Shown here: one piece after another, positions 1 to 64,000 of the stretch | Numbering within the stretch: the stretch's first letter is position 1 | How the letters are laid out: each line of letters starts with the position of its first letter | From: Phycisphaerae bacterium | GTDB taxonomy: Bacteria; Planctomycetota; Phycisphaerae; UBA1845 | NCBI GenBank assembly: GCA_024102815.1 | Contig: JAGFJJ010000068.1 | Location: forward strand, 7,915-71,914 | Length of the DNA stretch: 64,000 bases | Direction: 5' to 3' | Made by a program: the position numbers and the translations under genes | Notes under the pieces: generated by a model | The model's input: the letters and a program-made list of their open reading frames with translations, nothing else | What the model was told of the DNA's origin: nothing | Database searches by the model: none

Positions 1-783
1 CGCCATGCCGCGCAGCTCGCCGTCGGGCATCTGTTGAGGAAGCCGCTGCGGTGGCAACGGTCCTATGGCCGACTTCAGGCTGAACTCAAGTCGCATGAGC
101 AGTTCAACGTTGCGATGCCAGTTGTGGTTCGGTGCCACCGGCTGGAATATGATCTGATACAACCCGACGGCGGGCGACTGAATGTTTGCCAAAGAAGTCA
201 TGATCGACCCGTAGGGCGAGGTGTTCAGTTCGTCCGGCCTCGTGAATAGATGCGAACATGGGGGCGGCGGCAGATAGTCTTCAAAAACGACGTCGTTCCG
301 CGCAGACCGGAAGAGCGCTCCAAGCGTGTTGTCGCCGTGCAAGGTGAGCTTGCATCGGTCGAACTGACCATAAAAGGCCGCCTGAAGCACGGGAAGATCC
401 TCCCGCTGGCATAGCAGCAGGATCTCGATCAGGGCCCCGTTTCCCACGATCTCGAAGCCGACACGGTGGCGCACGCGGCCAAGTTGCTTCAGGAACAGCT
501 CCGACCGCCGCCACTTGCATGACTGTTCCGGGGACACCCATACCTTCAGTCTCATCTGATCGTCCGGCCGTGTCTTTGGCGCAGCAATCCATGCCACATC
601 TGCGGGGGCACACTCAGATGGTCCCGCGGCACCCAGCGGGACGTACACCGGCTCGAGCGCCACCGGATGTGGAGCGATCTCGGGCTGGCAGCCTTTGACA
701 ACCTCTGCGGCGTAGGTATCTCGCAGCTTCGCCGCCAACATGCTTGGCCTCGGCTGCGCCACCAGCGCCTGTTCGATCGACAT
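1..783 (-). CDS. hypothetical protein, N-terminal part only (ORF runs off the left edge; absent from supplied ORF track)
   Basis: Hand translation of the minus strand from ATG 783..781 (MSIEQALVAQPRPSMLAAKLRDTYAAEVVKGCQPEIAPHPVALEPVYVPLG...FEIVGNGALIEILLLCQREDLPVLQAAFYGQFDRCKLTLHGDNTLGALF...LLMRLEFSLKSAIGPLPPQRLPQQMPDGELRGMA). It is stop-free to position 1 (~260 codons), has ordinary composition and G/C-rich third positions. In-frame TGA at 840..838; AAAGGA ~10 nt upstream of the ATG. Listed ORFs 281..613, 552..926 and 614..919 lie in the other two frames and are Arg/Pro/Trp-rich. Confidence 0.45.
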   Translation of the reverse strand, partial: MSIEQALVAQPRPSMLAAKLRDTYAAEVVKGCQPEIAPHPVALEPVYVPLGAAGPSECAPADVAWIAAPKTRPDDQMRLKVWVSPEQSCKWRRSELFLKQLGRVRHRVGFEIVGNGALIEILLLCQREDLPVLQAAFYGQFDRCKLTLHGDNTLGALFRSARNDVVFEDYLPPPPCSHLFTRPDELNTSPYGSIMTSLANIQSPAVGLYQIIFQPVAPNHNWHRNVELLMRLEFSLKSAIGPLPPQRLPQQMPDGELRGMA

Positions 784-922
784 AACGCGGGCATCCTTTC
801 TTCCATCCGGGTAGGCGGCGGACTTGGCCCCGCCGTTTCAGGGATTGATCCGGAATCGTAGGAAGGGATTCGGATGGTGCGGGTTCCGCCCGAAGTCCAG
901 TCGCCTGCCGTGGCCGCACGCG

Positions 923-1510
923 TCAACTCCGGCCGATTCGCGAGAGACGCTGCATGAGGGCCGGATGCTCGCCTAGCACCCTTGGGAAGTCAGCGCGTAG
1001 GCGGCCGGCAGAGCCTTCGGTCAATTCAGAAGGCAGCAGATGCCCGAAGCGTTCGAGGTACTCGTCCGGGGCGGCGAGCTTCTCTTTGGTTGACAGGCCA
1101 TTCCAGTAGTGCGCTATTCTCGCGGCCACCTCGTTCTCTGCGTATTGACCGGCGAGCCTCCGCGCGAGGTCCTTGAGCACGCGGTAGACGCCTCCCTCGG
1201 TACCGGTTCGGGCCATTTCAAAAGCGGCCTTCTCTCCATTGGGTCCGTATTCCTTCAAAAGTAGCGGCAAACATCGCCCCCAGTTGAATCCGAAACTTGC
1301 CGCCACCGGCTCGGGAAGACGCCACACGCGAGCCTCGACATGACCGAGGAAGTCCGTAACGCATCGGCGGAACTCTCCGACATCCGTGATTCGGCCCGCC
1401 GGGTACGAAAACGAGTTCATCGCCGCATCGACGCGCCGGTCTACTTCGTCCAGCGTCCGATCAGCAGCGATACGCTCCAAGAGCACAGCTAGTTTGCTGT
1501 CGGCCATCAT
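923..1510 (-). CDS. hypothetical protein; stand-alone copy of an unrecognised ~170-aa domain ('domain X') shared with 1519..2100 and the C-terminus of 2119..3795
   Basis: Alignable blocks: VGEFRRCVTDF / EGGVYRVLKDLARRL / YLERFGHLLPSEL. These match NFEEFCEVIGDY / NGGLRVVLDTIALAF / FIRQCGANLSSSI and HEEFLDTTCAFY / HGGMRFVLDLMTEQH / LLERIGSALPEDI in the two upstream genes. Only 8 bp separate it from the upstream stop. Confidence 0.6.
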   Translation of the reverse strand: MMADSKLAVLLERIAADRTLDEVDRRVDAAMNSFSYPAGRITDVGEFRRCVTDFLGHVEARVWRLPEPVAASFGFNWGRCLPLLLKEYGPNGEKAAFEMARTGTEGGVYRVLKDLARRLAGQYAENEVAARIAHYWNGLSTKEKLAAPDEYLERFGHLLPSELTEGSAGRLRADFPRVLGEHPALMQRLSRIGRS

Positions 1511-1518
1511 CGTTTTGA

Positions 1519-2100
1519 CTACAAGCGCCGGAAGATCGAAGAGGTCCTCTGAAGGGATTCGACGTACGAACGAATCAATTCGGAGAAGTCGTGCGCGTAC
1601 CGTTCAGGCTGATCGGCGTGAATAGACGAGGAGAGATTCGCTCCGCATTGACGGATGAACTGTCTGATGATCTCGACTTTGTCTTCCCAGATATTGGGCG
1701 CAACCTGCCGATCGAATACCCCGCGGACATATCGCTCGATGGAGTCGTCGATGAAAGCAAGGGCAATCGTGTCGAGAACGACTCGAAGACCGCCGTTGGT
1801 TCCATCCGCCGCGTCATTGTAAGCGTCCATAATAGTGGCCCGGCGGCGGCGCAGCTGACTTTCGAGAGCTTCCTTGGCACGGCCGGTGGCCTCAGACTCT
1901 GATAACCGTGCACCATCAGTGACGCAGTAGGAAAAGTGATGGTTGTAGTAGTCCCCGATGACTTCGCAGAACTCCTCGAAGTTGCGTACTGTGTTTCCGT
2001 TAAGCGCGAAACGCATGCGCGCCTCATCGTGGCGACCGCGCACGCGCCTCGCGATTTCACGCTCATCGAGCGCGGCCAGCGTAGCGTTAATCGATACCAT
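1519..2100 (-). CDS. hypothetical protein; second stand-alone copy of domain X
   Basis: 193-aa ORF with ordinary composition. ATG at 2100 is preceded by AAAGGAA at 8 nt spacing. Shares the motif blocks listed for 923..1510. The overlapping ORF 1575..2216 in another frame is Ser/Arg-rich and rejected. Confidence 0.6.
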   Translation of the reverse strand: MVSINATLAALDEREIARRVRGRHDEARMRFALNGNTVRNFEEFCEVIGDYYNHHFSYCVTDGARLSESEATGRAKEALESQLRRRRATIMDAYNDAADGTNGGLRVVLDTIALAFIDDSIERYVRGVFDRQVAPNIWEDKVEIIRQFIRQCGANLSSSIHADQPERYAHDFSELIRSYVESLQRTSSIFRRL

Positions 2101-2118
2101 CGTGGCGTTCCTTTCTGT

Positions 2119-3795
2119 CTAAAGTGTGCGAAGTAGTTCTCCGACGCGGTCCACGGACCGCACGTAAGCAAGGACAATCGGTTCGAGTTTTCGAACGAAT
2201 CGATGCGGCGGCGCACTTCGTATGTCCTCAGGCAAGGCCGAACCGATACGCTCGAGCAACGCCCTCATGAAGGCGACTCTTGCGTCCCAGTCCAGAGGGT
2301 CCAAAGCCTCTTTCAGAAGCCGCCGGACGTGAAGCGACTGTTGACTGGCCTTGTGCTGTTCGGTCATCAGGTCAAGGACGAACCGCATGCCGCCGTGGAT
2401 CCCGTACCTCGCCTCGGTCTCCGCCGCCTCCGGCCCTCCTCTGTCGGCGAATGCGTTAGCGACAAGTGCGAGTGCCCCTCCAGCCAGATCGTCGGCTCGT
2501 TCACTTGGAGGAGTGACAACATCGGCCTGCACCAGGGCGGAGTAAAAGGCGCAGGTCGTATCCAAGAACTCTTCATGCGAGGCGACGATGACATGCGGAA
2601 GAACATGTCTTGCCCTCACCGCATCAATAGGATTCCCGATCTTCTGAGCCAGCGCATCAGCGCTGATCTCTGCCAACACGACGTCGACTGCCGTCGCCGC
2701 GTCGCCCTTTCGTCGTCTCGATGAAGATGCCGTCGGTGTGTGGCGGTCGATGAGCCCCTTTCCTGCGGAGGCCTCGAAGAGGCGCCGAACGTCGCAGTCA
2801 TCTTCCTTGGTGGCGAAACGGCTCAATGCCACGCAGGTTCTGGCGGAGAGTAACGGGAACGTCACCCTGATGCGCCGTGTGGCCTGCGGCAGGGATCCGA
2901 TCAGGTGGCTCAGCTTAAGCCCGAAGTCTGTTGGGTAATGTTTGCGCTGGAGGTGGTGCCTCACCCACGTATTCAGAAGCAGCTTTGCGGGGCGGCTCTT
3001 CCCGGATCGCAGGTGCGATTCCAGTGCTCGCCAGAGTCGAAGCTCGTTGCCTTGGCCCAACAGCTGCGCTGCGCGACCCGGGATGCCCCGATCCTCCACC
3101 GACTCCAGCGGAGCGCTGAAGAACCCGCTGCGTAAGGCGCCCAGCGCGCGGGCCTCATCGGATGTTGTTTCGTTCAACAGATCGGCAACATCGTGTACCC
3201 CGATCGGGCGCATTCGAATGCACACCTCCGCAATGGAATCAGCGATGTGTTGCCTTGCGACAGGACTGAGCGACTCGAGCGACGTATCGGCGTCCGACCC
3301 AGGGTAGATAAACCGCGACACATCCGGCAGCTCCGCAGCCGCCGCCAGTTTGGCGGGTATGCTTTCGACGGAACGAATGTCCCCGTCCGGCGAGGCAATG
3401 TGCCCGGTCGTGACTACGTCCTGGCGCAGAGGCATCTTCAACCCGGCGGAGACCAGAGCGAGAAAGACCGGCGCATCCGATGAGAATCCGGACACGCTCA
3501 CGCCCAGATCCGCCGTCGAAGCCGCGCCGATGTTAACGACGGAAACCTCGAATGACCGCCTCGGCAGACACAGTAGCTGCATGATTCGATCGACAACCGG
3601 CAGGACCGTGTCGACCAGATGCTCGATCACCCGCGGTCTGAAGGCTACCGAGCCCGCAACCGTCAACCGCCTGCCCGCGGATCTCGGACGCGACTTGGCG
3701 ACCACAGCCGTCACCACGGCCCTTGCGTCCGGTCCCTTGCCGAACACGAGTGCGGCTCGCGCTCTGCCGGTTGTTTCCGGTGCGGTCTTGGTCAC
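2119..3795 (-). CDS. Lon-like (S16-type) protease domain protein with C-terminal domain X
   Basis: GVSVSGFSSDAPVFLALVSAGLKMPLRQDVVTTGHIASPDGDIRSVESIPAKLAAAAE resembles the Lon proteolytic core (GPSAG...ALVSAL...MTGEI...G.V.PIGG.KEKL.AA); candidate Ser and Lys are both present. I see no AAA+ module. The C-terminal ~190 aa is domain X. The ORF track starts at TTG 3819. I prefer GTG 3795, which forms a GTGA overlap with the stop of 3792..4496. Confidence 0.55.
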   Translation of the reverse strand: MTKTAPETTGRARAALVFGKGPDARAVVTAVVAKSRPRSAGRRLTVAGSVAFRPRVIEHLVDTVLPVVDRIMQLLCLPRRSFEVSVVNIGAASTADLGVSVSGFSSDAPVFLALVSAGLKMPLRQDVVTTGHIASPDGDIRSVESIPAKLAAAAELPDVSRFIYPGSDADTSLESLSPVARQHIADSIAEVCIRMRPIGVHDVADLLNETTSDEARALGALRSGFFSAPLESVEDRGIPGRAAQLLGQGNELRLWRALESHLRSGKSRPAKLLLNTWVRHHLQRKHYPTDFGLKLSHLIGSLPQATRRIRVTFPLLSARTCVALSRFATKEDDCDVRRLFEASAGKGLIDRHTPTASSSRRRKGDAATAVDVVLAEISADALAQKIGNPIDAVRARHVLPHVIVASHEEFLDTTCAFYSALVQADVVTPPSERADDLAGGALALVANAFADRGGPEAAETEARYGIHGGMRFVLDLMTEQHKASQQSLHVRRLLKEALDPLDWDARVAFMRALLERIGSALPEDIRSAPPHRFVRKLEPIVLAYVRSVDRVGELLRTL

Positions 3796-4496
3796 GTTCG
3801 AGTCTCCTGCCCCTTCCAAGTAATCGCAATTGAACCGGATTCGAGGCCTGGATGTACGTGAAGAATCAGGCGATTTCCGATGAGACTCGCTTGGAAGGCC
3901 GGCTCGGTGTCCGGCTCCCCGCTATCGGCCGCCATCGGGAGCGGATCTTCTGGAAACCCCACGGACCAGATGAGGTCTTCGGCCGTCAGCGTACGCTCCC
4001 ACAGGACGCGGCCGGACTCCAGGCGCAGCCGGTAGTGCCCCGGCGTGACGTCGTGAATACTGTATGCGTCGCTGTCCTGCCCCAGGGCGAAACCGGCCAT
4101 CACCACTCCATTCCGCTCCACGATGATCTCACGAATCGAGGGGCGGTCCGCTGCGGAGCGGATGCCGCCACAGAACGTCTGGTAAATCTCGTCATCTCCG
4201 GAGGGGCCTGAATCGCCCGGTGTCTGGGTGACCCCCGGCTCCCCCTCCGAACCGGTCAGGCGTCTCACGCAGGACGCCACAACATCATCCAAGACCGACG
4301 ATTCTCCGGTGAATCCCGTTCTTGAGTACTCCCGAGCGACTTCGTCCATGAAGCGACGGAACTGCCTGAAGCCTGCCGTTTGTCTGGAAGGGCCGATTCT
4401 CGTGATCCGATCAAACGCCTCTCGAAGCGCGGACTTCGGATCGGGCTGCTCGAACGCATTGACAACAATCGGGATGAAAAAGAGGCGATCGTTCAC
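3792..4496 (-). CDS. hypothetical protein
   Basis: ORF with ordinary composition. The track starts it at GTG 4505. GTG 4496 lies 8 nt after a GGAGG and forms a GTGA overlap with the stop (4495..4493) of the upstream gene. No family recognised. Confidence 0.5.
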   Translation of the reverse strand: MNDRLFFIPIVVNAFEQPDPKSALREAFDRITRIGPSRQTAGFRQFRRFMDEVAREYSRTGFTGESSVLDDVVASCVRRLTGSEGEPGVTQTPGDSGPSGDDEIYQTFCGGIRSAADRPSIREIIVERNGVVMAGFALGQDSDAYSIHDVTPGHYRLRLESGRVLWERTLTAEDLIWSVGFPEDPLPMAADSGEPDTEPAFQASLIGNRLILHVHPGLESGSIAITWKGQETRT

Positions 4497-5644
4497 GGCG
4501 AGCACCTCCGGTTATCAGCGCGCACGATCACCTCGATCTTGGGCCACACGCCGGCTTCTCTGGCCATCTCGACGAATTCAGAATGATGGGCCAGGACTCT
4601 CGCGGTATTGGCCCACAGGTCCGGGACCACGGACTTCGAATTGGTTTGCCAACGGCTGCCTGCGAAACGGCTAAACGTAGCCTTGCTGATGTCGAATGCA
4701 CTGGCCACGGCGCTGTCCCGGTAGCACCCCCGGCTCAGGTCTTCGAAGACACGCAGAATCAGTCTACGCAAGTTGTGACAGCCGATGGCACGGATTGCAT
4801 CGCGCTGGCGCGCGAGGTTGTTGGCCTTTTCGTCGGCCACCGTTTCGGCCAAGCCACGGATGCTGACCTCTCTTTCCAGCAACCAACGGAGCGGCGCGTC
4901 CTCGGCGCGGTCTGTGGGGAGTCTGTTGACCTTGCTACCGAGGGGTAGGGTCGAGGCCCAGCCGAACCGTAGATTGACGATGCTCTGAACGCGTTTGGTC
5001 TCACCTGGTCGTGCGGGATCCGGATCGTCGATGTTGGCCTCCAACCACGCCCGGCGCTGATTGCCCGGCAACCGTGAAGGGAGCCAGACATAGACCACGC
5101 CGCCGCCGACTGACCAGGCGTAGCGAGTTCTTGTCCGATCGAGACTCCGCTTTGCGTCGAGACAAGAGAGGTAGAAGTGACGCACCACAAGGCGCTGAAG
5201 GTACCTGGCAATGGCTGTCTCCTCCTGCAAATCATCCGCGGAAGGATGAGATCGTCTCCAAGCCTCGCCGTGGCGCAGCACCGTCCCGAAGTACAAGCGG
5301 CAGTCCGAACCACTCTGTTTCACCGGCGCGCCTTGCCGGGGCGCGCCTGGCAAGTTGGTGAACTTGTCGATGGTGATGTCATAACCCCGATCGGCTACGC
5401 TTGGATCATCCCCGGACAGCCTCCGGGTGGCATATTCCCGGCGAAGGGAATCCAGGAGTTTGACCAAAAGCGAGGGAGGCCCACCGCGAAATCGAAACAC
5501 AGGCCGGTATCCATGGAATTCCTCCAATGCCCGCCGATCGCCGGAATGGCAGATCAAAGCGATCAGGCAAAGGAGCGAAGATGCACGAAGGGGGCGGTGA
5601 TCGTCCGCGCGGGAATGCCGTAGGTGAGCCGCGAGCGACGTCAT
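4493..5644 (-). CDS. hypothetical protein with C-terminal sigma-70 region-4-like HTH
   Basis: ATG 5644..5642 overlaps the kinase stop TGA 5643..5641 (ATGA). The C-terminal LRRLILRVFEDLSRGCYRDSAVASAFDISKATFSRFAG looks like a region-4/LuxR-type HTH. The rest is unrecognised. Confidence 0.5.
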   Translation of the reverse strand: MTSLAAHLRHSRADDHRPLRASSLLCLIALICHSGDRRALEEFHGYRPVFRFRGGPPSLLVKLLDSLRREYATRRLSGDDPSVADRGYDITIDKFTNLPGAPRQGAPVKQSGSDCRLYFGTVLRHGEAWRRSHPSADDLQEETAIARYLQRLVVRHFYLSCLDAKRSLDRTRTRYAWSVGGGVVYVWLPSRLPGNQRRAWLEANIDDPDPARPGETKRVQSIVNLRFGWASTLPLGSKVNRLPTDRAEDAPLRWLLEREVSIRGLAETVADEKANNLARQRDAIRAIGCHNLRRLILRVFEDLSRGCYRDSAVASAFDISKATFSRFAGSRWQTNSKSVVPDLWANTARVLAHHSEFVEMAREAGVWPKIEVIVRADNRRCSP

Positions 5645-7275
5645 GACCGCTCTCCAACTGACCTGGACCGCAGCGCGGCCGTCCATTGGGCGACGCGTCG
5701 GTCCACCCGCCGAGCGAGAGCGAGAGCACGGTCCCGGTCACCCGCGGCGACAGCCTGGTCGATCCGCACACGTTCCCGTCGAATGAACTCCACGACCTTC
5801 GCCGCCTGTCGCCGGGCCGGCATAACAGCCGTGCCTCCGGGGGAGAGCCGCTCCGCCTCTTCGAAACAGGACAGCGCCTTTTCCCAATTGCCGTCTTCCG
5901 CGTTTACCAGTCCCTGCTGCATCGCATCTCGATACAGTCGGGCCCGGAATGTCACCTGGACCTGGATCAGCCGTGCGGAGGGATGCTCAGGATACAGTCT
6001 GGCGGCTTCCGCGAGCATTCCCAGAAGCTCCTCAAGTCCCGACTCGTTCATTCCGTCCTTAATAGTGCGGTACAAACACTCGGCCTGATGAAAACGATCT
6101 TCGATCGCTTCCTGCATGTGTTTGGCGTCCGTGTTGTTTGGGCATTCCTCAAGAATGTGATGACACAGCCTCAGCGCATCGTCGAAGCGACCGTGCTCCA
6201 CCATGCGGCATGCCTGGTCCCACGATTCGTCTTGCGGATCGGGGTTGGCGACCGGTCGATCGGCCTGCGGGCGGCATGTGGGAGATTCAAGGTCGTCGAG
6301 GATGTCCGCTACACGCACGTAGCGCTGAGCGCTGTGTTTCGCCAGACAGCGGTTGATGACGTGCGCGACGTTTCTCGCTACGTCCGGCAGCGGTGGCGCT
6401 GCGACCTGAGTATGCAGATAACGGAGCCGTTCGAAGTTCCCTCCGAATGGAGGCCTGCCCTTCGGGTTGAGGATTTCGTATAGTACGACACCGAGACTGT
6501 AAACGTCGGAGCGGGCGTCGAGATCATCCGGATGCGGCGCGTTGAAGTGCTCCGGACTCATGTAGGCGGGCGTACCGGGGCAAGGATTGTCGTCCGCGCT
6601 GAACGACCCGTTTTCCGGATTGGGCGCCAGGCTCTCGAGGTACCGGGACAGACTGAAGTCCGCCACTTTCACGACGCCACGAACAAGAAGGAAGTTCTCC
6701 GGCTTCAGGTCGAGGTGCACAACGCCGGCGCCGTGGATGGCGGCGACGCCGCGGCAAATCTCCTTGAACATCTCAATGCCGCGGGTCTGGCGAGCCTCGA
6801 TATCAGACCGTCGGTTGAGCAACCACTGCCGCAGATCACCGCCGTCCGCATGCTCCATGGAAAGGACCATCAACATCGTGCCATGCCACGGCACCACGTG
6901 AAGATCGTACACTTTGAGAACGTGCCTGTGATCTTGAACGCGATCGTAAAGATCCTGTTCTTGCTGAAGCTCCCGTGCGGTGTGTTCCGAACCGGAGGGA
7001 CCTACGTCCACGACCTTGATCGCCACATCATGCGCACGCGTGGTATCACGGGCTGCGTAGACCTCGCCGATGCTCCCGCTGCCGATGTGCCTGTGGATGC
7101 AAAACCGCCCGAGCTGCGTGTTGCGCGATAGTGAAGGGGCACGATGGGCGTGTCCGTGCGCCATAGAGAGAAACGGGCCATCTCCCCGAACAGACTGCGA
7201 CCCGTTACACGATCCGGGACCCCAATCGAATGGTCTGCCGATTCTCGGAGTCAGACTCAATATGTTCTGCGACAT
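5641..7275 (-). CDS. Hanks-type Ser/Thr protein kinase with C-terminal TPR-like helical region
   Basis: Gly-loop IGSGSIGEVY; VAIK; catalytic HLDLKPENFLL; VADFSLSR (DFS in place of DFG); GTPAYMSPE. The C-terminal half is helical and repeat-like. Confidence 0.9.
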   Translation of the reverse strand: MSQNILSLTPRIGRPFDWGPGSCNGSQSVRGDGPFLSMAHGHAHRAPSLSRNTQLGRFCIHRHIGSGSIGEVYAARDTTRAHDVAIKVVDVGPSGSEHTARELQQEQDLYDRVQDHRHVLKVYDLHVVPWHGTMLMVLSMEHADGGDLRQWLLNRRSDIEARQTRGIEMFKEICRGVAAIHGAGVVHLDLKPENFLLVRGVVKVADFSLSRYLESLAPNPENGSFSADDNPCPGTPAYMSPEHFNAPHPDDLDARSDVYSLGVVLYEILNPKGRPPFGGNFERLRYLHTQVAAPPLPDVARNVAHVINRCLAKHSAQRYVRVADILDDLESPTCRPQADRPVANPDPQDESWDQACRMVEHGRFDDALRLCHHILEECPNNTDAKHMQEAIEDRFHQAECLYRTIKDGMNESGLEELLGMLAEAARLYPEHPSARLIQVQVTFRARLYRDAMQQGLVNAEDGNWEKALSCFEEAERLSPGGTAVMPARRQAAKVVEFIRRERVRIDQAVAAGDRDRALALARRVDRRVAQWTAALRSRSVGERS

Positions 7276-7287
7276 CGCGGACCCTCC

Positions 7288-9276
7288 TCAGATGGGTCGA
7301 AGCGCGAGCGCTTCGGTGCGCAGACGCTGCAAGGTGTGGTTGATGACTCGGTTCAAGCCACGCAGCCATGAATTGCTCGTTTCGTGCCGATAAAGTCCGT
7401 CGAACGCCTCAAGCAGCGTCCGGTTATGTTCCGCAGGCGTATGGCCGGGATCACCTGTTCCGGCATCGAAGAGGACCGAGCGGACAAGTACATTTTGCAG
7501 CCCATCGTGAAAGGCCTCGATGGTCGAACAGAGCCTCGGCAGGCGAGAACGCGAATCACCTCCAAACACAACCGTTTCGGTCTCGCGTACTCTCCCATCT
7601 GTTATCCACCAGAGGGCCTGAACCCTGGCCGGCGACAGGCCCATCCGTCCGTCCTCGGCGCGGATCTCTTCAAACTTGGCGGCGATCTTCTCGGCGGTCA
7701 GGGCGGCCTCGGGGCACGGCACAGGCTTGGATCGCTCCAGCAGCCACAGACCTTGGAACTTCATGTCGAGTACCGCTGCCGCCTGAATCCCGAAAGCGAG
7801 TCTCTCCTCCGTGGGCGCCGAGGTTGCGATGACGCACCTATTCTCCTTGAGCAGCTTCGCGATCCTCGCCAGGCGCTCGAACGTCTCCGAATCGTCAGGG
7901 GCGCGCTGGAGGTTCCGGAGGCAAGCGCTGTGGGCCTCAGCATACAGGCCGATCTGTTCGAGGATCTCCGCGTAGCGAAGTATGGACCGGGTGGAGCGCG
8001 GATCACCAGCCGGCAGCAACTGTATGAGGCGATGGCGCGCCTTGAGTTCACCCAAAGAGTCGTTTTTCGCAGCAGCCTCGTGAGCGCGCAGGCCCGAGAT
8101 GACCGCCTCGAAGCCACGTTTTTCAAGCTTGTGGTAGCTTTCCTCCAGTCCTTCGAAGCGTCTCGAATGGATGCCCTGCTGAATCCGATAGCACAATGCC
8201 CGCGCTTCGCTGACCTCTCGCTCTCGGCGCGCTAAATGACGCACCAGAGCAGGCGGGCCGACGACAGTGCGGTAGTGGTTTCCCGGGAGACGACAGTCCG
8301 GCTGAAGTCGCTCCGTGCCAGTCGCCCAGATGGCCGCCGTGCCGTCTTCGTGGATAAGCAGTAGCTTCAACGGCCCGGTATCAGGCACAACCGCCGCGGA
8401 CACAACGCCGCACGGGCCCTTCGCCTCTGCGACCCGAGTAACGGTGCCGTGACCAGCGCTGTTCGAAGACCACGTCCAGGTTCTTAGCAGGCCGTCTTCT
8501 CGTCCGATCGTGCAGAGCCGGCCGTCCTCGGTGATCGCAACGCTGAAGTTGCCGCCATGAGCCGGGCACACGCTGATCCGCAAGTCGCCAAGGTCCACGA
8601 GGACCAGCTCTCCGTCCGCGGAGGCGTACACGGCGGAGTTGCAGACGGGCCAGTGCTGCAATTGAACCAGGCCAAGCGTGACGGGCGGAACCGGGGCGTC
8701 GACGTTGTCTGCCAACTCCCCGGAGGGGAGGCGCAGCAGCAGCACCTTGCCTGAGGACGAAAGTCCCAGCAGTCTGTGGTCAGGGAGAGCCAGAAGGGAG
8801 CAGACCTTACCCTCGCGACGTTCCAAGCAGCGCGGGCGGTCAAACGACGAGTGTCCCGGGGGCCAGAGCAGGCATCGACCGGCCATATCACTGCTGGCCA
8901 GCAATCCACCGTCCAGTAGACAGACCGACAGCACCGGCGCACCCTGAACGAGCGACAACCGCTCAAGCCGGTCCGCGCGGGCCTGCTGCGCAGTTTCTCG
9001 GAGGATATCGATCGTGCCGTGACGCGATCCTGCCGCGACAACACCGCCCCGTTCGTCCACGTCGATTGCGTAGATGCTATGGCCCGCAGGCAGGCTAAGC
9101 AGCCTCGTGGAGTCTTTCCCGGCGTGGCACAACATCATCAGCCCGGGACTGGAACCTCCGGTCCCAAGGAGCAAACTGGATGTCACACTTTGGCCGTTCT
9201 TGTTCACCATCAGGGACTGCATCCAATTCCACGCAACATAACGACGGTGTGGCAATTCACATTCGCAGACGGTCAA
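7288..9276 (-). CDS. WD40/beta-propeller-like repeat protein with helical (TPR-like) C-terminal half
   Basis: Repeated blade-like strings: GSRHGTIDIL, SSDMAGRCLLW, SSSGKVLLL, ASADGELVLVD, GREDGLLRTWTW, IHEDGTAAIWA. Start uncertain (9276 or ATG 9222). Stops 12 bp before the kinase start. Confidence 0.7.
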   Translation of the reverse strand: MTVCECELPHRRYVAWNWMQSLMVNKNGQSVTSSLLLGTGGSSPGLMMLCHAGKDSTRLLSLPAGHSIYAIDVDERGGVVAAGSRHGTIDILRETAQQARADRLERLSLVQGAPVLSVCLLDGGLLASSDMAGRCLLWPPGHSSFDRPRCLERREGKVCSLLALPDHRLLGLSSSGKVLLLRLPSGELADNVDAPVPPVTLGLVQLQHWPVCNSAVYASADGELVLVDLGDLRISVCPAHGGNFSVAITEDGRLCTIGREDGLLRTWTWSSNSAGHGTVTRVAEAKGPCGVVSAAVVPDTGPLKLLLIHEDGTAAIWATGTERLQPDCRLPGNHYRTVVGPPALVRHLARREREVSEARALCYRIQQGIHSRRFEGLEESYHKLEKRGFEAVISGLRAHEAAAKNDSLGELKARHRLIQLLPAGDPRSTRSILRYAEILEQIGLYAEAHSACLRNLQRAPDDSETFERLARIAKLLKENRCVIATSAPTEERLAFGIQAAAVLDMKFQGLWLLERSKPVPCPEAALTAEKIAAKFEEIRAEDGRMGLSPARVQALWWITDGRVRETETVVFGGDSRSRLPRLCSTIEAFHDGLQNVLVRSVLFDAGTGDPGHTPAEHNRTLLEAFDGLYRHETSNSWLRGLNRVINHTLQRLRTEALALRPI

Positions 9277-9838
9277 TCTCGAAGAGGCCGTCCAGCTCCG
9301 TCTGTCCGGAAGGCAACAGGCAATGCGGAGGCGCCGTCACGGGACTCGACGTAAGCAGCGGGTCACACGGTTGTTGAACCGGCGGTCTCGGCAGGCTGCT
9401 CGGCAACGCGGGGGCGACCGCATCTTGCAGCGCATTTTCGGCAGACGCGATTTTCTGCTCGATTTGCGAGTGCATGGCAACGTGTTCCCGGTGTTCGGCA
9501 TTCAGCTGGTCCTCGGCCTCGGAATAGTGGTCTTCAGCTTGCCGGCCATGGAGCCGGGCGCAGTGGTCCGCGATGAGCTCACGGTTGCGGAAAAGCCGAT
9601 CGATCTCGGATTCCGAGGCCGCCAGATACTCGTGCAGTTCCTTGTCCAGCGTTTGCAGGCGGGCCCTCTCTGCGTTCAGCTCACCGATATACGGCCATTC
9701 CCAGACACCATCGAAGCCGAGCCTCGGTGGAACACCGGCGATCCTCTTCAGTTCCTCAATACACTCGTCAACTCTGGTTAGCAGCTGGGTGGCGTTTTCG
9801 AGGCTGTACGATTCCTGAGCGGGAGGTGACGGCGGCAT
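9257..9838 (-). CDS. hypothetical coiled-coil protein
   Basis: I use the internal ATG 9838 (MPPSPPAQESYSLENATQLL...), which sits 1 nt after the stop of 9840..10358. The 102 codons upstream in the track ORF (to 10144) are Arg/Lys/Ser-rich and overlap the better acidic ORF. Confidence 0.5.
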   Translation of the reverse strand: MPPSPPAQESYSLENATQLLTRVDECIEELKRIAGVPPRLGFDGVWEWPYIGELNAERARLQTLDKELHEYLAASESEIDRLFRNRELIADHCARLHGRQAEDHYSEAEDQLNAEHREHVAMHSQIEQKIASAENALQDAVAPALPSSLPRPPVQQPCDPLLTSSPVTAPPHCLLPSGQTELDGLFEIDRLRM

Positions 9839-9839
9839 G

Positions 9840-10358
9840 CTACGATCTCCCCGCCGCTTGAATTCGCGCGCGTTGTTCCTCGTGAAGGCGCTCGCTCTCC
9901 TGGCGGGCCTCTTGGGCTTCACGCTCATGCTCATCGAGGAGTTCGATGTCACGCTGCGTTTCCATCTTGGCCTTTTCGAGTTCGCTTTTCGCCTCGTCGC
10001 TGTGCAGGCGATTCTCGCCGTCCGCGATCTTGCCCATATCCGATGAGGCCGCGTCGGATCGCTCGTGAAGCTCCTTCTCGAACTCTTCGCCCTCGTTCTG
10101 GACCTGTTCCAGCGTTTCGCCGTCTTCCTCGAACTCCCGGACACTCGTCTCCTGTGCCGCTTCGACCGCCTGTTCGACGGCCTCCGCCGCGTCGGACGTC
10201 CCGGTCAAGTCGAGACTCTCCAGAGTCTCCCGCTCCGTCTCGACGTCATCCGCGTGTTTCTCCAGGGCATCCGTCTTCTCATCGAATTCCGTCTTTCGGT
10301 CATCGACCGTTCTGGTCAGGTCGCTCCGCGTGGGAGCATCCGTTCGTCGCTTGCGCAT
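9840..10358 (-). CDS. highly acidic coiled-coil protein
   Basis: 172 aa, roughly 30% Asp+Glu by my count, with heptad-like charged repeats. GGAG lies 8 nt upstream of ATG 10358. Confidence 0.6.
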   Translation of the reverse strand: MRKRRTDAPTRSDLTRTVDDRKTEFDEKTDALEKHADDVETERETLESLDLTGTSDAAEAVEQAVEAAQETSVREFEEDGETLEQVQNEGEEFEKELHERSDAASSDMGKIADGENRLHSDEAKSELEKAKMETQRDIELLDEHEREAQEARQESERLHEEQRARIQAAGRS

Positions 10359-10451
10359 GATTGAATCTCCTTTGACTCCGTGCTCACTGACCTAATCGCA
10401 AATGCCAGGCAGCTTGGCGACGGAAAAAACCGACGACCACGACAATCCAGT

Positions 10452-13232
10452 TCACTGATCGCGATCGGGGCGACCTGCCAACTCCTCGAGTCGGTTAAGC
10501 AGCGACGCCGTTTGCGGCTCGATAAGCGTCTCGAAACGGCTCACGAGAGCGGCTCGAAGCTGACCGGTGCCACAGTCATCACCTTCAGACGGTGGTCCCG
10601 CGCCGAGGAGGTTGCGGTACGGACCGCGCCGGAGGCCGGCAAGAGAAGCGGCGAGCCGATCGCGCAGGCTCCGGGCGCACCGAGCCAACCCGGCGTGCCG
10701 GGAAGAGGAGTTCCCATTGCCGGTGGCGCTTAGAATCCGCTCGCGGTCCCTGTCTATTCGTTTGAGTCCGTCATGGACACGCCGCTTGTCCTCCTCGAAT
10801 CGATCCATCGCGTTGCGCAAGCGGCCCAGTTCGTCAGCGCTGCGAAGGACGGTGGCCTTGACAAACCAGTCCTCGCGACTGATCAGCTCTGCGAGTTCCT
10901 GATCTGTCGGCGGCGCTTCCAGCTTCAGGGTGGTGGCCAGGTCGGGCGTTCGAATCCGCTGCGGACCGTGGTACCCCTCGGTATACAGATAGGCCTCGCC
11001 CGGCGTTAGACGGGCGACCTCTTCCGTTTCGACCGGGCCGAAGAGCATCGCGCTACCCACGATCTCCCGATCGTCGGCGTCCACCAGGCGGAAGGCGAGC
11101 TTGCTACCGGTGTTCTTGATTACTTCGGGGGCGACGGCCGAAGGCAGCTGATCGATGATGATGATCGCAACTCCGAGAGCGCGCAACTCGGCCAGCATCC
11201 GGCATATGTACTCGGCGGCGAAGGCTTTGGGATCCGGGTTGTCTTCAGAGGGCGCCGCATCGCCGCTACGACCGACGACGTTGTGCGCCTCCTCAATGAC
11301 TATGACAAACCGTGTGTCGCCGGAGAATCGCGGATGGGCCCGAACGTGCTCGCGCACGGCGGTGAGGAGAAAGAGGGTCACTAGGCATTTCAATTCCGGC
11401 GGAAGCGAGTCGAGTTCGAGGATGGAGTAAGACCGCATCAACTCGTCGATTCCCGGGACGTTGGTTCCGCACTGGAACATCCGGCCAATCGTTCGACGGA
11501 TGAGCTTCCCGAGACGCACTTCCAACGCCGCCGCCAGGTCGGACTTGAGATCCGCGGAGTAGCTTTTCTCAGATAGAACGGCCTGCGCTGCAGCGCACAG
11601 ATCATGCATGACCGGGAATGTATCTGGATCCGCCTGCTCGTCGTAAACACGCTCCAGCGCCTCGCCGAGAATCCCCGGCAAGGGGCCGGACATCGCCATG
11701 GCCGCCTGGAAGCAGACCAAGAGGTTCTCGATGTGTTCATCGCGAGCGATACCCTCCGGATGCCAAAGCGGATTAAGGCGAAACGGTGAAACGATCTCGA
11801 CACCGGGCGTGTGGACCTTGAGTTGTTCTGCCAGCTCACGAGCGCCGGCGTCGTGGCTTCCCGACAGTGTCTTGAGAATGCGATACTGCGTGTTCGCAGT
11901 TTCGATAACCAGGAACGGCGTGCCGCGACGAGACAGTTGCAGCAGGGTGTTAAACGTGGACACGGTCTTGCCGCTGCCGGGAACGCCACTGATGAACCAG
12001 TGCTTGGGCAGGCCGTTATCGCGAATGCCGCGCAATACGCGCGATTCCGAGGCGCCAATATGCTGTCCATCGAATCCGACGGTGATGAGCCGATCATGCG
12101 GCACTTGGGGTGGGTCCGTATTGCGCCGGATGCAGCACGGCGATCCGTACGATGCGACCGGAAGACACCAGACTCCGGCCAATTCGTCTACGGTCGCGAC
12201 GTGGCCGAGACGCGACAGCCCGCTATATGTGGAGGCGTGTACACCCAAGACGAGGTCGTGTGTCGGAAAGCCCAGTACCTGGTGGTCCCGAACCGCCTGA
12301 AGGGCCTGATCGAAGAGACATTCACCCTTACGACATGCAAAAAGCCTATAACTGCCGCCATCAAACGCGGATTCCGCAACAGTCGACACCAGAAGATGCG
12401 CTACTTCCGGCGTCTTCGCCAGGACACGAGCGTGGAACGCGAGATGGGGCTGTGACAGGGTCTCGTGAAAGCTGCGGCGCTGCCGCAGGATGTCGTCAGC
12501 GAGAGGATCCTTGTAGCGCAGGGGCATTACGGTCGATCGCCCGCGTCGTGCGTATCGGTCTTCTGGGCAGAACGGGTCGGGTTCCGCGCCGTCCTCCGCG
12601 TCGTTGAAATCACTGGAGCGGTTGATGGCCTGCAACCTGGCCAGATCCCGGGTATGTTCGGTTCGCTCGGTTCGGACGCAGGTCGGCTCGACACAGATGT
12701 CGATCAGTGCCGGCTCATTGAGGCGGCTTAGGACGGAGTCGAGCTTCATGCCATCATTACTGTGGGTCGGCGTGAACGGATCGATAGTGTAGTATACAGG
12801 CGGGATCCGCGGATTGAATTCCGCGGAGTGGAGGGGATCGACCGCCCCCTCAGCCCGCGCTATGTCATGGGCCGCCGCAAACACCTCCCAGGGTACGCTG
12901 CATTCCTCAACGGCTTGCAGGGTGTAAAGCTCCACCAACGCCGATGACTCGATAAGGGCTCGAAAGCTGGAGGCCGTCTCTTTCCGTGGAGCGTTGATGA
13001 TCAGGAAGATAGCAAGTCGATCCTGCACGTTTCCGGACTTGGGCGCCGGAGTGAAGGCCAACCGCACGGACACCGCCACAGATTGCGGCGCTCTGGACGC
13101 CACAACCCGCAGCAGGTGCTCCTGCGCGCCTCGAACCGCCGAGGGCACGTCAGCGCGAGCGAGCAGCCGGTAGCGCGGGAAGGCCGAGTCCGGAAGATGG
13201 CCGACACGGTAGATCAACACGTGTGGCTTCAT
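10452..13232 (-). CDS. HerA/FtsK-superfamily (DUF87-like) P-loop ATPase, large
   Basis: Walker A FISGVPGSGKTVSTFNTLLQL. Walker B region FVIVIEEAHNVV. GVAIIIIDQLPSAVAPEVIKNTGSKLAFRLVDADDRE is typical of HerA-type ATPases. ATG 13232 (MKPHVLIYRV...) forms an ATGA overlap with the E1 stop (13231..13229). Coiled-coil C-terminal tail. Confidence 0.85.
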   Translation of the reverse strand: MKPHVLIYRVGHLPDSAFPRYRLLARADVPSAVRGAQEHLLRVVASRAPQSVAVSVRLAFTPAPKSGNVQDRLAIFLIINAPRKETASSFRALIESSALVELYTLQAVEECSVPWEVFAAAHDIARAEGAVDPLHSAEFNPRIPPVYYTIDPFTPTHSNDGMKLDSVLSRLNEPALIDICVEPTCVRTERTEHTRDLARLQAINRSSDFNDAEDGAEPDPFCPEDRYARRGRSTVMPLRYKDPLADDILRQRRSFHETLSQPHLAFHARVLAKTPEVAHLLVSTVAESAFDGGSYRLFACRKGECLFDQALQAVRDHQVLGFPTHDLVLGVHASTYSGLSRLGHVATVDELAGVWCLPVASYGSPCCIRRNTDPPQVPHDRLITVGFDGQHIGASESRVLRGIRDNGLPKHWFISGVPGSGKTVSTFNTLLQLSRRGTPFLVIETANTQYRILKTLSGSHDAGARELAEQLKVHTPGVEIVSPFRLNPLWHPEGIARDEHIENLLVCFQAAMAMSGPLPGILGEALERVYDEQADPDTFPVMHDLCAAAQAVLSEKSYSADLKSDLAAALEVRLGKLIRRTIGRMFQCGTNVPGIDELMRSYSILELDSLPPELKCLVTLFLLTAVREHVRAHPRFSGDTRFVIVIEEAHNVVGRSGDAAPSEDNPDPKAFAAEYICRMLAELRALGVAIIIIDQLPSAVAPEVIKNTGSKLAFRLVDADDREIVGSAMLFGPVETEEVARLTPGEAYLYTEGYHGPQRIRTPDLATTLKLEAPPTDQELAELISREDWFVKATVLRSADELGRLRNAMDRFEEDKRRVHDGLKRIDRDRERILSATGNGNSSSRHAGLARCARSLRDRLAASLAGLRRGPYRNLLGAGPPSEGDDCGTGQLRAALVSRFETLIEPQTASLLNRLEELAGRPDRDQ

Positions 13233-14719
13233 ATCGCAGCCGCCTGCTCGGCAAACTCCGCCGCGTCGTCGCCGCTGACCTCCACGCCGTCTCTTGCAGC
13301 CGTCTCGCCGACGTAGTCTCCGCAGCACGGACATCCGGTGTTACGCGGCAGGTCGACGCCGTACCAACGAAGGACATGCATGCCATCGACGCTGCACTCC
13401 AGCGGTTCGAGGTTCTCGAAGTCCGTATCCTTTTCTCGGCGATTCAACCAGATGTACCATGGGGCCGAGAGATCCTCATCCAGTGACTTCAGCGTTGTCT
13501 CCTTGCCCTTCAGCAATTCCTGGATGACGAGTTTGACGACCATGAGGCTGATCGGGGCGATGTCCGTCGAGAGCCCCGGCTCGACGGCAACCGGACGATC
13601 CGAGTACGCTACCTCATCTGCTTGCTCCTGGTTGGATACCCGCTCATACGCCGCCTGCTCGGGTAGGGCCCCCAGAAAGCACTGGTAACAGGGAGACTCA
13701 TGCGGCCGCACCCTGAGTACTTGCCCGCCGTGCGCACGCCGAAAGGCCGCCGCGATGATGCACGGCGTGTTCTCCTCCACGCAGAGCTTGTTTAGGATCA
13801 CTCGGCTTTCGCGGTTGTCCGTAGCGATGACGACGACGTCCGCCCTGCGGATGATGCGACGAAGAAACTCCGTGTTGTTCCAGGAGACTTTACAATCCCA
13901 GGCACGCACCTCGGCGAACGGGTTCTTCTCCAGGATCATCTCCCGCATCACGTCGGTCTTGAGCCGTCCCACGTCGGAGATACCCGCCATGTGCCGGACC
14001 ACATTACCGGTTTCAAGCCGATCGTGATCCATGATGTCGAAGTGCATGACTCCCTGTTTCGGCAGCTCCCAGGCAATGGGAGACCCGCCCGATCCCAGGC
14101 CGACGACGAAGACTGTTGCATCCGCGAGTGCGTCAGTCTCCAGCAGACCCTTGGCACGCGAGAACAGCTCTTCACGCACCGGAATCACGCAGACCGTCGC
14201 TGCCTTCCAGCCGTCGCCCGTCCGAACGAAGCCGAGGATCTCGTGGGGAGACTGCCCCATCGCTTCACCGGACGGTGACGTCCGCGGAGAGACAATGACC
14301 CTCACGCGATCGGTCGGCGCGCCGATCTCGGTGACGGCGATCCCCTGCCCGGGCGGGGCCCACTGGATCGTTGCAGGAAGCGCTCTGGACAGGTCTGTCT
14401 TCGCAATCCCGTTGTAGACCTTGCCGCCGTCCCTGCATTGGAGTGCCAAACGCCTGGGCTCGCGCGTGCTAAGCACGGTGTGAATCTGCTCACCGGGCAG
14501 TACGATGAACGGGACGCGCTCCTCCGGATCCGCAAACACGTCCATGTCCTCCGGCTTCACGGACAGGTACCTGTCCGGGTCCTTGCCATCCGTGACTTCC
14601 GCGTCGTCCACTCTTACGAGCCTGCGCAGGTCCTTACTGTAAACGATCCGCCCGCCGGCGGTGTTGCCGGTACGTACATCGTCCATGGCCTCACGAATCC
14701 TAGCTTCCTCAGTTTGCAT
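13229..14719 (-). CDS. E1-like ThiF/MoeB-family adenylyltransferase with ~190-aa N-terminal extension
   Basis: VFVVGLGSGGSPIAWEL (GxGxxG); DHDRLETGNVVRH; IATDNRESR; two Cys pairs (SPCYQCF and GCPCCGDY). Overlaps the E2 stop by 11 bp. Confidence 0.85.
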   Translation of the reverse strand: MQTEEARIREAMDDVRTGNTAGGRIVYSKDLRRLVRVDDAEVTDGKDPDRYLSVKPEDMDVFADPEERVPFIVLPGEQIHTVLSTREPRRLALQCRDGGKVYNGIAKTDLSRALPATIQWAPPGQGIAVTEIGAPTDRVRVIVSPRTSPSGEAMGQSPHEILGFVRTGDGWKAATVCVIPVREELFSRAKGLLETDALADATVFVVGLGSGGSPIAWELPKQGVMHFDIMDHDRLETGNVVRHMAGISDVGRLKTDVMREMILEKNPFAEVRAWDCKVSWNNTEFLRRIIRRADVVVIATDNRESRVILNKLCVEENTPCIIAAAFRRAHGGQVLRVRPHESPCYQCFLGALPEQAAYERVSNQEQADEVAYSDRPVAVEPGLSTDIAPISLMVVKLVIQELLKGKETTLKSLDEDLSAPWYIWLNRREKDTDFENLEPLECSVDGMHVLRWYGVDLPRNTGCPCCGDYVGETAARDGVEVSGDDAAEFAEQAAAI

Positions 14720-15176
14720 TTTGGATTCTCTCCTTTTGTTTATCTATGAACTTCGCAATGCTCTCACCCGTACGCAAGTGCGCCGCATACGCTTCAATCC
14801 AGAGCATTCCACGCATAAAGATCGCAATCATGGTCATGCGTGCATCCCAACCGCTCATAAAGCAGATCGCCACACAACCACTGGGGTGTTTGCTAGCCGT
14901 GTGAAACTCGTGGGATGCACCAAGCGAGTTGATCGTGGAGAGGTTTCCATGCTTCCAGAGAACTTGCGGACTCGCCACGATGAGAAAGGGCTTCTCATGC
15001 GGATAGTTGGGAGTGAGCAGCAACCTCAGGCGGTACACCTCAGATCCCGCCGTTGGCGTAACGGGTCCTTCAACATACGTGTCGCGGGCTGGGTTGAAGA
15101 ACTCAAACTGAGGCATCGTACGCTGGAGCTGCTTTTTCTCTAACGCCAAGCGGTAGCGTTCATCTGGTGACCACAT
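14709..15176 (-). CDS. E2/UBC-like protein (prokaryotic E2 family)
   Basis: Internal ATG 15176 (MWSPDERYRLALEKKQL...) with AAGGA 8 nt upstream. LLLTPNYPHEKPFLIVASPQVLWKHGN resembles the UBC YPxxPP flap plus an HPN-like HGN motif. Candidate catalytic Cys in SGCVAICFMSGWD. Confidence 0.65.
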   Translation of the reverse strand: MWSPDERYRLALEKKQLQRTMPQFEFFNPARDTYVEGPVTPTAGSEVYRLRLLLTPNYPHEKPFLIVASPQVLWKHGNLSTINSLGASHEFHTASKHPSGCVAICFMSGWDARMTMIAIFMRGMLWIEAYAAHLRTGESIAKFIDKQKERIQNAN

Positions 15177-15192
15177 GCGTGTGTTCCTTCGT

Positions 15193-16353
15193 TTACAGGT
15201 ACCTTCCAAACCACTCGAGCATGCGTCCTCGACCCGGTTGCCCGTCACGTCCGCCGGTTGCTCGGGAAGCCTCGTCGCGACCGTCCTGCTTGGGCAGATC
15301 TGTCGTACACTTGGTTTTGCCGTGATGGACAAGGGACTCGGCCCGAGCGTAGATCGTGCTGATGACCGTTTGTGGTCCATCGGGAAGGACAGCGCACGAA
15401 ATGTCGCGGACGTCACACTGCTCCGGCGTTGTGAGACCGACTGAGCGGACTTCGTGGGGCGGTGTCGCGTCGTAGGCGATGAGGATTCGCCAAGAAGATA
15501 GAGACAAGCTGAGGATGATGACTTCGCCCTCTATGTGCAAACTCAGATCCTCGAGGATTGACTCGGGCAGCGCGGCAACCTGCTGGGCGATATGCTCAGG
15601 AATATCCGTAGTTGGTTCGTCCCTCTCGACGTGGGGATCGAACAGTAGGCGGTTCATGGGGAACGCGCGATTCTCCACGCCTGGGCCCGCACCGTTAAGT
15701 AGGTCATTGAGGCTCATCGTCAGCCCGACGGGACTGATTCCTGGGATCGTCTTGATCGGACATCGCTCGTACTCGGCTGCCTGGGGATCGGTGTGATGAA
15801 AGGAGTTGATCCTTACGATGGTGTTTTCTTGATCAGGGCGAGGACGTGCTCTCGATGCGAGCAACTGCGCGCCGTTGAACGCGCGCTGCATGCACGTCGA
15901 GATCAAGCCGGCGGAGCGGTCCACTCTTGGGGCGCCGCGTTCGTGCGTGACGATGATCTCGACCAAGCGCGAAAGGTCGTTTCGTTGGCTCAGCGATTGT
16001 ATCGTCCGCTCGTCGCCGGAGCTAAGATGATCCAATCCTAGTGAGTAATGGCTGTGCCAGCGACCGACGAGCTGGATCCCGTATGTCTCCTGGAGGAACC
16101 GGGTGACTCTTTTGAAGTGGTCGACATCTTGAGCGAAGTGCGTTGCCTCGTGAACAGCGTTCGGTCCTGGACTCGAGGCAAACAGCACCACGGCTCGCCC
16201 GGCATGTGTCCATAACCCATAGAGATACCCCCCAGTCTCAAGATCTGTCCAGGCCGCGGATGTGGCTGCAATGCACTGAAGCACCGACTGCCAAGTGGTG
16301 AAGTATCGATCGTGCTCGGTCTGTTTCGCGCGTTTCTTGCGAGGTCGTGGCAT
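15193..16353 (-). CDS. JAB/JAMM (MPN+) metallopeptidase with ~230-aa unrecognised C-terminal region
   Basis: ETGGYLYG (Glu) followed by GRWHSHYSLGLDHLSSGD, which is the HxH-x7-S-xxD JAMM motif. First gene of the minus-strand run. Confidence 0.8.
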   Translation of the reverse strand: MPRPRKKRAKQTEHDRYFTTWQSVLQCIAATSAAWTDLETGGYLYGLWTHAGRAVVLFASSPGPNAVHEATHFAQDVDHFKRVTRFLQETYGIQLVGRWHSHYSLGLDHLSSGDERTIQSLSQRNDLSRLVEIIVTHERGAPRVDRSAGLISTCMQRAFNGAQLLASRARPRPDQENTIVRINSFHHTDPQAAEYERCPIKTIPGISPVGLTMSLNDLLNGAGPGVENRAFPMNRLLFDPHVERDEPTTDIPEHIAQQVAALPESILEDLSLHIEGEVIILSLSLSSWRILIAYDATPPHEVRSVGLTTPEQCDVRDISCAVLPDGPQTVISTIYARAESLVHHGKTKCTTDLPKQDGRDEASRATGGRDGQPGRGRMLEWFGRYL

Positions 16354-16632
16354 ACCTTGCCCCTTTCGTGGCGACCCTGGATCGGATCGGCGACCCGGAC
16401 CGCGCTTTCGTAGCGGACGACGCTGTCCTGGCCCTGAGCCTCCCTGTCACCCCACCAATCGCAATTGACGCCGGGGTTTGCGCCAAAAAAATCGGTGGAA
16501 TTGCCGCGCGCCGGTGAGCTTGGCCCCAGGCAGGACGTGACGGGTCGTGAAACGAAACGGCCTCGGCCACCGCTGAGTGGGTGGAAGGGCGTACGGATCA
16601 GTGAGGCACGCAACGGTACGGGACACCAAAGG

Positions 16633-17538
16633 ATGGCAGCACGTTTGACTCGCACCGACCGGGAACTGCTCGCCGCCATCGCCGAATACCGCGTGCTGAC
16701 CGTCAGACAGATTGCACGGTTGATGTCGAGGAACACCAGGGTCGTCCAGCGGCGTCTCGCCGATCTGGGAAACGAAGGCCTGGTCCTTGCGTCCTCACGA
16801 GGATACGGTCGCGGGCGCGGCCGGCCGGAGAAACTGATTTCGCTGTCGGAGCAAGGTATCGGCGTGTTGCGTTCGAAGGGCGCAATCGGGCCCGGCGTTT
16901 CGAATGATCGGGTCATGTCCGCGGCGATTCGATGCCTGGACCATCAGTTGCTGGTCAATTCGTTCCGCATCGAGCTCGCCCGCGTCGGCCAAGTGGTCCC
17001 GGGGCTCAGCGTGCGGTTTCTGTCGCCGACGTCCCCGTTCCTTGCGTTGCGCTCCGACGGTTATCCGTCCATCTCCGACCACGTGTCCGTGAGCGGCTGT
17101 ACGGACAAGAGGTTCTGGTTCACTCCTGACGGTGTTTTCTCCATCTCAGACGATCAGCGGCGACGAACCGTCCTGTTCTTCCTGGAGGTCGACATGGGGA
17201 CCGAGACCCTCGCAAGCCCCAAACGCAGTCGGCGCGACCTACGACAGAAGATCCTCAACTATCGCGAGTACTTCCGCAGCGAGCGATATAAACGATACGA
17301 GGAGACGTGGAGTTGCGACTTGCGCGGTTTTCGTCTTCTATTCGTGACGCACACGGCCGATCGACTCGCGGCGGTTTGTCGCCTGGTGCGGGACATGCGG
17401 CCGTCGGATTTCGTCTGGCTGACAGACCAGGACCGGTTAGCCCAAGCTGGAGTCTGCAGCCGGATCTGGGCGCGCGGAGGTCGACTCAACGCCTCGCTCG
17501 AGTCCATTCTCGGCTCACGGGCGCCGGCGCCGCCCTGA
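16633..17538 (+). CDS. replication-relaxation family protein (plasmid/mobile-element type)
   Basis: MAARLTRTDRELLAAIAEYRVLTVRQIARLMSRNTRVVQRRLADLGNEGLV... matches the N-terminal wHTH signature I associate with Replic_Relax proteins. Internal ATG 16633 chosen; the upstream track extension is Arg/Pro-rich. Confidence 0.7.
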   Translation: MAARLTRTDRELLAAIAEYRVLTVRQIARLMSRNTRVVQRRLADLGNEGLVLASSRGYGRGRGRPEKLISLSEQGIGVLRSKGAIGPGVSNDRVMSAAIRCLDHQLLVNSFRIELARVGQVVPGLSVRFLSPTSPFLALRSDGYPSISDHVSVSGCTDKRFWFTPDGVFSISDDQRRRTVLFFLEVDMGTETLASPKRSRRDLRQKILNYREYFRSERYKRYEETWSCDLRGFRLLFVTHTADRLAAVCRLVRDMRPSDFVWLTDQDRLAQAGVCSRIWARGGRLNASLESILGSRAPAPP

Positions 17539-17805
17539 AGCACGCGGCGGCTCCCCACCCGCGAACCGCGAGTCACCGCCACTCGGGCGACCGTTCACGC
17601 CTCGGCACATCCTGGCAGAAGATTAACAGAATTGCGGCGCCGTACCCATGGAGCATTGCGAATAACAGAGTGCGTGGCGCCCGACGTGGACCTTTGCCGC
17701 GCACGGAATTGCGGATCGCGCTCTGTGGGGCTTCGCCAGCCGAGGCCGGGCCGCAAGAGTTCCGCGCAGACAGTGATCGAAACGATTTGAACATCATCAA
17801 GGAGC

Positions 17806-18237
17806 ATGACGATGACGCACATCGACTACTGGACTGGGTTCCAGACCGGCTATGACGCAGGTAGCGCGGACGGGTTCAAGAAAGGGATGCGATTCGTATC
17901 CTCCGCGAGCTACGATTCAGGCGACGGGGGCACATGTGGCGGCGGCCCAGCGTCAACACCTGGACGTGGACTCCGCGACCCTCGGAGTAAGGAAGCAGCG
18001 GTGCCCGGCACGATCACACTCCGCCATGGCTCGTCCGTGCCAAGACTCGACCTGGAAGCAAACCGGAAGCCGGGTGGCCGCGAGACATATTCTCGCCTGG
18101 AGCCCGCGCCACTTGGGATCGATCCATCAGGGCCACGGTCCGGCCTGATCTTCTCGAAGCCCGTGCCGCCTTTCGATATGTTCCGGCTCAGCGTGCCCAA
18201 GCTCCATCCCCCGCTCGGCCTTGGCGGTCTATCGTAA
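17806..18237 (+). CDS. hypothetical protein (weak)
   Basis: AAGGAG upstream of ATGACGATG. The product is low-complexity and Gly/Pro/Ser-rich, so coding status is doubtful. Confidence 0.25.
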   Translation: MTMTHIDYWTGFQTGYDAGSADGFKKGMRFVSSASYDSGDGGTCGGGPASTPGRGLRDPRSKEAAVPGTITLRHGSSVPRLDLEANRKPGGRETYSRLEPAPLGIDPSGPRSGLIFSKPVPPFDMFRLSVPKLHPPLGLGGLS

Positions 18238-18256
18238 CCGGACGGCCAGCGCCTGA

Positions 18257-19045
18257 TTAAGGCTCAACAAGGACCAGCTCGAAGTTGTGGTCGCCGTCGT
18301 CCCAGGCGCCGCTCAAGTCGAATCGCGCCTCCGAAGGCGACGATGCTGCCGGCTCTAACAGTTCATCTTCAGTGCGCAGACGAAGCCGGTGCACCGGGTA
18401 TGTTGCGGGTAGCGCCGCGACAACCAGTGTCTGCCCCTCGGCGTCCAGTTCAATCCGAACGTCCTTCAGCGCGTGACCCTCTCGTACGACAGCCTCTGCG
18501 ACGGGTTCGTCCTCCCCCGGGCCCAGCAGACCACTGATGAGGTCTGATCCGAGAATCAGCGCGCCGAAGCTGGCAGCAATACGGTATCCGGCCGCCAGGA
18601 TCGGAGTGGCCATCTTCGCCGCGGCTGACGATCGTTTGAGCGAGTAGACTATCGCGGGCTCAAAACCATCCGTCGAGTTCGCATTGAACTCCTCCGCGCC
18701 GATCGCTGAGAGCGCTAACGCTTCGTAGTATCTCAGCTGGCAAGCCGCGCAGTGGCGCAGGTGCTCCGCATGGGCCGATCCCTCTTCCAGTTCCACGATG
18801 TCGTCAACATTGAGGCAGTCATCCGTGACCAAAGTGGGGTCGTCGTTTTCGAACTGCTCCGGCAGCAGAAACATATAAGTCTCACGAGCACGTGTGGCGC
18901 ATTCCGTACAGTAGCGTATCCTCGCGGTGTGATCCGATATCCACCGCGCACTTTCATGCTCCGAATCACCAGTCATCAGTCTGACGAAGCGTCTTACATC
19001 ATCGATTGTAATATCTTCATGGGGCATTGTAGTCACTCGCCTCAC
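18257..19045 (-). CDS. putative membrane-anchored anti-sigma factor (zf-HC2-like)
   Basis: HLRHCAAC fits the HxxxCxxC anti-sigma zinc motif. One hydrophobic helix (ATPILAAGYRIAASFGALILGSDLISGLLG). 4-bp overlap with the upstream gene. Confidence 0.5.
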   Translation of the reverse strand: MRRVTTMPHEDITIDDVRRFVRLMTGDSEHESARWISDHTARIRYCTECATRARETYMFLLPEQFENDDPTLVTDDCLNVDDIVELEEGSAHAEHLRHCAACQLRYYEALALSAIGAEEFNANSTDGFEPAIVYSLKRSSAAAKMATPILAAGYRIAASFGALILGSDLISGLLGPGEDEPVAEAVVREGHALKDVRIELDAEGQTLVVAALPATYPVHRLRLRTEDELLEPAASSPSEARFDLSGAWDDGDHNFELVLVEP

Positions 19046-20031
19046 AGGCGATCATGAAAACCTCTGACCAAGTCCCAGACGAGGCTCTGCGTTGTGCAGT
19101 GGTCGCGTGCGACGTTACTCACTGCCTCTTTCTTCTTGATGCGGTTCTTGCGTAGCGACACGTAGCTGGAGAGGATTCTACGGTGGCGAACCGGATACTC
19201 CTCCAGTACCGACTCAATGAGGTTTGCCATCGGGGCGTTGCGTTTCACGGGTGTTTCAGCCTCTTGAACGAGGTGGCTCTTTCCCGTGGTCTCCTTCTTC
19301 ATGGCCTGAAGACAGTCTCTCACGATCGAACCGAACCTCCCGAAATACGTCATGGGACTCTCCGGCCTCTTAATTGGATGCGCTACAAGACGGCGAATAC
19401 TGCCCAAAGTGATATGATCCACGTCAGGGTTCCGTTCTTTCAGGAGGCGAGGCCAACGCTCCAGGGATTTGCCTGTCGCCTTCGAATAGCAGCCGGCCTC
19501 AAAGTGTGGGTGTGCGAGAACTTCTTCTACGCGGTGCTCTATTTGTTTCTCGCTCCAGGAAAGGCGCAGAACACCGACGTACTCATTCGTTTGGTGAGTT
19601 GCGATTGCCGTGATGTCGACCATTTGGATCAAGGCCTCTCGTGCCAACTCTCCACCGCCGAATCGTTTCCGCTCGTCGGTTCGAAGGTCTGAAAGGTCGG
19701 GGCCCCTGTTGGGGCCAGAGCACCATGGGCAGTCAGCGGGTACTATCTGATGTCCCACCCTCCCGGTCAGCCCTTCACGGATTGCGCCATCGACCAGCTT
19801 CTGCATCAGTTCCACTACGGTGGTGCGATCGTTCTCGGGATCCCACAACATCCTCCGCAGCTCCACCAGCAGCCGAAAACCGAGGGCCCGGGTCATCCGT
19901 CGCGCCGCCGATCTATTCGCCTCGCCAGCGGCCGTCACCCAGTCGTGGAGATGGTGTTCGAGGTGACCGTCATACTGGCACGCCCATAGGGAGCGTGCAC
20001 AGAGCTCAGCGAATTCCGCGAATACACTCAC
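19042..20031 (-). CDS. hypothetical protein with C-terminal sigma region-4-like HTH (possible atypical sigma factor)
   Basis: LEEYPVRHRRILSSYVSLRKNRIKKKEAVSNVARDHCTTQSLVWDLVRG resembles region 4. No clear region 2 seen. Coupled to the anti-sigma-like gene. Confidence 0.4.
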   Translation of the reverse strand: MSVFAEFAELCARSLWACQYDGHLEHHLHDWVTAAGEANRSAARRMTRALGFRLLVELRRMLWDPENDRTTVVELMQKLVDGAIREGLTGRVGHQIVPADCPWCSGPNRGPDLSDLRTDERKRFGGGELAREALIQMVDITAIATHQTNEYVGVLRLSWSEKQIEHRVEEVLAHPHFEAGCYSKATGKSLERWPRLLKERNPDVDHITLGSIRRLVAHPIKRPESPMTYFGRFGSIVRDCLQAMKKETTGKSHLVQEAETPVKRNAPMANLIESVLEEYPVRHRRILSSYVSLRKNRIKKKEAVSNVARDHCTTQSLVWDLVRGFHDRL

Positions 20032-20492
20032 CTACATCGTCCCCCGGATCGAGCACAACCCGCGATGATCAGCACAATCCCGCGGGCTCATGCCAGCTAC
20101 CATGGCTCGCCGACCGGTCAAGCCAATAGCTCCGATCCACTAACGTCCACCAAACCGACGGGGGCCTCGTACGCGCCGGCTCGGCGTGGATATCCTTGCT
20201 GCCGTCGAAGCACGCTCGGATCGTTGTGAATCGTCCCGAAAGACCCTGCCGCGACGTCACAAAGGATAGCGTATCGGAACCTCGGCGCACCTCAACCTTG
20301 AAGGGCTTCTGTGCCGTAGCGGCGCCGGCGGCCCGCCTCCGTGGTGGCGACTTCTGTCGCGGCTGGGCCGCTATTGGTGCACGCAAAGCCCTACCCGGTC
20401 TAGGGGCAGTCGGATCGCGGGATTTGGACTTGCATCCGCGTTGGGAACAGGCTCCCCGCTCCTAATCCGGCCGTCCCGACTCAGTTCGAATG

Positions 20493-21152
20493 CTACCGCC
20501 AGCTGGCCATCAGCTTGATTTCCTCGGGCAGGCGCTTGTTCAGTGCGGCCAGGTCGAAGGCTTCCGGGTCGAAGGCCCCGCCCACCCACTCGAGCATGGC
20601 GTCGTGCTCCTCGTGCTTCGGGTCGCCGATCGCCTCCAGAAAGTCCTGGTAACCCCAGGGGCCGCCACAATCCTCGGGCGGGCGGGCTCGCTCTCCGGCG
20701 AGACAGCACGGGAGCCGCTGGTCGGCTTCGCGGGGCAGGATCTTCTCGACGACGACCTCGTGGTCCCAGCCGTCGCCGAAGTCGTAAAGCAGATTGAATC
20801 GCAGGCGTTCCGCCGGAGCGACCTCCGCAAGTGTCACGGCAAACTCGTCATCCGCGTCGTCCATCTCGAACCGCGGATCGGAGTACTCCACACCGTCGAT
20901 CGTGAACTGATGGAGGTGGCTGTTCGTCCAACCCATGGCCGCCTGCAGGATGAAGTTCAATTCGCCCAGGGTGATCTCCGACGGGGCTAGCACCCGACGC
21001 CAGATCGGGGGATCGACCTCAAGCAGGGTAATTTTCAGCTGGTGGACAGTGCCTCCGGTTCGAACCGTCTGTTTGGAGCGGGTTCGCTTCGTGGCCATTC
21101 CATGGCTCCGATTAGATGGATCCTTGACCCGCGGCCTCGCCGCCGCTTGCAC
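20493..21152 (-). CDS. pRiA4b ORF-3-like family protein
   Basis: VHQLKITLLEVDPPIWRRVLAPSEITLGELNFILQAAMGWTNSHLHQF...DFGDGWDHEVVVEKI...PPEDCGGPWGYQDFLEAI is the hallmark of this family. Start may be ATG 21098. Confidence 0.85.
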   Translation of the reverse strand: MQAAARPRVKDPSNRSHGMATKRTRSKQTVRTGGTVHQLKITLLEVDPPIWRRVLAPSEITLGELNFILQAAMGWTNSHLHQFTIDGVEYSDPRFEMDDADDEFAVTLAEVAPAERLRFNLLYDFGDGWDHEVVVEKILPREADQRLPCCLAGERARPPEDCGGPWGYQDFLEAIGDPKHEEHDAMLEWVGGAFDPEAFDLAALNKRLPEEIKLMASWR

Positions 21153-21308
21153 ACGCCATTAGCCCCCGCGACAGCGCCGACGTCAAGGGCACGGAGCGTC
21201 AGCGGTCCGCGCGCTTCTCGCTTGAAGGCGGACCGACGAACTCACGCGAAACGCCGGGGATCCGTTCACGATCCGATTGACCCGGCTTGGTTCGAATTCG
21301 GCGGCGAA

Positions 21309-21686
21309 TCAGATCAATTCGTCGAACGGCGTCGGCGGTTCCGGTAGATTACGCATGCTCCAATCGAAGAGCTCGTGCGTCATACGGCCGTCTTCGTACC
21401 GGACCGGCTCCGGTTCGGGTTCTGGGGCGTAGGCAGGTGGCGGCGGGGCCAGCCGCTGATAGCGCTCCGCTGCCGGTAGTTCCGGCTCGTATGGATCATA
21501 CGGCGGCCAAGGTGACACGTCGCCGGCATAAGGATCGCTCACCGGCAATCCGAAGTAGGGGTGGCTTTGCGACGCGGATTCGACCATCAGGCTTTCGATC
21601 CCACCGACCGGGCCGGAGGGACCGCGATCGGCCATTAGATCTGAAAGCTCCCTGCGTTGCGGCATGAAGTCGTCGTTTGAATGCAT
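21309..21686 (-). CDS. hypothetical Pro-rich protein (weak)
   Basis: 125-aa ORF, Pro/Glu/Tyr-rich. No family recognised. Confidence 0.3.
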   Translation of the reverse strand: MHSNDDFMPQRRELSDLMADRGPSGPVGGIESLMVESASQSHPYFGLPVSDPYAGDVSPWPPYDPYEPELPAAERYQRLAPPPPAYAPEPEPEPVRYEDGRMTHELFDWSMRNLPEPPTPFDELI

Positions 21687-21951
21687 GTTTCGGTTCCCTG
21701 TTGTCGTATGCCGGTTATGTGTCCGTCAGCACGTCGTCCCAGTCCTTACTCGTGAAGTCTGCCCCGTCATAGGGATCAGCGGATGGAGGTTGCGGGCGGT
21801 TTCAGGAAACCAGCTGCTGCTCCGTAGTACTCGGCGAAACGTCTCCGCAGAGGATCTCGAATTGTAGAGAGTTGACTCTCGATGGGCGTCGTTCGGATTT
21901 GTTGTCTGAGTCCCTCCAAGTGGACAGTGCCGGAGCGCTGGGCGACGGCCA

Positions 21952-22020
21952 GGGCCGGCGAGCGATAAGCTCGATGTCTTCCGGCAGACGCTTGCTCAAG
22001 GCGGTCAGGCAGCAGCTCAT
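21952..22020 (-). pseudogene. remnant of a second pRiA4b ORF-3-like gene (C-terminal fragment)
   Basis: FD|MSCCLTALSKRLPEDIELIARRPW aligns with the C-terminus FDLAALNKRLPEEIKLMASWR of 20493..21152. An in-frame TAG lies just upstream and the family body is absent. Confidence 0.35.
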
Positions 22021-22164
22021 GTCAAACTAGGCAATTTGAAGATGCGGGCTAACAGTCGGATGTTCCCCGCCCTCTACATGATACCAGCACCGTCCCGGAC
22101 GCGACCAGGGAGGGAACCGAGACCCTGACGACCACGTTTGCGCTTGGCGCGGAGCCACGCGCCG

Positions 22165-22182
22165 ATACAATTCCTATTGTAT
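22165..22182. promoter_or_regulatory. palindrome ATACAAT-TCCT-ATTGTAT upstream of the sigma-54 activator gene (possible operator)
   Basis: Perfect 7-bp arms, 28 nt upstream of ATG 22210. Function is inferred from position only. Confidence 0.2.
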
Positions 22183-22209
22183 GTTGCACAAAGGCGGATG
22201 TGAAATGCC

Positions 22210-23775
22210 ATGACGCGAACCTTAGTATCGTGGGTCGGGCACGCGGACCTTCGGGCGCTCGCCGCTCAGCTGCCGACTCGCGAGAGAAACGCGTTGTCGG
22301 AGATTGTCGGAGCCGTTCCCACGGATCCAGACGGGCCGATCAAGTCACTGGTTCGCGCCGAACGTTTTGACTCGATCCATCTGCTAAGCAACTACGATTC
22401 TCGCTGGAACAAGAGGTTCGCCGCATGGATTGGTCGCAATTGTGAAGTGCACAGAGTCTCCCTCCGCAACCCGACGGATTACGCGGCCATTTACGAAAGT
22501 GCCTCGAACTCGCTTGCATCGCTGACAACGGGTGGCGTCAACCAAGACGACGAATTGTGCATCCACCTGAGCCCCGGCACACCGGCGATGACGGCGATCT
22601 GGGTCCTTCTCGGCAAGACACAGTACCCCGCAACCTTCTATCAAACACACAAGGGAAAGTCCTGGGTCACGGAGATCCCGTTCGACATCACCCTCGATCT
22701 TGTGCCGAAACTGCTAAGGCAACCGGATGCCCATTTTCAGCATCTGGCCGCGAAGGGTCCGGAAGAAGTCGAAGGCTTCGGCAGCATTGTGGGCAACAGC
22801 AAGGCTATTCGACTTGCGGTCGGCCGCGCACAGCGCGCTGCAATACGCAGTGTGCCGGTACTACTGCTCGGAGAAAGCGGAACCGGGAAGGAAATGTTCG
22901 CACGGGCGATTCACGCTGCGAGCTCCAGGCGACACGGCCCGTTCATCGCAATCAACTGCGCGGCGGTTCCACGTGAGCTGCTCGAAGCCGAATTGTTCGG
23001 ATACGCCAAGGGTGCCTTCACCGGAGCGGTCAAGAGCAAGCCGGGCGCATTCGAGCAGGCAGACGGCGGGACGTTGTTTTTGGACGAAATCGGAGAGTGC
23101 GATGGGGCAATGCAAGCGAAGCTGCTTCGCGTTCTCCAGCCCACACCGGAATCGGGCCCGTGCGACCGCGTTTTTCGACCGGTCGGCGCGACGGCCGACA
23201 AAGCCGCCGATGTTCGGCTGATATCGGCGACCAATCGCGATCTTGCCAACGAGGTGCTAGAAAACCGATTCCGCGAGGATCTGTTCTATCGGGTTGCCGT
23301 CATCACCGTCTCACTTCCGGCCTTACGCGATCGCCGATCCGATGTCCCCCTGCTCGCGGAGCACTTGATGGCGACGATCAACCAGCAAGCGATGTCGGAC
23401 GAACCGGGCTACAAGGACAAATGCCTTTCTGATAGTGCAAAAGCATTTGTGAAACAGCACGACTGGCCCGGTAACGTCCGGCAGTTGTACAACGCCCTTC
23501 TTCAGGCAGCTGTGATGTCCGAGACCGAGCGAATCGACCGCGCCGATCTCGCCGCCGCCGTCACGGACCTTCCTCAACAGAACCGCCGGGATATTCTCGA
23601 ATTGCCCCTTGGAGGCACGTTTAGCCTCGAAAAGCACCTGGAATTCGTGCACAAGCACTATCTGCGGCGGGCAATGAGCGAGGCTGGCGGCAAGAAGACC
23701 CAAGCCGCGTCGCTGCTTGGAATGAAGAATTACCAGACGCTGGACGCACAGCTCAAACGGCTAGGAGTAGAGTGA
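22210..23775 (+). CDS. sigma-54-dependent transcriptional activator with RtcR-type (CARF-like) N-terminal sensor domain
   Basis: AAA+ core: LLLGESGTGKEMFARAIH, GYAKGAFTGAV (GAFTGA), LFLDEIGE. C-terminal Fis-type HTH KKTQAASLLGMKNYQTLDAQLKRLG. N-terminal NPTDYAAIYES...LCIHLSPGTPAMTAIWVLL parallels E. coli RtcR NPWDFEEVYA...YLIHITTGTHVAQICWFLL. Confidence 0.85.
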   Translation: MTRTLVSWVGHADLRALAAQLPTRERNALSEIVGAVPTDPDGPIKSLVRAERFDSIHLLSNYDSRWNKRFAAWIGRNCEVHRVSLRNPTDYAAIYESASNSLASLTTGGVNQDDELCIHLSPGTPAMTAIWVLLGKTQYPATFYQTHKGKSWVTEIPFDITLDLVPKLLRQPDAHFQHLAAKGPEEVEGFGSIVGNSKAIRLAVGRAQRAAIRSVPVLLLGESGTGKEMFARAIHAASSRRHGPFIAINCAAVPRELLEAELFGYAKGAFTGAVKSKPGAFEQADGGTLFLDEIGECDGAMQAKLLRVLQPTPESGPCDRVFRPVGATADKAADVRLISATNRDLANEVLENRFREDLFYRVAVITVSLPALRDRRSDVPLLAEHLMATINQQAMSDEPGYKDKCLSDSAKAFVKQHDWPGNVRQLYNALLQAAVMSETERIDRADLAAAVTDLPQQNRRDILELPLGGTFSLEKHLEFVHKHYLRRAMSEAGGKKTQAASLLGMKNYQTLDAQLKRLGVE

Positions 23776-23795
23776 AATGGAACGACTCCACTTGC

Positions 23796-23811
23796 TGGCA
23801 CGGCCCCTGCA
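23796..23811 (+). promoter_or_regulatory. candidate sigma-54 (-24/-12) promoter upstream of hsdR
   Basis: cTGGCACG-GCCC-CTGCA versus the consensus YTGGCACG-N4-TTGCW. Correct GG/GC spacing with one mismatch in the -12 box. Lies 20 bp after the activator stop and ~110 bp before ATG 23923. Confidence 0.5.
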
Positions 23812-23922
23812 TAAGTACGGGCGATGCAAAGCGAATCGACAAGAGCGGTGCAGTCCCAAAACGCTGTTACCGGTGCGCGCCAGGCCGGGCGGTTCACGGG
23901 ACCATGCCGGGAGCTCGACAGG

Positions 23923-26900
23923 ATGAAATCGGCGAACTTCGAGTTTCTACGCGGCCGATGGAAGGAGCTCGCGGGCCTTGGCGGGTTCGCCGAGCATTAC
24001 GTTCATCCTGACCCTCCAAGTGCCGCGGTCAAGCTTCGTTCCTACGCCGAGCAAATCGTTGAGCTTATCTGGGAAACCGCTCGTCTTCCAAAGCTCTTCC
24101 AAGCCAACCTTAACGATAAGCTGAACAACGATACGTTTCGAGAAGTCGTGCCGCGTGTTGTCGTGTCAAAGCTCCATGCGCTGAGAATCCACGGCAACAA
24201 GGCTGCGCACGGCGAAAAAGTGACCGCCTCGACCGCGCAGTGGCTCCTTCGCGAAGCCTTTGAGCTCGGGCGTTGGCTCCTCGTCGCATCAGGCGCCGGA
24301 AGTAAGGACGACTGCCCAGACTTCATTGAGCCATCACCGCCATCCGCCAAACCATCTGCCGATCAACTCAAGCAAGAAAAGCGTGCAGTGCTCGAGAAGC
24401 TTGCCGCACAAGAAGCGGAGATGCTAAAGCTCCTCGCCGAACTGGAAGCGGCGCGTGAGGCGGCCCAGACGGCGGAAGCCAGCGCTGACGAACTACGTTC
24501 CACACTCGAAGCCGGAACTCAGGCGGCAAACGTACTCGATTTCACCGAAGAACAAACTCGGCATGCGCTCATAGATTCCATGCTCATCAGTGCCGGCTGG
24601 GACGTCGGCCGAAACCGTCAGAGCAATTCGGAAGTAGGCCAAGAGATCGAAGTCGAGCATCAGCCCACCGACTCCGGCATCGGCTACGCCGACTATGTGC
24701 TCTACGACGAAGATGAAGTGACACCTCTAGCAGTAATCGAAGCGAAGAAGACATCCAAGGACGCTGAGGCCGGGAGGACCCAGGCCAAGTGTTATGCAGA
24801 CGGTCTTGAGCAGATGTCAGGCACTCGACCTGTCATCTTCTACACCAACGGGTTCGACATCTGGATTTGGAACGACGCCGAACATGAGCCACCACGCAAA
24901 ATCTTCGGCTTCTATTCCAAGGACAGCCTGCAGTACAAGCACTTTCAGCGACAGTACCCAATGGCCCCGTCGGTGGTCAAACCCGACGCGCAGATCGCGG
25001 GCCGACTCTACCAGATGGAAGCCATCAACCGCGTCGTGGAACGCTACGCAGCAAAACACTCCAGGGCTTTGCTCGTTCAGGCAACCGGTACCGGCAAAAC
25101 GCGCGTGGCCGTGTCTTTGTGCGCGGCGTTGATTAATGCGAAGCGCGTCCGACGAGTTCTGTTCCTTTGCGACCGACGGGAGCTACGGAAACAGGCCCAC
25201 AACGTGTTCAAACGGTTCTTGCCCGGCGAGCCGCGCGTCTACGTCAGCGCCACAACTGCCCAGGATCGCGACAAGCGCATTTACCTTGCGACCTACCCTG
25301 CCATGATGAAGTGTTTCGAGAGCTTCGACGTGGGCTTCTTCGATCTCATCATCGCGGACGAGTCCCATCGCAGCATCTACAACCGCTACCGGGATCTCGT
25401 TCGATACTTCGATGGCCTGTGCCTCGGGCTGACGGCCACGCCGCGAAGTGACTTGGTCTCACACAATACCTATCAGCTTTTCGGCTGCGACGACGGTGTT
25501 CCAACGGCCTACTTCAGCTACGAAGATGCAATCAATGCCAACCCGCCGTATCTGAGTCGGTTCGAGGTCGAGAAGGTTACGACGCCGTTCCTGCGCAAGG
25601 GCATCAAATACACCGAGATGACGGCCAAGCAGCGCGAGCAGCTCGAGGAAGACGAAGTGATGCCGGAGGCGATAGAGTTCGAGCAGCGTGAGGTTGACAA
25701 GCACATTTTCAACAAGGACACCAACCGTAAGATCCTTCGGAACCTGATGGAACACGGCATCCGTGACGCATCGGGCACGCGGGTCGGAAAGACCATCATC
25801 TTCGCGCGCAACCACAACCATGCCGTCTTGCTGCAGAACCTCTTCGATGAAATGTATCCACAGTATGGTGGAAACTTCTGCCGCGTGATTGACAACTACG
25901 ATCCACGCGCCGAGGAGCTCATCGACGATTTCAAGGGCGAGGGCAAGAATCCGGATCTGACGATCGCAATTTCCGTCGACATGCTCGACACGGGCATCGA
26001 CGTTCCCGAAATCGTAAACCTGGTGTTCGCCAAGCCGGTCTACTCGTACATCAAGTTCTGGCAGATGATCGGCCGGGGCACCCGTCTTTGCGAGGATCTC
26101 TTCGGGCGCGGCCAGAACAAGTCGAAGTTCCTCATCTTCGACCATTGGGGCAACTTCGAGTACTTCGAAGAACAGTACAAGGCCGCGGAGGTGAGCCTGC
26201 CGAAATCATTGCCTCAGCGACTCTTCGAGGCCCGCATCCGTTTGGCGGAAGCCGCGCTACAGCAGCAAGACACCGAGGCCTTCGACCTAACGATCTCGCT
26301 GATTCGGCAGGATATCGCCGACCTCCCCGACAAGACCATCGCCGTGCGCGAACACTGGAAGCAGATCAAAATCGTGGAACGCGAAGAACTGTTGCGCCAG
26401 TTCGATGCCGCAACCAAGGGAGTCCTTTTCCAGGAAATCGCTCCGCTCATGCAATGGCGAAATGTGGCGGGCCACGAGGCCGCGTACAAGTTCGATCTGA
26501 ACATGTGCATGGCCCAGAAAGCCCGGCTGGACAACGCCAGCCGGTACGGCGACCTGCGGGACGATCTTCGCAACCAGATCGAGCAGCTTCAGATGAACCT
26601 CAGCCAGGTCCGCGCCAGGGCGTCGGCCATCAACGAAGCGCGCAGTGCCGCCTTCTGGGATAACGCGACTGTATCCGACCTTGAGCGAATCCGTAGCGAG
26701 CTGCGCGGAATCATGAAGTACCGTCAGCCGTCGACGACGACAGCCTACCAACCCAAGGTCATCGACGTCGTCGAGGATGACGCGCTGATCGAACGAAAGC
26801 CGCACAAGGTTAAGCTGGAAGGGCTCGATCTCGCGGCCTACCGCGCCCGCGTCGAGCAGGTTCTCAAGGAACTCTTCGATGAAAACCCGACACTGCAACG

Positions 26901-27324
26901 CATCCAACGGGGCGAGCCGGTCACCGACGACGATCTACGCGCGTTGAATTCACTTGTGTTGACCCAGGACCCCGAACTCGACCTTTCCGAGTTGACGGAG
27001 TACTACCCCGAGACCGCCGGCCACCTGGACCTGGCGATCCGCAACATCATCGGCCTGGATGGCGCCGCCGTCCGCCGGCGATTCGAGACGTTTGTGCAGA
27101 CCCACGCGTCGCTGAACTCGCAGCAGATTCGTTTTCTAGACATGCTACAGAACCACATCGCCAGCTACGGCTCGATTACGGTCGATCGGCTTTACGAAGA
27201 TCCGTTCACCTCGCTCCACAGCGACGGCATCGATGGCGTGTTCACCGACGAGGCGACGATCCAGGAACTCATTGACATCATCGGGGCCTTCAACCCGGCC
27301 GCGCAAGGAGGCGAAAGCGAATGA
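23923..27324 (+). CDS. hsdR: type I restriction enzyme R subunit (DUF4145-like N-terminus, HSDR_N nuclease, SF2 helicase, EcoEI-type C-terminal domain)
   Basis: MKSANFEFL...[11 protein letters not shown] (DUF4145-like). [23 protein letters not shown] (PD-(D/E)xK). [10 protein letters not shown] and DESH helicase motifs. QMIGRGTR motif VI. Start at ATG 23923 preferred over the track start 23824. Confidence 0.9.
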
Positions 27325-28880
27325 TTACCGGCAAACTCAAGAGCGATATCAACAAGCTCTGGGATGAATTCTGGACTGGCGGCATCAGTAACCCGCTGAC
27401 CGTCATCGAGCAGATCACCTACCTCATGTTCTTCCGGCTGCTCGATCTCGCGGCAGCCCGGGAAGAAAAAAAGGCAGCTCGCACCGGCAAGAAGGCAACA
27501 ACGCCATTCAACAAGAAGCAGCAACTCCTTCGCTGGTCGCAATTCAAGAGCCTCGGCGGCGAGGAGATGCTCAAGCGCATCCGCGACGAGGTGTTCCCCC
27601 ATTTTCGCGACATGGCCAGCGAGGAATCGACCTTTGGGCGTTACATGAAGGACGCCCAGCTGATGATTCAAAAGCCGAGTCTGCTCGTCTCGGCCGTCTC
27701 GATGATCGACAACCTCCCGCTCGACAAGGGCGATACCAAGGGCGATCTGTACGAATACGTCCTCAGCAAACTCACGACCGCCGGGATTAACGGCCAGTTC
27801 CGCACACCGCGCCACATCATCCGCCTCATGGTCGAACTGGTCGATCCCAAGCCGGACGAAACCGTTGGCGACCCGGCCTGTGGAACCGGCGGGTTTCTTG
27901 TCGCAGCCATGACCTATCTGCTGGAGAAATACACGTCCAAGGCCGGGCGCATCGAACAACTCGACGAAGACGGCCGACCGGTCAAGGACGATCGCGGCAA
28001 TCCGCAGTACATCTACACCGGCGACAAACTTGAACCCTACCGCAAACATATTCAGCGCGACATGTTCCACGGCTTCGATTTCGACGCCACCATGCTGCGC
28101 ATCGCCGTGATGAACATGATGCTCCACGGCGTCGATAATCCCAGCATCGACTACCAGGATGCGCTCAGCAACTCCTTTCCCGAGCGCTTTCCGAAGACGG
28201 CCTCCGACCACTTCGATGTCATTTTGGCCAATCCGCCGTTCAAGGGCAGCCTCGATCACAGTGACGTGCATTCGTCACTAACGGGCAAGATCAAGACGAA
28301 GAAGACCGAGCTGCTCTTTCCGACGCTCATGCTGCGCATGCTGAAGGACCCGGGCGGGCGATGTGCAGTTATCGTCCCGGACGGTGTCCTGTTCGGTTCG
28401 TCCAAGGCCCATCGCGATCTCAAGCAGATGCTCGTGGACGACAATGAGCTGCACGCGGTGATCAAGCTGCCGGCTGGCGTGTTCAAGCCCTACGCCGGAG
28501 TATCGACGGCCATTCTGTACTTCGCCAAGGGGGGTAAGACCGGCGACGTGTTCTTCTACGATGTGCAGGCCGACGGGCTCAGCCTGGACGATAAGCGCAC
28601 GCCCGTCGACGAGAATGATCTTCCCGATGTGATGGCGCAGTGGAATAGGTGGAGTAACGGTAATGGCAAGAAATCGTTCGCCGATCGCAAGAACAAAGCG
28701 TTCTTCGTTCCGGTTTCGGATATCCGCGAAGCCAAATACGACCTTTCCATCAACCGCTACAAGGAGGTCGTCTACGAGGAGCCCGAGTTCGACCCGCCGA
28801 AAGCAATCTTGAAGCGATTGGCCAAGTTGAACGAACAAGAGGCCAAAGAGCTTGCTGAGCTGGAGGGAATGCTGAAGTGA
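27321..28880 (+). CDS. hsdM: type I R-M N6-adenine DNA methyltransferase subunit
   Basis: [13 protein letters not shown] (motif I) and LANPPFKG (NPPF). 4-bp overlap with hsdR. Confidence 0.95.
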
Positions 28881-30094
28881 TGCGTATGGCGGCATTGCAA
28901 GACGTAACTGAGCTAAACCCTTCGACACCGCGGGAACTAAGCGAGCGCCCTGAGCTCCCTGTCAGTTTCGTGCCAATGACTGATGTCGGAGAGGATGGTC
29001 GTCTTCACAACGGCCAGGAGCGCCCAGTCGGCGAGTTACTGAAGGGCTATACGTACTTCTCTGAGGGCGACGTGCTAGTCGCGAAGATCACGCCGTGCAT
29101 GCAAAACGGTAAGGCGGCGCACGTGACCCGGCTGAAAAACAAACACGCGTTCGGTTCGACCGAATTCCACGTTCTTCGTCCCGGCCCGACGCTTGACGGT
29201 CGATACCTCTTTTACATGGTCTGGAATCCAGCGTTCAGGCACTACGCCGAGCAGCGATTCACAGGCTCTGCGGGCCAAAAGCGCGTTCCCGCGACCGCAG
29301 TCGCGGAATTCAAGATCCCAATTCCATTTCCGAATGATGCGAAGCGCAGTCTAAAGGAGCAGAAGCGGATCGCGGAGATCCTCGACAAGGCCGACGCCAT
29401 CCGGCAACAGCGCCAAGAAGCCGCCAAGCTGGCCGGTGACCTCATCCCGAGCTTATTCTACACGACCTTCGACGACTGGCTCCGTGCGCCTGTCGAAGAG
29501 ATGCGCAGGCTCGGCGACGAAGATCTTGCGGATATCGCGTCCGGCGTTACGAAGGGGCGTCGATTCAATGGTCAGCAGACTGTCATCGTTCCCTACATCC
29601 GCGTCGCAAATGTACAGGACGGGTATCTCGACCTTTCGGAGATCAAGACAATAGAAGTCCTGCCATCCGATGTTGAATCGCTGCGGCTCGAACACGGCGA
29701 TGTCCTTATGACAGAAGGTGGTGACTTCGATAAGCTCGGGCGTGGCACGATTTGGGAACATGATGTTCCCGATTGCATTCATCAGAACCATATCTTTCGC
29801 GTTCGGTGCAACAGGAACTTACTTCTGCCGCTGTACTTTGCGCATTACATCCGAAGCCACCTTGGCAAGGCGTATTTTCTCAGATGCGCAAAGAAGACAT
29901 CGAATCTCGCGACCATCAATAAAACTCAGTTGCGAGACTTGCCTGTCCCGCTGCCTCCCATAGCCTTGCAGAAGGCATTTGCCAAAGAAGTGAAAGGCAT
30001 CCGCAAAATACAGGGCCGCCACGCTGAAATATGCTATGCTGGCGATGACCTCTTCAACTCGTTGGCACAGCGGGCATTTCGGGGAGAGCTATGA
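28877..30094 (+). CDS. hsdS: type I R-M specificity subunit (two target-recognition domains)
   Basis: [23 protein letters not shown]...[10 protein letters not shown]...TGSAGQKRV...[19 protein letters not shown] and a second TRD. 4-bp overlap with hsdM. Confidence 0.85.
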
Positions 30095-31404
30095 GCCACT
30101 TCGATAATAGGTTCCAAAACCACGCACTGCAGAACTCTCTGAAAGAGCTCCAACAGAAGATCGATTCCGCCAAGCTGAAACTGGACGATACCGCGCAAAC
30201 CGAAGGATACGCCCGGTTCTGCAAGATCGTGAGTCTCGCGAAGGGCGTACTTGAGACCGTCGATCCGGAACTTGTTACAGAGCAGGCGCTCAATCAGGTG
30301 CAGGGCGCCATCTCGAACATGTCTGCCCATTTCGATGCCTTTGTTGAAAAGAAGGATTGGAACCACCTCAACCAACCGGCCGACCAACTCCTGAACGTCC
30401 TCCACTTGCTGCCGCGAAACGAGCTGGCGGATGGCGATAGGCCATATGCCGAGCAAATCGCCAAGCTACAAGGCGCCGCTGAATCCGTAGTCGATGGTTT
30501 GCGCGCCGGTGCCGTGAAGATCGAAAAACAGCATCAACAGGTCGCCCAGAAGGTCAGCCAATTGGGTCAAAAGGTCGGTGCCTTCGAGAGCGAGATCGTT
30601 GAGCAGAAGAAACGCATCGACACCCTGATCAATGAGCAAACCACGCAGTTCTCTCAGAGGGCGGAAGAACGAAACACCAAGTTCAACGAGCAACATGGCC
30701 GATTCGAGCAAACCGAGAGCCAGCGGGCGCAGCAGTTTGCCGAGCGATTCGGGCAGTTCAAAACTGAGCACAAAGAAGTAACGAACGAAATCCGCGAGTC
30801 GGCGAAGAAGCTCTTGGATGAACAGCGCACCGCCTTCGATACGCTTGTTTCAGAGCATCGCTCAGAATCCCAGGAGGTGCTCGACGAGCTCAAGGTCAAT
30901 CTCGAAGAAGCGGCCAAGATTGTGGGGCTGATCGGGAACACGGGCCTAACTGGAAACTACCAGCGCGTGGCGAACGCGGAGAAGAAGATCGCTGACCTCT
31001 TTCGCTGGATCGCCATAGGATGCATGTTGGTGATGGTTGTGTGTGTCGTTCTCATCGTGCGAAACATCACCGCGCAGGACTTCAACTGGGAAATAGCGCT
31101 GTTCCGTCTACTCGCGGCGATCGCTTTCGGAGCGCCGGCATGGTACTGCGCGCACGAATCCACGCGTCACCGCAGAAATGAGCATCGAAACCGCCGCATC
31201 GAACTGGAATTGGCGTCCCTGAGCCCATACTTGGCTGAGATGCCGGATGAGGAACGACGTAAGATCATCGCTGAACTCTCAAAGGATTACTTTGGCCGCG
31301 AGGATGATCTGGGGCAAGACGAGATCGTCAACAAGCTAAAGCACCTTCGCGGCGAGGACCTGATCAAGCTGATGGAGCGATTGCTGAAGGCAGCGCGGCC
31401 ATGA
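30091..31404 (+). CDS. coiled-coil protein with two predicted transmembrane helices, translationally coupled to hsdS
   Basis: ATGA overlap with the hsdS stop. Long Gln/Glu/Lys-rich helical N-terminal region. Hydrophobic helices WIAIGCMLVMVVCVVLIV and LFRLLAAIAFGAPAWYCA. No family recognised. Confidence 0.65.
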   Translation: MSHFDNRFQNHALQNSLKELQQKIDSAKLKLDDTAQTEGYARFCKIVSLAKGVLETVDPELVTEQALNQVQGAISNMSAHFDAFVEKKDWNHLNQPADQLLNVLHLLPRNELADGDRPYAEQIAKLQGAAESVVDGLRAGAVKIEKQHQQVAQKVSQLGQKVGAFESEIVEQKKRIDTLINEQTTQFSQRAEERNTKFNEQHGRFEQTESQRAQQFAERFGQFKTEHKEVTNEIRESAKKLLDEQRTAFDTLVSEHRSESQEVLDELKVNLEEAAKIVGLIGNTGLTGNYQRVANAEKKIADLFRWIAIGCMLVMVVCVVLIVRNITAQDFNWEIALFRLLAAIAFGAPAWYCAHESTRHRRNEHRNRRIELELASLSPYLAEMPDEERRKIIAELSKDYFGREDDLGQDEIVNKLKHLRGEDLIKLMERLLKAARP

Positions 31405-31556
31405 AAGTGAACGGGAAGATCGACAAACGCCGCACGAGATTCGTATTGAGTAGCGCCGCGCCGGCCGGACTAGGGGGCGCATTAAATGGCGATTGACTGG
31501 ATATCGGCCACGGAACCGTTCAACTCGCTTGTACAGCGAGCGTCTCGAGGAGAGCT

Positions 31557-32210
31557 ATGAGCATCCGGGCAAGGATCGAAGATGCAGTTGTGCTGTGGCA
31601 CACTGGCCGGCGCGAGGGCGCCCTTCTCTCGGCGCTTGTCGCAGCGGCTGCAACATCGCGGAAACGCTATCCTAAGGGGCGGCACGCTTACGATCGGCGT
31701 CGTTCTCTAGTGCGGAGAGCGATCAACGGGCTCTTTGGCCGAGGGTCAAAGACCAACGCAGCACCACCGCACAAGCCCAATGTTTCCGACATTCATGGAA
31801 ACATGGAAATGGGCAAATACTGGCCATCTTCCGACAAGGAAAACAGGCTGAAGAAACCCAGAGGTGACCGCGTCGCCTTTACTCAATTCGTGCATGACGA
31901 GATGCGCCTGATCGGCGGGCCGGAGAACTTCAATCTGAAATTCAGAGGCGAAATGTGGCCACTCCAAGAACTCCTTTACACGTTCATCCGTTGCGAGCTG
32001 GCCCACGAGGCAGGCATACCGCGGGACATCGTTTTTGAGCCGGGTGATCAGTTCTCCATATGTGTCACTGACGAGCAACTTACGCTGCCTGAGATTCTGG
32101 TCGATCGCATCGCATCGGCCGTACGGCTGGCGCCGGAGAATGCGAGCGACTTCGAGAATTGGGACGAGTGGATTGTGGACACCTTTAGTAGCCGCAGTGA
32201 AGAGCTATGA
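31557..32210 (+). CDS. hypothetical protein
   Basis: GAGGAGAG upstream of the ATG. 217 aa with ordinary composition. No family recognised. Confidence 0.5.
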   Translation: MSIRARIEDAVVLWHTGRREGALLSALVAAAATSRKRYPKGRHAYDRRRSLVRRAINGLFGRGSKTNAAPPHKPNVSDIHGNMEMGKYWPSSDKENRLKKPRGDRVAFTQFVHDEMRLIGGPENFNLKFRGEMWPLQELLYTFIRCELAHEAGIPRDIVFEPGDQFSICVTDEQLTLPEILVDRIASAVRLAPENASDFENWDEWIVDTFSSRSEEL

Positions 32211-32229
32211 ATATTGTAGGAGTTGCCCC

Positions 32230-32547
32230 ATGTCCGAAATCGTGAAACGAGTTTCGCTACATTTTCCGGAAGAGAATTTGACCACCACGGCAAAAGTAGC
32301 TAACGCGATCATTCGCCCCGTCTACATTCGAGAAGAAGGTGAGGACACCTGTGTTTACTTACTCGTTGACGATAAGGAACAAACCACGGATGCTGATTTC
32401 TTCCTGCTGGCAACCAATGAAGCGATGCCCCCACGCCGAAACGCGGAATGGTTAGGTTCTTACGTGCGCGGCGACGGCGAAGTTTGGCACTTATTCGTCG
32501 AGCATCGCGCGGATAAAGGCCACAAATTCTGGAAGGCTTATGCATGA
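32230..32547 (+). CDS. hypothetical protein
   Basis: Internal ATG 32230 (MSEIVKRVSLHF...) lies 8 nt after AGGAG. The upstream part of track ORF 32035..32547 overlaps the previous gene. Confidence 0.4.
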   Translation: MSEIVKRVSLHFPEENLTTTAKVANAIIRPVYIREEGEDTCVYLLVDDKEQTTDADFFLLATNEAMPPRRNAEWLGSYVRGDGEVWHLFVEHRADKGHKFWKAYA

Positions 32548-32713
32548 AGGCCGCTGGCGAACGATGCTGAATATGATGGACGGACTCCGATCGACAAGGG
32601 CTGGGCACCTTGGATCATCCCGCGACGGTGGTGATCTTATCCATCTGCTCGATCAACGGGTGTTCTGAGGGATGTTATAGAGGCAACGACGCGGAAAAAA
32701 GCGAGAACGGCAA

Positions 32714-34633
32714 ATGGCGGACGACTATCAAATCCAGGTCAACTTCTTGCCGATCGTCGGTGAACTGCCGAGCTTCGAGGTGTACCGCCGGCTCCGCAAA
32801 GATCCACAGGAAGAAAGACCAAGCTCCGAGAGTATGTCGCATTCGCTGCCTGTCTCGGGCTCAGACCTTGAAGAGCGAGCATCTTACTGGGTGAGCTTCA
32901 CGCCCACGGATTCCTTCGAACGTGTTCCAGTGGAGCCCTCGTTCAACCACGACTTAACGCGCGCCTTGCTGTTCCGGTGCATGCGTGATGCTGCAACGCA
33001 GAAGCTCCAGTCGGAGGAGTTTCACATTCCAGATCGCGGTTTCGTGGACGAGATCAGCTTCGTCATGGCGCGGCATCGGGAAGGACAAGAGCTACTCGTT
33101 GTTCAGCCGTACTACCTGCGAGCGACAGGACGCTTTGGATATCTTGTAGACTTTCATTTCCGGCTCGCCGACGACGTTCCGTTCTCGCGCCGCGTACAGC
33201 AGTTGAGCCTCAGCCTGGATCGGAACTTTCATCGGAACCTGGACTACTACGTCGACCGAACAAGTCGAATTCGGGCATTCCTACAGACGCAGAAGGCCCT
33301 CCTCGCGTCGCTTTCTGTGCCAGGAGCTTCCGTGCCCATGCGGATCTCAGACGAATTCGTGGACTTGCGGGCATTCCGCCTGCGATCGCGTTCATACGTC
33401 TTCGGCGCCGGACGTGAATCGCGGAGCCAATTCGTGGGCCTGAAAGAGCACGGGCCCATGAAGCCGTTGGAAACATCGCCTCGGCTACTGTTCTTCTTTC
33501 GAGAGCAGGACCGCACCGCGGCACGGAAACTAGCAATGTCGCTACGCGGATCGGGTGGCCGGGAGAGGTTCGCGTTTCCCGGCTTTCGTGCCCTTTTCAA
33601 GACGGACCTAACGCTCGATTCAGATCCAATCGTGTTGCCCGACTTCTCCCAGGCAGCGATGGCTAACGCGCTCGCACGCGTCAAGGAAGAGGATGGCCTA
33701 GTGCTGCCCGTTCTTGTTCTGCCAGATGATGACGAGAACGCGTATCTGACGCACAAGGCCACGTTCGTGCATGCAGGAATACCGTCCCAGGTCTGCACGC
33801 TTCCCGTCATCCAAGATGACGACACGCTCAAGTGGTCGATCGCGAACATTGCGTTGCAGATCTTTTGTAAGGCCGGTGGACAACCCTGGAAGGTGCGCCC
33901 GACGGGTGAGCCTTCGGTTATCATCGGCATCAGCCAATCACACAAACTGCGCCGAAAAGACGAATCCATAACAGTCGAGAAGTACTTCGCGTTCTCCGTC
34001 ATGACTGATAGCAGCGGGCTGTTCCAGCGGATCCAAATACTGGGGGAGGCGAGTGACGAGCTTTCGTACCTGGACCAGCTGCGAACCAGCCTCGCGCAGG
34101 TATTGGCGGAGACGTCGCAGCGCTTTTCCCGAGTCGTGATTCACACGTCGTTCAAGCTTCGCCACCGCGAGATGGACGCCATTCACAAGACTGTCGCTCA
34201 GGCGGCCGGCAAGACGGATCGCACTCAATGCCGTTTTGCCGTTGTCAAAGTCAATCACCGCCATCGGTTCTTCGGAGTCAATCGAGCGGTCAATAGCCTA
34301 GTACCGTTTGAAGCCACCGCTGTGCGGCTTGGCCCTGGTGAGTATCTTGTCTGGTTTGAGGGCATATTCCCTGATAAGCCTACCGTTACCAAGGCATTCC
34401 CGGGTCCTACGCACCTCAAGTTCCTTCGCGTCAGCGACGACAATGCGATCACGGACAATGAGTTGCTTCAGGACTTGGTCAATCTGTCGGGAGCGAATTG
34501 GAGGGGCTTCAATGCAAAAAGTGCTCCCGTCTCCGTGTTTTACTGTCACCTCGTTGCGAATCTCGTCCATGACTTCCACGAGCGTGGCCTGCCACTTCCG
34601 GCTGTCCAGGATCTGCGTCCGTGGTTCTTATGA
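32714..34633 (+). CDS. prokaryotic Argonaute (MID-PIWI), catalytically inactive
   Basis: MID 5'-end pocket YLTHKATFVHAGIPSQV. KAGGQPWKV. The PIWI first catalytic position reads VIIGISQSH (no Asp) and the RDG position reads VVIHTSFKL. C-terminal PVSVFYCHLVANLV. ~270-aa N-terminal region with no recognisable PAZ. Confidence 0.85.
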   Translation: MADDYQIQVNFLPIVGELPSFEVYRRLRKDPQEERPSSESMSHSLPVSGSDLEERASYWVSFTPTDSFERVPVEPSFNHDLTRALLFRCMRDAATQKLQSEEFHIPDRGFVDEISFVMARHREGQELLVVQPYYLRATGRFGYLVDFHFRLADDVPFSRRVQQLSLSLDRNFHRNLDYYVDRTSRIRAFLQTQKALLASLSVPGASVPMRISDEFVDLRAFRLRSRSYVFGAGRESRSQFVGLKEHGPMKPLETSPRLLFFFREQDRTAARKLAMSLRGSGGRERFAFPGFRALFKTDLTLDSDPIVLPDFSQAAMANALARVKEEDGLVLPVLVLPDDDENAYLTHKATFVHAGIPSQVCTLPVIQDDDTLKWSIANIALQIFCKAGGQPWKVRPTGEPSVIIGISQSHKLRRKDESITVEKYFAFSVMTDSSGLFQRIQILGEASDELSYLDQLRTSLAQVLAETSQRFSRVVIHTSFKLRHREMDAIHKTVAQAAGKTDRTQCRFAVVKVNHRHRFFGVNRAVNSLVPFEATAVRLGPGEYLVWFEGIFPDKPTVTKAFPGPTHLKFLRVSDDNAITDNELLQDLVNLSGANWRGFNAKSAPVSVFYCHLVANLVHDFHERGLPLPAVQDLRPWFL

Positions 34634-34639
34634 GGTCGC

Positions 34640-35743
34640 GTGATGACAACTCGCTCTAAGGACATAATCCTGCTCTTCGGCGCCGGCGCAAGCGCCGAGG
34701 CGGGTATTCCGACATCAGGGCAGATGATCGAGAGAATCGAATCGCTCTTCACGTCGCATGATGACTGGAAGCCGTACTACGACCTGTACAACCACGTGAA
34801 GAGTGCAATCTACTACGCCGCAGGGCTCAAAGGACAATTCAACGCGGACGTGCTCTACAATATTGAGACCCTGGTGAACACCCTTTATGAATTGGAGCGT
34901 AACGAGGATCACCCGCTCTACCCATTTATCGCCTCCTGGAACTCCCGCCTCGTCGCCTTGGCGCAGGGGGACTTCGCAGGTGTCCGCTCCCTCCGCAGCT
35001 TGATCCTGCGAGAGCTGAAGGGCTGGGTATGCCCAGACGATACAACCCCGGCCGACTACTATCGGGGCTTACTGCAGCTTCAACGTGATCTCAACTACCC
35101 GCTCCGAATCTTCTCGCTGAATTACGACTTGCTTGTTGAACGGCTCGAATCACCTGAGTTTCACATTGAGACTGGTTTCGCAGGGTACGGTCCGAGCCAC
35201 ATCTGGGACTGGGAAAGGTTTGAGGATAGCGAGTCGTCACCTAACCCCTTGCCGCAGGCCTTCCTGTACAAGCTTCACGGCTCGATCAACTGGAAGCGTG
35301 ACGACGCGACGAAGAACCTTTACCGCGTCGAGCACGTCGCAACCGTCGAGCCCGAACGAATGGAAGTGATCTTCGGCCGAGACTTTAAGCTGGAAGCCGC
35401 CGATCCTTATTTGTTCTATGCGTATGAGTTTCGCAAGTTCACGCTGATTGCGAAGCTAATCGTCACTGTAGGATATGGCTTCGGAGATGCCCATATCAAC
35501 AAGATGTTGACCCAAAGCCTCCGGGATGAGGGTAGCAGAAAACTTATCGTCGTGGCGCGATGTGCTGACGAGGAAGAACGTCGCGCCAGGCGACAGGATA
35601 TCGAGGATCGTTTGGAGCTTGACGAAGGACACGATGATCAAATCGACGTGCGTTCAGAATCGGCGTGTGATTTCCTGGGAATGAACGAGCTGAGCAATGT
35701 CCTCTTGTCAGCAATACCTGAGAGCCCGAACGCGCCCTTCTAA
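34640..35743 (+). CDS. SIR2-family protein (pAgo-associated effector candidate)
   Basis: LLFGAGASAEAGIPTSGQM (GAGxSxxxGIP), FSLNYDLLVE, LYKLHGSINW (catalytic His context). Starts 7 bp after the pAgo stop (GTG 34640 or ATG 34643). Too short (367 aa) to carry an APAZ domain. Confidence 0.8.
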   Translation: MMTTRSKDIILLFGAGASAEAGIPTSGQMIERIESLFTSHDDWKPYYDLYNHVKSAIYYAAGLKGQFNADVLYNIETLVNTLYELERNEDHPLYPFIASWNSRLVALAQGDFAGVRSLRSLILRELKGWVCPDDTTPADYYRGLLQLQRDLNYPLRIFSLNYDLLVERLESPEFHIETGFAGYGPSHIWDWERFEDSESSPNPLPQAFLYKLHGSINWKRDDATKNLYRVEHVATVEPERMEVIFGRDFKLEAADPYLFYAYEFRKFTLIAKLIVTVGYGFGDAHINKMLTQSLRDEGSRKLIVVARCADEEERRARRQDIEDRLELDEGHDDQIDVRSESACDFLGMNELSNVLLSAIPESPNAPF

Positions 35744-35767
35744 GGTGATGGAATCGCGGCGGACCGC

Positions 35768-37618
35768 GTGCTTGCCGACTGTAACCAAGGTGCTCTGGAA
35801 CTGATCTTGAACATCGACGAATGCCAACTTGACGAAGTTCTGGACCGATTCGACGGGCAGACCGCGCCTTTCGACGAAGTCGAGATCACGGAAGCCATAC
35901 AGACCCTGGCGCACGCGCGTGGGGATGTTCAAAAGCTCAGCGAACATGAACTTGCCGAGGGGATGGCGTTTAGCTTTGCCACCACGTGTCCAGAGGAGCC
36001 GTCACCGTGGGGAACGTACTACGGACCCAAGAACGAGTGGCAGACCAAGAGCGGGGAACGCGTCGAGCGCCCCAGCATCAAGAGCGTGTCGGAGAGCATG
36101 CTCAAGTACTGGGAGTGTCGCCTCGAGAAAGCGAAGCACCCGCGACTTCGAGCCAGATACGCAGATCTGATCTTTGATTTTACAGAGAAGATCACAGGCA
36201 AGAAGCCGGACTACCAGCTTGCACACGTGGTTATTGACGAGACAGTTCAACTCGTCGAGGAACGGCTATTTCATTTCATGAGTGATGTCCGTGTCAAACT
36301 GACACGAGCCTTAGATCTTGCCGTCCGGCTCAACGACCAGGAGAGAATCAAGCGAGTGTGCGACGCCATTATCGCTTGTGAGGAGAAGAGCTTAGATAAC
36401 GACGGTGATGCGGCTCGCGGTCTTGCATTCGACCTTCTTGTTGAAGGCGACCATAAGGTGAAGCTCAGTGAGCAACAGGAAGCGGGCGTGATCGCTGGAC
36501 TCGAGAAACACCTCGTGTGCGTAGCGACAGGTGAGCCGCCGAAGTTTGACCCATTCGGCACCGAATCTTCGGCACTGCGGCTCGCGCACTACTATCGGCG
36601 CAAAAAGCGCGGTGACGACCTTCAACGCGTCCTACGCCTTTACACCGATGCATGGATTCGCATCTCGAGCGAGGCTTGGCCGATGCTGGGCGCCACTTGG
36701 CTGGAGAAGGTCCACAAGGTGCTGCTCGACTTCGGTCGGAAACAAGACGCAGACGCCCTGGAGGTTCGACTCCGGAAGTTGGCCGGCAGGTCGCACGAGA
36801 ATATGGCTACAATTCGTCATAGCGTCCAGTTTACCCAAGAGGAGGTTGATGAGTTCCTCAATGCTACGACCGCCGGTGATTTGCATACGACCCTGGCGCG
36901 CATCGCTGTCCAATTCCTGCCGGATCCCGAGGACGCCAAGAAGCAGGTGCTCGATACTGCCGAACAGTCTCCGCTCTTTTCACTTTTCACCAAGCGGATC
37001 ATCGATTGGGACGGGAGAGTCATCGCCGATGTCGGATCGCCAGAGAACGACATGGAGGGACAGGTCGCCCACGAGATAGGAGAAAGTATGGGCTTCTGGG
37101 TCCCGTTCCTTCGGGCGACCATCGAGAAGATGGGCGAGAAGTACGCTGTTTCTCCGGACGACATTCTTGATTTTCTATATCTATCGCCAGCGCTCACCGA
37201 GGATCGGCGCGACCTGATTCGCGCTGGGGTCGATGCGTACCTTAACGGCCAGTGCGCATTGGCGGTACACATTCTGGTGCCGCAAATCGAGGGCGCCGTG
37301 AGGAACTTGGTCGGCGGACTTGGCGGGCCGGTACTCGAACGCGGTCGCCATGGAGGAATGAATCTGAGAAACCTCGATAAGCTGCTCCGGGATGAGCGAT
37401 TGACTGCCGCGCTAACTGATCGCGTGTCAGTTTATCTGCGCGTTTTGTTCACCGACCAGCGCGGCTGGAACGCACGCAACAACATCTGCCATGGCCTTCT
37501 ACCAGGGGCACAGATTGGAACACCCATAGCGGATCGAGTGTTTCATGCCCTGTTGCTTCTCGGAGCACTGCGCGAAGGAACGCCGGCACCCGACGAGGAG
37601 AAAGGCAGCGGTAGCTGA
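35768..37618 (+). CDS. DUF4209-like protein
   Basis: The C-terminal GWNARNNICHGLL fits the RNxxxHG signature I associate with DUF4209. Large helical protein with a GTG start 25 bp after the SIR2 stop. Confidence 0.6.
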   Translation: MLADCNQGALELILNIDECQLDEVLDRFDGQTAPFDEVEITEAIQTLAHARGDVQKLSEHELAEGMAFSFATTCPEEPSPWGTYYGPKNEWQTKSGERVERPSIKSVSESMLKYWECRLEKAKHPRLRARYADLIFDFTEKITGKKPDYQLAHVVIDETVQLVEERLFHFMSDVRVKLTRALDLAVRLNDQERIKRVCDAIIACEEKSLDNDGDAARGLAFDLLVEGDHKVKLSEQQEAGVIAGLEKHLVCVATGEPPKFDPFGTESSALRLAHYYRRKKRGDDLQRVLRLYTDAWIRISSEAWPMLGATWLEKVHKVLLDFGRKQDADALEVRLRKLAGRSHENMATIRHSVQFTQEEVDEFLNATTAGDLHTTLARIAVQFLPDPEDAKKQVLDTAEQSPLFSLFTKRIIDWDGRVIADVGSPENDMEGQVAHEIGESMGFWVPFLRATIEKMGEKYAVSPDDILDFLYLSPALTEDRRDLIRAGVDAYLNGQCALAVHILVPQIEGAVRNLVGGLGGPVLERGRHGGMNLRNLDKLLRDERLTAALTDRVSVYLRVLFTDQRGWNARNNICHGLLPGAQIGTPIADRVFHALLLLGALREGTPAPDEEKGSGS

Positions 37619-37732
37619 CGTGTACAAACAGGCTTGCATCCGGACAAGTCGCCTTGTGCTGTTGCTCGCGGGCAGATGCGCACGAATGGGCCTGCGAGGC
37701 CCTGGAGGGTTCCCGTGGTCATGGTGGCGGAG

Positions 37733-37747
37733 TGGCACGGCGGTTGC
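37733..37747 (+). promoter_or_regulatory. candidate sigma-54 (-24/-12) promoter upstream of the DUF2130 gene
   Basis: gTGGCACG-GCGG-TTGCc matches TGGCACG-N4-TTGC exactly in both core boxes. ~46 bp upstream of ATG 37793, with AAGGAG in between. Confidence 0.55.
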
Positions 37748-37792
37748 CCTTAGGCAGGTAAAGATGACTGACACGATGGCAAGGAGAATAAA

Positions 37793-39259
37793 ATGAGCAG
37801 CACCATCACCTGCCCCAACTGTGACAACGAGATCGAGATTACTGAAGTCATGTCGGCCCAGCTTCGCGACGAAATTCGCCGTGAACTGGAGAAGGACGTC
37901 AACGTCAAGCGGCAACAACTCACGGCACGGGAACGCGAGATCGAGAAACGCCAGCTCGAGATCGATGAGGCGGAGAAATCGATCGACGCGAAGGTCGGCA
38001 AGCAACTCGCTGCCGAGCGCGATAAGCTCGAGGCGAGTGCCAGAGCGAAAGCGAAGGAGGAGCTGGGTGTCGAACTGAAGGACCGGGACGCGCAGATCAC
38101 GGAGCTGCGCGACAAGGTGAAGACCGCCGAGGAGACGGAGCTAGCTCTTCGCAAGAGGGAACGGGAACTTAAGGATCGGGAAGGTGAGCTTGCCCAGCAG
38201 CGGGACCGGATGGAGGAGGAGGCTCGCCAGAAGCTCGACGCTGCGCGACAAGGACTGATTGACCGGGCCAAGGCCGAAGCGAAGAACGAGCTGTCCGTCG
38301 AAATGAAGGATCGTGATGAACGCGAGGCCGAGCTGCGCGGTAAACTCGACGAGGCCAACAAGCAGGAACTCGAATGGCGGAAGCGCGAACGAGCCCTGAA
38401 CGCGGAGAAGGAAGAACTGGAGCTTTCAGTACAACGGCGTCTCACTGAAGAACGCGACAAGATTCGTGACGAAGCGCTCAAGAAGGCGGATGAGGATCAT
38501 CGATTGAAGGATGCCGAGAAGGACAAGAAGATCACCGATCTGGTGAAGCAGCTCGACGAGGCCAAGCGTCGTGCCGAGCAGGGTTCTCAGCAGTCGCAGG
38601 GCGAGATCCAGGAGCTGGCGCTTGAGGAGATGCTTGCGAGCCGATTCCCCGCTGACGATTTTGCGGAGATCGGCAAAGGCGTGGCCGGCGCCGACGTGAT
38701 GCAGCGTGTGCGGACGTCGGCCGGTGTCGATGCCGGCTCGATCCTCTGGGAATCAAAACGAACGAAGAGCTGGAAGAAGGAGTGGCTGCCGAAGCTGCGC
38801 AAGGATCAACGCGAGGCGAAGGCTGACGTCACCGTGATCGTTAGTGCGCACCTGCCCGACGGCGTGGAGACTTTTTCGCAGATTGATGGTGTGTGGGTCT
38901 GCAGCTGGCCGTGCGCTGTGAGCCTGGCGATGGCACTGCGCAGTGGGTTGCTTGAGACGGCCAAGGCCCGCCGAGCGCTGGCCGGGCAACAGGGGAAGAT
39001 GGAACAGGTGTACAACTACCTGGCCAGCCCGGAGTTTCGCAACCGCGTGGCCGGGATTGCCGAGGCGTTCGCCACGATGCAGCAGGATCTGGACAAAGAG
39101 AAGCGGGCGATCCAGAACCACTGGGCCAAACGGGAAAAGCAGATCGAGCAGGCGGTGGCTAACACGGCCGGAATGTACGGCGATTTGCAGGGCATCATCG
39201 GCGGATCCCTCCCGGAAATTCAGGGGATGGACATGTTGATGCTTGAGGCGAATGCATGA
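37793..39259 (+). CDS. DUF2130-family protein (N-terminal zinc ribbon, long coiled coil, C-terminal nuclease-like domain)
   Basis: ITCPNCDNEIEI start. ~250 aa of Glu/Lys/Arg coiled coil. C-terminal GADVMQRV...GSILWESKRTKSWKKEWLPKLRKDQREAKADVTVIVSAHLP is typical of DUF2130 as I recall it. Confidence 0.75.
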   Translation: MSSTITCPNCDNEIEITEVMSAQLRDEIRRELEKDVNVKRQQLTAREREIEKRQLEIDEAEKSIDAKVGKQLAAERDKLEASARAKAKEELGVELKDRDAQITELRDKVKTAEETELALRKRERELKDREGELAQQRDRMEEEARQKLDAARQGLIDRAKAEAKNELSVEMKDRDEREAELRGKLDEANKQELEWRKRERALNAEKEELELSVQRRLTEERDKIRDEALKKADEDHRLKDAEKDKKITDLVKQLDEAKRRAEQGSQQSQGEIQELALEEMLASRFPADDFAEIGKGVAGADVMQRVRTSAGVDAGSILWESKRTKSWKKEWLPKLRKDQREAKADVTVIVSAHLPDGVETFSQIDGVWVCSWPCAVSLAMALRSGLLETAKARRALAGQQGKMEQVYNYLASPEFRNRVAGIAEAFATMQQDLDKEKRAIQNHWAKREKQIEQAVANTAGMYGDLQGIIGGSLPEIQGMDMLMLEANA

Positions 39260-39308
39260 CCATGATCTACGATCCCGCGCCCGCCACAAACTTCGAGAGA
39301 TTAACCTG

Positions 39309-40202
39309 ATGACCGACAAAAGCGATCAAGGTCTTGACAATCAAACCGGTGGAGTCAAGTTCGGGCATCACATCGTCACGCTGATCGACTTCCTGGGCCA
39401 GCAAAGGCAACTTGAGAAATGGGATTTTCTTCCCGAAACTGAGTACGACACGGACGAGTTTGTCGCAGCGGTGCGCGCAACATTCGGCAAGGTAACCGTT
39501 TGGCGCGACCAGTTCAGCGAGAAGTTCAATCTCTGGCTGGAATCACGGTCGCTGCCGGTTGAGTTTGCGAAGACACTCCCTGACGAGGGTCGCGCGTATC
39601 GTGAGTTTGCACATACCACACTGGACTTCATGCAATTCTCCGACACGATTGTGATCTACTCGCCGATCGTCAATCAATACGGCCACGCAAACTGCGGGAC
39701 GGTCCTAGCTCATTTGTTTACTTGTGGGACCCTGATGCTGGCGGCGCTCAACCAGGATTGCGCGTTCCGCGGCGCCATCGAAATCGGCATGGCTGGGCAG
39801 ATCGACGAGGCAGGGATCTACGGGCCAGTTCTCGGCTCCGTCCATAACCTTGAGAGCACGGTGGCCGAGTATCCCCGGATTCTCGTTGGAGATAGACTTC
39901 ACGAGTACCTTGTTGCCCAGGCAGCAGATCCCGAGGATTCTCGGGAATCGAAAACGAATCGTGAAATCGCGAAGACATGCCTGAGATTGATCGGCATCGA
40001 CCTCGATCAACACAGGATTCTCGACTACATGGGGCGCGGGTTTGTTGAGTTTGCCACGAACAAGGATAGTTGGAACATGCTTCGCGATGGAGCATGTGCG
40101 TTCGCGGATCAGGAACGTGAGCGATTCAATGAGGCCGCCGACCAGAAACTTGCAGATCGATATACCCGTATGTGCGAGTACCACGCGTCACGAAGCACGT
40201 GA
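39309..40202 (+). CDS. hypothetical protein; possible nucleotidyl-cyclase/palm-like fold (weak)
   Basis: ATG 39309 (MTDKSDQG...). HHIVTLIDFLGQQ, MQFSDTIVIYSP and AFRGAIEIGMAGQIDEAGIYGPVLGSVHNLES loosely parallel class III cyclase blocks (xDIxGFT / GDxxxxxF / RIGIHxG...G..VN.A.R.ES). Confidence 0.45.
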   Translation: MTDKSDQGLDNQTGGVKFGHHIVTLIDFLGQQRQLEKWDFLPETEYDTDEFVAAVRATFGKVTVWRDQFSEKFNLWLESRSLPVEFAKTLPDEGRAYREFAHTTLDFMQFSDTIVIYSPIVNQYGHANCGTVLAHLFTCGTLMLAALNQDCAFRGAIEIGMAGQIDEAGIYGPVLGSVHNLESTVAEYPRILVGDRLHEYLVAQAADPEDSRESKTNREIAKTCLRLIGIDLDQHRILDYMGRGFVEFATNKDSWNMLRDGACAFADQERERFNEAADQKLADRYTRMCEYHASRST

Positions 40203-40250
40203 TCGTGATGTATCCCGCAGGCTCGGGCCTTTTTCTAGATCGGTGAACGC

Positions 40251-41819
40251 ATGATCACAGCCATCGAAATCGAAAACTTCAAGGGGATTGCGGACCGCAT
40301 TCGCATCGATCTCAAGCCAATCACCTTACTGTTCGGTGCCAACAGCTCGGGAAAGAGCACGATCATCCACGCCCTCCATTACGCACGCGAGGTTCTCGTA
40401 CGCCAGAATCTCGACGCCGACCGGACAGAGGCGGGCGGCGAGTTCATAGACCTCGGAGGATTCAGAAACTTCGTCCACAACAGGGACTTGGACCGCGAGA
40501 TCCACCTGCGCTTTGCCCTCAGTTTGCCTGAGGGTGAGATGCTTCCGTACTTTGGTCGATCGTCAGAGCAGCCGTATGGCGAGACCTTGCTTGATCTTCT
40601 GAATCACGTTCGCACGGCCGAGGTGGAGATTGTAATCGCATGGAGCCGGGCTGCTGAGCGACCATATGTTAAGCAGTATCTCGTTGATATTGATGGCTCG
40701 CGCGTTGGCACGCTCGCTGCGACGCCGGATACCCCGCACCAAGCGATGCTCTTGGTTGAGCGTTTGCACCCGTGGCTTAATGCGCAACCCGACAGTGCGG
40801 ATCCGGACACGCCGACAGAATGGCGGCAGATGGTGGACGATGTGCTCCCCGATGCGCCCCCGAAGTGGTTTGAGTTGCCCGTTGAGGCGCGACACGAGGC
40901 TCTGCCGAGTCTCGATTCCGGCCTATCTTGCCCGAAGCTCTTCGAGGACGTGGAGTTGGAGAAGCAGCCACTGGCAGAATCTATGATGCACGTCGTAAAT
41001 CGCATGGTGCTCGGCCCTGGCAAACTCGTTCGAGATGTTCTGCGGGCCTTTCGGTACATCGGGCCGCTACGAGAGAAGCCGCCACGTGCCTTCGAGGCGC
41101 CTCGCTTTCCCGATCCCTCACGATGGACAACCGGGATCGCCGCTTGGGACACGCTCTACAATGGAAACCGCGATGTTCTGGAGGAAGTGGGTGAGTGGTT
41201 GTCCGAACCGTCGCGTTTGGCGGCCGGCTGCTGGTTAAGGATGACCGAATACAAGGAGCTCGAGGTTGACAATCCGTTGATGTCACAATTGATGCTCGGC
41301 CACGCGTTCGATGACACCGATTTGGAGGAGGCCCGACAGTACTTGCAGCAGCTACCCGTTCGTAGGCGGTTGTTTTTGGTTGACCGAGAGTCCGGCGTCG
41401 CGCTGTTGCCGCACGATGTAGGAGAGGGGATTTCGCAGATTGTTCCCGTCGTCGTAGCCTTGTTGGAACAGAACCGACCGTTAACCGCCGTGGAACAGCC
41501 CGAGCTTCACGTGCACCCCGCCGTACAGGTGGGTATCGGCGACCTTTTGATCGAGGCCGTCGAGCGCGGAGAGTTCCCGGTCGTGCTTGAAACGCATAGC
41601 GAACATCTACTCCTCCGCCTTCTCCGCCGAATTCGCGAATCGGGAGAGAATGCACTTCCGCCGGATGTTCACGGCCTGTCGCCGTCGGACCTGTCGGTTG
41701 TTTTTCTTGACCTATCGGATGCCGGTATCCGAGTTACAAGTCTTCGCATCGATGAAACGGGCGAGTTCATTGACCGTTGGCCGCAGGGGTTCTTCGAGGA
41801 ACGACTACCTGAAGTGTGA
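40251..41819 (+). CDS. ABC/SMC-like AAA ATPase (AAA_15/21 type, DUF3696-like C-terminus)
   Basis: IENFKGI...LLFGANSSGKSTIIHAL (Walker A). VEQPELHVHP...VLETHSEHLL (Walker B / D-loop / H). C-terminal FIDRWPQGFFEE. Confidence 0.85.
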   Translation: MITAIEIENFKGIADRIRIDLKPITLLFGANSSGKSTIIHALHYAREVLVRQNLDADRTEAGGEFIDLGGFRNFVHNRDLDREIHLRFALSLPEGEMLPYFGRSSEQPYGETLLDLLNHVRTAEVEIVIAWSRAAERPYVKQYLVDIDGSRVGTLAATPDTPHQAMLLVERLHPWLNAQPDSADPDTPTEWRQMVDDVLPDAPPKWFELPVEARHEALPSLDSGLSCPKLFEDVELEKQPLAESMMHVVNRMVLGPGKLVRDVLRAFRYIGPLREKPPRAFEAPRFPDPSRWTTGIAAWDTLYNGNRDVLEEVGEWLSEPSRLAAGCWLRMTEYKELEVDNPLMSQLMLGHAFDDTDLEEARQYLQQLPVRRRLFLVDRESGVALLPHDVGEGISQIVPVVVALLEQNRPLTAVEQPELHVHPAVQVGIGDLLIEAVERGEFPVVLETHSEHLLLRLLRRIRESGENALPPDVHGLSPSDLSVVFLDLSDAGIRVTSLRIDETGEFIDRWPQGFFEERLPEV

Positions 41820-41828
41820 CGTACCGCG

Positions 41829-42770
41829 ATGCTACACGAGTTTGCGATCGACCCAGCGGCTATGAATAGCCTCGACAGAGTCGCACGTTTTATGGCTGCG
41901 TGTGGATCGGATACGCCGCGCCTTGTGTCGCACATGCCCTGCGGTGGTTGGCTTAACGCGGCGGTTAAGGCCTGTGCGATCGCTGGTTGTGGACCACACG
42001 CGCAAAAGCGCGTTGAAATCTTGATCGACGCTGCGATAAAGCGAGGCCGATTCATCGACCGTCAACGAAAAGCGCCTGCGACTATCACCTGGATCCAAGC
42101 GGCACTCGATGAACATGCCCGGCTACCCTTCCGTGCGATTCTCTCCAATCAACGCATTACCGATTCGCCCGTTACGTTGAACGTCGAGGACGATCTTTCT
42201 GATGAAACCCTGTGGAACCCGCCGAGGTCGGTGACGATACAACGGACCATTCCTGCATTGGTCGAGACTCTCCGCCCTATGCTCCAGCTGGCACGGAAAG
42301 TCGTGATAATAGAGCCGAACTTCGACATCGGCAGTCGTTCGTTCACGGAACCGTTAAGAGCCATGCTCCTTGAAGCGAACAAGACGCCGCCAGATCTCAA
42401 ACTGGTCGAGTTGCACATGACCAACAGCTTTGACGGCCTGCACAACTACCTTGCCGATGAATGTCGCGAGCAGATCGAACTGCTCATTCCCGCCAATGTA
42501 AACGCAGAGATATACTTATGGGAAGGCGGTGTCCTCAGAGGGAATACCTCGGCAACCGATCGGTTGCATGATCGCTTCATGTTGACAAACCGAGGTGGGG
42601 TAATGGTCGGATGGGGATTCGACACGCGTCCCGGATCGCAAACTACGATCACACTTCTTGATGACACGACGTGCCGTGAAATCGAGCGGGATGTATCGTG
42701 CGAGACGCGCCGGTTCCGTATGGCCGGTCGCTCACCCATCCAGTTTACGGGCCGTGCCATGCCGTCATGA
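41829..42770 (+). CDS. hypothetical protein, partner of the AAA ATPase
   Basis: Starts 9 bp after the ATPase stop. 313 aa with ordinary composition. Conserved-looking DRLHDRFMLTNRGGVMVGWGFD near the C-terminus. No family recognised. Confidence 0.55.
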   Translation: MLHEFAIDPAAMNSLDRVARFMAACGSDTPRLVSHMPCGGWLNAAVKACAIAGCGPHAQKRVEILIDAAIKRGRFIDRQRKAPATITWIQAALDEHARLPFRAILSNQRITDSPVTLNVEDDLSDETLWNPPRSVTIQRTIPALVETLRPMLQLARKVVIIEPNFDIGSRSFTEPLRAMLLEANKTPPDLKLVELHMTNSFDGLHNYLADECREQIELLIPANVNAEIYLWEGGVLRGNTSATDRLHDRFMLTNRGGVMVGWGFDTRPGSQTTITLLDDTTCREIERDVSCETRRFRMAGRSPIQFTGRAMPS

Positions 42771-42776
42771 GCTTCA

Positions 42777-43100
42777 CTACTTGTCGGTACTCGGTGGGCA
42801 ATCACTCATGTTGATCCGGCTACCGCATTGACTGCAGTATCTTCCGCGGCGGAACATGATACAATCGCAGACGCTGCAGCGCCGTACCCGTATTGCTGCC
42901 ACAGCCCCTGAAGGCAGTAGGATGAGCAGCGTTACGACGATCGTGAGCGTCGGGCCGGGAAAGTACGCCTCCCGTATGTGCTGCGCCCATGGGACGATGC
43001 CCGCCTCCTGCAGCCACCGCGTGATCACTGCCGCATTGGCCAGCATCAGGACGACCGTGATGAAAACCGCAACGGCCAACTTCCGAATGGTCAGACTCAT
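42777..43100 (-). CDS. small membrane protein with C-terminal zinc ribbon
   Basis: GGGAGA 7 nt upstream of the ATG. Two hydrophobic helices. CSVCDC...CSQCG. Confidence 0.6.
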   Translation of the reverse strand: MSLTIRKLAVAVFITVVLMLANAAVITRWLQEAGIVPWAQHIREAYFPGPTLTIVVTLLILLPSGAVAAIRVRRCSVCDCIMFRRGRYCSQCGSRINMSDCPPSTDK

Positions 43101-43304
43101 GAAACTATCTCCCAGACAACGCCACTACTTCAAGCATAGCGCACCTTGGGCGCCCGCGCAAGTGAGCAACTCGTTTTTTGCTCCTGTCTAGCGCGGATCG
43201 GTGGACATAGCTGGCGCTAGCTCGAGGGAGGAATCGCGGCCAACAAGCTCGGCCGCGAAAAAAGGAAGGGAGAAAGAAACGGTGTACGGAGACCGGGGTT
43301 GGGA

Positions 43305-43517
43305 TTAGCCCTCCGTTCCGTTGACCGTGCGCTCGATCATCGATTCATCCACAGTAACCGATTCAAAGGATCGCGATGATTTCGGGTCGCCTGCGCGCTC
43401 GTTATCGTAGTCCACAATCATCACTTGTACGCCAGCGGTGTCACTCAAGACATCCTGAACGATCCCGCCGTCTACATAGACCACGATCCGAATCGCCTCT
43501 CTTGCTTGATTCTTCAT
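43305..43517 (-). CDS. hypothetical small protein
   Basis: Internal ATG 43517 (MKNQAREAIRIVVYVDGG...) is preceded by GAGGTGAG. Confidence 0.4.
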   Translation of the reverse strand: MKNQAREAIRIVVYVDGGIVQDVLSDTAGVQVMIVDYDNERAGDPKSSRSFESVTVDESMIERTVNGTEG

Positions 43518-43583
43518 GATTCTCACCTCATTCCGCTGGAAGCACACGCTCCGCAGCGCGCAGCGTGTGCTTCCCTCCATATG

Positions 43584-44099
43584 TCAGGCCCTCGGCTGCC
43601 AAAACAGCCATCCGTTGGTCACGCCACCGCCGCGGCCTAAGCCATTGGCCTGCCGATAGGCTTCCGTCGCTTCGAGCGCGGCGCGCGTTGGCGTGATACA
43701 CAACCGTCCGTTCGCTGAGCCGGACGTGAGCAGGATGCTTCGTCCGCTCTTGACCTGCGGGTTCTCAACGACTTCCGCTGTGAATTCCTCACTTCCAATT
43801 CGGCCGACCACCTCCGTCCCGACTGGCCACCAGGCGTGCTTAACGCGCTCGGTGCCTACACAGGCCGTGGAGATCTTGGACTCGCGAGTGCGGCCCCGTT
43901 CATACTCACCTGCGGACATACTCGATGACGTCTGCCACGATGTGCTCGTAGCCTGGCCACGTGCTTGCCTCTCCGTATCAGATTGGGGAATCGCACGAGG
44001 CGGTGACTGTGCGAGCACGCCAGCCCTCAGAAACTCTATGTCGGCCGCTGTAAGCTCGCTCGCGACATCCAACATTAGCTTTGTACGTTCATCCAACAT
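43584..44099 (-). CDS. hypothetical protein
   Basis: 11-bp overlap with the vWA gene stop. The C-terminal ...NGWLFWQ resembles DUF4357-type tails, but the match is weak. Confidence 0.45.
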   Translation of the reverse strand: MLDERTKLMLDVASELTAADIEFLRAGVLAQSPPRAIPQSDTERQARGQATSTSWQTSSSMSAGEYERGRTRESKISTACVGTERVKHAWWPVGTEVVGRIGSEEFTAEVVENPQVKSGRSILLTSGSANGRLCITPTRAALEATEAYRQANGLGRGGGVTNGWLFWQPRA

Positions 44100-45972
44100 G
44101 GCGAAGTCCTTTCATAAGCGTGCGGCTCAGCAGCTTGCACAGCTCAGCCGGAAGTTCTTCGATTCGATGAACCACAATCGTGTCCGCCACGATCGCGCGC
44201 AAGCTTTCATCAGTGATCCCGACGCCAACCAGCTCAATCCCTGTTTTGATGGCTTGTTGCGCCACAAACTGTGCGTGCCGAACGGCGGCGTCATCGCAGG
44301 CCTCGCAGCCGGCGCGGCCGTCGGTCAACACAACGAGAATTCGCCGGCTCTCCGGTCGTTGAATCAGACGGCGTGCGGCTATTTGCATGCCTTCGCCCAG
44401 TGGCGTTAGGCCGGTGCCGCTGATCGTAGGCAAGCGGCGCAGGCCAGTCTTGACCGGCTCGTTGAACTGCTTGACCAGGCCGATCTCCAGATTCGCAAAG
44501 CGGCTGTAACGGGTGCGTATCTCGGTCGGGTCCTGGCCGGTCTCCTGAGCGACCTTGAACAAGTCAAAGTCTCGGCCGGTCGTGAAGGTGAGCGCCTCCG
44601 TGGCGACCTTCAGCTCCGCAAGTGCTTCCAGCAGGACCCGCAGCGCATCACGGGCGACTTCCATCTTGTTTCGGGTCATGCTGCCCGACGAATCGATCAA
44701 TATCGAAACAGCGGTCGAGCGACCCTGTACCATGGCGCGCGTTCGAAACACATCAACGCGAGGCCTGTCCATGCAGAGCCGGTGCAGTGTCTTGGGCGAC
44801 AACCGCCCTCGTTCCTGTTCATCGCGCCACCAACGTTTCTCCTGCGAACGCAGCGCATTGGCGAGACCTCGGCGCAGCCGGCGGATCACATCCGTATGAC
44901 GGCTCCGTAACTCGGCCACCTCACGCTCGCCGGCAAAAGTAATCGGCTGCATGCGATCCAACTCCTTGGTGTAGACGCGATACTCGGAGTTTGTGTTGAG
45001 CTGAGCGACGTGCTCCGCGATTGCTTTGGCTGCGATTTCACCGATCCAACTGCCGTGGTTGACCTTGCGTAGCTCTCCAGAACCGTCAGTCGATTCGGTA
45101 TCATTTTCCTGTGCCGAACCCGACTCAGATGCGGATGCGCCGCTTGCGTCATCTGTCGAGCAATCATCCTCCGGCTCGCCATCGCAGCCCGGATCAGAAT
45201 CATCCGAAGACGTTTCACGCGTCTCGCCGCTGGTTTCTTCCTTTCTGTCGAATTCGGTTGATGACTCAGGCGGGGGCGACTCGGATCCGCTTTCGCTTGA
45301 CGCAGTCCGATCACTCGGAGTGGCCCCGCCGTCATCCGTTCCGGGCGTTTCACGATTGTCGCCACCGGATTCACCTGGCGCGCCTGCTTCAGTTGGCGGC
45401 TGTTGCTTCAACCAACGATCGAGGAGCTGGCCTGCCAGATCAGCAGCGCCATCGGTGTCGTGGATTGCTGGGAACCACGCGAACAAGTCGTCGTAGCCCG
45501 CGACAAGGTCCTCCAGGCTAAGCATGTCCTTGTGATGCGACAGCTTCAAATAGACCGCCGTACAAAACTTGCCGAACGCGGCGCGCTGCCCGACGAGTCG
45601 CACGATTCGATCGCGGATCTGTCGAAACATCGCATCCAGATTGGCACGCACGCCGGGCCACCGTTCCATCGCACGGCGTTCGATCAACGCATCTTCGACC
45701 ACATTGAGCATAGCCTCGTATCCGGGATGTCGCTGCGAGAATCGCTTCACGACCCCGAAATCGGAGAAGGCCACATGGGCCATCTCATGATCCAAGAACC
45801 CTACCACCATACGCTCGAGCGCCTCGTCCATCGGTTCCGGAAGCGACGGCAGGACGATTTGTTTCCCGTCCGTCCAGGCCTCCTCGCCGCGGCAGATCAC
45901 GCGAACACCGAACTGATCAGTCAACGTTCGAGCCAGCCGTTCGAGCTGGCTTTCGAAGAGATTGAAATTCAT
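44089..45972 (-). CDS. CobT-like vWA-domain protein
   Basis: N-terminal GFLDHEMAHVAFSDF. Acidic Asp/Ser/Glu-rich linker. vWA MIDAS ILIDSSGSMT and VLTDGRAG. Confidence 0.85.
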   Translation of the reverse strand: MNFNLFESQLERLARTLTDQFGVRVICRGEEAWTDGKQIVLPSLPEPMDEALERMVVGFLDHEMAHVAFSDFGVVKRFSQRHPGYEAMLNVVEDALIERRAMERWPGVRANLDAMFRQIRDRIVRLVGQRAAFGKFCTAVYLKLSHHKDMLSLEDLVAGYDDLFAWFPAIHDTDGAADLAGQLLDRWLKQQPPTEAGAPGESGGDNRETPGTDDGGATPSDRTASSESGSESPPPESSTEFDRKEETSGETRETSSDDSDPGCDGEPEDDCSTDDASGASASESGSAQENDTESTDGSGELRKVNHGSWIGEIAAKAIAEHVAQLNTNSEYRVYTKELDRMQPITFAGEREVAELRSRHTDVIRRLRRGLANALRSQEKRWWRDEQERGRLSPKTLHRLCMDRPRVDVFRTRAMVQGRSTAVSILIDSSGSMTRNKMEVARDALRVLLEALAELKVATEALTFTTGRDFDLFKVAQETGQDPTEIRTRYSRFANLEIGLVKQFNEPVKTGLRRLPTISGTGLTPLGEGMQIAARRLIQRPESRRILVVLTDGRAGCEACDDAAVRHAQFVAQQAIKTGIELVGVGITDESLRAIVADTIVVHRIEELPAELCKLLSRTLMKGLRHVG

Positions 45973-46070
45973 TTTCTCTTGCTCCTTGCGATGCGCTAAA
46001 AAAAGGGCCGCGCCCGCCGCATCGCCATTGCGGGCGCAACCCTTTGTGATTCAGAGTCTTCGATTGGCGC

Positions 46071-47222
46071 TTAAGAAGCGGTGACCTTCTGCGCCAGGGG
46101 ACCGACGTGATGATCAAAGGTCTCGCGGACGACTTTGACATCCTCCGGCGGGACCTTGTTGAGCACGCAAACCGTAAGGGCCCGATCGAAGTCGTTTCCG
46201 CGATCCAGCCGAGCACAGAGCGCAAGCAAGCGCCGCGTGCTCAGCACCGTGGTTAGCTGCTCTTCGGCGTGCGCCTTCCTCAGATCCCCGGCCGATTTGA
46301 CCATGCACTTGATCAGGTCCTTGTTCAGCCTTGAATGTCGGGCACGCAGCAGCTCGATCTCTTGCTTGGGCGGTAGGTGATCCATACGCACTACCACGTC
46401 CCAGCGATCCAGCCAGCTGAAGTTGAGCACGTGCGTTCCGCTGGAATAAAGCCCCGAGTCGGATCCGAATCCCAACGTGTTGGCTGTAGCCACCAGCCGG
46501 AAATCCGGATGCGGAGCGATGTCCTCTCCAGTGTCCGTAAGTAGCAGGTGTCCACGGGGCTCAAGCACTTGCTGTAGAACGAAGCCCACCTCCGGCTGCA
46601 TGGCGTCGACTTCGTCCAACTGGAGGATCTGACCCTGTTCCAATGCCTGGGGCAGGATGCCCTTGACGAAAACTGTCTCCTTTCGTTCATTGACGGTCCA
46701 GTGCCCGATGAAGTCGCCCACGCTGGTCTCGCCGTTGAGCGAGACCCGCCGCACCGGTCGTTGCGTGAGCGCGCCGATTTGCCGAACCAGCGAGCTCTTG
46801 CCTGTGCCGCTCGGGCCGTAGATGAACACGCGTTCGTTGTGCTCGACCGCCTCCGCCACGTCTCGGCAGGGCTCCGTCCACACGAATGTCGGATCTTCCC
46901 GCGGAACAAGAGGGTGCTCGATGCCGAAGCTCGCGGTCATTGCGGCGCCGGCCACGTCAATCTGGTAACGCAAGACACCGGCAACTCGGTTGACGTTGCG
47001 ATCATGCAAGAACGCCCCGAACTCGCCTGTCGCCAGGGCTTGCTCTGGAAACTGCGCCTGAATCGCCTCGGGTTCGACGTTGTGCTCGTTCCGCAAGTGC
47101 GGAATGAGCGTCATTTTCTCCGATCGCCCGCAGAGCGGACACTTCAATTGATCTGCCATGAGAATACTCCTGATGAAAAAGAACCGGCGGCCGAACGGAC
47201 CCTGCGCGCGCAGGGAATCCAC
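46071..47222 (-). CDS. CobS/MoxR-like AAA+ ATPase (AAA_5) with N-terminal zinc finger
   Basis: VFIYGPSGTGKSSLVRQIG Walker A, ILQLDEVD Walker B, LKCPLCG...HLRNEH. Confidence 0.85.
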   Translation of the reverse strand: MDSLRAQGPFGRRFFFIRSILMADQLKCPLCGRSEKMTLIPHLRNEHNVEPEAIQAQFPEQALATGEFGAFLHDRNVNRVAGVLRYQIDVAGAAMTASFGIEHPLVPREDPTFVWTEPCRDVAEAVEHNERVFIYGPSGTGKSSLVRQIGALTQRPVRRVSLNGETSVGDFIGHWTVNERKETVFVKGILPQALEQGQILQLDEVDAMQPEVGFVLQQVLEPRGHLLLTDTGEDIAPHPDFRLVATANTLGFGSDSGLYSSGTHVLNFSWLDRWDVVVRMDHLPPKQEIELLRARHSRLNKDLIKCMVKSAGDLRKAHAEEQLTTVLSTRRLLALCARLDRGNDFDRALTVCVLNKVPPEDVKVVRETFDHHVGPLAQKVTAS

Positions 47223-47274
47223 GTCGTTCAGTCACGCCGGGCTTCTGATTACGGTCGGGTTGCCTGAAGGCAGG

Positions 47275-48921
47275 CTACGAAGGGGTGGCGGGTGGTGGTT
47301 GGATCGCTTTCGTTGTTCCGTCTGCGAATTGAATGTCGACGGTACCGTTCGAAGTGATGGTCACGACTTGCCATTCAGGCGTGATGCGATATGTGGCGTC
47401 CAGCAGTGCTGCGCGAAGATGTTCGTCCGGTCCGACCATGTCGCGCCAGAATCGATCCAACTCCTGCTCAACCTGCTCCGCCTGTGTATCGTAGGTGTCG
47501 CCGTCTTCGCACCAGCCGCCAAGGTGATGCCAGATCTCCGAGGCCATCAGTCGTTCCCGAGCCTCGGGCGTCACGCATACCTTGTAGTTCGATGACCACT
47601 GGTTCTGTTCATCTCCGGGTAGCAGGCCCATGCACACCGGTGATTCAAACACCGAGCCGTCGCTCGTTCGCGCCGTAATGCGAATCGACTCGACACATAC
47701 GAGCCATTCGGACCACACCGAGTCCTCATGGAGGACCTTGCCGACCTGCACGCCCACGTTCTCGATTCTTCCTATCATTGCCCAAGAGTACCCGTCGTAG
47801 GCCTTTCGAATCTCGACCGGTACGAACGGCGTTTCATGTGAACCAAGCGCCGCCAACAGATGGACATTGGCCTCGTCTGAGTCTTCCTTCGCGCGGTCCG
47901 CGTCGAAGCGGTAGCAGCGTTGAAGCGGAAAGCCCTTTGGCACCTGAACCTCCACCGGCTCCGGTGGCTCATCGCTGGACAGCAGCCCGATCAAGTAGAC
48001 CGGCTTCGCCTCGGGCAGTTTGATGCCCAGTTCATGCGCCCGGAGATACTCTTTGTACGGCAGCTCGTGCTCACTTTGGCGTTCCACGAATCGAAAGGCC
48101 TCGAGCTCCAGCGCGGACTTGAGCAAATCGAGTGCCTCATTCTCGATCAGGCATGTCCGCGCCGGCAGCATCAGCCGGATGCCGGTCGGTTCGCCGGTCA
48201 GGTCCACCAGGTAGTGCAAGCGCTGCACGCTCACCGGATGATCGTCGAACGCAACGACCTGGCCGTGGAAGTTGACCAACACGTTGGTGCACATCCAGCG
48301 CTCGCGCTTCGCCGAGTGGTGCCACGGATTCAGCTGTTCCGACGGGCGCACTTCGATTCGGCAGCCGAGCTCCGAATGATGTGTCGCCGCGTCTGAAACG
48401 AAGGGCATACTCGGACACTGCCTGCTGTCCGCCGTCACACGCAGCCCGGTGAACACGGCGTTGCGGTCCACCGCGGCCGAATCCCATGGATCGTCACGAA
48501 ACTGAAGCACCGTGCCTCCGACGTGCTCAGGATCGTCGATAATCTCTATCGGAGTGCCGGTCCAGCCGTTCTCCCTGATTACGACCATTTTGCCGTTCGA
48601 CCGGATCGTCACCTCGCGCGGTGCCAGGCAGAAGATCCCGACCCCGGCAGGGTCCTCGCTCACATCGCAGTCATCGTCCCAGCCCGTGCCGCCCAGGTCG
48701 AGCAGCTTGGAGAAATCCCCGATTCCGTTCCCGTTGTCACGGACGGTCACGAGGCCGTCCTGGTTCGTGATGTGCACTTCGGTCGCGCCGGCGCGCCGCG
48801 CGTTCTGCAGAATCTCGATCACGCGGCCCTCCAGCGTTCCGTTGAACAGCCTGCTCGCCTTTTGGAGCAAACGTTCGTTAACTTTCGCTCGGATGGTCTT
48901 CATTTTCGTGTCCTCCGGCAT
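47275..48921 (-). CDS. GHKL (HATPase_c-type) ATPase-domain protein
   Basis: VIEILQNARRAGATEVHI...VTVRDNGNGI...LDLGGTGW (N, G1 and G2 boxes). Confidence 0.75.
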   Translation of the reverse strand: MPEDTKMKTIRAKVNERLLQKASRLFNGTLEGRVIEILQNARRAGATEVHITNQDGLVTVRDNGNGIGDFSKLLDLGGTGWDDDCDVSEDPAGVGIFCLAPREVTIRSNGKMVVIRENGWTGTPIEIIDDPEHVGGTVLQFRDDPWDSAAVDRNAVFTGLRVTADSRQCPSMPFVSDAATHHSELGCRIEVRPSEQLNPWHHSAKRERWMCTNVLVNFHGQVVAFDDHPVSVQRLHYLVDLTGEPTGIRLMLPARTCLIENEALDLLKSALELEAFRFVERQSEHELPYKEYLRAHELGIKLPEAKPVYLIGLLSSDEPPEPVEVQVPKGFPLQRCYRFDADRAKEDSDEANVHLLAALGSHETPFVPVEIRKAYDGYSWAMIGRIENVGVQVGKVLHEDSVWSEWLVCVESIRITARTSDGSVFESPVCMGLLPGDEQNQWSSNYKVCVTPEARERLMASEIWHHLGGWCEDGDTYDTQAEQVEQELDRFWRDMVGPDEHLRAALLDATYRITPEWQVVTITSNGTVDIQFADGTTKAIQPPPATPS

Positions 48922-49208
48922 GGTTGTTGATCAAGAGTCGCAGCGCCCATGCCTCGCGCCGCATCTCCGTCCGATGCAGGTTGCATCATCTCCAGATCCT
49001 CATCCTCCGTATTCGAGTCCAGGAACCGCATGTGGGCGTCCTCGTATTCGACTGGCCGGCCGATCCAATCGGTGCCTTCGCAGCTTGCGATCATCCGAAA
49101 GCAGCTGTTGTCGATCGGAAATGCACCGGGCTCGGCACCATCGACTACAATCTCGACACATCCGCCGCATTGGCGCATCCCGACGATGACTCCCGTGCAG
49201 CGCCTCAT
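48900..49208 (-). CDS. hypothetical protein
   Basis: ATG 49208 abuts the stop of 49205..49705. Overlaps the GHKL gene start by 22 bp. Confidence 0.4.
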   Translation of the reverse strand: MRRCTGVIVGMRQCGGCVEIVVDGAEPGAFPIDNSCFRMIASCEGTDWIGRPVEYEDAHMRFLDSNTEDEDLEMMQPASDGDAARGMGAATLDQQPCRRTRK

Positions 49209-49705
49209 CGGGACACCTCCACGCACCAAGCGCTAACGGAGCGGGCGAGAAGCGGTGCCCGTTCTTCAACAAGCTCAAGCAGCTTTTCCAGAAAACTGTG
49301 GTAGTTGACGTCTTCGAGATCCTCGAACAGCTTGCGGGTTGCCGCTGCCGTCCAACGCTTCGGCGAAATCGTGTACTCTGCCCACGCGTCGCGAAGCGCG
49401 TCGGTCTCAAGCCACTCGTCATCGAAGCCGTCACCGTCGCGGTCCCGGTATGCGAGTCGGTAGACCTCATGCGCCGCCATGCCGCCGAGGACCCGCCGAC
49501 AGAACTGGTCCGCGAGCCACATGATGCAGCCCTCGGAGGTCTCGCCTTCCTCTTCCCAGTCGTAGCTCGTTCCGTCATCTCGCTGGAGACGATGGACGAT
49601 CGGCGGGTTATACCGACACACAAAGTGCCAGCCCATGCCCAGCCGATGCTTCTCGACACTCATCTTTCGCGCTGTGCGCTCAATTCGTTCTGTTTTCGTT
49701 GACAT
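49205..49705 (-). CDS. hypothetical protein
   Basis: GGAGG 7 nt upstream of ATG 49705. 166 aa with ordinary composition. Confidence 0.5.
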   Translation of the reverse strand: MSTKTERIERTARKMSVEKHRLGMGWHFVCRYNPPIVHRLQRDDGTSYDWEEEGETSEGCIMWLADQFCRRVLGGMAAHEVYRLAYRDRDGDGFDDEWLETDALRDAWAEYTISPKRWTAAATRKLFEDLEDVNYHSFLEKLLELVEERAPLLARSVSAWCVEVSR

Positions 49706-50236
49706 AAGTCACCTCCACCTGGCCGTCTTTGATCTTCGCCAACGAGCACCAGGCACGGCCCGATCTGGTGCTCGTTGCTTACGTTTAGGCACTATGAGTT
49801 CACCACCGTCATGCGGTGCTCTACCGATCCCAATCGCAACCTCTGCCCGGTTCAAAGTGGCACAATCCACCAGAGGGCAGGCTTTTGAGAGAGGATTGGG
49901 CCATCGCCGCGGGACCTGATGCGCGAGGCCTTGTTAAAACTCTCGACATGCGTTGGGGCGTGATCGGCCTTGCACCGAAAACCCGGTCAACTCGGCCGAC
50001 TGGCGTTTACCACGGGTGGTTGTAGCGTGAACGGCGCCTCCGAGACCGCCTTCTTCGGCGCTTTCGCTTCGGCAATCTCGGAGGGTATTTCCCTTTACAA
50101 TTCGACCGGCCGTCAAACGGCGCCCACGGCAGACGTTTCTCGACGACAACGATCAGAACCACCCACTTTTCGACAATTCGCAGCATCCTTGTAGCCCCAC
50201 AGAAGGGGCACCACGCGTGTTTTCGATAGCAGAGCA

Positions 50237-50992
50237 TCAACCAGCGCTCCTTTCTGATTCACGGTCGGCAAAGAGCTCCGGTGCGATTTCGGAGAGCGTC
50301 TTCGGCTCCCAGTACAGGTCCCGTTCAATGGGAAGTCCCATCGGGCCACGCGCCGACTCGAGCTCTGACAGGCTGAAGTAGCCAAGCTCCTTCTCGAATC
50401 CACACGCCAGTCCGAAGAATGTGTCCTCGCCATCATATTCCACGCCGTACCATGTCCATCCAGAATCCGGCGTGAAGAACTTCACGTACGCAACTGCATG
50501 GCCCCCCTTGCCGTCCTGGGCATAGAGCGGCGGGAGCCGGCGGCGCAGCGCTTTGGTTAGGAGTTTCATCCCTCGGACGACCGTGGCGTCCTTCCTGAGG
50601 TCGTTCGGCACCGGCGGCGCCGGTACCGCTGGAATGAACTTCACCTGATTCGCCTCGGGCATCAGAACAACGCGCTCGTTGCGGTCGCTGAGCCACTCGA
50701 TGTACGGGTACGGCGTGTATGACTCCGGCGCAAGGCCCGCCGTCATGTTCCCGGTGAGTCCCGTCTGCTGCAGCGCAAACCCCTCCATCTGATCCTCTGC
50801 TTCCATGGCTGTTCCTTCGTAACACCCTGAGAGGACGAGCTTGCCGCCCCGAACGTCGCGATCGAAGTCGCCCTCCAGGTCTACGGTCACGGTTTCTTCC
50901 AGGCCCGCAAACCGCAGCCAGCCTATGACTCTGCCAGGTCTGGTGTTGTCCAATTCGCCTTCAAGCAAATACTTCATAGGTCTCCATGTCAT
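50237..50992 (-). CDS. DUF2958-domain protein
   Basis: LPPLYAQDGKGGHAVAYVKFFTPDSGWTWYGVEYDGEDTFFGLACGFEKELGYFSLSELE. ATG 50992 is preceded by GGAGG. Confidence 0.8.
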   Translation of the reverse strand: MTWRPMKYLLEGELDNTRPGRVIGWLRFAGLEETVTVDLEGDFDRDVRGGKLVLSGCYEGTAMEAEDQMEGFALQQTGLTGNMTAGLAPESYTPYPYIEWLSDRNERVVLMPEANQVKFIPAVPAPPVPNDLRKDATVVRGMKLLTKALRRRLPPLYAQDGKGGHAVAYVKFFTPDSGWTWYGVEYDGEDTFFGLACGFEKELGYFSLSELESARGPMGLPIERDLYWEPKTLSEIAPELFADRESERSAG

Positions 50993-51450
50993 GTTGACAC
51001 CTCCGATTTGTGCTCTCGATGGCACGTCTCGCGCGCCTGACGTGCCATCTGCCGTTAATCTCTCTATGCGCGCAAACGAAGAGCCCCGAACGCCGGGACC
51101 CTGTCTCGTCGTGTGTTTGATGCAGCCGCTTCTCTAAATCCGCGGGGCCGAATGCAGTTACTCGTCGGTAATTGTGCGTCCGAAGGGCGTGATAGAATCA
51201 GCTAATGCGATCGTGGGCTGGCTGTTCGCCAATCCCTCCTTCTCGTCGAGGATCCGCTTCGTGATGGCCGTTCGGGCGATGCCCCGGTTCTGTCACGTGC
51301 TGAGTGATCCTCGGGCAAGGCCCGCGAGTGTCGCGGGTTGACCCTACCCATGCGCCTGTGCGCTTGTGAGGATTATTAAGTAGTGCCATGGAAATGCGTT
51401 GGCATTCATAAGTCTTTCGGTATCGTTGCCCAAGCGTTTATAGATATACA

Positions 51451-51846
51451 TCAGAAACGCCGCGTCCGGATATTCCTTGGCGCCGAGATTTCCCTGGTCT
51501 TCCAATTCTCATCGCGTTTCACCAACACATCCGGCCTGGGCTCAGACGAGATCGCGGGCAGCGTAAAGTAGCAGAGCTCACGGATCTTCCGCTCCACAAT
51601 GCCGAAGAAGAATGTCCCGTCGAACTCGGCCACGTACCAGACAGTTCCGCTGTAGGCGTCGAAGAACCTGGCACGTGCCTCGATGCGACCGTCGCTCATG
51701 TTGTGCAATCCATACAGTGGCGGGAGCTCCTCGCGGAGATCCGCTACGACCGTGGGGTCGAGCGCGGCGTAGCTGTCCCCCCGGCGCCACGGCGTTGGGT
51801 CGCCTCCGACACCGGAACTTCGCTCCTGGCGCCCTTCGGTAATCAA
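51451..51846 (-). CDS. DUF2958-domain protein (second, shorter paralogue)
   Basis: LPPLYGLHNMSDGRIEARARFFDAYSGTVWYVAEFDGTFFFGIVERKIRELCYFTL. Start unclear (TTG in the track). Confidence 0.6.
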   Translation of the reverse strand: MITEGRQERSSGVGGDPTPWRRGDSYAALDPTVVADLREELPPLYGLHNMSDGRIEARARFFDAYSGTVWYVAEFDGTFFFGIVERKIRELCYFTLPAISSEPRPDVLVKRDENWKTREISAPRNIRTRRF

Positions 51847-52008
51847 CCGGGGCCGAGATTATGCATGCCCTTCATTTACTAAATTCGCTTTCATTTCCTT
51901 GTTCATTGCGTTCACCTCCATGTTGTGCCTGTTGATGGCACGGCGCGGATCATAGACGTGCCATCAAGTGACAGATCTTACCCTCATCGCGGCCCCATAG
52001 GCTCGACG

Positions 52009-52428
52009 TCAACGAGCCAGCAAACCCGCAATGAGCTCTTCCTTGCGGCGGTGTCCGGGCGAGGTTTCACGACGCCAGTGTTCGATCCGGTCCGCGAGCG
52101 AACGCAGGCCCGTGCTCATGCGGCTCGAGAGTTTCCAGCCTTCCTGCCCTCCGTAGCGGCTGTTCATCCACGTAACCCGCTCGATCAGACCCAACCGGGC
52201 AAGCTTCGCTCGTGTACGATCCAGTGTGCGGCGGGAGACGCCGTGCCGCTCTTGGAGTTCCTGAAGCGTGGAGACAGGCCCGCCGGCAGCCTTCAGGGCC
52301 AGCAGAATCCTTGCCGCCGCATGCTGCTGATTGCGATTCCCGGGGAATAGGATCTCGACCAGGTCGACCACGTCGCCGATCTTCTTTGCCCTTCGATGCC
52401 GGAAGTCGATCTTCGTAGGCTCGGTCAT
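52009..52428 (-). CDS. winged-helix transcriptional regulator-like protein
   Basis: Internal ATG 52428 (MTEPTKIDF...). STLQELQERHGVSRRTLDRTRAKLARLGLIERV. 4-bp overlap with the upstream gene. Confidence 0.5.
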   Translation of the reverse strand: MTEPTKIDFRHRRAKKIGDVVDLVEILFPGNRNQQHAAARILLALKAAGGPVSTLQELQERHGVSRRTLDRTRAKLARLGLIERVTWMNSRYGGQEGWKLSSRMSTGLRSLADRIEHWRRETSPGHRRKEELIAGLLAR

Positions 52429-52817
52429 TCTTGACCACCCGGCGCGCGCCCCTCGCCCCCTGCGCTTTCGCGCACCGCATCTCCACCGACAAACCGGGGC
52501 TCGCCAAGCTCCTGCCGCAGGACATGCCGCTCCCTGCTGATGCGAACGGCATGCTCGCGAAGATGCGTGCCGAACGTCGTTTCGATCAAGAGGATGCTCT
52601 CGAACGCGGCAACGTAGGCATCGTTGAACACGCGATGAAATCGCCAACGGACACCCTGCCGTGACATCCGGAATGTCTTGAAGATCTTCTCGCCGTACGT
52701 CCCGCGGAGGATCATGTAGCTGGGCTTGTGGCGCTTCAGCTCAACGGACAGGTCTCGGGATTCCATGAGCCGCCGTAGTGCGTACAGGAACTCACGATCC
52801 TTCTCTGTCAGCTTCAT
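52425..52817 (-). CDS. hypothetical protein
   Basis: 130-aa ORF with ordinary composition, lying within a coupled gene run. Confidence 0.45.
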   Translation of the reverse strand: MKLTEKDREFLYALRRLMESRDLSVELKRHKPSYMILRGTYGEKIFKTFRMSRQGVRWRFHRVFNDAYVAAFESILLIETTFGTHLREHAVRISRERHVLRQELGEPRFVGGDAVRESAGGEGRAPGGQE

Positions 52818-53541
52818 CTTTCCTCATCACCACGATACCGCGCGCATAGCGCGTGATTTCGATCAGCCCGAAGTGGGCCATGAATATGATGGCGATAGAC
52901 CGCCATACGCGGTCCAACCGCGCGTTTTCTTCCAAGGGCGGCAGATCATCGAAGTACACTTCGATCGGCCCGATATGTGCCTCCAAGTGCGCCTGGTAGC
53001 GGCTCAAGTCGAACCCCTTGGCCAACGGAAGCCACGCAGCCATTTGGGGACTGCCAACGAGACCGTCGAGCGCCTCCACCAGCCCCGGCACCGCGTGCAA
53101 TTCCACGGCCGGCGGCGCGACCGCCCCGGACCGGCCATCCGCGATCACGGGACGCGCTCGTACCGGCTGCTGCCTCTTGCGCTCGCGAGACTCGGCCATG
53201 CGCCGCCGGAAGTACTCCCGGTCGAAGGGGAGCGTGTCGAAAACGAATTGAGAGTGCACCTCGGCGCTACAGCGCCGACATCGATAGCGTCGGATCCTCA
53301 GGTGCGGGCTTCCCCCGCACGCTACGCACGACTGGAAGGCCACCGTCGGGTCAAACGCCTGGCCGCACGACAGACACCGGCAGCGGCTTTCGTCCGTCAT
53401 CGTGACCTGACCGGAGCATCCTGGGCAGACTCGTCCTGACAGCATCACCTCGTAGTAGAAGCGCCGAGCGTGGGCCACAAACAGCTTCACCGTGTCTTCC
53501 AGATGGAAGGCCAGGTGGATGATACTCATCTCCTGCCTCAT
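52792..53541 (-). CDS. multi-zinc-ribbon protein
   Basis: ATG 53541 forms an ATGA overlap with the upstream stop. CPGC...CLSC...CVAC...CRRC. Confidence 0.5.
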   Translation of the reverse strand: MRQEMSIIHLAFHLEDTVKLFVAHARRFYYEVMLSGRVCPGCSGQVTMTDESRCRCLSCGQAFDPTVAFQSCVACGGSPHLRIRRYRCRRCSAEVHSQFVFDTLPFDREYFRRRMAESRERKRQQPVRARPVIADGRSGAVAPPAVELHAVPGLVEALDGLVGSPQMAAWLPLAKGFDLSRYQAHLEAHIGPIEVYFDDLPPLEENARLDRVWRSIAIIFMAHFGLIEITRYARGIVVMRKDEADREGS

Positions 53542-53777
53542 GGTCCCGGCGATGTGGGCCCACCGGCGTCCACCAACCCCTGCTCTTCCGCAACGTGTTC
53601 CGTACTCGGTTCCATAACTTCCTCCACGTCTACTTCTCGCTGGTGCTTCGGCGTAAACCTCCGGCGACAGATGCAACAGCGCCGGATCTTCCGCGCCCCA
53701 AGCGTTTTCGTGTTTCGCGAGCCCTTACTCCTCGTGTCCGTAGATCCACAGTACGGGCACTTGTGTCGTCTTCCCAT
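53538..53777 (-). CDS. small zinc-ribbon protein (IS1/IS1595 transposase N-terminal-like)
   Basis: KCPYCGSTDTRSKG...RRCCICRRRFTP. No transposase catalytic body follows. Confidence 0.45.
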   Translation of the reverse strand: MGRRHKCPYCGSTDTRSKGSRNTKTLGARKIRRCCICRRRFTPKHQREVDVEEVMEPSTEHVAEEQGLVDAGGPTSPGP

Positions 53778-54005
53778 CGTTGTTCACCTCACGGGACCGG
53801 AAAGACGCGTGAGCATATAAACCTTCGTCACCACCGTCCTGTGGTGGTCTCGCCGCGGACTCGCCGAGTTCAACAGTCGTTCGTGGCAGCCTGATCCATG
53901 CGACGGGTCGCGCGCCCCACGGTCCTTCCGCCCCGGACCCAAAAGCGAAACACATATAAACAACACCGTATTCACTACCCATAAGAAGTAACCGGAGGTG
54001 AGCCC

Positions 54006-54605
54006 ATGAACTTCGATTCCGCCAAGCACCCGCTGGCACCCATTGATCACGGCACCAGATATCATTACTCATACGGCCGCAAGCATGCATACGGCAACCC
54101 GGCAGCCGGTATGATCTACGGACCCGGCGCCGCTCGGTACGGCACACGCTCATTCTCGCGGAATGGCGCTCCTGCTCGATTGGACGATGGACCCCAAACC
54201 GTTGAACAACTGGTCGAGCAGGGCTATTTCGCGGCCCCAAAAGTGGAAGCCGAAATGGCGATTCTTCACGACAAGAAACACACCTCATGGCTCGGCCTCG
54301 ACGACATCCTTACGCAGGTCCGCCACCGCAGGCATATCTATGAGAAGAACATGACCGATATCGAATGGGCGAAGTGCTATGCCTTCAACGAATTGGTCCG
54401 TGGGGGCGGGACCCCGTCCGACGAACGATACGGTGTGTACAAGCGGCGTCTCCAGGACTTGCACGCGGAACAGCGCGCGGAACGTGCAGCCCTCTGGCGG
54501 GACGTATCGAGACTGCGACAGCAACTTCCGGAATCGGCCCAGCAGTATCTGTCGGCATCGCGCAAGCTCGACATCATCGGCGACACGGATGGTGATGCAC
54601 CATGA
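54006..54605 (+). CDS. hypothetical protein
   Basis: GGAGG 7 nt upstream. ATGA overlap with the following ATPase gene. Confidence 0.5.
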   Translation: MNFDSAKHPLAPIDHGTRYHYSYGRKHAYGNPAAGMIYGPGAARYGTRSFSRNGAPARLDDGPQTVEQLVEQGYFAAPKVEAEMAILHDKKHTSWLGLDDILTQVRHRRHIYEKNMTDIEWAKCYAFNELVRGGGTPSDERYGVYKRRLQDLHAEQRAERAALWRDVSRLRQQLPESAQQYLSASRKLDIIGDTDGDAP

Positions 54606-56719
54606 TGACTCGCGTCCAGGAATTGTGCCGCAAGCTCAAACCGATTCTTGGCAAGAAGATCGACCGCCTGTGGTCGGTCTATCTCGCCGAGTCGGACGCG
54701 AGCGGCAAGGCCGACATCGAGCAGGCGCTTGAACTGCTCGCCGCCAGGCACCTCAATCAGGATTACCAGCCGGACCGGGCGCCGTTTCCGCCGCCGGGCC
54801 GGGCGTTTGCCCAATCCGGTGACATTCAGCTCGGCGCCATGACCTATGGCAACCGGAGCTTGCATCCGTTTTTCCTCAAAAGCGATCGGCTCAAAGAGCA
54901 CATCCTGGTGGCCGGCAGGAGCGGATCGGGTAAGACGAATCTCACATTCGTACTCATGAAGGGCATCATGGCCCGGGGCATCAAAGTCCTCGCCATCGAT
55001 TGGAAGCGGGGGTATAGGGACCTTCTCTCCGTTCAGCATGACCTCCGCGTGTATACGATGGGCCGCGACGTCGCACCGTTTCGATTCAATCCGCTGATCC
55101 CGCCCCCAGGCTGCGAGCCCAACGTCTGGATCAAGCTCATTGTTGACGTCATCGCCTCCGCCTACCTGGGAGGCGAGGGCGTCATCAGCCTGCTGGTCGC
55201 CGGACTCGACCAGCTCTTCACCGACGCCGGCGTGTTCACATGTTCGGTCACGCGATGGCCGACGATTCATGACCTTCTCGCCTGGCTGCGAACCGTGAAG
55301 CTCAAGGGACGAGCCGCCATGTGGCAGGCCTCGGCCGAGAGAATCCTGCTGGGCATGACTTACGGCGAGTTCGGCGCCGTTGTCAACACGCAGGACAACG
55401 GCCACGTCCGCGATCTACTGAATCACAACGTCGTGCTCGAAATGGACGGACTGTCGAGCAACTCCGACCGGACCATGTTCTCCGAAGCGCTGACGCTGTA
55501 TTTATATCGATACCGCCTTGCCAGAGGCCCCCAGCTGAGGCTCACGAATCTGATCATCCTGGAAGAAGCGCACAACCTTCTCCTGCACAAAGGCGCCGAC
55601 GCCCGCGAATCCGTACTGGAGAATTCGATTCGAATGATCCGCCAGTACGGCATGGGCTACGTCTTCGTTGATCAGTCCGCTTCCCTGCTGAGCAAAGTCG
55701 CGTTCGCCAATTCCTACGCCACGATCGCCCTGAGCCAGAAGCTCCAGGGTGACATCCGGGCCATTGCATCGGCCATGAACCTTACGGACGAACAGAAGCA
55801 AGCCCTAAGCACGCTCCCCATCGGAACCGCGGTTGTTCGCTTGGCGGACGAACACCCCGAACCCTTTCTGGTACGGGTCCCGCGCTTTCCTGTTGACGAA
55901 GGCTCGGTATCGGATGCGCAAGTCCGAGAGCGAATGGCTGGTTGTACCGCCGATTCCGAGGCCCAACGTTCGCCGATGGAGCATTCGAGAGAGATACCAC
56001 CTCTTCCTCCTCCGGACAGGAATACTCCTGAAGATCAGAATACCCACCCACCATCCCCCATAGAATCACGGATGACCGAGGCCGATCAGGCCTCGTCCTG
56101 TGATTCTCAACCTGAGCCACCCAGACTTCAGGATGCGATGTCCCGCGAAGAGCTTCGCTTCCTGGCCGACGTCGCCACCAGGCCGCTGTCCACCACCGTC
56201 TCGCGCTACCAGCGACTCAACCTGTCCCGTCGGAAGGGCAATGCCATTCGGCAAGATCTCGCCAAGGCGGGCATCATTCAGGCCGTGCCCATCGCCACCC
56301 GCTCCGGCCAGGTTGTCCTGTACGAGCTCTCCGATCTTGGCAGATCCGTTTGCGCGGATGTTGGGATTGACGCTGGACCCTCGCCGCGCGCCAGCCTCGA
56401 ACATCGGTATTGGGTCCGCAAAGTCTCCGAGCACTTCGAGAACGAGGGTTACGGTATCACGCGCGAGTACGCCATAAAGGGTGACGGTGCCGTTGACATC
56501 GTTGCAGAGCGCCCTGGCGAGCGACTGGCGATAGAAGTAGAGACCGGCAAGTCCGACATCAAAGCGAACGTTCTCAAGACTCAGAAAGCCGGATTCGATA
56601 GAATTGTCTTGATCGCGACATCGCCGTCGGCGGTGGGCGCATGCCAGAAAGCCGTCGACGACGTCGACGTGGATCAGCGCGACCCAATCCAGCTTCTTAC
56701 CTGGCTTGATGTATCGTGA
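54602..56719 (+). CDS. HerA/FtsK-superfamily (DUF87/AAA_10-like) ATPase fused to wHTH and PD-(D/E)xK nuclease-like C-terminus
   Basis: HILVAGRSGSGKTNLTFVLM. LIILEEAHNLL. YGMGYVFVDQSASLLSKVAFANSYATIALSQK. C-terminal GDGAVDIVAERPGERLAIEVETGKSD. Paralogous to 10452..13232. Confidence 0.85.
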   Translation: MMTRVQELCRKLKPILGKKIDRLWSVYLAESDASGKADIEQALELLAARHLNQDYQPDRAPFPPPGRAFAQSGDIQLGAMTYGNRSLHPFFLKSDRLKEHILVAGRSGSGKTNLTFVLMKGIMARGIKVLAIDWKRGYRDLLSVQHDLRVYTMGRDVAPFRFNPLIPPPGCEPNVWIKLIVDVIASAYLGGEGVISLLVAGLDQLFTDAGVFTCSVTRWPTIHDLLAWLRTVKLKGRAAMWQASAERILLGMTYGEFGAVVNTQDNGHVRDLLNHNVVLEMDGLSSNSDRTMFSEALTLYLYRYRLARGPQLRLTNLIILEEAHNLLLHKGADARESVLENSIRMIRQYGMGYVFVDQSASLLSKVAFANSYATIALSQKLQGDIRAIASAMNLTDEQKQALSTLPIGTAVVRLADEHPEPFLVRVPRFPVDEGSVSDAQVRERMAGCTADSEAQRSPMEHSREIPPLPPPDRNTPEDQNTHPPSPIESRMTEADQASSCDSQPEPPRLQDAMSREELRFLADVATRPLSTTVSRYQRLNLSRRKGNAIRQDLAKAGIIQAVPIATRSGQVVLYELSDLGRSVCADVGIDAGPSPRASLEHRYWVRKVSEHFENEGYGITREYAIKGDGAVDIVAERPGERLAIEVETGKSDIKANVLKTQKAGFDRIVLIATSPSAVGACQKAVDDVDVDQRDPIQLLTWLDVS

Positions 56720-56746
56720 GGCATTCTTGTTTCGCGGTGTCCGGCC

Positions 56747-57172
56747 TCAGCAGTACCATCCGCCGTACTGCGTCGGCATTCCGTGTGCTTCCTTTGGGAT
56801 ATTCCCATACATATGACCCATCGACGGATGTCGCTCGCAACGCGTGAACGGTTCCCGTGCGAAGATCTCATCCAGCGTCCGGTAGACGTCGATCGCCCGC
56901 CGGAGCATATCCTCCTCATCGTTCGGCCGCCCGTGGGCGAACGTGCCCAAGTACATGTTTCGCCCATTGCGCCGGTAACCTTGATCGACCGCACAAGGCC
57001 TGTGCGCCGCATCCACCGGAGGGATGATGCCCAGGAGAATCTCCGGGTGCCGGCATACGTAGGCGACACCATAGCGATCGAGCATTCGGCCGGCACGCAC
57101 GTATGCCGCGTGACTCGTGTCGGGACTGTCAGACGATGCGGCCCGGCGATCCCAGGGGGCGCCGTCCCTCAT
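56747..57172 (-). CDS. hypothetical protein
   Basis: 4-bp overlap with the upstream membrane-protein gene. No family recognised. Confidence 0.4.
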   Translation of the reverse strand: MRDGAPWDRRAASSDSPDTSHAAYVRAGRMLDRYGVAYVCRHPEILLGIIPPVDAAHRPCAVDQGYRRNGRNMYLGTFAHGRPNDEEDMLRRAIDVYRTLDEIFAREPFTRCERHPSMGHMYGNIPKEAHGMPTQYGGWYC

Positions 57173-58257
57173 CCAGAACCACCCTTACCGTATTCCTTGG
57201 CCAAGTCCTCGGCAATGCCCGCCACTTTGCGCTCGGTCCGGTCGATGATCTTGAACAGTTTCTCATTGTGTGCCTGTAGCTTCTCTGCCTCCTCCAGCAT
57301 CTCGGACAGCCGCCGGTAATCGTAGCGCAGCGTCGCCCTTCGGGCTTCGAGCGTCAGGTCTTTGATCCTCCGTTCGTTCTCCGCGACCGCGGCGTCCAGT
57401 CGTTCCAGCCGCTTGTCGAGGCGCATCTCATGGTAGCGCGCGGAAAGCTCATTCGATGCCTTCTTCCGAGCCGCCGCCGGTAGTCGCCTGACGATATGCC
57501 GCAACTCGTCGATCCTTGCGGCGTGTCCCTCGCGTACGTGGTGCGCCCGTTCCCGAAGGCGCGCCAGGCGCTCGGTCAGCCACCCCTCGGCCGGCAACAA
57601 CCGGCGGAGCTGCTCGACGATCTGCGTTCCCTGCTGCGGATGCTCGACAAAGACATCCGTCTCCTGTCGCAAGCCCATCAAGGCGCTGCGGATTCTGTCA
57701 CCTACTTGGCGGTCCTCGTAGAGATCGCGCATGTCATGGCGCACATCTGCCAGCTCCGGTCCAACCGAAGCCGGAATGAGACGTCCCGGGGGGCCGTGGC
57801 CGTGCAGGTGAATCAGAAACGCCACGATCCCGACGATCAGCGCAACGATGGCAAGCGTCTGGACAATTTCGGTTGCGATCATCCAGTCGAATCCCAGCAC
57901 CCATGCCACCAGGATGCTCGCGCCGAAGGCGATTCCCGCGCCGGCCCAGGAGCCGCCGGTCCGACGGATGCCCTGGAACATGATCATGGCCAGCAGGATC
58001 ACCGCGAAACCGATGGCGATCGGCCCGAGATTCCGAACCGACCACCCGTGCTGGTGTTCCCACCAGACCAAACCGATGGCCAGGGCCAATCCCAGGGCCG
58101 CCGACATGGCCACCGCAGGCTTCTGGTGATCAAAGCGCTTGCCCAACACCGCGTAAGCGAGCGCGGTGAAAAAGGCAAACGCAAGCACGAAATCCGGAAG
58201 AAGTGATTCGAAGAACGGCCTGATTGCAGGGGTCGCGAGCGGATTCGTAGGACTCAT
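57169..58257 (-). CDS. polytopic membrane protein with cytoplasmic coiled-coil tail
   Basis: Five or six hydrophobic helices in the N-terminal 170 aa, followed by a helical charged region. Confidence 0.65.
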   Translation of the reverse strand: MSPTNPLATPAIRPFFESLLPDFVLAFAFFTALAYAVLGKRFDHQKPAVAMSAALGLALAIGLVWWEHQHGWSVRNLGPIAIGFAVILLAMIMFQGIRRTGGSWAGAGIAFGASILVAWVLGFDWMIATEIVQTLAIVALIVGIVAFLIHLHGHGPPGRLIPASVGPELADVRHDMRDLYEDRQVGDRIRSALMGLRQETDVFVEHPQQGTQIVEQLRRLLPAEGWLTERLARLRERAHHVREGHAARIDELRHIVRRLPAAARKKASNELSARYHEMRLDKRLERLDAAVAENERRIKDLTLEARRATLRYDYRRLSEMLEEAEKLQAHNEKLFKIIDRTERKVAGIAEDLAKEYGKGGSG

Positions 58258-58275
58258 AGGGCCTCTGTGGAGGTC

Positions 58276-58527
58276 CTAGTATATATATCTTGCTGTTTCG
58301 ACACTCACCGTATTGAACGGTTTCCGGCAGCGCTGGCACACGATCTTGTCTTCCCTTGTTCCCCTCGGTATGCCGATTTCAAGCCCACAAACGGGGCAAC
58401 CGGTGACGTAGAACTCCTTCAGCATGCGCTCACCCCGTTGCGTCCTGAACGCCACGGCATCGCCAGGGTCCGTGACTCGCCCCAGTTCCCAGAGACGATC
58501 GTCGATGATGTACTCCACGCCGCGCAA
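58276..58527 (-). CDS. small zinc-ribbon protein (start uncertain; may be the 49-aa form from ATG 58425)
   Basis: CPVCG...CQRCRKPF. The track start is TTG. Confidence 0.35.
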   Translation of the reverse strand: MRGVEYIIDDRLWELGRVTDPGDAVAFRTQRGERMLKEFYVTGCPVCGLEIGIPRGTREDKIVCQRCRKPFNTVSVETARYIY

Positions 58528-58695
58528 GCGGACGCGTGGCAGCCAGCGTGGGCCTGAGTATCGTTGTATTGTCTACGTCATGTTGCATTCCTCCCGGCCG
58601 AACCACTCTATTGGCGGTTCGTCCAGGCGATTCGTGAACCGCTGCATCCCGGACGATCGCCTGAATGCCCGACCGAGTACCGGCGAGGTGCCAGT

Positions 58696-58953
58696 GAGAG
58701 TAGCGTTCCACTGGAACCCTTATTATAATATGTATATCCCTTCTACTACTTACTACTACTATCAAAAGACAACGCTTATAAACCCCGCCCCATAGATCAC
58801 AACCCACGTTGCCACTACTCGGTAGTAACGCGGTGGCCGCCAGCGCACGAGCCGCTTCGGACGTTCCACTGGAACGTTACTCTGGGTGAGGATCGAAGCC
58901 TTTATATACCAGCTGTTCCACTGAAGGCATGTGGAGGTGGTTTTCCAATGGAA
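58696..58953. other. putative Orc1/Cdc6-dependent replication origin: inverted ORB-like boxes flanking an AT-rich unwinding region
   Basis: AGAGTAGC-GTTCCACTGGAAC (58696..58717) and, inverted, GTTCCACTGGAAC-GTTACTCT (58863..58884) bracket 145 bp. That span contains TTATTATAATATGTATAT and a (TAC)n tract, and it is far more AT-rich than its surroundings. Weaker copies: GTTCCACTGAAGG (58915..58927) and TTCCAATGGAA (58943..58953, overlapping the orc1 ATG). Confidence 0.6.
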
Positions 58954-60195
58954 TCAGCAACCGTGCGCAGCAAAATACTCGGCCGGATACGGCACATGGC
59001 CAGAAGCGCCATCATCAGAGACCGGCGCTTTCTGGACGACGAGCAACTGATTCGCTCCGAGCAACTGGCCGTCCTGGAGGAGATTTTCAACGCCAATGTG
59101 CGCGACGCCGAAATCCAGGAACTCAGCAGCCATTTCGCCGGCATCCTGCGCGGTGACCATCCATGCCATCTGGCCATATGGGGCAAGACCGGTACGGGCA
59201 AGACGCTGACGTTGAGCTTTTTTCTGAACCTGTTGGCCGAGATGGCCCGTGCGAGGCACGTTGCGCTTCGTCACGAGCAGCTTGACGTCTCGACGCCCAG
59301 GCCCTGTTTCCGGGCGCTCAACGATCTCGCCTGCCTGCTCGGTGCAAGCAAGCGCTACAAGAAGGGCATCTCGCTCGAGGAGCTGATGCTCCGGATCGAA
59401 GCCAAGCTCGCCGGCTACGACGGCTACCTGATCCTCTTCATTGATGAAGTCGACAATGTGCGGCGCGATCGTGACACCTTCCTGACCTTTCTGGTTCGCC
59501 GGCTTCCGCAGCGCATCAAGGCCAGACTCGTCCTCGTGTTTGCCTCCAACCGGCTCAACTGGCCGGACCACTTGGACCCGCGCGTGAAGTCGTTTCTCAA
59601 GCTCAACGAGCTGATCTTCAAGCCCTACGACGCGGTCGACCTCCAGTACATCCTGCGCATTCGCGTGGAAAAGGCGCTGAACCCCAATACCGTGGAGCCG
59701 GGCGTCATCGAGAAGATCGCCGCGATGGCCAGCCAGGACCATGGCGACGCCCGGAAGGCCGTCGCCCTGCTCGCCAAGAGCGCGTATCTCGCCGAGAAGG
59801 CCGGTAGCGCCATCACGCTTGACCTGGTCGACAGCGCCGCGGCCGAGCTGGACCGCGATCGCTATCTCACCTTGCTGCGCTCCGCACCGACACAACTCCA
59901 GGCGGCCATGGCCGCAGTGATCGAAGCGACCCGCCGATCCAACGGCATGCCCATCGGCACCGGCGAGGCCTACGACGCCTACAACCGGTTCTGCCGACGG
60001 GTCGGGCTGCGGGGGATGACGGGGCGCGCATTCGGCGACCTGCTCGCCGAGCTGGATATCTATTCGCTGATTCGCAGTCGCATCCTCTCCCGCGGGCGCT
60101 ACGGCCGCACGCGCGAAATCACCATCGACCTGCCGCAGGAACTCGTCGAAAAAATCGACGGTACCATCCGGATGAACTTCGACGTCCATGGCTGA
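58948..60195 (+). CDS. Orc1/Cdc6-family AAA+ initiator protein
   Basis: LAIWGKTGTGKT (Walker A), LILFIDEVD (Walker B), VFASN (sensor 1), HGDARKAVALL. C-terminal winged-helix RGRYGRTREITIDL. GGAGG upstream. Confidence 0.9.
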   Translation: MESATVRSKILGRIRHMARSAIIRDRRFLDDEQLIRSEQLAVLEEIFNANVRDAEIQELSSHFAGILRGDHPCHLAIWGKTGTGKTLTLSFFLNLLAEMARARHVALRHEQLDVSTPRPCFRALNDLACLLGASKRYKKGISLEELMLRIEAKLAGYDGYLILFIDEVDNVRRDRDTFLTFLVRRLPQRIKARLVLVFASNRLNWPDHLDPRVKSFLKLNELIFKPYDAVDLQYILRIRVEKALNPNTVEPGVIEKIAAMASQDHGDARKAVALLAKSAYLAEKAGSAITLDLVDSAAAELDRDRYLTLLRSAPTQLQAAMAAVIEATRRSNGMPIGTGEAYDAYNRFCRRVGLRGMTGRAFGDLLAELDIYSLIRSRILSRGRYGRTREITIDLPQELVEKIDGTIRMNFDVHG

Positions 60196-60233
60196 CCGAC
60201 CCCGCGTTACATCGATGTAAGAGTACGGGCCCG

Positions 60234-60539
60234 TCAGAGGACCCGTTCCTCCTCAACCGCCGCGGTCACCTCATCGTTGGCCTTCGGGGTACCCGCCGGT
60301 TTCTCAATCATGGCCTCGAACGCCTTCTGCAACACGTAGATCGCCAATGGGATCTCGTTCCTTGCAAAGCTCTGCGAGCTCCGCCAGTTGCCCGCCGAGT
60401 CCGTGTAGCGCCTGGCCACGGTCGCCTTCAAAATCGTGCCCGAATGCCCCTTCATCTGCACCTTGTTCTCCCATAGCGCGCCCTCGACTTGGCCCGCACG
60501 GAAGCGTTGTATTGGTTCGTTGCTCTCCATCTTTTCCAC
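60234..60539 (-). CDS. small protein, tandem paralogue 1 (possibly PC4/ssDNA-binding-like; weak)
   Basis: RFRAGQVEGALWENK...KATVARRYTDSAGNWRSSQSFARNEIPLAIYVLQKAFEAM. Likely start ATG 60530. Confidence 0.55.
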   Translation of the reverse strand: MEKMESNEPIQRFRAGQVEGALWENKVQMKGHSGTILKATVARRYTDSAGNWRSSQSFARNEIPLAIYVLQKAFEAMIEKPAGTPKANDEVTAAVEEERVL

Positions 60540-60555
60540 CTCGAAGCCAGCCGTC

Positions 60556-60870
60556 TTACGCGGCCGACCTCTTCACACCGAGTCGAAGAGGTTCGGTCGT
60601 CTTCGCCTCTATCGCCCGGGCAATCTCATGATCGATCTGCATGTCGACCATCGCCTCGAAAGCCCTCCTGAGCACATCGATCGCCAAAAGGGTCTCACTT
60701 GGCGAAAACCGGAAGGATTGCTTCCAATATCCATAGCGATCGCGGTACCGTTTCGCCACCGTCACCTTCAGCGTGCGCTCCGCCGTACTGCTTCCGTAGG
60801 TCCCATTTTCCCAGATCGCACATGTTACCTGACCGGCGCGGAACACCCGTACTGGTTGCCTCGTTTCCAT
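60556..60870 (-). CDS. small protein, tandem paralogue 2
   Basis: VFRAGQVTCAIWENG...KVTVAKRYRDRYGYWKQSFRFSPSETLLAIDVLRRAFEAM. Internal ATG 60870. The upstream sequence CACCTCGAA(G/C)CC is also duplicated. Confidence 0.55.
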   Translation of the reverse strand: METRQPVRVFRAGQVTCAIWENGTYGSSTAERTLKVTVAKRYRDRYGYWKQSFRFSPSETLLAIDVLRRAFEAMVDMQIDHEIARAIEAKTTEPLRLGVKRSAA

Positions 60871-60952
60871 AGTTGTCACCTCGAACCCCATCGACTGCCG
60901 CGACAGGGCTCTTCGCGCCAGCTTGAAGAGGCCTTGACGCCGCTTGGACGAA

Positions 60953-61516
60953 CTAATCGTCTTGCTCCGCCGCTGCCCGTCTAGCCTCCCAAGCGGCACG
61001 CCTCAGCCCACGGATCCTACGACGCAGCGTCCTTGCCCGCAGATACCATCGTGCGAATGCCCACTGACTCCAATCGTCGAAGTAATCCGCCTCCACGTTG
61101 AACATGTGGATCATCCTCAGCGCCTCACCACGTGCTTCGTTAGCCAGACGTTGTGAAACGACGCCCAGCATGATGACAGCGTTCCTCAGATCCTCCTCAA
61201 GCTCCTGTGCCAAGCGCAAGCCCGGGTTGAACGTCGGCCTCAATCTGTCGAAGTCGACGGTTCCAAAGGCCCCCCAATCGAGCTTGTTATTCCCATCTAA
61301 CTGCGGGCGAATCAAAGGGCGCTTCCATGTGATCGGAATCGCCAGTATCGGGCCCCACTCGGCGATCATCACCTGCCGCTCCAACTCATCGGGATCGGCC
61401 AGCTCTTCGTCCTCCAATCCCGGCACGCTCCCGTACCCTGTGCCTCGCTCCACCTTCAGCAGGGCTGATTCTGCAACGACCACTCCTCCCTCAATCCATC
61501 CTTCTTCCGTCTTCAT
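60953..61516 (-). CDS. hypothetical protein
   Basis: Internal ATG 61516 (MKTEEGWIEGG...) is preceded by GGAGG. Confidence 0.5.
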   Translation of the reverse strand: MKTEEGWIEGGVVVAESALLKVERGTGYGSVPGLEDEELADPDELERQVMIAEWGPILAIPITWKRPLIRPQLDGNNKLDWGAFGTVDFDRLRPTFNPGLRLAQELEEDLRNAVIMLGVVSQRLANEARGEALRMIHMFNVEADYFDDWSQWAFARWYLRARTLRRRIRGLRRAAWEARRAAAEQDD

Positions 61517-61597
61517 GTTATGTACCTCCAGCCACCCCGACCAAGCGTCGGTTCGCCTGCCTGGCCAGTGAACCGGCGCCACCAGCCAGCCCCCATC

Positions 61598-61810
61598 CTT
61601 GTAGGCGGCGGGAGATCTTCTCGTGGGCCACTCGATAAACCTTTAGGACCATAGGCCGACCTGCAGCCGACGGGGAAAAGTTTACGAAAGCGGTCCGCCA
61701 CCCAAGTGGGCGGCACCGCTCGATAAACTTTTGGCCCATGCGTTGACCCGTCGGGCTGCAGGGAAAGGTTTACGAAGTGGGTTCCACATCCAACTCCCGC
61801 CGCCTACAAG
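61598..61810. repeat. 213-bp imperfect palindrome closed by perfect 17-bp inverted arms
   Basis: CTTGTAGGCGGCGGGAG (61598..61614) is the exact reverse complement of CTCCCGCCGCCTACAAG (61794..61810). Inner units 61633..61688 and 61721..61776 (CGATAAAC[C/T]TTT...AAA[A/G]GTTTACGAA) are reverse complements of each other, with compensating changes. Confidence 0.7.
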
Positions 61811-61933
61811 ATCTCTTGTACAACACGCCTTCTACCGCCTGGCTCCTGCGTGCGCCTGCGCTGATTCCAGACGTCCAACCGACCTGTACATGGGAGTCCG
61901 CGCGGGCCCGGAACCCGGTCCAAGCCGACCCGC

Positions 61934-62143
61934 TCAAATCCACTGTTCAAGCCTCAGACGCAAGCGCTCCTTGACGTCGTCAGCCTCAGCCATGGCAGCC
62001 AACTCTTGTTTGACCTCCAGCTGCTCACTCGGTGTAAGCATGTCGTCTAGCCCGCAACACTTGAGTGCCTCATCAAGATTGCCTGCTACTGCTCCGTGTG
62101 TCCGAACGAATTCCACGACGGCTCTCAGTTTGTAATGATTCAT
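61934..62143 (-). CDS. hypothetical small protein
   Basis: GGAGG 9 nt upstream of ATG 62143. 69 aa, helical and acidic. Confidence 0.5.
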   Translation of the reverse strand: MNHYKLRAVVEFVRTHGAVAGNLDEALKCCGLDDMLTPSEQLEVKQELAAMAEADDVKERLRLRLEQWI

Positions 62144-62270
62144 CTTCGTTTACCTCCGCCTGCAACCGCTCATTGGCGGTTCGCTCGATTCCCGGCGAAC
62201 CGACCAGGAGTGGACTCGCACCTGGAGATTCGCACCCGGGCGGCGGGACAAACCAGTCAAGCAGACCCCT

Positions 62271-62334
62271 CGTTAAACGTTTAGGCTCGTGGCTTCAGGT
62301 AGGGCCGACCCGGTCCCCGGGGAAACGTTTACGA
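62271..62334. repeat. third, self-complementary copy of the TAAAC-N-TTT...AAA-N-GTTTACGA unit
   Basis: CGTTAAACGTTTAGG...GGCCGACC...GGGGAAACGTTTACGA. The outer 9-mers TAAACGTTT/AAACGTTTA are perfect complements. It shares the inner GGCCGACC with unit 1. Confidence 0.55.
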
Positions 62335-63333
62335 TTAGGGAGTCTGCGTGGCGTCGCGCCGCGAAATCCGGGTGCACCTGATACGTATCTGTGCAGGACG
62401 AACGGCGTCGTCTCCACCGCCCCCAAACCGTGGCGAGACCACGATTTCGACATGGGAACGCGCCCTCGCCCCGCGACTGCAACCTCGCAAATGGAGCGGT
62501 AAGCAAATCCTCGCAGGAGAAGTGGATCAGCTACTACCACACTACTTATTATTCGATTTTCTGCACCAGCCATAACTCCTGCCCCGGCAAGGGTTTGGCT
62601 TATCGGCATGAGTACGTTAAAAGTACGATTCGGCGAGCCTCAACTCGCGATAAGCGCACAGTTCGGCACGACTTAGTGTACGGTTTCGGTGGATAGAGTC
62701 CGCGCTGTCCACACGGAGCGGGGCGGACCTTCCGGAATGGCCGGGGCGTCCGTCGGGTGCGCTTGCTTGCAGAGCGGGAAGCCGGACGCGTCACCGAGCA
62801 ATGCACCCCACCATCGACCTCGATCGCGCGCGCCCTCCTGACATCAGTCATCCGCCTCCGTCGCCCGCACCGGCGGGTGGAAGCCGCATGAACCGTCGTC
62901 GGTGCGGTGGCGTTGAACTGCGTGGCCGAGCGACTACATGCCCCGTCTACCGCCACATTGGCGCGCACGCTAACCCTCGTCACCTGCCACGGGAGCACCA
63001 GCCCAGACTCGCGAAACGCCGGCCCCTCAACCTCCTGCCGGCCAGCGGGCTGGACGCGGTGTCTCGGCTGGCCCAAGGTGGTCCACGGGCACGTTCGCCC
63101 GTCGTCCAGGGGTAGCCAGATCAAGATGCGGGACGCCGCGCATTTCGCACGCGAATCGCGGTTGATAGAATGCTCGCGGCGGTGTGCGCGTCGGTCTCGC
63201 CGGTTGGAGCACCGAGTTTCTGTTCCGTCGTTGCGATGTTGCCCGGTTGGGTCGGCCAACCGAATCCCAAGCGCCCCCGCCGAGACAATGTTCGGCTCCG
63301 AACAAGGTGAGGCATCTGGCTGGAGCAGCCGCC

Positions 63334-64000
63334 ATGAGTCAAACCGGAGGAAACGAGTCACCCCTACACGTCGCCGTAGAATACGACAGCACATCGCGCC
63401 GCATGGTGATTTGCGTTCTCGGAGGCGCCTCGCATTCGCAGGTCTACGATGCGCAGACCGAAGCAGACATCCTGAATCGTCTCCGGCTCATCAGCTCTGC
63501 CGGACGAGATGTGAATAGTGCTCTTACGACCGACCCGCGTCCGGTCGATGCGGCCGCGGGGCGAAGGAGCCCGCAGTCAAGAGATCTGGAGGCGCTGGGC
63601 AAAACGCTGGGGAGCTTCCTGTTCGGCGGCGAGGTTGGCGAAGAAACCCGCGAGCGGCTTCGAGCCGCGCGACAGCAGGACAAGACACTGAACATCCGTC
63701 TCACGGTGAACAACCCGTGCCTGGAGTTCTTGCCTTGGGAAACCGCCTCGATCTCAGCAGAGTCGGGGGAGGAGGCGATTCCGCTGTGTTGGCTCTCAGG
63801 CGTGCAGCTACTGCGAGCCGGCCGCACTGGGTCACGTGGCCAAGGCATCGCAGGGCGCCTCGAGGTAGGTGTAATCATCGAGGACCCCGGCTACGTGGGG
63901 GAGATTCAGCGGCTTCGCGAAGCCGTGCAGGATTCGCATGCTCGCGATCTGTACTTGGAAGAACCGCTGGTGGAGCAAGGCTGGTCCTCGGTCTTCGGAC
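63334..64000 (+). CDS. hypothetical protein, N-terminal part only (runs off the right edge; absent from ORF track)
   Basis: Hand translation from ATG 63334 (MSQTGGNESPLHVAVEYDSTSRRMVICVLGG...LEALGKTLGSFLFGGEVGEETRERLRAARQQDKTLNIRLTVNNPCLEFLPWETA...) is stop-free to 64000 (222 codons). GGAG lies 8 nt upstream. The LG..L...L......L.I.L......L..LPWE pattern is reminiscent of N-terminal regions of CHAT-type proteins, but the match is weak. Confidence 0.5.
   Translation, partial: MSQTGGNESPLHVAVEYDSTSRRMVICVLGGASHSQVYDAQTEADILNRLRLISSAGRDVNSALTTDPRPVDAAAGRRSPQSRDLEALGKTLGSFLFGGEVGEETRERLRAARQQDKTLNIRLTVNNPCLEFLPWETASISAESGEEAIPLCWLSGVQLLRAGRTGSRGQGIAGRLEVGVIIEDPGYVGEIQRLREAVQDSHARDLYLEEPLVEQGWSSVFG

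What the first reader, a model, noticed from the sequence alone, without database searches (positions are those of the whole stretch)
22210..23923. RtcR-type CARF/sigma-54 activator placed directly in front of a type I R-M operon that carries a sigma-54 promoter match
The activator has a full bEBP core (Walker A/B, GAFTGA, Fis HTH). Its N-terminal domain aligns with the RtcR sensor domain (LCIHLSPGTPAMTAIWVLL versus E. coli YLIHITTGTHVAQICWFLL).

Twenty bp after its stop lies CTGGCACGGCCCCTGCA (23796..23811). This has the correct -24 GG / -12 GC spacing and one mismatch to TTGCW. It lies ~110 bp upstream of the hsdR ATG.

RtcR normally controls the rtcBA RNA-repair genes in response to RNA-damage-type ligands, and no rtcB or rtcA gene is present here. 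A restriction-modification operon, and possibly the pAgo cassette downstream, under ligand-gated sigma-54 control would be an unusual regulatory logic for innate defence genes.
Basis: partly seen in the sequence, partly recalled or inferred. Interest (0 to 1): 0.8.

Follow-up and report, generated by a model that had tools for sequence, protein, structure and literature searches.

The report
CARF-gated sigma-54 switch for restriction genes
A sensor-regulator gene sits in front of a DNA-restriction operon with a conserved sigma-54 promoter and its own likely binding sites; this gene pairing was already predicted in 2014 and 2024, so what is new here is the DNA control elements that make it testable.

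Summary
ORF 22210..23775 encodes a 521-aa CARF, sigma-54 AAA+ (GAFTGA) and Fis-HTH activator. TGGCACGGCCCCTGCA lies 20 nt after its stop and 112 nt before hsdR (ATG at 23923).

The promoter is not a chance match. Of 71 related loci, mostly Planctomycetota, 56 carry a -24/-12 element (at most 2 mismatches) within 120 nt after the activator stop. Only 0.9% of random windows do. Among loci with HsdR downstream, 44 of 45 carry it.

I also found a candidate activator binding site: tandem ACAA-N6-TTGT palindromes about 20 bp apart. In the window they lie before the activator gene, inside activator codons 403-414, and 76-109 bp upstream of a second sigma-54 promoter (37733) before a DUF2130 gene. The intragenic copy overrides codon bias.

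The protein is not RtcR proper. It scores below the NCBIfam cutoff, has no Pfam RtcR hit, and no rtcBA lies nearby. It belongs to the catalogued RtcR_PspF2 CARF_AAA_HTH subfamily.

The link to R-M was predicted by Makarova et al. 2014 and extended by Bell et al. 2024. This is therefore a new member of a known kind, with new cis-regulatory detail. Control of the pAgo cassette is unresolved, and the ligand is unknown.

The parts
22144..22171 (+). Sigma-70-like promoter of the activator gene (TTGGCG, 16 nt, TACAAT).
   Evidence: The TACAAT box about 45 nt before the ATG is conserved in most related loci, and a TTGACG-type -35 is visible in L001, L005 and L074. Its function is inferred.
22167..22201 (.). 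Upstream tandem pair of ACAA-N6-TTGT sites (22167..22180 exact; 22188..22201 one mismatch), overlapping the -10 box and 5' leader of the activator gene. Candidate autoregulatory site. In relatives it would serve as the UAS for a divergent sigma-54 promoter.
   Evidence: 28 loci have a strict pair at -60..-40 from the ATG. One search shows divergent promoters 97-160 bp away in L002, L037, L054, L076, L080 and L081.
22210..23775 (+). CARF-AAA+(sigma-54)-HTH activator, 521 aa, RtcR_PspF2 subfamily. CARF domain about aa 1-160; AAA+ aa 193-367; lid aa 373-457; Fis-type HTH aa 477-516.
   Evidence: PDLC01995, 2.5e-168. Searches give an AF2 model with pLDDT 83 whose top PDB matches are all CARF proteins. 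Searches compare it with E. coli RtcR.
23417..23450 (.). Intragenic tandem pair (ACAAATGCCTTTCT at 23417..23430; GCAAAAGCATTTGT at 23437..23450) inside activator codons 403-414, 346-379 bp upstream of the hsdR sigma-54 promoter. Candidate enhancer (UAS).
   Evidence: One search shows a peak of synonymous-site conservation. One search gives the codon alignment. One search shows TCT 47/49 vs 11% gene-wide and CTT 29/30 vs 16%. One search finds 39 loci with a strict pair at -390..-360 from the stop. One search shows co-occurrence with the promoter (46/6/1/10).
23796..23811 (+). Sigma-54 promoter P_hsdR, TGGCAC-GGCCC-CTGCA (-24 GG, -12 GC; one mismatch at about -15).
   Evidence: It is conserved at +15..+50 after the activator stop in 44 of 45 HsdR-linked loci, against 0.9% of random 120-nt windows.
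23923..27324 (+). hsdR (1133 aa; DUF4145 + HSDR_N + ResIII + EcoEI_R_C; EcoAI/EcoEI-like). The true start is MKSANFEFL, not the upstream in-frame ATG at 23824.
   Evidence: The gene call also gives 1133 aa. Homologues start at the same residues.
27321..28880 (+). hsdM (N6_Mtase, HsdM_N). Its start overlaps the hsdR stop.
28877..30094 (+). hsdS (Methylase_S). Its start overlaps the hsdM stop.
30091..31404 (+). Unknown 437-aa protein whose reading frame overlaps the end of hsdS. Only weak ZorA/LeoBC-type matches (aa 13-317). Probably part of the same transcript.
37624..37657 (.). Second intergenic tandem pair (ACAAACAGGCTTGC at 37624..37637; ACAAGTCGCCTTGT at 37644..37657, exact), 76-109 bp upstream of the second sigma-54 promoter.
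37733..37748 (+). Second sigma-54 promoter, TGGCACGGCGGTTGCC, 45 nt before the DUF2130 gene.
   Evidence: DUF2130 genes preceded by sigma-54 promoters also flank the activator in L013, L029, L081 and L082.
37793..39259 (+). DUF2130 gene (488 aa). Likely a second target of the activator.

Best explanation
The 521-aa protein is a bacterial enhancer-binding protein. Its N-terminal CARF domain holds the AAA+ motor inactive until a signal is sensed, probably an infection- or damage-derived nucleotide or RNA species.

Proposed mechanism:
1. The protein binds tandem ACAA-N6-TTGT palindromes through its Fis-type HTH.
2. Once activated, it uses its GAFTGA loop to remodel sigma-54 RNA polymerase at TGGCAC-N5-TTGC promoters.
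3. In this window it has two target promoters. P_hsdR (23796) drives hsdR-hsdM-hsdS and the overlapping 437-aa gene. A second promoter (37733) drives the DUF2130 gene and probably the genes after it.
4. The enhancer for P_hsdR is embedded in the activator's own coding sequence (23417..23450).
5. A third site pair overlaps the activator's own sigma-70-like promoter, which suggests autoregulation.

The activator plus promoter behaves as a portable, inducible head for defence islands in Planctomycetota. Type I R-M is the commonest cargo.

Shown: domain architecture, CARF fold, conservation of the promoter, conservation and placement of the palindromes.
Inferred: that the activator binds those palindromes, that transcription starts at the -24/-12 element, that the CARF domain is inhibitory and ligand-gated, and what the ligand is.
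For: Architecture:
- Sigma54_activat 3.9e-63, HTH_8 and an intact GAFTGA and Walker A/B.
- The N-terminal domain models confidently (pLDDT 83, pTM 0.77). Its 23 PDB matches with E<=1e-3 are all CARF proteins: Sis0811, SSO1393, Csm6, Cad1, Cam1.
- PADLOC RtcR_PspF2--CARF_AAA_HTH hits full length at 2.5e-168.

Promoter:
- 56 of 71 loci have an element with at most 2 mismatches within 120 nt after the stop; 43 of 71 have at most 1 mismatch.
- Random windows give 0.9% and 0.07%. The reverse strand gives 2 of 71.
- 44 of 45 loci with HsdR downstream have it, while the flanking intergenic sequence is unalignable.

Binding site:
- 73 tandem pairs in 63 loci (891 kb), against 0-1 per shuffle replicate, at two fixed positions.
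- The intragenic copy fixes synonymous positions against codon bias. In some loci Ser is replaced by Cys (TGT) or Ala by Thr (ACA), which makes the site perfect.
- The intragenic pair co-occurs with the downstream promoter: 46 both, 10 neither, 6 promoter only, 1 pair only. Fisher p = 6e-7, not corrected for phylogeny.
- Where the pair is intergenic it lies 97-160 bp upstream of a sigma-54 promoter, the canonical UAS distance. This holds for the window's DUF2130 promoter and for L019, L081, L002, L080, L037, L054 and L076.

Other support:
- The recognition helix x(N/S/H)YQTL is conserved in the family. It differs in proteobacterial homologues, and the two proteobacterial loci examined (L087, L088) lack the motif.
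- No rtcA or rtcB lies near any of the 84 related loci first fetched, L001-L084.
- The loci without hsdR directly downstream that I annotated mostly carry defence-like cargo: AAA_15/AAA_21 ATPases, NACHT/STAND proteins, ResIII helicase, VWA+FtsK.
- rpoN is present and expressed in the planctomycete R. baltica (PMC2754498).
- The same prediction was made independently from gene neighbourhoods (PMC4012209; PMC11090510).
Against: - There are no experimental data: no mapped transcription start, no binding assay, no ligand.
- rpoN could not be checked in the source genome. The window comes from a metagenome contig and contains no rpoN among the ORFs scanned against Pfam, which were most ORFs of at least 150 aa.
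- The intragenic enhancer lies about 350-380 bp from P_hsdR. That is farther than typical UAS distances, although enhancers are known to act at such range (established knowledge).
- Binding of the palindromes by the activator, rather than by another protein, is inferred only from co-inheritance.
- There is no terminator between the activator and hsdR, so read-through from the activator's own promoter may give constitutive R-M expression.
- Inducing a restriction enzyme without prior methylation would be self-toxic. Some constitutive hsdMS expression must exist, and it was not identified.
- About 10 family members (the Gemmata-type L048, L052, L058, L060 and L061, plus L039, L043 and L078) have neither a nearby sigma-54 promoter nor the intragenic pair. 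Their targets are unknown.
Confidence: 0.72

Rival explanations
1. The promoters are real sigma-54 promoters controlled by this activator, but the ACAA-N6-TTGT tandem sites are not its enhancer. They would be bound by a different protein, such as a repressor or nucleoid protein. Alternatively the activator binds them only for autoregulation, and the true UAS lies elsewhere or is dispensable.
For: Binding is inferred only from co-inheritance. The intragenic pair is unusually far from P_hsdR (346-379 bp). The upstream pair overlaps the activator's sigma-70-like -10 box, a typical operator position. The proteobacterial homologue on the P. luteola plasmid keeps the promoter but lacks the motif.
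Against: The same tandem architecture sits at canonical UAS distance (97-160 bp) from independent sigma-54 promoters in the window and in at least 7 other loci. The intragenic pair is lost exactly where the downstream promoter is lost. No other conserved regulator gene accompanies the module.
Confidence: 0.13
2. The activator is not gated by a small nucleotide or RNA ligand. Instead it is controlled by protein partners binding the CARF domain, as reported for RtcA and RtcB with RtcR. Or it is constitutively active, so the sigma-54 promoter merely sets a fixed expression level.
For: Kotta-Loizou et al. 2022 (PMC9650030; abstract shown) report that RtcAB bind the RtcR CARF domain directly. Makarova 2014 notes that the RtcR family mostly lacks the positively charged pocket residue of canonical CARFs. 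No cyclase or cOA synthase was seen among the ORFs scanned in the window.
Against: The CARF pocket motifs (WIGHxDL, HLSPGTPAM) are nearly invariant across the family, as expected for a ligand site. Cargo genes vary between loci, so no single partner protein is conserved with the activator apart from HsdRMS in about two thirds of loci.
Confidence: 0.1
3. The -24/-12 match is fortuitous or vestigial. The R-M operon would be expressed constitutively by read-through from the activator's promoter or from an unrecognised sigma-70 promoter. The activator would regulate unlinked genes and merely hitchhike in defence islands.
For: There is no terminator between the activator and hsdR. R-M systems are classically constitutive (established knowledge). 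Within the window alone the motif count is only mildly above chance.
Against: The element is conserved at the same place in 44 of 45 HsdR-linked loci, while the surrounding sequence has diverged beyond alignment. It co-occurs with the tandem sites. It is also present in a 41%-identical proteobacterial plasmid homologue.
Confidence: 0.03
4. It is a true RtcR orthologue that regulates an rtcBA RNA-repair operon located elsewhere in the genome.
For: The best NCBIfam hit is RtcR. It is 30% identical to E. coli RtcR, and the alignment includes part of the CARF domain.
Against: The score is 314.9 against a cutoff of 650. There is no Pfam RtcR domain hit at E<=0.01. The separate PADLOC subfamily model scores 559 bits against 187 for RtcR. 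No rtcA or rtcB lies in the window or within 8-10 kb of the activator in any of the 84 related loci first fetched, L001-L084.
Confidence: 0.02

Closest known systems
RtcR_PspF2 CARF_AAA_HTH family: the 'RtcR-like proteins associated with R-M systems' of Makarova et al. 2014 (PMC4012209). The profile name is carried in PADLOC-DB as PDLC01995; from memory, it comes from the 2020 CARF classification, which I could not access.
   Same: Full-length match to the profile at 2.5e-168. Same CARF-AAA+-HTH architecture. Same association with R-M instead of rtcBA. Same predicted logic: a ligand sensed by CARF switches on sigma-54 transcription of restriction genes.
   Different: Nothing places it outside this family. 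This work adds elements I did not find in the papers I could read: the conserved -24/-12 promoter, the tandem ACAA-N6-TTGT sites (including one pair inside the coding sequence), and additional promoters for other cargo.
RtcR homologues heading defence 'superoperons' (type I R-M, Druantia III, Shield, CoCoNuT) in Pseudomonas and others; Bell et al. 2024, eLife (PMC11090510).
   Same: The activator sits at the 5' end of a long co-directional array of defence genes that includes type I R-M. Plasmid homologues 41-42% identical to the window protein show exactly these layouts. P. luteola has activator, then HsdR, then MTase, then S. Polaromonas pPNAP01 has activator, then DUF4258, VWA, PP2C, kinase and AAA.
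   Different: No CoCoNuT (McrBC-like) genes were seen among the window's scanned ORFs. The cargo here is type I R-M, a pAgo-SIR2 cassette, a DUF4209 protein, DUF2130 and an AAA_15 ATPase. The lineage is planctomycete. The ACAA-N6-TTGT motif is absent from the two proteobacterial loci examined.
E. coli / Salmonella RtcR, activator of rtcBA.
   Same: CARF + sigma-54 AAA+ + HTH. 30% identity over 385 aa, including the beta4 motif of the CARF domain. It acts at a sigma-54 promoter. By established knowledge (Genschik 1998, cited), the N-terminal domain is inhibitory.
   Different: It fails the RtcR equivalog cutoff and has no rtcBA nearby. The target is co-directional and downstream rather than divergent. 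The C-terminal HTH region is unrelated in sequence.
WYL-domain regulators of defence systems. Makarova et al. 2014 predicted WYL and CARF proteins as ligand-binding transcriptional regulators of CRISPR-Cas and other defence systems. The names BrxR and CapW are recalled from memory.
   Same: A ligand-sensing transcription factor is encoded at the head of a defence locus and makes innate immunity inducible.
   Different: From memory, those proteins are sigma-70 repressors that are released on a DNA-damage or phage signal. This one is an ATP-dependent sigma-54 activator with essentially zero basal open-complex formation.

Membership tests
Bacterial enhancer-binding protein (sigma-54 activator) | AAA+ Sigma54_activat domain with Walker A/B and the GAFTGA sigma-54 contact loop | tested here: met
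   PF00158 at 3.9e-63. GESGTGKE, GAFTGA and LFLDEIGE are present and conserved in 120 homologues.
Bacterial enhancer-binding protein (sigma-54 activator) | C-terminal DNA-binding HTH | tested here: met
   PF02954 HTH_8 at aa 477-516, 22.2 bits against a cutoff of 22. The recognition helix NYQTL is conserved.
Bacterial enhancer-binding protein (sigma-54 activator) | A cognate -24/-12 promoter and rpoN in the genome | tested here: inconclusive
   The promoter is present and conserved. rpoN could not be checked in this metagenomic genome. It is present in the planctomycete R. baltica.
CARF superfamily | Six-stranded Rossmann-like CARF fold | tested here: met
   AF2 model with pLDDT 83 and pTM 0.77. 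All 23 Foldseek PDB matches with E<=1e-3 are CARF proteins, best 1.6e-6.
CARF superfamily | Sequence-profile match to a curated CARF model | tested here: inconclusive
   Pfam Cas_Csm6_CARF scores 18.8 bits, below its cutoff of 27.5. PADLOC CARF4, Csx1/Csm6 and CARF1 give 1e-6 to 2e-4.
RtcR (RNA-repair activator, NCBIfam NF038308 equivalog) | Score above the curated equivalog cutoff | tested here: not met
   314.9 bits against a cutoff of 650.
RtcR (RNA-repair activator) | Pfam RtcR N-terminal domain | tested here: not met
   Not among the Pfam hits at E<=0.01. Only remote similarity: hhalign probability 87.6%, E 3.5e-6.
RtcR (RNA-repair activator) | Genomic linkage to rtcB/rtcA | tested here: not met
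   No tblastn hit in the window or in the 84 related loci first fetched, L001-L084. The positive control was found.
RtcR_PspF2 CARF_AAA_HTH subfamily (PADLOC PDLC01995) | Full-length profile match, better than to sister models | tested here: met
   559 bits, aa 3-521 against model positions 2-481 of 481. RtcR_PspF1 scores 244 bits and RtcR 187 bits.
RtcR_PspF2 CARF_AAA_HTH subfamily | Association with R-M or defence genes rather than rtc genes (Makarova 2014) | tested here: met
   45 of 71 loci have HsdR directly downstream. Most of the other loci examined carry AAA_15, NACHT or helicase cargo.
Type I restriction-modification system (EcoAI/EcoEI-like) | HsdR (HSDR_N + ResIII helicase + EcoEI_R_C), HsdM (N6_Mtase + HsdM_N) and HsdS (Methylase_S) in one operon | tested here: met
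   The genes overlap at 27321/27324 and 28877/28880. The NCBIfam EcoAI and PRK11448 hits are below their equivalog cutoffs, so the subtype is approximate.
Sigma-54 promoter | GG and GC separated by 10 nt within TGGCAC-N5-TTGCW | tested here: met
   TGGCACGGCCCCTGCA at 23796 and TGGCACGGCGGTTGCC at 37733.
Sigma-54 promoter | Transcription start about 12 nt downstream of the -12 GC; dependent on rpoN and a bEBP | not testable with these tools
   Needs 5'-RACE or dRNA-seq and genetics.

The most novel reading that the evidence does not exclude
The activator's enhancer is written into its own coding sequence. Two ACAA-N6-TTGT sites are imposed on codons 403-414, to the point of dictating Ser/Cys and Ala/Thr choices. 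Gene, enhancer and promoter therefore travel as one indivisible cassette. That cassette can make any downstream defence cargo inducible: type I R-M, STAND NTPases, AAA_15 ATPases, TIR genes. Further UAS-plus-promoter units, such as the one before DUF2130, extend the regulon inside the island. The CARF domain would sense an infection signal not yet identified. Restriction in many Planctomycetota would then be an induced response rather than a constitutive one.
Probability: 0.45. Interest if true: 0.65.

Novelty: new member of a known kind. Interest (0 to 1): 0.5.

Why it matters
R-M systems are usually treated as constitutive barriers. A sigma-54 promoter has almost no basal activity, so a CARF-gated activator would make restriction and its neighbouring defence genes an all-or-none, signal-induced response.

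That idea has stood as a neighbourhood-based prediction since 2014. I found no experimental test of it in the searchable literature.

This window and its relatives now supply concrete, mutable elements:
- the promoter;
- three site pairs;
- a codon-embedded enhancer.

Several cultured strains also carry the module: Novipirellula rosea (L030), N. herctigrandis (L072), Botrimarina hoheduenensis (L066), Gemmata algarum (L052) and Pirellulaceae SH449 (L065). Together these make the prediction directly testable and give a handle for identifying the CARF ligand.

Tried and rejected
1. A universally conserved UAS in the last 120 codons next to the promoter. Third-position conservation there is explained by codon bias alone. 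The real signal was further upstream, at codons 398-414.
2. Shared 9-mers and simple inverted repeats among the window's intergenic regions. These gave only weak hits until the ACAA-N6-TTGT pattern emerged from cross-locus comparison.
3. An RNA-element explanation for the conserved leader or upstream motif. Rfam finds nothing in 21500..24100 at E<=1 apart from a chance miRNA hit. The half-sites are conserved in sequence rather than by covariation.
4. A divergent sigma-54 promoter upstream of the window's activator, as in L002 and L080. None with at most 2 mismatches exists in 21600..22200. The 125-aa ORF there is unrelated to L002's divergent gene.
5. A sigma-54 or UAS element in front of the pAgo cassette (gaps 31405..31556 and 32211..32713). 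None was found. Terminator and sigma-70 scans there are at chance level.
6. The site pair at 61806/61820. Its 14-bp spacing is wrong and there is no promoter nearby, so I treat it as chance.
7. The 2020 CARF classification paper could not be retrieved.

Full report
**1. The observation**

ORF 22210..23775 (+) encodes 521 aa.
- Pfam finds Sigma54_activat (3.9e-63), AAA_lid_14 and a Fis-type HTH_8 at threshold. It also finds a sub-threshold Cas_Csm6_CARF hit at aa 80-134.
- Walker A (GESGTGKE), GAFTGA (nt 23011..23028) and Walker B (LFLDEIGE) are intact. They are conserved in 120 full-length homologues.
- The best NCBIfam model is RtcR, but at 314.9 bits against a cutoff of 650. It is the only bEBP model whose alignment reaches into the N-terminal domain, from aa 79.
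- BLASTP against E. coli K-12 RtcR gives 30% identity over 385 aa from aa 83 (E 3e-43). A profile of the N-terminal 190 aa matches RtcR aa 13-161 with 87.6% probability.
- TGGCACGGCCCCTGCA lies at 23796..23811. That is 20 nt after the stop and 112 nt before the hsdR ATG at 23923.
- The longer ORF from 23824 is an in-frame upstream extension. Homologues and the independent gene call begin at MKS(A/L)NFEFL.
- Downstream, hsdR, hsdM and hsdS overlap end to start.

**2. Is the N-terminal domain a CARF?**

An AlphaFold2 model of aa 1-190, built on an 11-sequence alignment, has pLDDT 83 and pTM 0.77. It shows six strands alternating with helices.

All 23 Foldseek matches in the PDB with E<=1e-3 are CARF proteins. 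They include the Sis0811 ring nuclease, SSO1393, Csm6, Cad1 and Cam1; Card1, Can2 and Csa3 follow just below that threshold.

PADLOC-DB carries a dedicated model, RtcR_PspF2--CARF_AAA_HTH. It matches the whole protein at 2.5e-168. The scores are 559 bits for that model, 244 for RtcR_PspF1 and 187 for RtcR. The protein is therefore a catalogued RtcR-like subfamily, not RtcR itself.

A search of 1.84 billion cluster representatives with the N-terminal profile finds 1238 proteins at E<=1e-3. The listed hits of about 490-600 aa all carry the match at or near the N-terminus, as expected for full-length CARF-AAA+-HTH proteins; the many shorter hits are probably gene fragments.

**3. Is the gene arrangement habitual?**

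The 120 best of 8000 database hits are full-length at 57-65% identity. Named sources are Planctomycetota.

Contigs for two of them show activator, then hsdR, hsdM and hsdS on one strand. Variable cargo follows (TIR_2; AAA_15/SMC-like), and an integrase lies upstream.

Almost all are Planctomycetota, with a few Lentisphaerae. Eighty loci were kept.

Of 71 loci with a complete activator 3' end, 45 have an HsdR homologue starting within 400 nt downstream.

The loci without hsdR directly downstream that I annotated mostly carry other defence-like genes there:
- AAA_15/AAA_21(+DUF3696) ATPases in L011, L015, L077 and L083 (second gene after the activator in L083);
- NACHT/STAND NTPases in L012 and L026;
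- a ResIII helicase in L068;
- VWA plus FtsK in L064;
- DUF6642 in L078.

L038 (a Peptidase_S74 and adhesin-repeat protein), L052 and L075 gave nothing informative.

No RtcA or RtcB homologue occurs in the window or in any of the 84 loci L001-L084.

Homologues at 41-42% identity sit on proteobacterial plasmids.
- P. luteola has activator, then an HsdR-like helicase, a methyltransferase and an S subunit.
- Polaromonas pPNAP01 has activator, then DUF4258, VWA, PP2C, a kinase and an AAA protein. This is the superoperon type described by Bell et al..

**4. Is the promoter more than chance?**

In the window alone TGGCAC-N5-TTGCW (at most 1 mismatch) occurs 5 times against 1.5 expected. Two of these are on the + strand in intergenic DNA.

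Across loci the signal is decisive.

| Region scanned | At most 1 mismatch | At most 2 mismatches |
|---|---|---|
| 120 nt after the activator stop, + strand (71 loci) | 43 of 71 | 56 of 71 |
| Same region, reverse strand (71 loci) | 0 of 71 | 2 of 71 |
| 1374 random 120-nt windows from the same loci | 0.07% | 0.9% |
| Loci with HsdR downstream (45 loci) | 36 of 45 | 44 of 45 |

The surrounding intergenic sequence is otherwise unalignable.

The distance from the -12 element to the hsdR ATG falls into two classes: about 38-41 nt and about 88-117 nt. The window belongs to the long class. The P. luteola plasmid homologue also has TGGCACGATCCTGGCT 3 nt after its stop.

**5. A candidate binding site**

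Aligning the 75 nt upstream of the activator start codons revealed a conserved block. It reads (G)TACAAT-N4-5-TTTGTG-N5-7-CACAAA, followed by GGTG and the ATG.

Independently, third-codon-position conservation in the activator gene peaks at codons 398-414. The codon alignment there reads cAC AAA nnn cTT TCT nnn nnn GCA Ann nnn TTT GTG.

Both blocks resolve into two 14-bp palindromes, ACAA-N6-TTGT, spaced 20-21 bp apart.

| Codon | Codon fixed at this site | Gene-wide use of that codon |
|---|---|---|
| Ser407 | TCT in 47 of 49 | 11% |
| Leu406 | CTT in 29 of 30 | 16% |
| Ala410 | GCA in 32 of 40 | 17% |
| Phe413 | TTT in 51 of 51 | 42% |
| Lys404 | AAA in 47 of 51 | 42% |

L064 and L068 use TGT (Cys), and several loci use ACA (Thr). 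Both changes make the sites perfect.

In 63 non-redundant loci (891 kb), tandem pairs with at most 1 mismatch each and 19-22 bp spacing occur 73 times. Mononucleotide shuffles give 0-1 per replicate. The pairs sit as follows:
- 28 at -60..-40 from the activator ATG;
- 39 inside the activator gene, 38 of them at -390..-360 from the stop;
- 6 elsewhere. Three of these lie 97-109 bp upstream of another sigma-54 promoter (window DUF2130, L019, L081) and one (L082) lies about 90 bp upstream of the promoter after its activator stop.

In the window the pairs are 22167+22188, 23417+23437 and 37624+37644.

With a relaxed threshold, the intragenic pair and the downstream promoter co-occur: 46 both, 10 neither, 6 promoter only, 1 pair only. 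Fisher's p is 6e-7 without phylogenetic correction. Two of the six 'promoter only' loci, L081 and L082, have the pair in the intergenic space instead.

Several loci also have a divergent sigma-54 promoter 110-290 bp upstream of the activator. In six of them (L002, L037, L054, L076, L080, L081) a site pair with one mismatch in total lies 97-160 bp from that promoter, in the usual pre-ATG position except in L081; L013 and L029 have weaker or more distant pairs, and L082 has none.

The HTH recognition helix x(N/S/H)YQTL is conserved across the planctomycete family. It is different in the two proteobacterial homologues examined, whose loci lack the motif.

**6. The second target in the window**

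TGGCACGGCGGTTGCC at 37733 lies 45 nt before the DUF2130 gene (37793..39259). A site pair lies 76-109 bp upstream of it.

DUF2130 homologues adjoin the activator in L013, L029, L078, L081 and L082. Sigma-54 promoters face them in four of the five.

By contrast, nothing resembling a sigma-54 promoter or a site pair precedes the pAgo-SIR2-DUF4209 cassette at 32714..37618. That cassette may be co-transcribed from P_hsdR or have its own promoter. This cannot be decided here.

**7. Mechanism**

The best-supported model has four steps.
1. The activator is made from its own sigma-70-like promoter (TTGGCG-16-TACAAT). That promoter overlaps a site pair, suggesting autoregulation.
2. The activator dimerises on tandem sites.
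3. On a signal sensed by the CARF domain, it assembles and drives open-complex formation at P_hsdR and at the DUF2130 promoter.
4. By analogy with RtcR, whose N-terminal domain is inhibitory (Genschik 1998, as cited), a CARF deletion should be constitutive.

The ligand is unknown. RtcR-type CARFs mostly lack the basic pocket residue of cOA-binding CARFs. For RtcR, both 2',3'-cyclic-phosphate tRNA fragments and RtcAB proteins have been proposed as inputs.

How self-restriction is avoided on induction is unresolved. Read-through from the activator promoter, with no terminator in between, could supply basal methylase.

**8. Prior knowledge and novelty**

Makarova et al. [quoted passage not shown] They predicted sigma-54 activation of DNA restriction in response to phage-derived ligands.

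Bell et al. 2024 described RtcR homologues at the head of co-directional defence superoperons up to 40 kb long that contain type I R-M. They mention a hypothetical UAS but define no promoter or site.

I found no experimental study.

The finding is therefore a new, planctomycete member of a known and predicted kind. What appears new relative to the papers I could read is:
- the conserved -24/-12 promoter;
- the tandem palindromes;
- the enhancer embedded in the coding sequence;
- the multi-promoter regulon.

rpoN could not be verified for this metagenomic genome. It exists and is expressed in R. baltica.

**9. Context**

The window looks plasmid- or ICE-like. It carries Replic_Relax, PRiA4_ORF3, DUF2958, a HerA/TraG-like ATPase and a Cdc6/Orc1-like AAA+ protein. 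G+C content is lower across about 24-44 kb.

Noticed in passing
window 32714..37618: A class II pAgo (PADLOC pAgo_II, 1.5e-212) is followed by a class II Aga_SIR2 (1.6e-123) and a DUF4209 / PDC-S39 protein. This looks like a catalytically inactive long-pAgo + SIR2 type defence cassette with a third gene. No sigma-54 or UAS element precedes it.
   Followed up: partly
window 37793..42770: The operon behind the second sigma-54 promoter holds DUF2130 (488 aa, zinc-ribbon-like N-terminus), an unknown 319-aa protein, an AAA_15/AAA_21+DUF3696 ATPase (NsnB / PDC-M55A / HEC-03B-like, 1.5e-39) and an unknown 313-aa protein. DUF2130 recurs next to this activator family in 5 other loci.
   Followed up: partly
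window 61630..61800: Iteron-like direct repeats (CTCGATAAAC(C/T)TTT..GG..CCAT ... AA(A/G)GTTTACGAA, two copies about 90 bp apart) lie about 1.4 kb downstream of a Cdc6/Orc1-like AAA+ gene (58948..60195). This may be a replication origin of a plasmid-like element.
   Followed up: no
window 16465..21152 and 50237..56719: Mobile-element hallmarks are present: Replic_Relax (16465..17538), PRiA4_ORF3-like (20493..21152), DUF2958 (50237..51025) and a HerA/TraG-like ATPase (54602..56719). The whole window may be a plasmid or an integrative element.
   Followed up: no
window 900..16400, minus strand: A long minus-strand gene array consists mostly of proteins with no Pfam family. Embedded in it are a Ser/Thr kinase-TPR protein (5641..7275) and a ThiF/E1-like protein (13229..14719). 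It may be a conflict system of unknown type.
   Followed up: no
window 44089..47222, minus strand: A CobT-like VWA protein (44089..45972) sits next to a MoxR/CbbQ-like AAA_5 ATPase (46071..47222). This is a MoxR-VWA pair directly after the defence island.
   Followed up: no
L064 and L068 (activator codon 407); L009, L013, L016, L021, L031, L033, L035, L064, L068 and L072 (activator codon 410): Amino-acid replacements in the activator, Ser to Cys (TGT) and Ala to Thr (ACA), coincide with making the embedded ACAA-N6-TTGT sites perfect. A DNA-level constraint seems to be shaping the protein sequence.
   Followed up: partly
L048, L052, L058, L060 and L061 (Gemmataceae); L039, L043 and L078: These family members keep the pre-ATG motif but have no intragenic site pair. 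They also have no sigma-54 promoter with at most 1 mismatch anywhere in the fetched locus of 10-17 kb. Their targets are unknown.
   Followed up: partly
L001 18084 (Phycisphaerae RAS1-related contig): A perfect sigma-54 consensus (TGGCACGCTGCTTGCT) lies inside the island, ahead of a small-gene and TIR_2 cassette downstream of hsdS. No recognisable ACAA-N6-TTGT pair lies within 300 bp.
   Followed up: partly
window 23824..23922: An in-frame ATG at 23824 sits almost exactly at the predicted sigma-54 transcription start. It would add 33 residues to HsdR. Homologues and an independent gene call do not use it, which leaves a 5' leader of about 100 nt with no known function.
   Followed up: partly

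Follow-up and report, generated by a model that had tools for sequence, protein, structure and literature searches.

Among the described systems with which the locus reported here was compared, GbBPAS is the long-B pAgo-Sir2 system composed of GbAgo (HAG96803) and GbbAgaS (HAG96802), and its mechanism, including invader-triggered NAD+ depletion and cell death, was shown experimentally (Song et al., 2023, Nat Commun, PMC10620215). In long pAgos, the MID pocket follows the pattern YKQTNK (PMC6299218), and the tetrad positions of EcAgo are G492, E532, Q568 and D700 (PMC13535254). The C6orf70/DUF4209 family of HEPN proteins is known from restriction-modification (R-M)-related operons (Anantharaman et al., 2013, PMC3710099).

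The whole stretch of DNA that was analysed (the window) comprises 64,000 nucleotides of a contig from a Phycisphaerae bacterium (JAGFJJ010000068.1). A preliminary description had read an inactive pAgo gene, a SIR2 gene and a DUF4209-like gene in this window as a three-gene variant of pAgo-SIR2 immunity. The three open reading frames and all motifs quoted there were present in the translations. The following features were located:

23824 to 30094, plus strand: type I R-M operon hsdR-hsdM-hsdS, with Pfam and PADLOC matches for hsdM and hsdS; upstream anchor of the island
32714 to 34633, plus strand: sensor pAgo of BPAS, 639 aa, ATG start; long-B-type, predicted to be catalytically dead
34640 to 35743, plus strand: BPAS effector bAgaS, a predicted stand-alone SIR2_2 protein, 367 aa, GTG start
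35768 to 37618, plus strand: DUF4209/C6orf70-type gene, 616 aa, GTG start; outside BPAS
37733 to 37748: sigma-54-type -24/-12 match ahead of the DUF2130 cassette, sequence TGGCACGGCGGTTGCC at 37733
37793 to 42770, plus strand: downstream scaffold with DUF2130 (PD-(D/E)XK family), a 319-aa unknown protein, an AAA_15/AAA_21 ATPase and its 313-aa partner (Pfam, PADLOC)

The pAgo protein was matched over its full length by the PADLOC model pAgo_II (1.5e-212), class I models reaching only 1e-7 to 1e-9, and by Pfam Piwi (1.7e-20). Its approximate domains are an N-lobe (N/L1/L2, residues 1-238), MID (239-398) and a PIWI domain in its inactive form (399-639), and the motifs AYLTHKATFVHAGIPSQ, IIGISQSH and VVIHTSF were read in the translation. 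Alignment of the family profile to EcAgo placed the slicer tetrad at S407, E445, S479 and H612, with S407 and S479 invariant among 22 family members. Both aspartates of the DEDX tetrad are gone, so that the tetrad is lost and the protein is predicted to be catalytically dead. In the family alignment, residues Y344, K348, Q359 and K386 of the MID pocket are invariant and N378 is nearly so, by which the YK-type 5'-phosphate pocket is intact. The loss of the catalytic acidic residues and the retention of the pocket had both been read correctly in the preliminary description. A profile search of the PDB with the pAgo returned AfAgo (2.9e-24), EcAgo (9.6e-15) and RsAgo (3e-12), together with a long-A protein only at 5e-4, and matched no short-pAgo structure at E<=1e-3; the best fold match was RsAgo. 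The comparisons with PADLOC models, PDB proteins and GbAgo place the pAgo in the long-B clade. The N-terminal region noted earlier corresponds to a well-folded N-lobe of about 240 aa. Ahead of the L2 match, this lobe falls about 75 residues short of that of EcAgo in the sequence comparison, which suggests that the protein is apparently devoid of a PAZ domain and fits a loss of the small PAZ* hairpin. As GbAgo is just as long and aligns collinearly, a missing PAZ appears to be normal for the BPAS subfamily.

The SIR2 gene starts 7 bases past the last base of the pAgo stop codon (a 6-nt gap), and an alternative ATG lies one codon past its GTG, at 34643. Its product was matched by Pfam SIR2_2 (PF13289, 1.3e-11) and by the PADLOC model Aga_SIR2 class II (1.6e-123), and shares 36% identity with the experimentally tested GbbAgaS over its whole length (E 2e-67). 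The motifs GAGASAEAGIP, SLNYD and KLHGS were read in the translation; N161 aligned with the essential N155 of GbbAgaS, and H213 lies within KLHGS. No APAZ was found in the protein, the SIR2-APAZ (SIR2-PNTD) models matching over 30 residues only. As judged from these matches it is a stand-alone SIR2_2 protein, an NADase by homology, that has no APAZ and keeps the catalytic Asn, and its spacing, length and lack of APAZ are as first described. Of the 33 BPAS loci compared in reference genomes of many phyla, 29 have a SIR2 gene 5-17 bp behind the pAgo gene, and in the remaining four the pAgo genes are truncated or broken. The subfamily is large and tightly conserved, with about 60% identity across Planctomycetota, Acidobacteriota, Verrucomicrobiota and others. 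The PADLOC models, the identity to GbbAgaS, the collinearity with GbAgo, the long-B matches in the PDB, the S/E/S/H tetrad and the pairing in 29 of 33 loci together identify the pAgo and SIR2 genes, at the level of sequence, as an ordinary copy of the known two-gene BPAS (long-B pAgo and bAgaS). The initial assignment to a BPAS-like, long-B arrangement rather than to SPARSA was therefore borne out.

The third gene was described as DUF4209-like with an RNxxxHG signature, and this also held. Its product was matched by Pfam DUF4209 (PF13910; 4.5e-14, 52.7 bits, cut-off 22.3) and, over residues 17-582, by the PADLOC single-gene candidate PDC-S39 (2e-38). RNNICHG was read in the translation; R570, N571, H575 and G576 are invariant among 21 homologues, and the HEPN catalytic motif (RNxxxH, Rx4H) is intact. 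The public gene call starts at the TTG at 35807 and yields 603 aa, so that the gap to the SIR2 gene is 24-63 bp, depending on the start chosen. The AF2 model of the protein (pLDDT 84) is all-helical, with TPR-like repeats followed by a C-terminal HEPN domain. A Foldseek search against the PDB revealed no resembling solved structure at E<=0.001, the matches to TPR-like helical repeats being weak. At least 460 metagenomic stretches code for a relative, and literature searches found no experimentally tested member of the DUF4209/PDC-S39 family. ERMARD/C6orf70 is a eukaryotic relative of this family. From its genomic context and its status as a PADLOC candidate, the gene is a candidate for a solo, mobile HEPN-type defence gene.

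The claim that this gene forms a third component of pAgo-SIR2 immunity was examined from both sides. No DUF4209 homologue lay within 10 kb of BPAS in any of the 33 reference-genome loci (tblastn, 1e-5). Even at E<=10, a family HMM built from 22 homologues and searched against stop-to-stop ORFs of at least 60 aa detected no distant relative in these loci (+-10 kb). Neither did DUF4209 follow the SIR2 gene in any of the four closer metagenomic BPAS relatives with sequence past SIR2. The close same-strand genes found after SIR2 in other BPAS loci coded for a reverse transcriptase, Schlafen, an SSB-like protein, HsdR (twice), GmrSD and a resolvase. Conversely, no pAgo or SIR2 gene was found beside DUF4209 homologues in 88 loci, namely seven close loci, the closest homologue (74% identity) and 80 metagenomic loci, of which 47 have at least 1.2 kb and 30 at least 3.1 kb of upstream sequence, many of the contigs being short. 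Clustering of the flanking ORFs of the 80 metagenomic loci revealed no conserved partner gene of DUF4209; the largest cluster covered nine loci and the others at most five. Among the loci compared, the adjacency to BPAS is unique to this genome. With no conserved adjacency on either side, a three-gene pAgo-SIR2-DUF4209 system is unsupported, and the co-occurrence elsewhere that the preliminary description had proposed to look for was absent from all compared loci.

What speaks for a single system, in which the HEPN protein would be an extra sensor, regulator or second effector coupled physically or allosterically to the pair, is the arrangement in this genome: all three genes lie on one strand, 24-63 bp without a terminator separate SIR2 from the DUF4209 gene, and from there on the first site of promoter type that can be recognised is the sigma-54 match at 37733, past the DUF4209 gene. 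Against the counts of 0/33, 0/4 and 0/88, the synteny of the DUF4209 gene with other genes in two related islands (L036 and L038, see below), and the fact that the tested GbBPAS functions with two genes, we regard such a system as extremely improbable. The arrangement bears on transcription. Neither a terminator-like nor a promoter-like site was found between the SIR2 and DUF4209 genes, counts of such sites in the region being at chance level. Owing to the same strand, the short gap and the lack of a site in between, the DUF4209 gene is probably co-transcribed with BPAS in this genome, and the two may be coupled in regulation in this one genome.

A UG19-large reverse transcriptase gene directly follows SIR2 in all four of the closest BPAS relatives with sequence there, and the C-terminal domain of the UG19-large group is very distantly HEPN-like according to the published group description. 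This might point to a BPAS subclade with a true third-gene position after bAgaS for an RNA-directed partner, occupied by the UG19-large reverse transcriptase in the relatives and by the DUF4209 HEPN gene here, a reading to which we give very little credence. A functional third position would make the HEPN gene a second effector or a back-up that had been swapped in, its action accompanying or following the depletion of NAD+. No homology was detected between DUF4209 and the C-terminal domain of the UG19 reverse transcriptases, hhalign probabilities being below 0.1% in comparisons that used a single reverse transcriptase sequence each and hence had limited sensitivity.

The setting of the genes was compared with that in L036 and L038. 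The window and both islands share a scaffold consisting of hsdRMS, a slot, DUF4209 and the AAA15 ATPase. HsdR and HsdM of the window are 72-73% identical to those of the two islands, HsdS is 49-50% identical, and the DUF4209 proteins are 50% identical. DUF2130 and the ATPase partner are also common to the window and L036, and homologues of the downstream scaffold follow DUF4209 in the same order in L036 and partly in L038. The slot holds BPAS in the window, TIR_2 and ThsB_TIR in L036, and DUF3825 with a Ymh-HEPN gene in L038. By this comparison, BPAS is the cargo of a variable slot between hsdS and the DUF4209 gene, in which related islands carry other defence genes. L036 and L038 encode a 141-aa membrane protein (64% identical) ahead of DUF4209 that is absent from the window and the other loci. 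Searches of 40 genomes belonging to the same family or order found neither the pAgo nor the DUF4209 gene, which indicates that the island was acquired horizontally.

That hsdRMS lies upstream and DUF4209 downstream of differing cargo in all three islands would also suit a role like that of PrrC, as guardian of the island's type I R-M system, in which HsdRMS would silence the HEPN protein, inhibition of restriction by a phage would free the RNase, and BPAS would be only an inserted cassette. C6orf70/DUF4209 genes do occur in R-M-related operons, and the analogy with PrrC has been proposed for R-M-linked HEPN genes (Anantharaman et al., PMC3710099). However, the three islands are of common descent, as the 72-73% identity of HsdR and HsdM shows, and may represent a single event. 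Other close DUF4209 homologues adjoin AbiE or DruA/GHKL genes or sit in a Mu-like prophage, with no R-M system, and an hsdM-like gene flanks only 3 of the 80 metagenomic DUF4209 loci. A guardian role is thus considered unlikely.

Co-regulation of biochemically independent modules is a somewhat better, though still doubtful, proposition. In this view, an RtcR-type CARF/sigma-54 activator heading the island would turn on BPAS and the HEPN gene in concert with the R-M system and the downstream cassette, which would amount to a layered response. The sigma-54-type matches ahead of hsdR (23796) and DUF2130 (37733) would agree with this, as would the finding of no terminator from hsdS through the DUF4209 gene. 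Nevertheless, such matches are not above chance in the window (17 found versus 26 expected), and co-regulation, even so, would leave the three genes short of one system.

The explanation that we hold with considerable confidence is that of two independent, adjacent defence modules in an island that was gained by horizontal transfer and has a type I R-M system as its anchor. The first module is a standard two-gene BPAS that would act, by homology to GbBPAS, as follows. The dead pAgo would load a 5'-phosphorylated guide RNA through its YK pocket and lock SIR2_2 into an inactive complex; once the guide pairs with ssDNA of the invader, the SIR2 NADase would be released or activated, and the ensuing NAD+ depletion would lead to death or arrest of the infected cell (abortive infection). 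The second module is the stand-alone DUF4209 gene, which moves independently and combines predicted helical repeats with a HEPN domain whose Rx4H RNase motif is intact. Its repeat region would most likely sense an infection cue and thereby trigger RNA cleavage, as a separate layer of abortive infection.

With two independent modules, the pAgo-SIR2 pair is one more member of BPAS, a family that is already in PADLOC and was characterised in 2023, and a HEPN gene tightly spaced behind SIR2 gives no ground for a new Argonaute system. The value of the locus lies in its being a clean natural example of cassette exchange, the same slot of an R-M-anchored island being filled by BPAS, by TIR genes or by a Ymh-HEPN gene. 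DUF4209/PDC-S39 is in turn a large solo family with a putative role in defence and a worthwhile candidate.

Compared with GbBPAS, the window pair shows the same gene order, with SIR2_2 a few bases after the pAgo, a dead PIWI and a YK-type MID pocket. The pAgo is about equal in length to GbAgo and collinear with it from the N-terminus (27% identity over 393 aa, GbAgo being compared to residue 393), and the SIR2 protein retains the essential Asn of GbbAgaS (N161, corresponding to N155) and the C-terminal IP..P..PF tail. The pair differs as a divergent orthologue from another phylum-level lineage, seated in an R-M island slot and known here from its sequence. SPARSA likewise couples a dead pAgo to a SIR2 NADase and acts in abortive infection via NAD+ loss; however, it consists of a short pAgo (MID-PIWI) and SIR2-APAZ, whereas the window has a 367-aa SIR2 that carries no APAZ and a pAgo with its own N-lobe. 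EcBPAN and RsAgo belong to the same long-B clade, EcAgo and RsAgo being the best full-length sequence and fold matches in the PDB, and the two aspartates of their tetrad are replaced as in the window pAgo. Their partner is a PD-(D/E)XK nuclease, in contrast to the SIR2 effector in the window, and the EcAgo N-lobe is longer by about 75 residues. The DUF4209 protein resembles PDC-S39/DUF4209 members in its full-length match, the conserved Rx4H motif and its R-M-related island setting, and differs from the family in that it happens to adjoin a BPAS pair. With PrrC-EcoprrI it has in common that a HEPN RNase gene and hsdRMS are linked within one island, hinting at a possible abortive function as a second line of defence; unlike PrrC, it lacks an ABC-ATPase domain and represents another HEPN family, and its link to R-M is seen in a single island lineage.

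Three closely spaced, co-directional open reading frames were found in the window as the preliminary description gave them, and each of the motifs quoted there was recovered in the translations:
32714-34633, co-directional with the next two genes, pAgo, 639 aa
34640-35743, co-directional with pAgo and the third gene, SIR2, 367 aa, starting with GTG (the next codon is ATG)
35768-37618, co-directional with pAgo and SIR2, third gene (DUF4209), 616 aa
In the public gene call the third gene starts with TTG at 35807, yielding 603 aa. Pfam matched the three proteins to Piwi (1.7e-20), SIR2_2 (1.3e-11) and DUF4209 (4.5e-14), respectively, and a DUF7380 match was also present, under its own threshold. 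PADLOC assigned the pAgo to pAgo_II (1.5e-212, whole model length covered), the SIR2 to Aga_SIR2 class II (1.6e-123) and the third protein to PDC-S39 (2e-38), a candidate system of one gene. An ORF of about 105 aa with no assigned function (32231-32547) lies 166 bp upstream of pAgo; no homologue of it was found beside any other BPAS pair examined. BPAS, a name introduced by Song et al. (2023; PMC10620215) together with experimental tests, denotes a long-B pAgo with a SIR2_2 protein encoded after it.

pAgo and SIR2 are conserved together as a pair. For the pAgo, the family comprised at least 491 clusters at E ≤ 1e-10, most of them about 60% identical. BPAS loci were compared in GTDB species genomes belonging to many phyla, and in 29 of the 33 the SIR2 gene was located 5-17 bp 3' of pAgo; the pAgo genes of the remaining four were broken or truncated. 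Decayed-looking loci were represented by L032 (7591-11074), in which about 1.5 kb of inserted DNA splits pAgo, and by L018, L020 and L022 of Acidobacteriota (around 10001-11833), in which pAgo matches reach only query residue 573-608 of 639, so that the C-terminal end is lacking, and no SIR2 follows downstream. In locus L028, the strand opposite to the BPAS pair carries a second, distant PIWI-like match (5250-6056, minus strand; 23% identity to residues 348-621), 4 kb upstream of the pair.

The preliminary description had counted the DUF4209 gene as the third component of a pAgo-SIR2 variant, and this reading was not supported. In tblastn searches of the 33 BPAS loci no homologue of the DUF4209 protein was found within 10 kb of pAgo, and the family HMM gave no match in the same loci even at E ≤ 10. 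Close same-strand genes following SIR2 elsewhere encoded a reverse transcriptase, Schlafen/AlbA_2, an SSB-like protein, HsdR (twice), GmrSD and a resolvase. The DUF4209 gene was also absent from four closer metagenomic BPAS relatives (pAgo 72-73% identical to that of the window); in a fifth, L126, the sequence stops within the SIR2 gene. Conversely, neither pAgo nor SIR2 was found at seven loci of DUF4209 homologues (30-61% identity), no trace of SIR2 was seen in the 765 bp upstream of the closest homologue (74% identity), and none of 80 metagenomic DUF4209 loci, drawn from at least 460 confirmed stretches, carried either gene (upstream sequence of at least 1.2 kb in 47 and at least 3.1 kb in 30). 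No conserved neighbour gene was found among these 80 loci, as expected for a solo gene. The DUF4209 gene therefore stands outside the BPAS pair, on both directions of the co-occurrence search.

A different gene follows SIR2 in all four of the closest relatives that have sequence beyond it, namely a reverse transcriptase (RT) of the UG19 class:
L001, 3146-5197, UG19-class RT
L042, 11052-13148, UG19-class RT
L043, 11064-13193, UG19-class RT
L125, 4218-6170, UG19-class RT
The pAgos of these loci are 72-75% identical to that of the window; the RTs (650-709 aa) start 30-94 bp after SIR2 and were classified by PADLOC as RT_UG19 (1e-136 to 1e-167). The RT is common to L043 and L042, which differ in their upstream context. 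The RT of L001 shares 27-28% identity with the other three, the respective values being 78-79% for pAgo and 83-84% for SIR2. In the window and in the 32 remaining reference loci, SIR2 is not followed by a UG19 RT. According to Mestre et al. (2022), UG19-large ends in a C-terminal domain that is very distantly HEPN-like; no similarity between the DUF4209 profile and this RT domain was found. The pAgo-SIR2-RT arrangement may be a genuine three-gene form of BPAS, or the RT may be a shared neighbour within the island.

Comparison with two further islands, from a Phycisphaerales MAG (L036) and a metagenome (L038), revealed a common scaffold around the DUF4209 gene:
window, 23824-42770; slot between hsdS and DUF4209 with three unknown genes, then BPAS
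L036, 1-14154; slot with TIR_2, ThsB_TIR and two small genes
L038, 1-16151; slot with DUF3825, a Ymh-HEPN gene and one small gene
The order is hsdR-hsdM-hsdS, the variable slot, DUF4209, sometimes DUF2130, an AAA_15/AAA_21 ATPase and its partner (L036). Relative to the window, identities in both islands were 72-73% for HsdR and HsdM, 49-50% for HsdS, 50% for the DUF4209 protein and 39-43% for the ATPase; DUF2130 (49%) and the ATPase partner (27%) were matched in L036 only. Since the slot contents differ and the DUF4209 gene is shared, BPAS is one of several exchangeable cargoes, with the DUF4209 gene belonging to the island frame, and the three islands represent a clean case of cassette exchange. 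This position agrees with the occurrence of the C6orf70/DUF4209 HEPN family in R-M-related operons (Anantharaman et al., 2013; PMC3710099). Restriction loci are often the site of BPAS pairs: hsdM-like genes were found upstream of BPAS in 7 of 33 loci, and in L013 (3353-10530) and L024 (10001-16310) the pair is wedged in a type I R-M operon, with hsdR directly 3', starting 7 bp and 59 bp after SIR2, respectively. A search of 40 genomes from the same family or order recovered neither pAgo nor the DUF4209 gene; the island was therefore acquired horizontally. In L036 (7561-7986) and L038 (7565-7990) the DUF4209 gene is preceded, at a distance of 10-14 bp, by a gene for a 141-aa protein whose N-terminal part is a hydrophobic helix (copies 64% identical); no homologue of this protein was found in the window, which would thus lack a possible small DUF4209 partner.

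No promoter-like or terminator-like site was found in the gap between SIR2 and the DUF4209 gene (24-63 bp), and the next sigma-54-type match downstream, at 37733, lies past the latter gene. Two -24/-12 matches flank the region, although such matches were no more numerous in the whole window than expected by chance:
23796-23811, in front of hsdR, sigma-54-type match TGGCACGGCCCCTGCA
37733-37748, in front of the DUF2130 gene, sigma-54-type match TGGCACGGCGGTTGCC
Their positions suggest that the DUF4209 gene ends a transcription unit containing BPAS, and in this genome the gene is probably transcribed together with BPAS. Common transcription within a defence island is not equivalent to a single system.

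The AlphaFold model of the DUF4209 protein is confident (pLDDT 84) and all-helical; no significant match was found in the PDB, with weak TPR-like ones to the repeat region only. The C-terminal domain contains invariant R570, N571, H575 and G576, corresponding by sequence to Rx4H, the motif that marks active HEPN RNases. Literature searches found no experimental report on the family. The protein probably works on its own as an abortive RNase, with its repeat domain as the gate. It may instead depend, in the manner of PrrC, on the adjacent type I R-M system; this alternative is weaker because the R-M link is known from a single island lineage.

Turning to the pAgo, a PDB search with a profile of 22 family members gave strong matches to long-B structures only (AfAgo 2.9e-24, EcAgo 9.6e-15, RsAgo about 3e-12), a long-A protein at 5e-4 only, and no short pAgo. 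The AlphaFold model (pLDDT 75, near 90 in the N-lobe) had RsAgo as its best whole-length match. By profile and fold, the window pAgo belongs to the long-B clade. HMMER alignment placed the EcAgo tetrad positions G492, E532, Q568 and D700 (PMC13535254) at S407, E445, S479 and H612; the two catalytic aspartates are therefore serines, bearing out the loss of catalytic acidic residues proposed earlier, and S407 and S479 are invariant across the 22 members. The MID pocket residues Y344, K348, Q359, N378 and K386 are conserved in the family and fit the YK type described for long-B pAgos by Ryazansky et al. (PMC6299218). The EcAgo alignment begins in linker 2, where residue 182 pairs with EcAgo residue 256. 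The window pAgo thus has an N-lobe about 75 residues shorter than that of EcAgo, a difference that would fit loss of the PAZ* hairpin of about 60 residues.

In the tested GbBPAS, GbbAgaS is toxic by itself and silenced by GbAgo binding, and the CloDF13 plasmid triggers NAD+ loss, for which N155 is needed (Song et al., 2023; PMC10620215). By analogy, a guide RNA would be loaded into the YK pocket of the window pAgo, recognition of target ssDNA would activate the bound SIR2, and the resulting drop in NAD+ would abort infection. Compared with the sequences in the supplement of PMC10620215, the window SIR2 aligned with GbbAgaS from the first to the last residue (36% identity, E 2e-67), N161 corresponding to N155 and the C-terminal tail being common to both. 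The window pAgo was collinear with GbAgo from residue 6 over the 393 residues compared (27% identity, E 1e-46), with the same N-lobe layout. Together with the PADLOC assignments and the long-B matches, these alignments support the BPAS reading of the first two genes and identify the pair as a further member of an already named and tested system.

Follow-up and report, generated by a model that had tools for sequence, protein, structure and literature searches.

A probable sigma-54 promoter with its own candidate enhancer inside a planctomycete defence island headed by a CARF-type activator gene

Introduction

A sigma-54-like site was noticed upstream of a DUF2130 gene in a 64,000-nucleotide stretch of planctomycete DNA (the window). 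It lies in a defence island whose first gene encodes a putative RtcR-like enhancer-binding protein. In the original prediction this site, here called P2, and a second one directly behind the activator gene, P1, were taken as the outlets of an island-wide regulon. We asked whether P2 is likely to be a promoter, what could activate it and which genes it would serve. To our knowledge, the silencing of costly or self-toxic defences and their induction at the time of infection are largely unexplained, a few repressor families apart. A sigma-54 promoter has practically no output unless its activator is present, so promoters of this class would be a plausible check on restriction-modification, NADase-linked Argonaute, nuclease and cyclase modules. 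In the planctomycete Rhodopirellula baltica an rpoN gene is present and its product has been detected (PMC2754498).

Results

The P2 site and its chance level

P2 (TGGCACGgcggTTGC) was found to match TGGCACG-N4-TTGC without a mismatch, as had been claimed; the local sequence, by direct reading, is gaGTGGCACGGCGGTTGCCctt, and the 17-mer quoted at the time corresponds to 37732-37748. The GG and GC doublets are exactly 10 bp apart within TGGCAC-N5-TTGC. The site lies in a 174-nt non-coding gap between the stop codon of a DUF4209 gene (37618) and the start of the DUF2130 gene, with which it is co-oriented. Its position just upstream of the DUF2130 ATG, with an AAGGAG in the leader, was borne out: 45 nt separate the core from the ATG at 37793, and the AAGGAG (Shine-Dalgarno) occupies 37781-37786, 6 nt before the ATG. 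The predicted leader matched no Rfam family and was predicted to be unstructured. When the gap (37618-37793) was searched for an intrinsic terminator or a sigma-70 promoter, neither was found.

Counting both strands, the window contains a single exact core, against 0.05 expected, and five of 100 shuffled sequences contained a match. The relaxed pattern TGGCAC-N6-TGC was found three times (0.54 expected), a number that none of 100 shuffles reached. A generic sigma-54 matrix, which is an approximation from the published consensus, gave P2 12.5 bits and did not single it out, with shuffles yielding 3.6 matches above 12; P2 carries G at -27 and C at -11, both of them non-preferred bases. As the generic matrix failed to discriminate, it was replaced by one specific to the lineage, for which 50 sites from other, homologous loci were used. 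With this matrix P1 ranked first (18.6 bits) and P2 second (17.5 bits) of 128,000 positions, followed by a site of 12.0 bits; the best match of a shuffled window reached the score of P2 in 6.5% of shuffles. Whether such matches are common by chance, a doubt voiced along with the original prediction, received a divided answer: P2 is unexceptional by the generic matrix and second in rank by the lineage matrix.

It had also been stated that no sites other than P1 and P2 have a GC box at the right spacing. These two are indeed the top-scoring ones, but a third correctly spaced match, TGGCACGCTCGCTGC, was found inside the AAA_15 ATPase ORF. We rejected it as a promoter: 81% of shuffled windows attain its 12.0 bits, no enhancer motif accompanies it and more than 1.1 kb separate it from the next gene start. 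The positions of all features are given in Table 1.

Table 1. Positions of predicted regulatory elements and genes of the island within the window
Feature	Positions	Strand	Basis or remark
Putative sigma-70-like activator promoter, TTGGCG-16 nt-TACAAT	22144-22171	+	Sequence reading
Candidate enhancer array 0, ACAA-N6-TTGT then CACAA-N7-TGTG	22163-22208	+	Just upstream of activator ATG
Activator gene: CARF, sigma-54 AAA+ and Fis-type HTH domains; RtcR-like enhancer-binding protein	22210-23775	+	Pfam, PADLOC, NCBIfam
Candidate enhancer array 1	23416-23452	palindromic	Inside activator ORF, codons ~403-415
P1, predicted sigma-54 core TGGCACGgcccCTGC	23796-23810	+	1 mismatch to core; top lineage-matrix score
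hsdR (revised start 23923), hsdM, hsdS: type I restriction-modification	23923-30094	+	Pfam matches
Candidate enhancer array 2, ACAA-acaggc-TTGC (37624-37637) and ACAA-gtcgcc-TTGT (37644-37657)	37621-37660	+	Before P2
P2, predicted sigma-54 core	37733-37747	+	0 mismatches to core
Predicted P2 leader	37759-37792	+	Start ~12 nt after the -12 C, usual sigma-54 geometry
DUF2130 gene	37793-39259	+	Pfam DUF2130, E 5.2e-67
Class III nucleotidyl-cyclase-fold gene (predicted; 319-aa ORF opens at 39243)	39309-40202	+	Fold comparison
AAA_15/AAA_21 ATPase gene	40251-41819	+	Pfam, PADLOC
Gene of 313-aa partner	41829-42770	+	Pair with the AAA_15 ATPase gene
Third sigma-54-like match (rejected)	40706-40720	+	Inside AAA_15 ORF

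The activator gene and P1

The activator matched Pfam Sigma54_activat (E 3.9e-63) and HTH_8, with a weak Csm6-CARF match, and GAFTGA, Walker A and Walker B motifs are present in its sequence. The PADLOC model RtcR_PspF2--CARF_AAA_HTH (PDLC01995) aligned with residues 3-521 over positions 2-481 of 481 (E 2.5e-168). We considered whether the protein is an RtcR orthologue and rejected this, as it scored 314.9 bits against the NCBIfam RtcR equivalog NF038308 (cut-off 650) and its neighbours are hsdRMS, not rtcBA. It fits the RtcR_PspF2 group, being a full-length CARF-AAA+-HTH protein at the head of co-directional defence genes. Upstream of the gene we infer a sigma-70-like promoter; TTGCxx-16/17-TACAAT recurs upstream of homologous activator genes in other loci.

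P1 starts 21 nt after the activator stop codon. Of 65 homologous loci, 39 have a site of this type at the corresponding position when at most one mismatch is allowed (0.9% of random segments), and 51 have one within 200 bp after the stop codon when two are tolerated (2.9% of random segments). By this sequence comparison, a sigma-54-like site directly after the activator gene is a trait of the family. The start of hsdR is most likely the ATG at 23923 and not position 23824, so that P1, instead of being leaderless, has some 100 nt of leader; the public gene call also starts hsdR at the equivalent of 23923, with a product beginning MKSANFEFL. The order activator-hsdR-hsdM-hsdS was seen in 38 of 80 homologous loci, with hsdR homologues downstream and co-directional. 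Candidate cultivable carriers of a homologous island are Novipirellula rosea JCM 17759 (L031), Novipirellula herctigrandis CA13 (L069), Botrimarina hoheduenensis Pla111 (L064), Gemmata algarum JC673 (L090) and Pirellulaceae SH449 (L063). Between the two putative transcription units, as first proposed from P1 through pAgo and from P2 to 42770, there is no terminator-like site, so transcripts begun at P1 could run on into the genes behind P2 and may already express the DUF2130 gene set.

Enhancer-like arrays in the island

The candidate enhancer consists of two tandem (C)ACAA-N6-TTGT(G) palindromes, about 20 bp apart from centre to centre. Its profile was built from 36 other loci, with the window left out, and the three top matches in the window all fell in the island: upstream of the activator gene (array 0), within the activator ORF (array 1) and upstream of P2 (array 2). 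Array 0 is the best of them (E 7.3e-6) and its motif is kept at the same position in most of 80 homologous loci, which come from many genera. It overlaps the sigma-70-like -10 element, so that part of this conservation could be promoter conservation.

Array 2 is the second-best match (E 0.0081) and lies about 75-115 bp upstream of P2. A four-half-site pattern, which was partly designed after array 2 had been seen, matched only array 2 and the activator-upstream array in the window (0 expected). A shared upstream motif, which the original prediction had suggested looking for, was in this way recovered, with array 2 resembling both the activator-upstream and the intragenic array. The motif does not link P2 to the DNA directly before P1, the candidate enhancer of which, array 1, is unusually distant (~345-380 bp) and located in coding DNA. 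When the 260-bp stretches in front of P1, P2 and the 40706 site were searched for 12-mers in common, four turned up, about the number expected by chance, and no enhancer could therefore be called in that way.

Array 1 had a profile E value of 0.013 on the - strand and 1.4 on the + strand; taken singly, it and the P2 array (E 0.008) are each marginal. About 38 homologous loci have a match at the same place, +1200 to +1230 counted from the start codon. The activator gene shows constraint on synonymous sites at this candidate element: the 13-codon window from codon 401 has the lowest third-position entropy in the gene, and the windows at codons 401-406 have the highest A/T3. Presence of the array went together with a downstream sigma-54 site in 32 of 33 loci, compared with 19 of 32 loci that lack it (Fisher p=2e-4). 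In loci L007 (three times), L008, L014, L021 and L078, internal sigma-54 sites are likewise preceded by the motif, at a distance of 37-264 bp. Six of eight independent matches were paired with such a site, against 9% of random positions.

DUF2130 genes with and without a linked activator

Two other loci, L001 and L002, encode the same 84%-identical DUF2130 protein. Both keep the P2 core, 44-45 nt from the ATG, and their DNA upstream of the core is unrelated to that of the window. All eight other activator-linked DUF2130 genes with upstream DNA have a sigma-54-like site with at most two mismatches, 32-60 nt before the first ATG. The negative control consisted of 72 metagenomic DUF2130 loci; in the flanks fetched for them, up to 8 kb, we detected no CARF activator. 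A sigma-54-like site, and a weak one, was present in one of the 72, and the enhancer motif was found in none of them. This result rules out a general targeting of DUF2130 genes by sigma-54. In locus L003 the DUF2130 gene overlaps the preceding DUF4209 gene and is without its own promoter, so a promoter of its own is not obligatory for DUF2130.

The sequence, position and orientation of P2 fit a sigma-54 promoter, as had been proposed, and its core is conserved in the closest orthologous locus. The wider idea of an island-wide regulon also gained support, since sigma-54-like sites of DUF2130 genes recur only near a CARF-type activator. On balance it is very likely that P2 is a true sigma-54 promoter and has a candidate enhancer to itself.

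Genes of the island

The DUF2130 protein has a zinc-ribbon-like CxxC start and a CPNC motif, and DUF2130 is mentioned in a survey of PD-(D/E)XK proteins (PMC3424549). Searches with this protein and with the 313-aa protein against Pfam, NCBIfam, PADLOC and PDB were uninformative beyond the DUF2130 domain itself. The ORF of the 319-aa protein between them opens at 39243, and the start in the public collection is the ATG at 39309. By sequence it matched no family or structure in Pfam, NCBIfam, PADLOC or PDB. Its AlphaFold2 model (pLDDT 90.1) is predicted to have a class III cyclase fold, a placement made by fold comparison only: the best 50 PDB fold matches were all class III adenylyl or guanylyl cyclases, the best with E 1.5e-4, at modest TM scores. 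Across 27 homologues S111, D112 and R154 never vary, and D27 and G155 hardly do. We considered this protein as a general maker of the CARF ligand, which is unlikely as a rule because a homologue was found in only one other locus (L001).

The PADLOC matches of the AAA_15 ATPase and its partner included NsnB, PDC-M55A and HEC-03B. The pair recurs in L025, L026 and L066, and L022 has a homologue of the 313-aa protein with no match to the ATPase. The island further contains a long pAgo with SIR2, and DUF4209. When 10 island proteins were compared with PADLOC, no CoCoNuT or McrBC model was among the matches listed.

Discussion

The best overall explanation, to which we give a probability of about 75% on the strength of these sequences, is that P2 is a genuine sigma-54 promoter in an activator-led defence island and works as follows. 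The model starts from what was observed, namely which elements the sequence contains, how they are conserved and how they are coupled statistically from locus to locus. We infer from these the binding of the motif by the activator, the firing of the promoters, the identity of the signal and the extents of the transcripts. The island, with P2 inside it, would have been acquired horizontally, and would be headed by one RtcR-like enhancer-binding protein with a CARF sensor, a GAFTGA-containing AAA+ domain and a Fis-type HTH. The HTH would bind the two-palindrome enhancer (C)ACAA-N6-TTGT(G), copies of which would serve the activator's own promoter, P1 (from within the activator coding sequence) and P2 (from about 85-105 bp upstream). 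When the CARF domain receives a signal, presumably one related to infection, the ATPase would remodel the sigma-54 holoenzyme at P1 and P2. P1 would then drive the type I restriction-modification genes and possibly genes downstream of them, and P2 the DUF2130 nuclease-like gene, the class III cyclase-fold gene and the AAA_15 ATPase with its partner. An activator at the head of the island could in this way switch on several unrelated defence modules through at least two sigma-54 promoters.

Planctomycetes encode many enhancer-binding proteins, and the enhancer match at P2 is marginal (E 0.008). Both points count for an alternative that we consider improbable, in which P2 is a real sigma-54 promoter served by some other enhancer-binding protein of the genome and the arrays are bound by a different factor, such as a repressor or nucleoid protein. 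Against this reading, the motif accompanies the activator gene in most of the 80 loci, across many genera. Moreover, the motif recurs only beside sigma-54 sites in the same islands, and DUF2130 genes without a detected CARF activator have neither the site nor the motif.

Slightly less probable again is that the motif is no enhancer at all. Upstream of the activator gene it would then be a sigma-70 -10 element (TACAAT) combined with a leader or autorepression operator, its likeness to the P2-upstream and intragenic copies would be coincidental, and the enhancer of P2 would lie elsewhere or P2 would be activated from solution. TACAAT does stand 16-17 nt after TTGCxx or TTGGCG in many loci, and the four-half-site pattern was shaped in part after the P2 region was seen. 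However, a profile free of the window still places its three best matches in the island, and the copies in L007, L008, L014, L021 and L078 precede sigma-54 sites although they are not at activator promoters. The intragenic copy, too, marks the point in the gene where synonymous sites are most strongly constrained, and its presence is associated with that of the downstream promoter. That P2 is a chance match in GC-rich DNA, with the DUF2130 set expressed by read-through or from an unrecognised housekeeping promoter, is very improbable: the unexceptional generic score, the 6.5% of shuffles that reach its lineage score, the gap upstream without a terminator-like site and the promoterless DUF2130 gene of L003 speak for it, but an exact core expected 0.05 times per window lies between genes, co-oriented and 45 nt from an ATG, it is kept beside the 84% orthologue despite a diverged flank, similarly spaced sites occur before 8/8 other activator-linked DUF2130 genes and in 1/72 loci without a detected activator, and an enhancer-like motif stands at the expected distance.

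Returning to P2 as a target of the island's activator, a more general reading suggests itself, which we consider about as likely as not. In Planctomycetota and their relatives, portable cassettes of enhancer plus sigma-54 promoter would wire mechanistically unrelated defence modules into one inducible regulon under a single CARF activator, and the activator would carry one of the enhancers within its own coding sequence. The modules seen are type I restriction-modification, DUF2130 nuclease-like proteins, TIR operons, patatin and CD-NTase, joined in the present island by the cyclase-fold gene and the AAA_15 pair. If this is true, islands could gain and lose modules, and a single infection signal would be needed to rouse an otherwise silent arsenal. 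The locus and its approximately 80 relatives provide a testable wiring diagram, made up of a sensor-activator, an enhancer motif and at least two predicted sigma-54 promoters per island.

Comparison with known systems

NtrC-type enhancers are tandem palindromes upstream of glnAp2, each bound by a dimer, and the NifA upstream activating sequence is TGT-N10-ACA; paired repeats of this kind are the classic layout for the assembly of activator oligomers in the NtrC family. The arrangement at P2 is similar, with two adjacent inverted repeats on the same face of the helix about 80-130 bp upstream of a -24/-12 promoter. It differs in the predicted half-site, (C)ACAA-N6-TTGT(G), and in that one copy lies in coding DNA some 345-380 bp away from its promoter.

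Among characterised activators, RtcR of Escherichia coli and Salmonella, which governs rtcBA, has the same three-domain architecture and is the best NCBIfam match of the activator described here. Truncation at the N terminus is reported to render E. coli RtcR constitutive (Genschik 1998). The logic would also be the same, a CARF sensor domain gating a sigma-54 promoter (PMC9650030, PMC4012209). In contrast to RtcR, the present activator is placed by PADLOC in the separate RtcR_PspF2 group, its predicted targets are defence genes instead of RNA repair genes, and its gene is in tandem with these targets whereas that of RtcR is divergent. There are, furthermore, at least two predicted promoters here, and the activator ORF itself contains one of the candidate enhancers.

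The closest precedents are loci known from comparative genomics. RtcR-like proteins associated with restriction-modification systems were described by Makarova et al. 2014 (PMC4012209), and defence "superoperons" led by RtcR homologues by Bell et al. 2024 in eLife (PMC11090510); sigma-54 activation of the downstream genes was predicted in both. As in those loci, a long array of defence genes, all in one direction, begins on its 5' side with a CARF activator gene, and type I restriction-modification genes follow directly. Regulation there was deduced from gene order, with no promoters or enhancers mapped (PMC4012209, PMC11090510), and the expectation of Bell et al. was that internal promoters would not depend on RtcR (PMC11090510). 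The internal promoter predicted here is, on the contrary, of the sigma-54 type and has an enhancer-like motif as at the activator gene. Internal cassettes of sigma-54 promoter and enhancer, as mapped in this island, appear to be new, and the cassette reading runs against the expected activator-independence of internal promoters in superoperons.

Sigma-54 core in front of DUF2130

The region reads gaGTGGCACGGCGGTTGCCctt. As originally predicted, its core at 37733-37747 (P2, + strand) matches TGGCACG-N4-TTGC at every core position, and an AAGGAG (37781-37786) stands in the leader before the DUF2130 ATG. P2 lies within the 174-nt gap between the DUF4209 stop (37618) and this ATG (37793), with 45 nt from core to ATG. 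The predicted leader was unstructured and matched no Rfam family. The exact core occurs once in the window against 0.05 expected, and the relaxed form TGGCAC-N6-TGC three times (23796, 37733 and 40706, all + strand) against 0.54 expected.

Scanning the window with a matrix, which had been proposed as a check, gave a divided answer. A generic sigma-54 matrix, modelled approximately on the published consensus, failed to set P2 apart in the window, so the finding would be unproven if judged by that test alone. We also used a lineage matrix made from 50 sites downstream of activator genes in other loci, with the window sites excluded. Here P1, the site behind the activator gene (18.6 bits), and P2 (17.5 bits) were the two highest-scoring positions in the window. 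The third relaxed match (40706-40720, + strand, TGGCACGCTCGCTGC) had been missed when P1 and P2 were described as the only sites with a properly spaced GC box. It falls inside the AAA_15 ORF and scores at chance level with the lineage matrix (12.0 bits), and a profile search of the window found no enhancer motif near it; we therefore rejected it as a promoter.

Conservation of P2

The nearest DUF2130 homologue (84% identity) is found on two contigs encoding one identical protein (L001 and L002, counted once). Its gene retains TGGCACGctggTTGC with the distance to the ATG unchanged, but the spacer and all DNA upstream of the core differ from the window. We compared further DUF2130 genes from loci that share either the activator family or this type I R-M gene set (L007, L008, L010, L030, L075, L078 and L080). 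Each is preceded by a sigma-54 site with at most two mismatches, the first ATG following 32-60 nt later (45 nt in the window), so that with L001 all 8 of 8 such genes have the site. The sole exception is the L003 type, in which DUF2130 overlaps the preceding DUF4209 and there is no upstream gap. By contrast, 72 control metagenomic DUF2130 loci (27-53% identity), in whose flanks of up to 8 kb we detected no CARF activator, gave one weak sigma-54 site and zero enhancer motifs. The promoter is therefore a trait that DUF2130 genes show within such islands but not in general. The reading of P2 as a sigma-54 promoter is supported, chiefly by these comparisons between loci.

In L003 (8206-11470), DUF4209 and DUF2130 share 8 nt, and an AAA_15 gene comes next. 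This arrangement suggests that DUF4209-DUF2130-AAA_15 may be a single functional module, split in the window by the enhancer/P2 cassette and the cyclase-fold gene.

The predicted promoter behind the activator gene

Using the CARF domain alone as query, we collected 80 loci, mostly from Planctomycetota, 65 of them evaluable for a site past the activator stop; hsdR homologues lie downstream of the activator gene in 38 of the 80. A sigma-54 core within 200 bp of the stop was present in 39/65 loci with at most one mismatch and in 51/65 with at most two, compared with 0.9% and 2.9% of random 240-bp segments from the same loci. The majority lie 15-45 bp past the stop (P1 starts 21 bp past it). The longest hsdR ORF opens at an ATG 13 nt past P1, but the public gene call places the start at the equivalent of 23923 (MKSANFEFL..., a typical N-terminus). 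P1 would then have a leader of ~100 nt, where the longest ORF would leave it only 3 nt.

Six very GC-rich, Gemmata-like loci (L046, L050, L055, L057, L058 and L059) have neither a post-stop site nor the intragenic enhancer motif, at whose position they carry GC-rich synonymous codons. The tandem promoter seems to have been lost from this activator subgroup, or never to have been present in it.

Candidate enhancer

Most loci have in common, ahead of the activator ATG, TACAAT-N5-TTTGTG-N6-CACAAA-N5-TGGTG, that is, two (C)ACAA-N6-TTGT(G) palindromes ~20 bp apart, which we read as the putative binding site of the activator. A profile built from 36 loci, with the window left out, had its three top window matches at the activator gene, within the activator ORF and before P2. 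The original prediction had proposed looking for a motif shared 80-150 bp upstream of both sites; the matches lie 75-115 bp before P2 and, inside the ORF, ~345-380 bp before P1.

The intragenic position is matched in ~38 other loci and uses unusual A/T-ending codons despite GC-rich genomes. Among 67 homologues, third-position entropy of the activator gene is lowest in the 13-codon window from codon 401 (1.22 vs a gene mean of 1.61 bits), and A/T at third positions is highest in windows from codons 401-406 (0.51-0.55 vs 0.32). The downstream promoter was present in 32/33 loci with the intragenic motif and in 19/32 without it (p=2e-4). For 6/8 independent motif matches elsewhere in the loci, a sigma-54 site directed away from the motif lies no more than 400 bp off (random positions: 9%). 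TIR operons, a patatin and a SMODS/CD-NTase are among the genes behind such internal sites.

Internal sites, most with an upstream enhancer motif, were seen at L007 4809, 7089 and 9954; L008 5987 and 9951; L021 18017; L014 11637; and L073 18787. They precede small HTH-like genes, followed by the above gene types or a metallo-beta-lactamase-fold gene.

The array at the activator gene overlaps the -10 element and leader of a sigma-70-like TTGGCG-16-TACAAT promoter (both within 22144-22208), which suggests autoregulation. Many related loci have, in addition, a divergent sigma-54 promoter 70-170 bp from this array and opposite it; in the window we found no divergent site of that type.

Gene content of the island and its flanks

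The island (22-43 kb, + strand) has lower GC and positive AT skew.

Features of the island and its flanks
Feature	Position	Strand	Remark
Ser/Thr kinase with TPR repeats	5641-7275
ThiF/E1-like protein	13229-14719		adjoins large proteins without family matches
Replic_Relax	16465-17538
pRiA4_ORF3	20493-21152
Enhancer-like array	22163-22208		E 7e-6; upstream of activator gene
Sigma-54 activator	22210-23775	+
Enhancer-like array	23416-23452		E 0.013; within activator ORF
P1 core	23796-23810	+
Type I hsdR, hsdM, hsdS	23824-30094	+	longest ORF; hsdR start revised to 23923
Coiled-coil protein, 437 aa	30091-31404	+
217-aa protein	31557-32210	+
Long Argonaute (pAgo)	32714-34633	+
SIR2 partner of Argonaute	34640-35743	+
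DUF4209/PDC-S39	35768-37618	+
Enhancer-like array	37621-37660		E 0.008; upstream of P2
P2 core	37733-37747	+
DUF2130	37793-39259	+
319-aa protein	39243-40202	+	ORF; start at 39309
AAA_15/AAA_21 ATPase	40251-41819	+
313-aa partner of ATPase	41829-42770	+
CobT-vWA and MoxR-like AAA	44089-47222
DUF2958	50237-51025
HerA/TraG-like ATPase	54602-56719
Cdc6/Orc1-like	58948-60195

The activator is not a generic NtrC. It carries GAFTGA and Walker motifs and matches the PADLOC model RtcR_PspF2--CARF_AAA_HTH end to end (E 2.5e-168). Its best NCBIfam match is RtcR, at 314.9 bits, below the 650-bit equivalog cut-off, so it is not an RtcR orthologue either.

The 319-aa protein matched no family at sequence level. 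Its AlphaFold2 model (pLDDT 90.1) found only class III adenylyl/guanylyl cyclases among its best 50 PDB fold matches (best E 1.5e-4; modest TM scores). D27, S111-D112 and R154-G155 show no or almost no variation across its family, and the conserved residues include candidate metal-binding Asp residues and an Arg. The original label of cyclase-like is therefore reasonable at fold level. The protein could make a nucleotide signal. L001 encodes a homologue with 78% identity, close to DUF2130 and after a DUF3825 gene.

The 504-bp gap before the pAgo-SIR2 pair (32210-32714) has neither a sigma-54 site nor an enhancer motif, and its sigma-70-like match (32591-32618) is at chance level only. The pair may be transcribed by read-through from P1 or from its own promoter.

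The relaxase-like, pRiA4-ORF3, DUF2958, HerA/TraG-like and Cdc6-like genes suggest that the flanks (1-21700 and 43000-64000) belong to a mobile element, a plasmid or integrative element. The kinase-TPR and ThiF/E1-like genes may belong to further conflict systems.

Model and relation to published work

In the model that the data support best, the CARF-AAA+-HTH activator would bind the two-palindrome enhancers and, on a signal received through its CARF domain, open the complexes of sigma-54 holoenzyme at both P1 and P2. P1 would drive the R-M genes and perhaps others beyond them; P2 would drive DUF2130, the cyclase-fold protein, and the AAA_15 ATPase and its partner. No terminator-like site was found between the DUF4209 stop and P2, so P2 may not be the sole promoter of the distal genes and may instead boost their expression or uncouple them from P1. 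We give the full model, predicted from sequence, a probability of about three in four; that P2 taken alone is a genuine sigma-54 promoter is more probable still.

The planctomycete R. baltica has rpoN, and its product has been detected (PMC2754498). RtcR-like CARF activators were found to adjoin R-M systems, and sigma-54-dependent activation was predicted (Makarova et al. 2014, PMC4012209). Bell et al. (2024, PMC11090510) described defence superoperons, as long as 40 kb and headed by an RtcR homologue, whose internal promoters were expected to be RtcR-independent. Our literature search found no publication mapping promoters or an enhancer of such islands. The window locus is a further example of the islands predicted in these two studies, to which it would add internal sigma-54 promoter/enhancer cassettes and a candidate enhancer inside the activator ORF.
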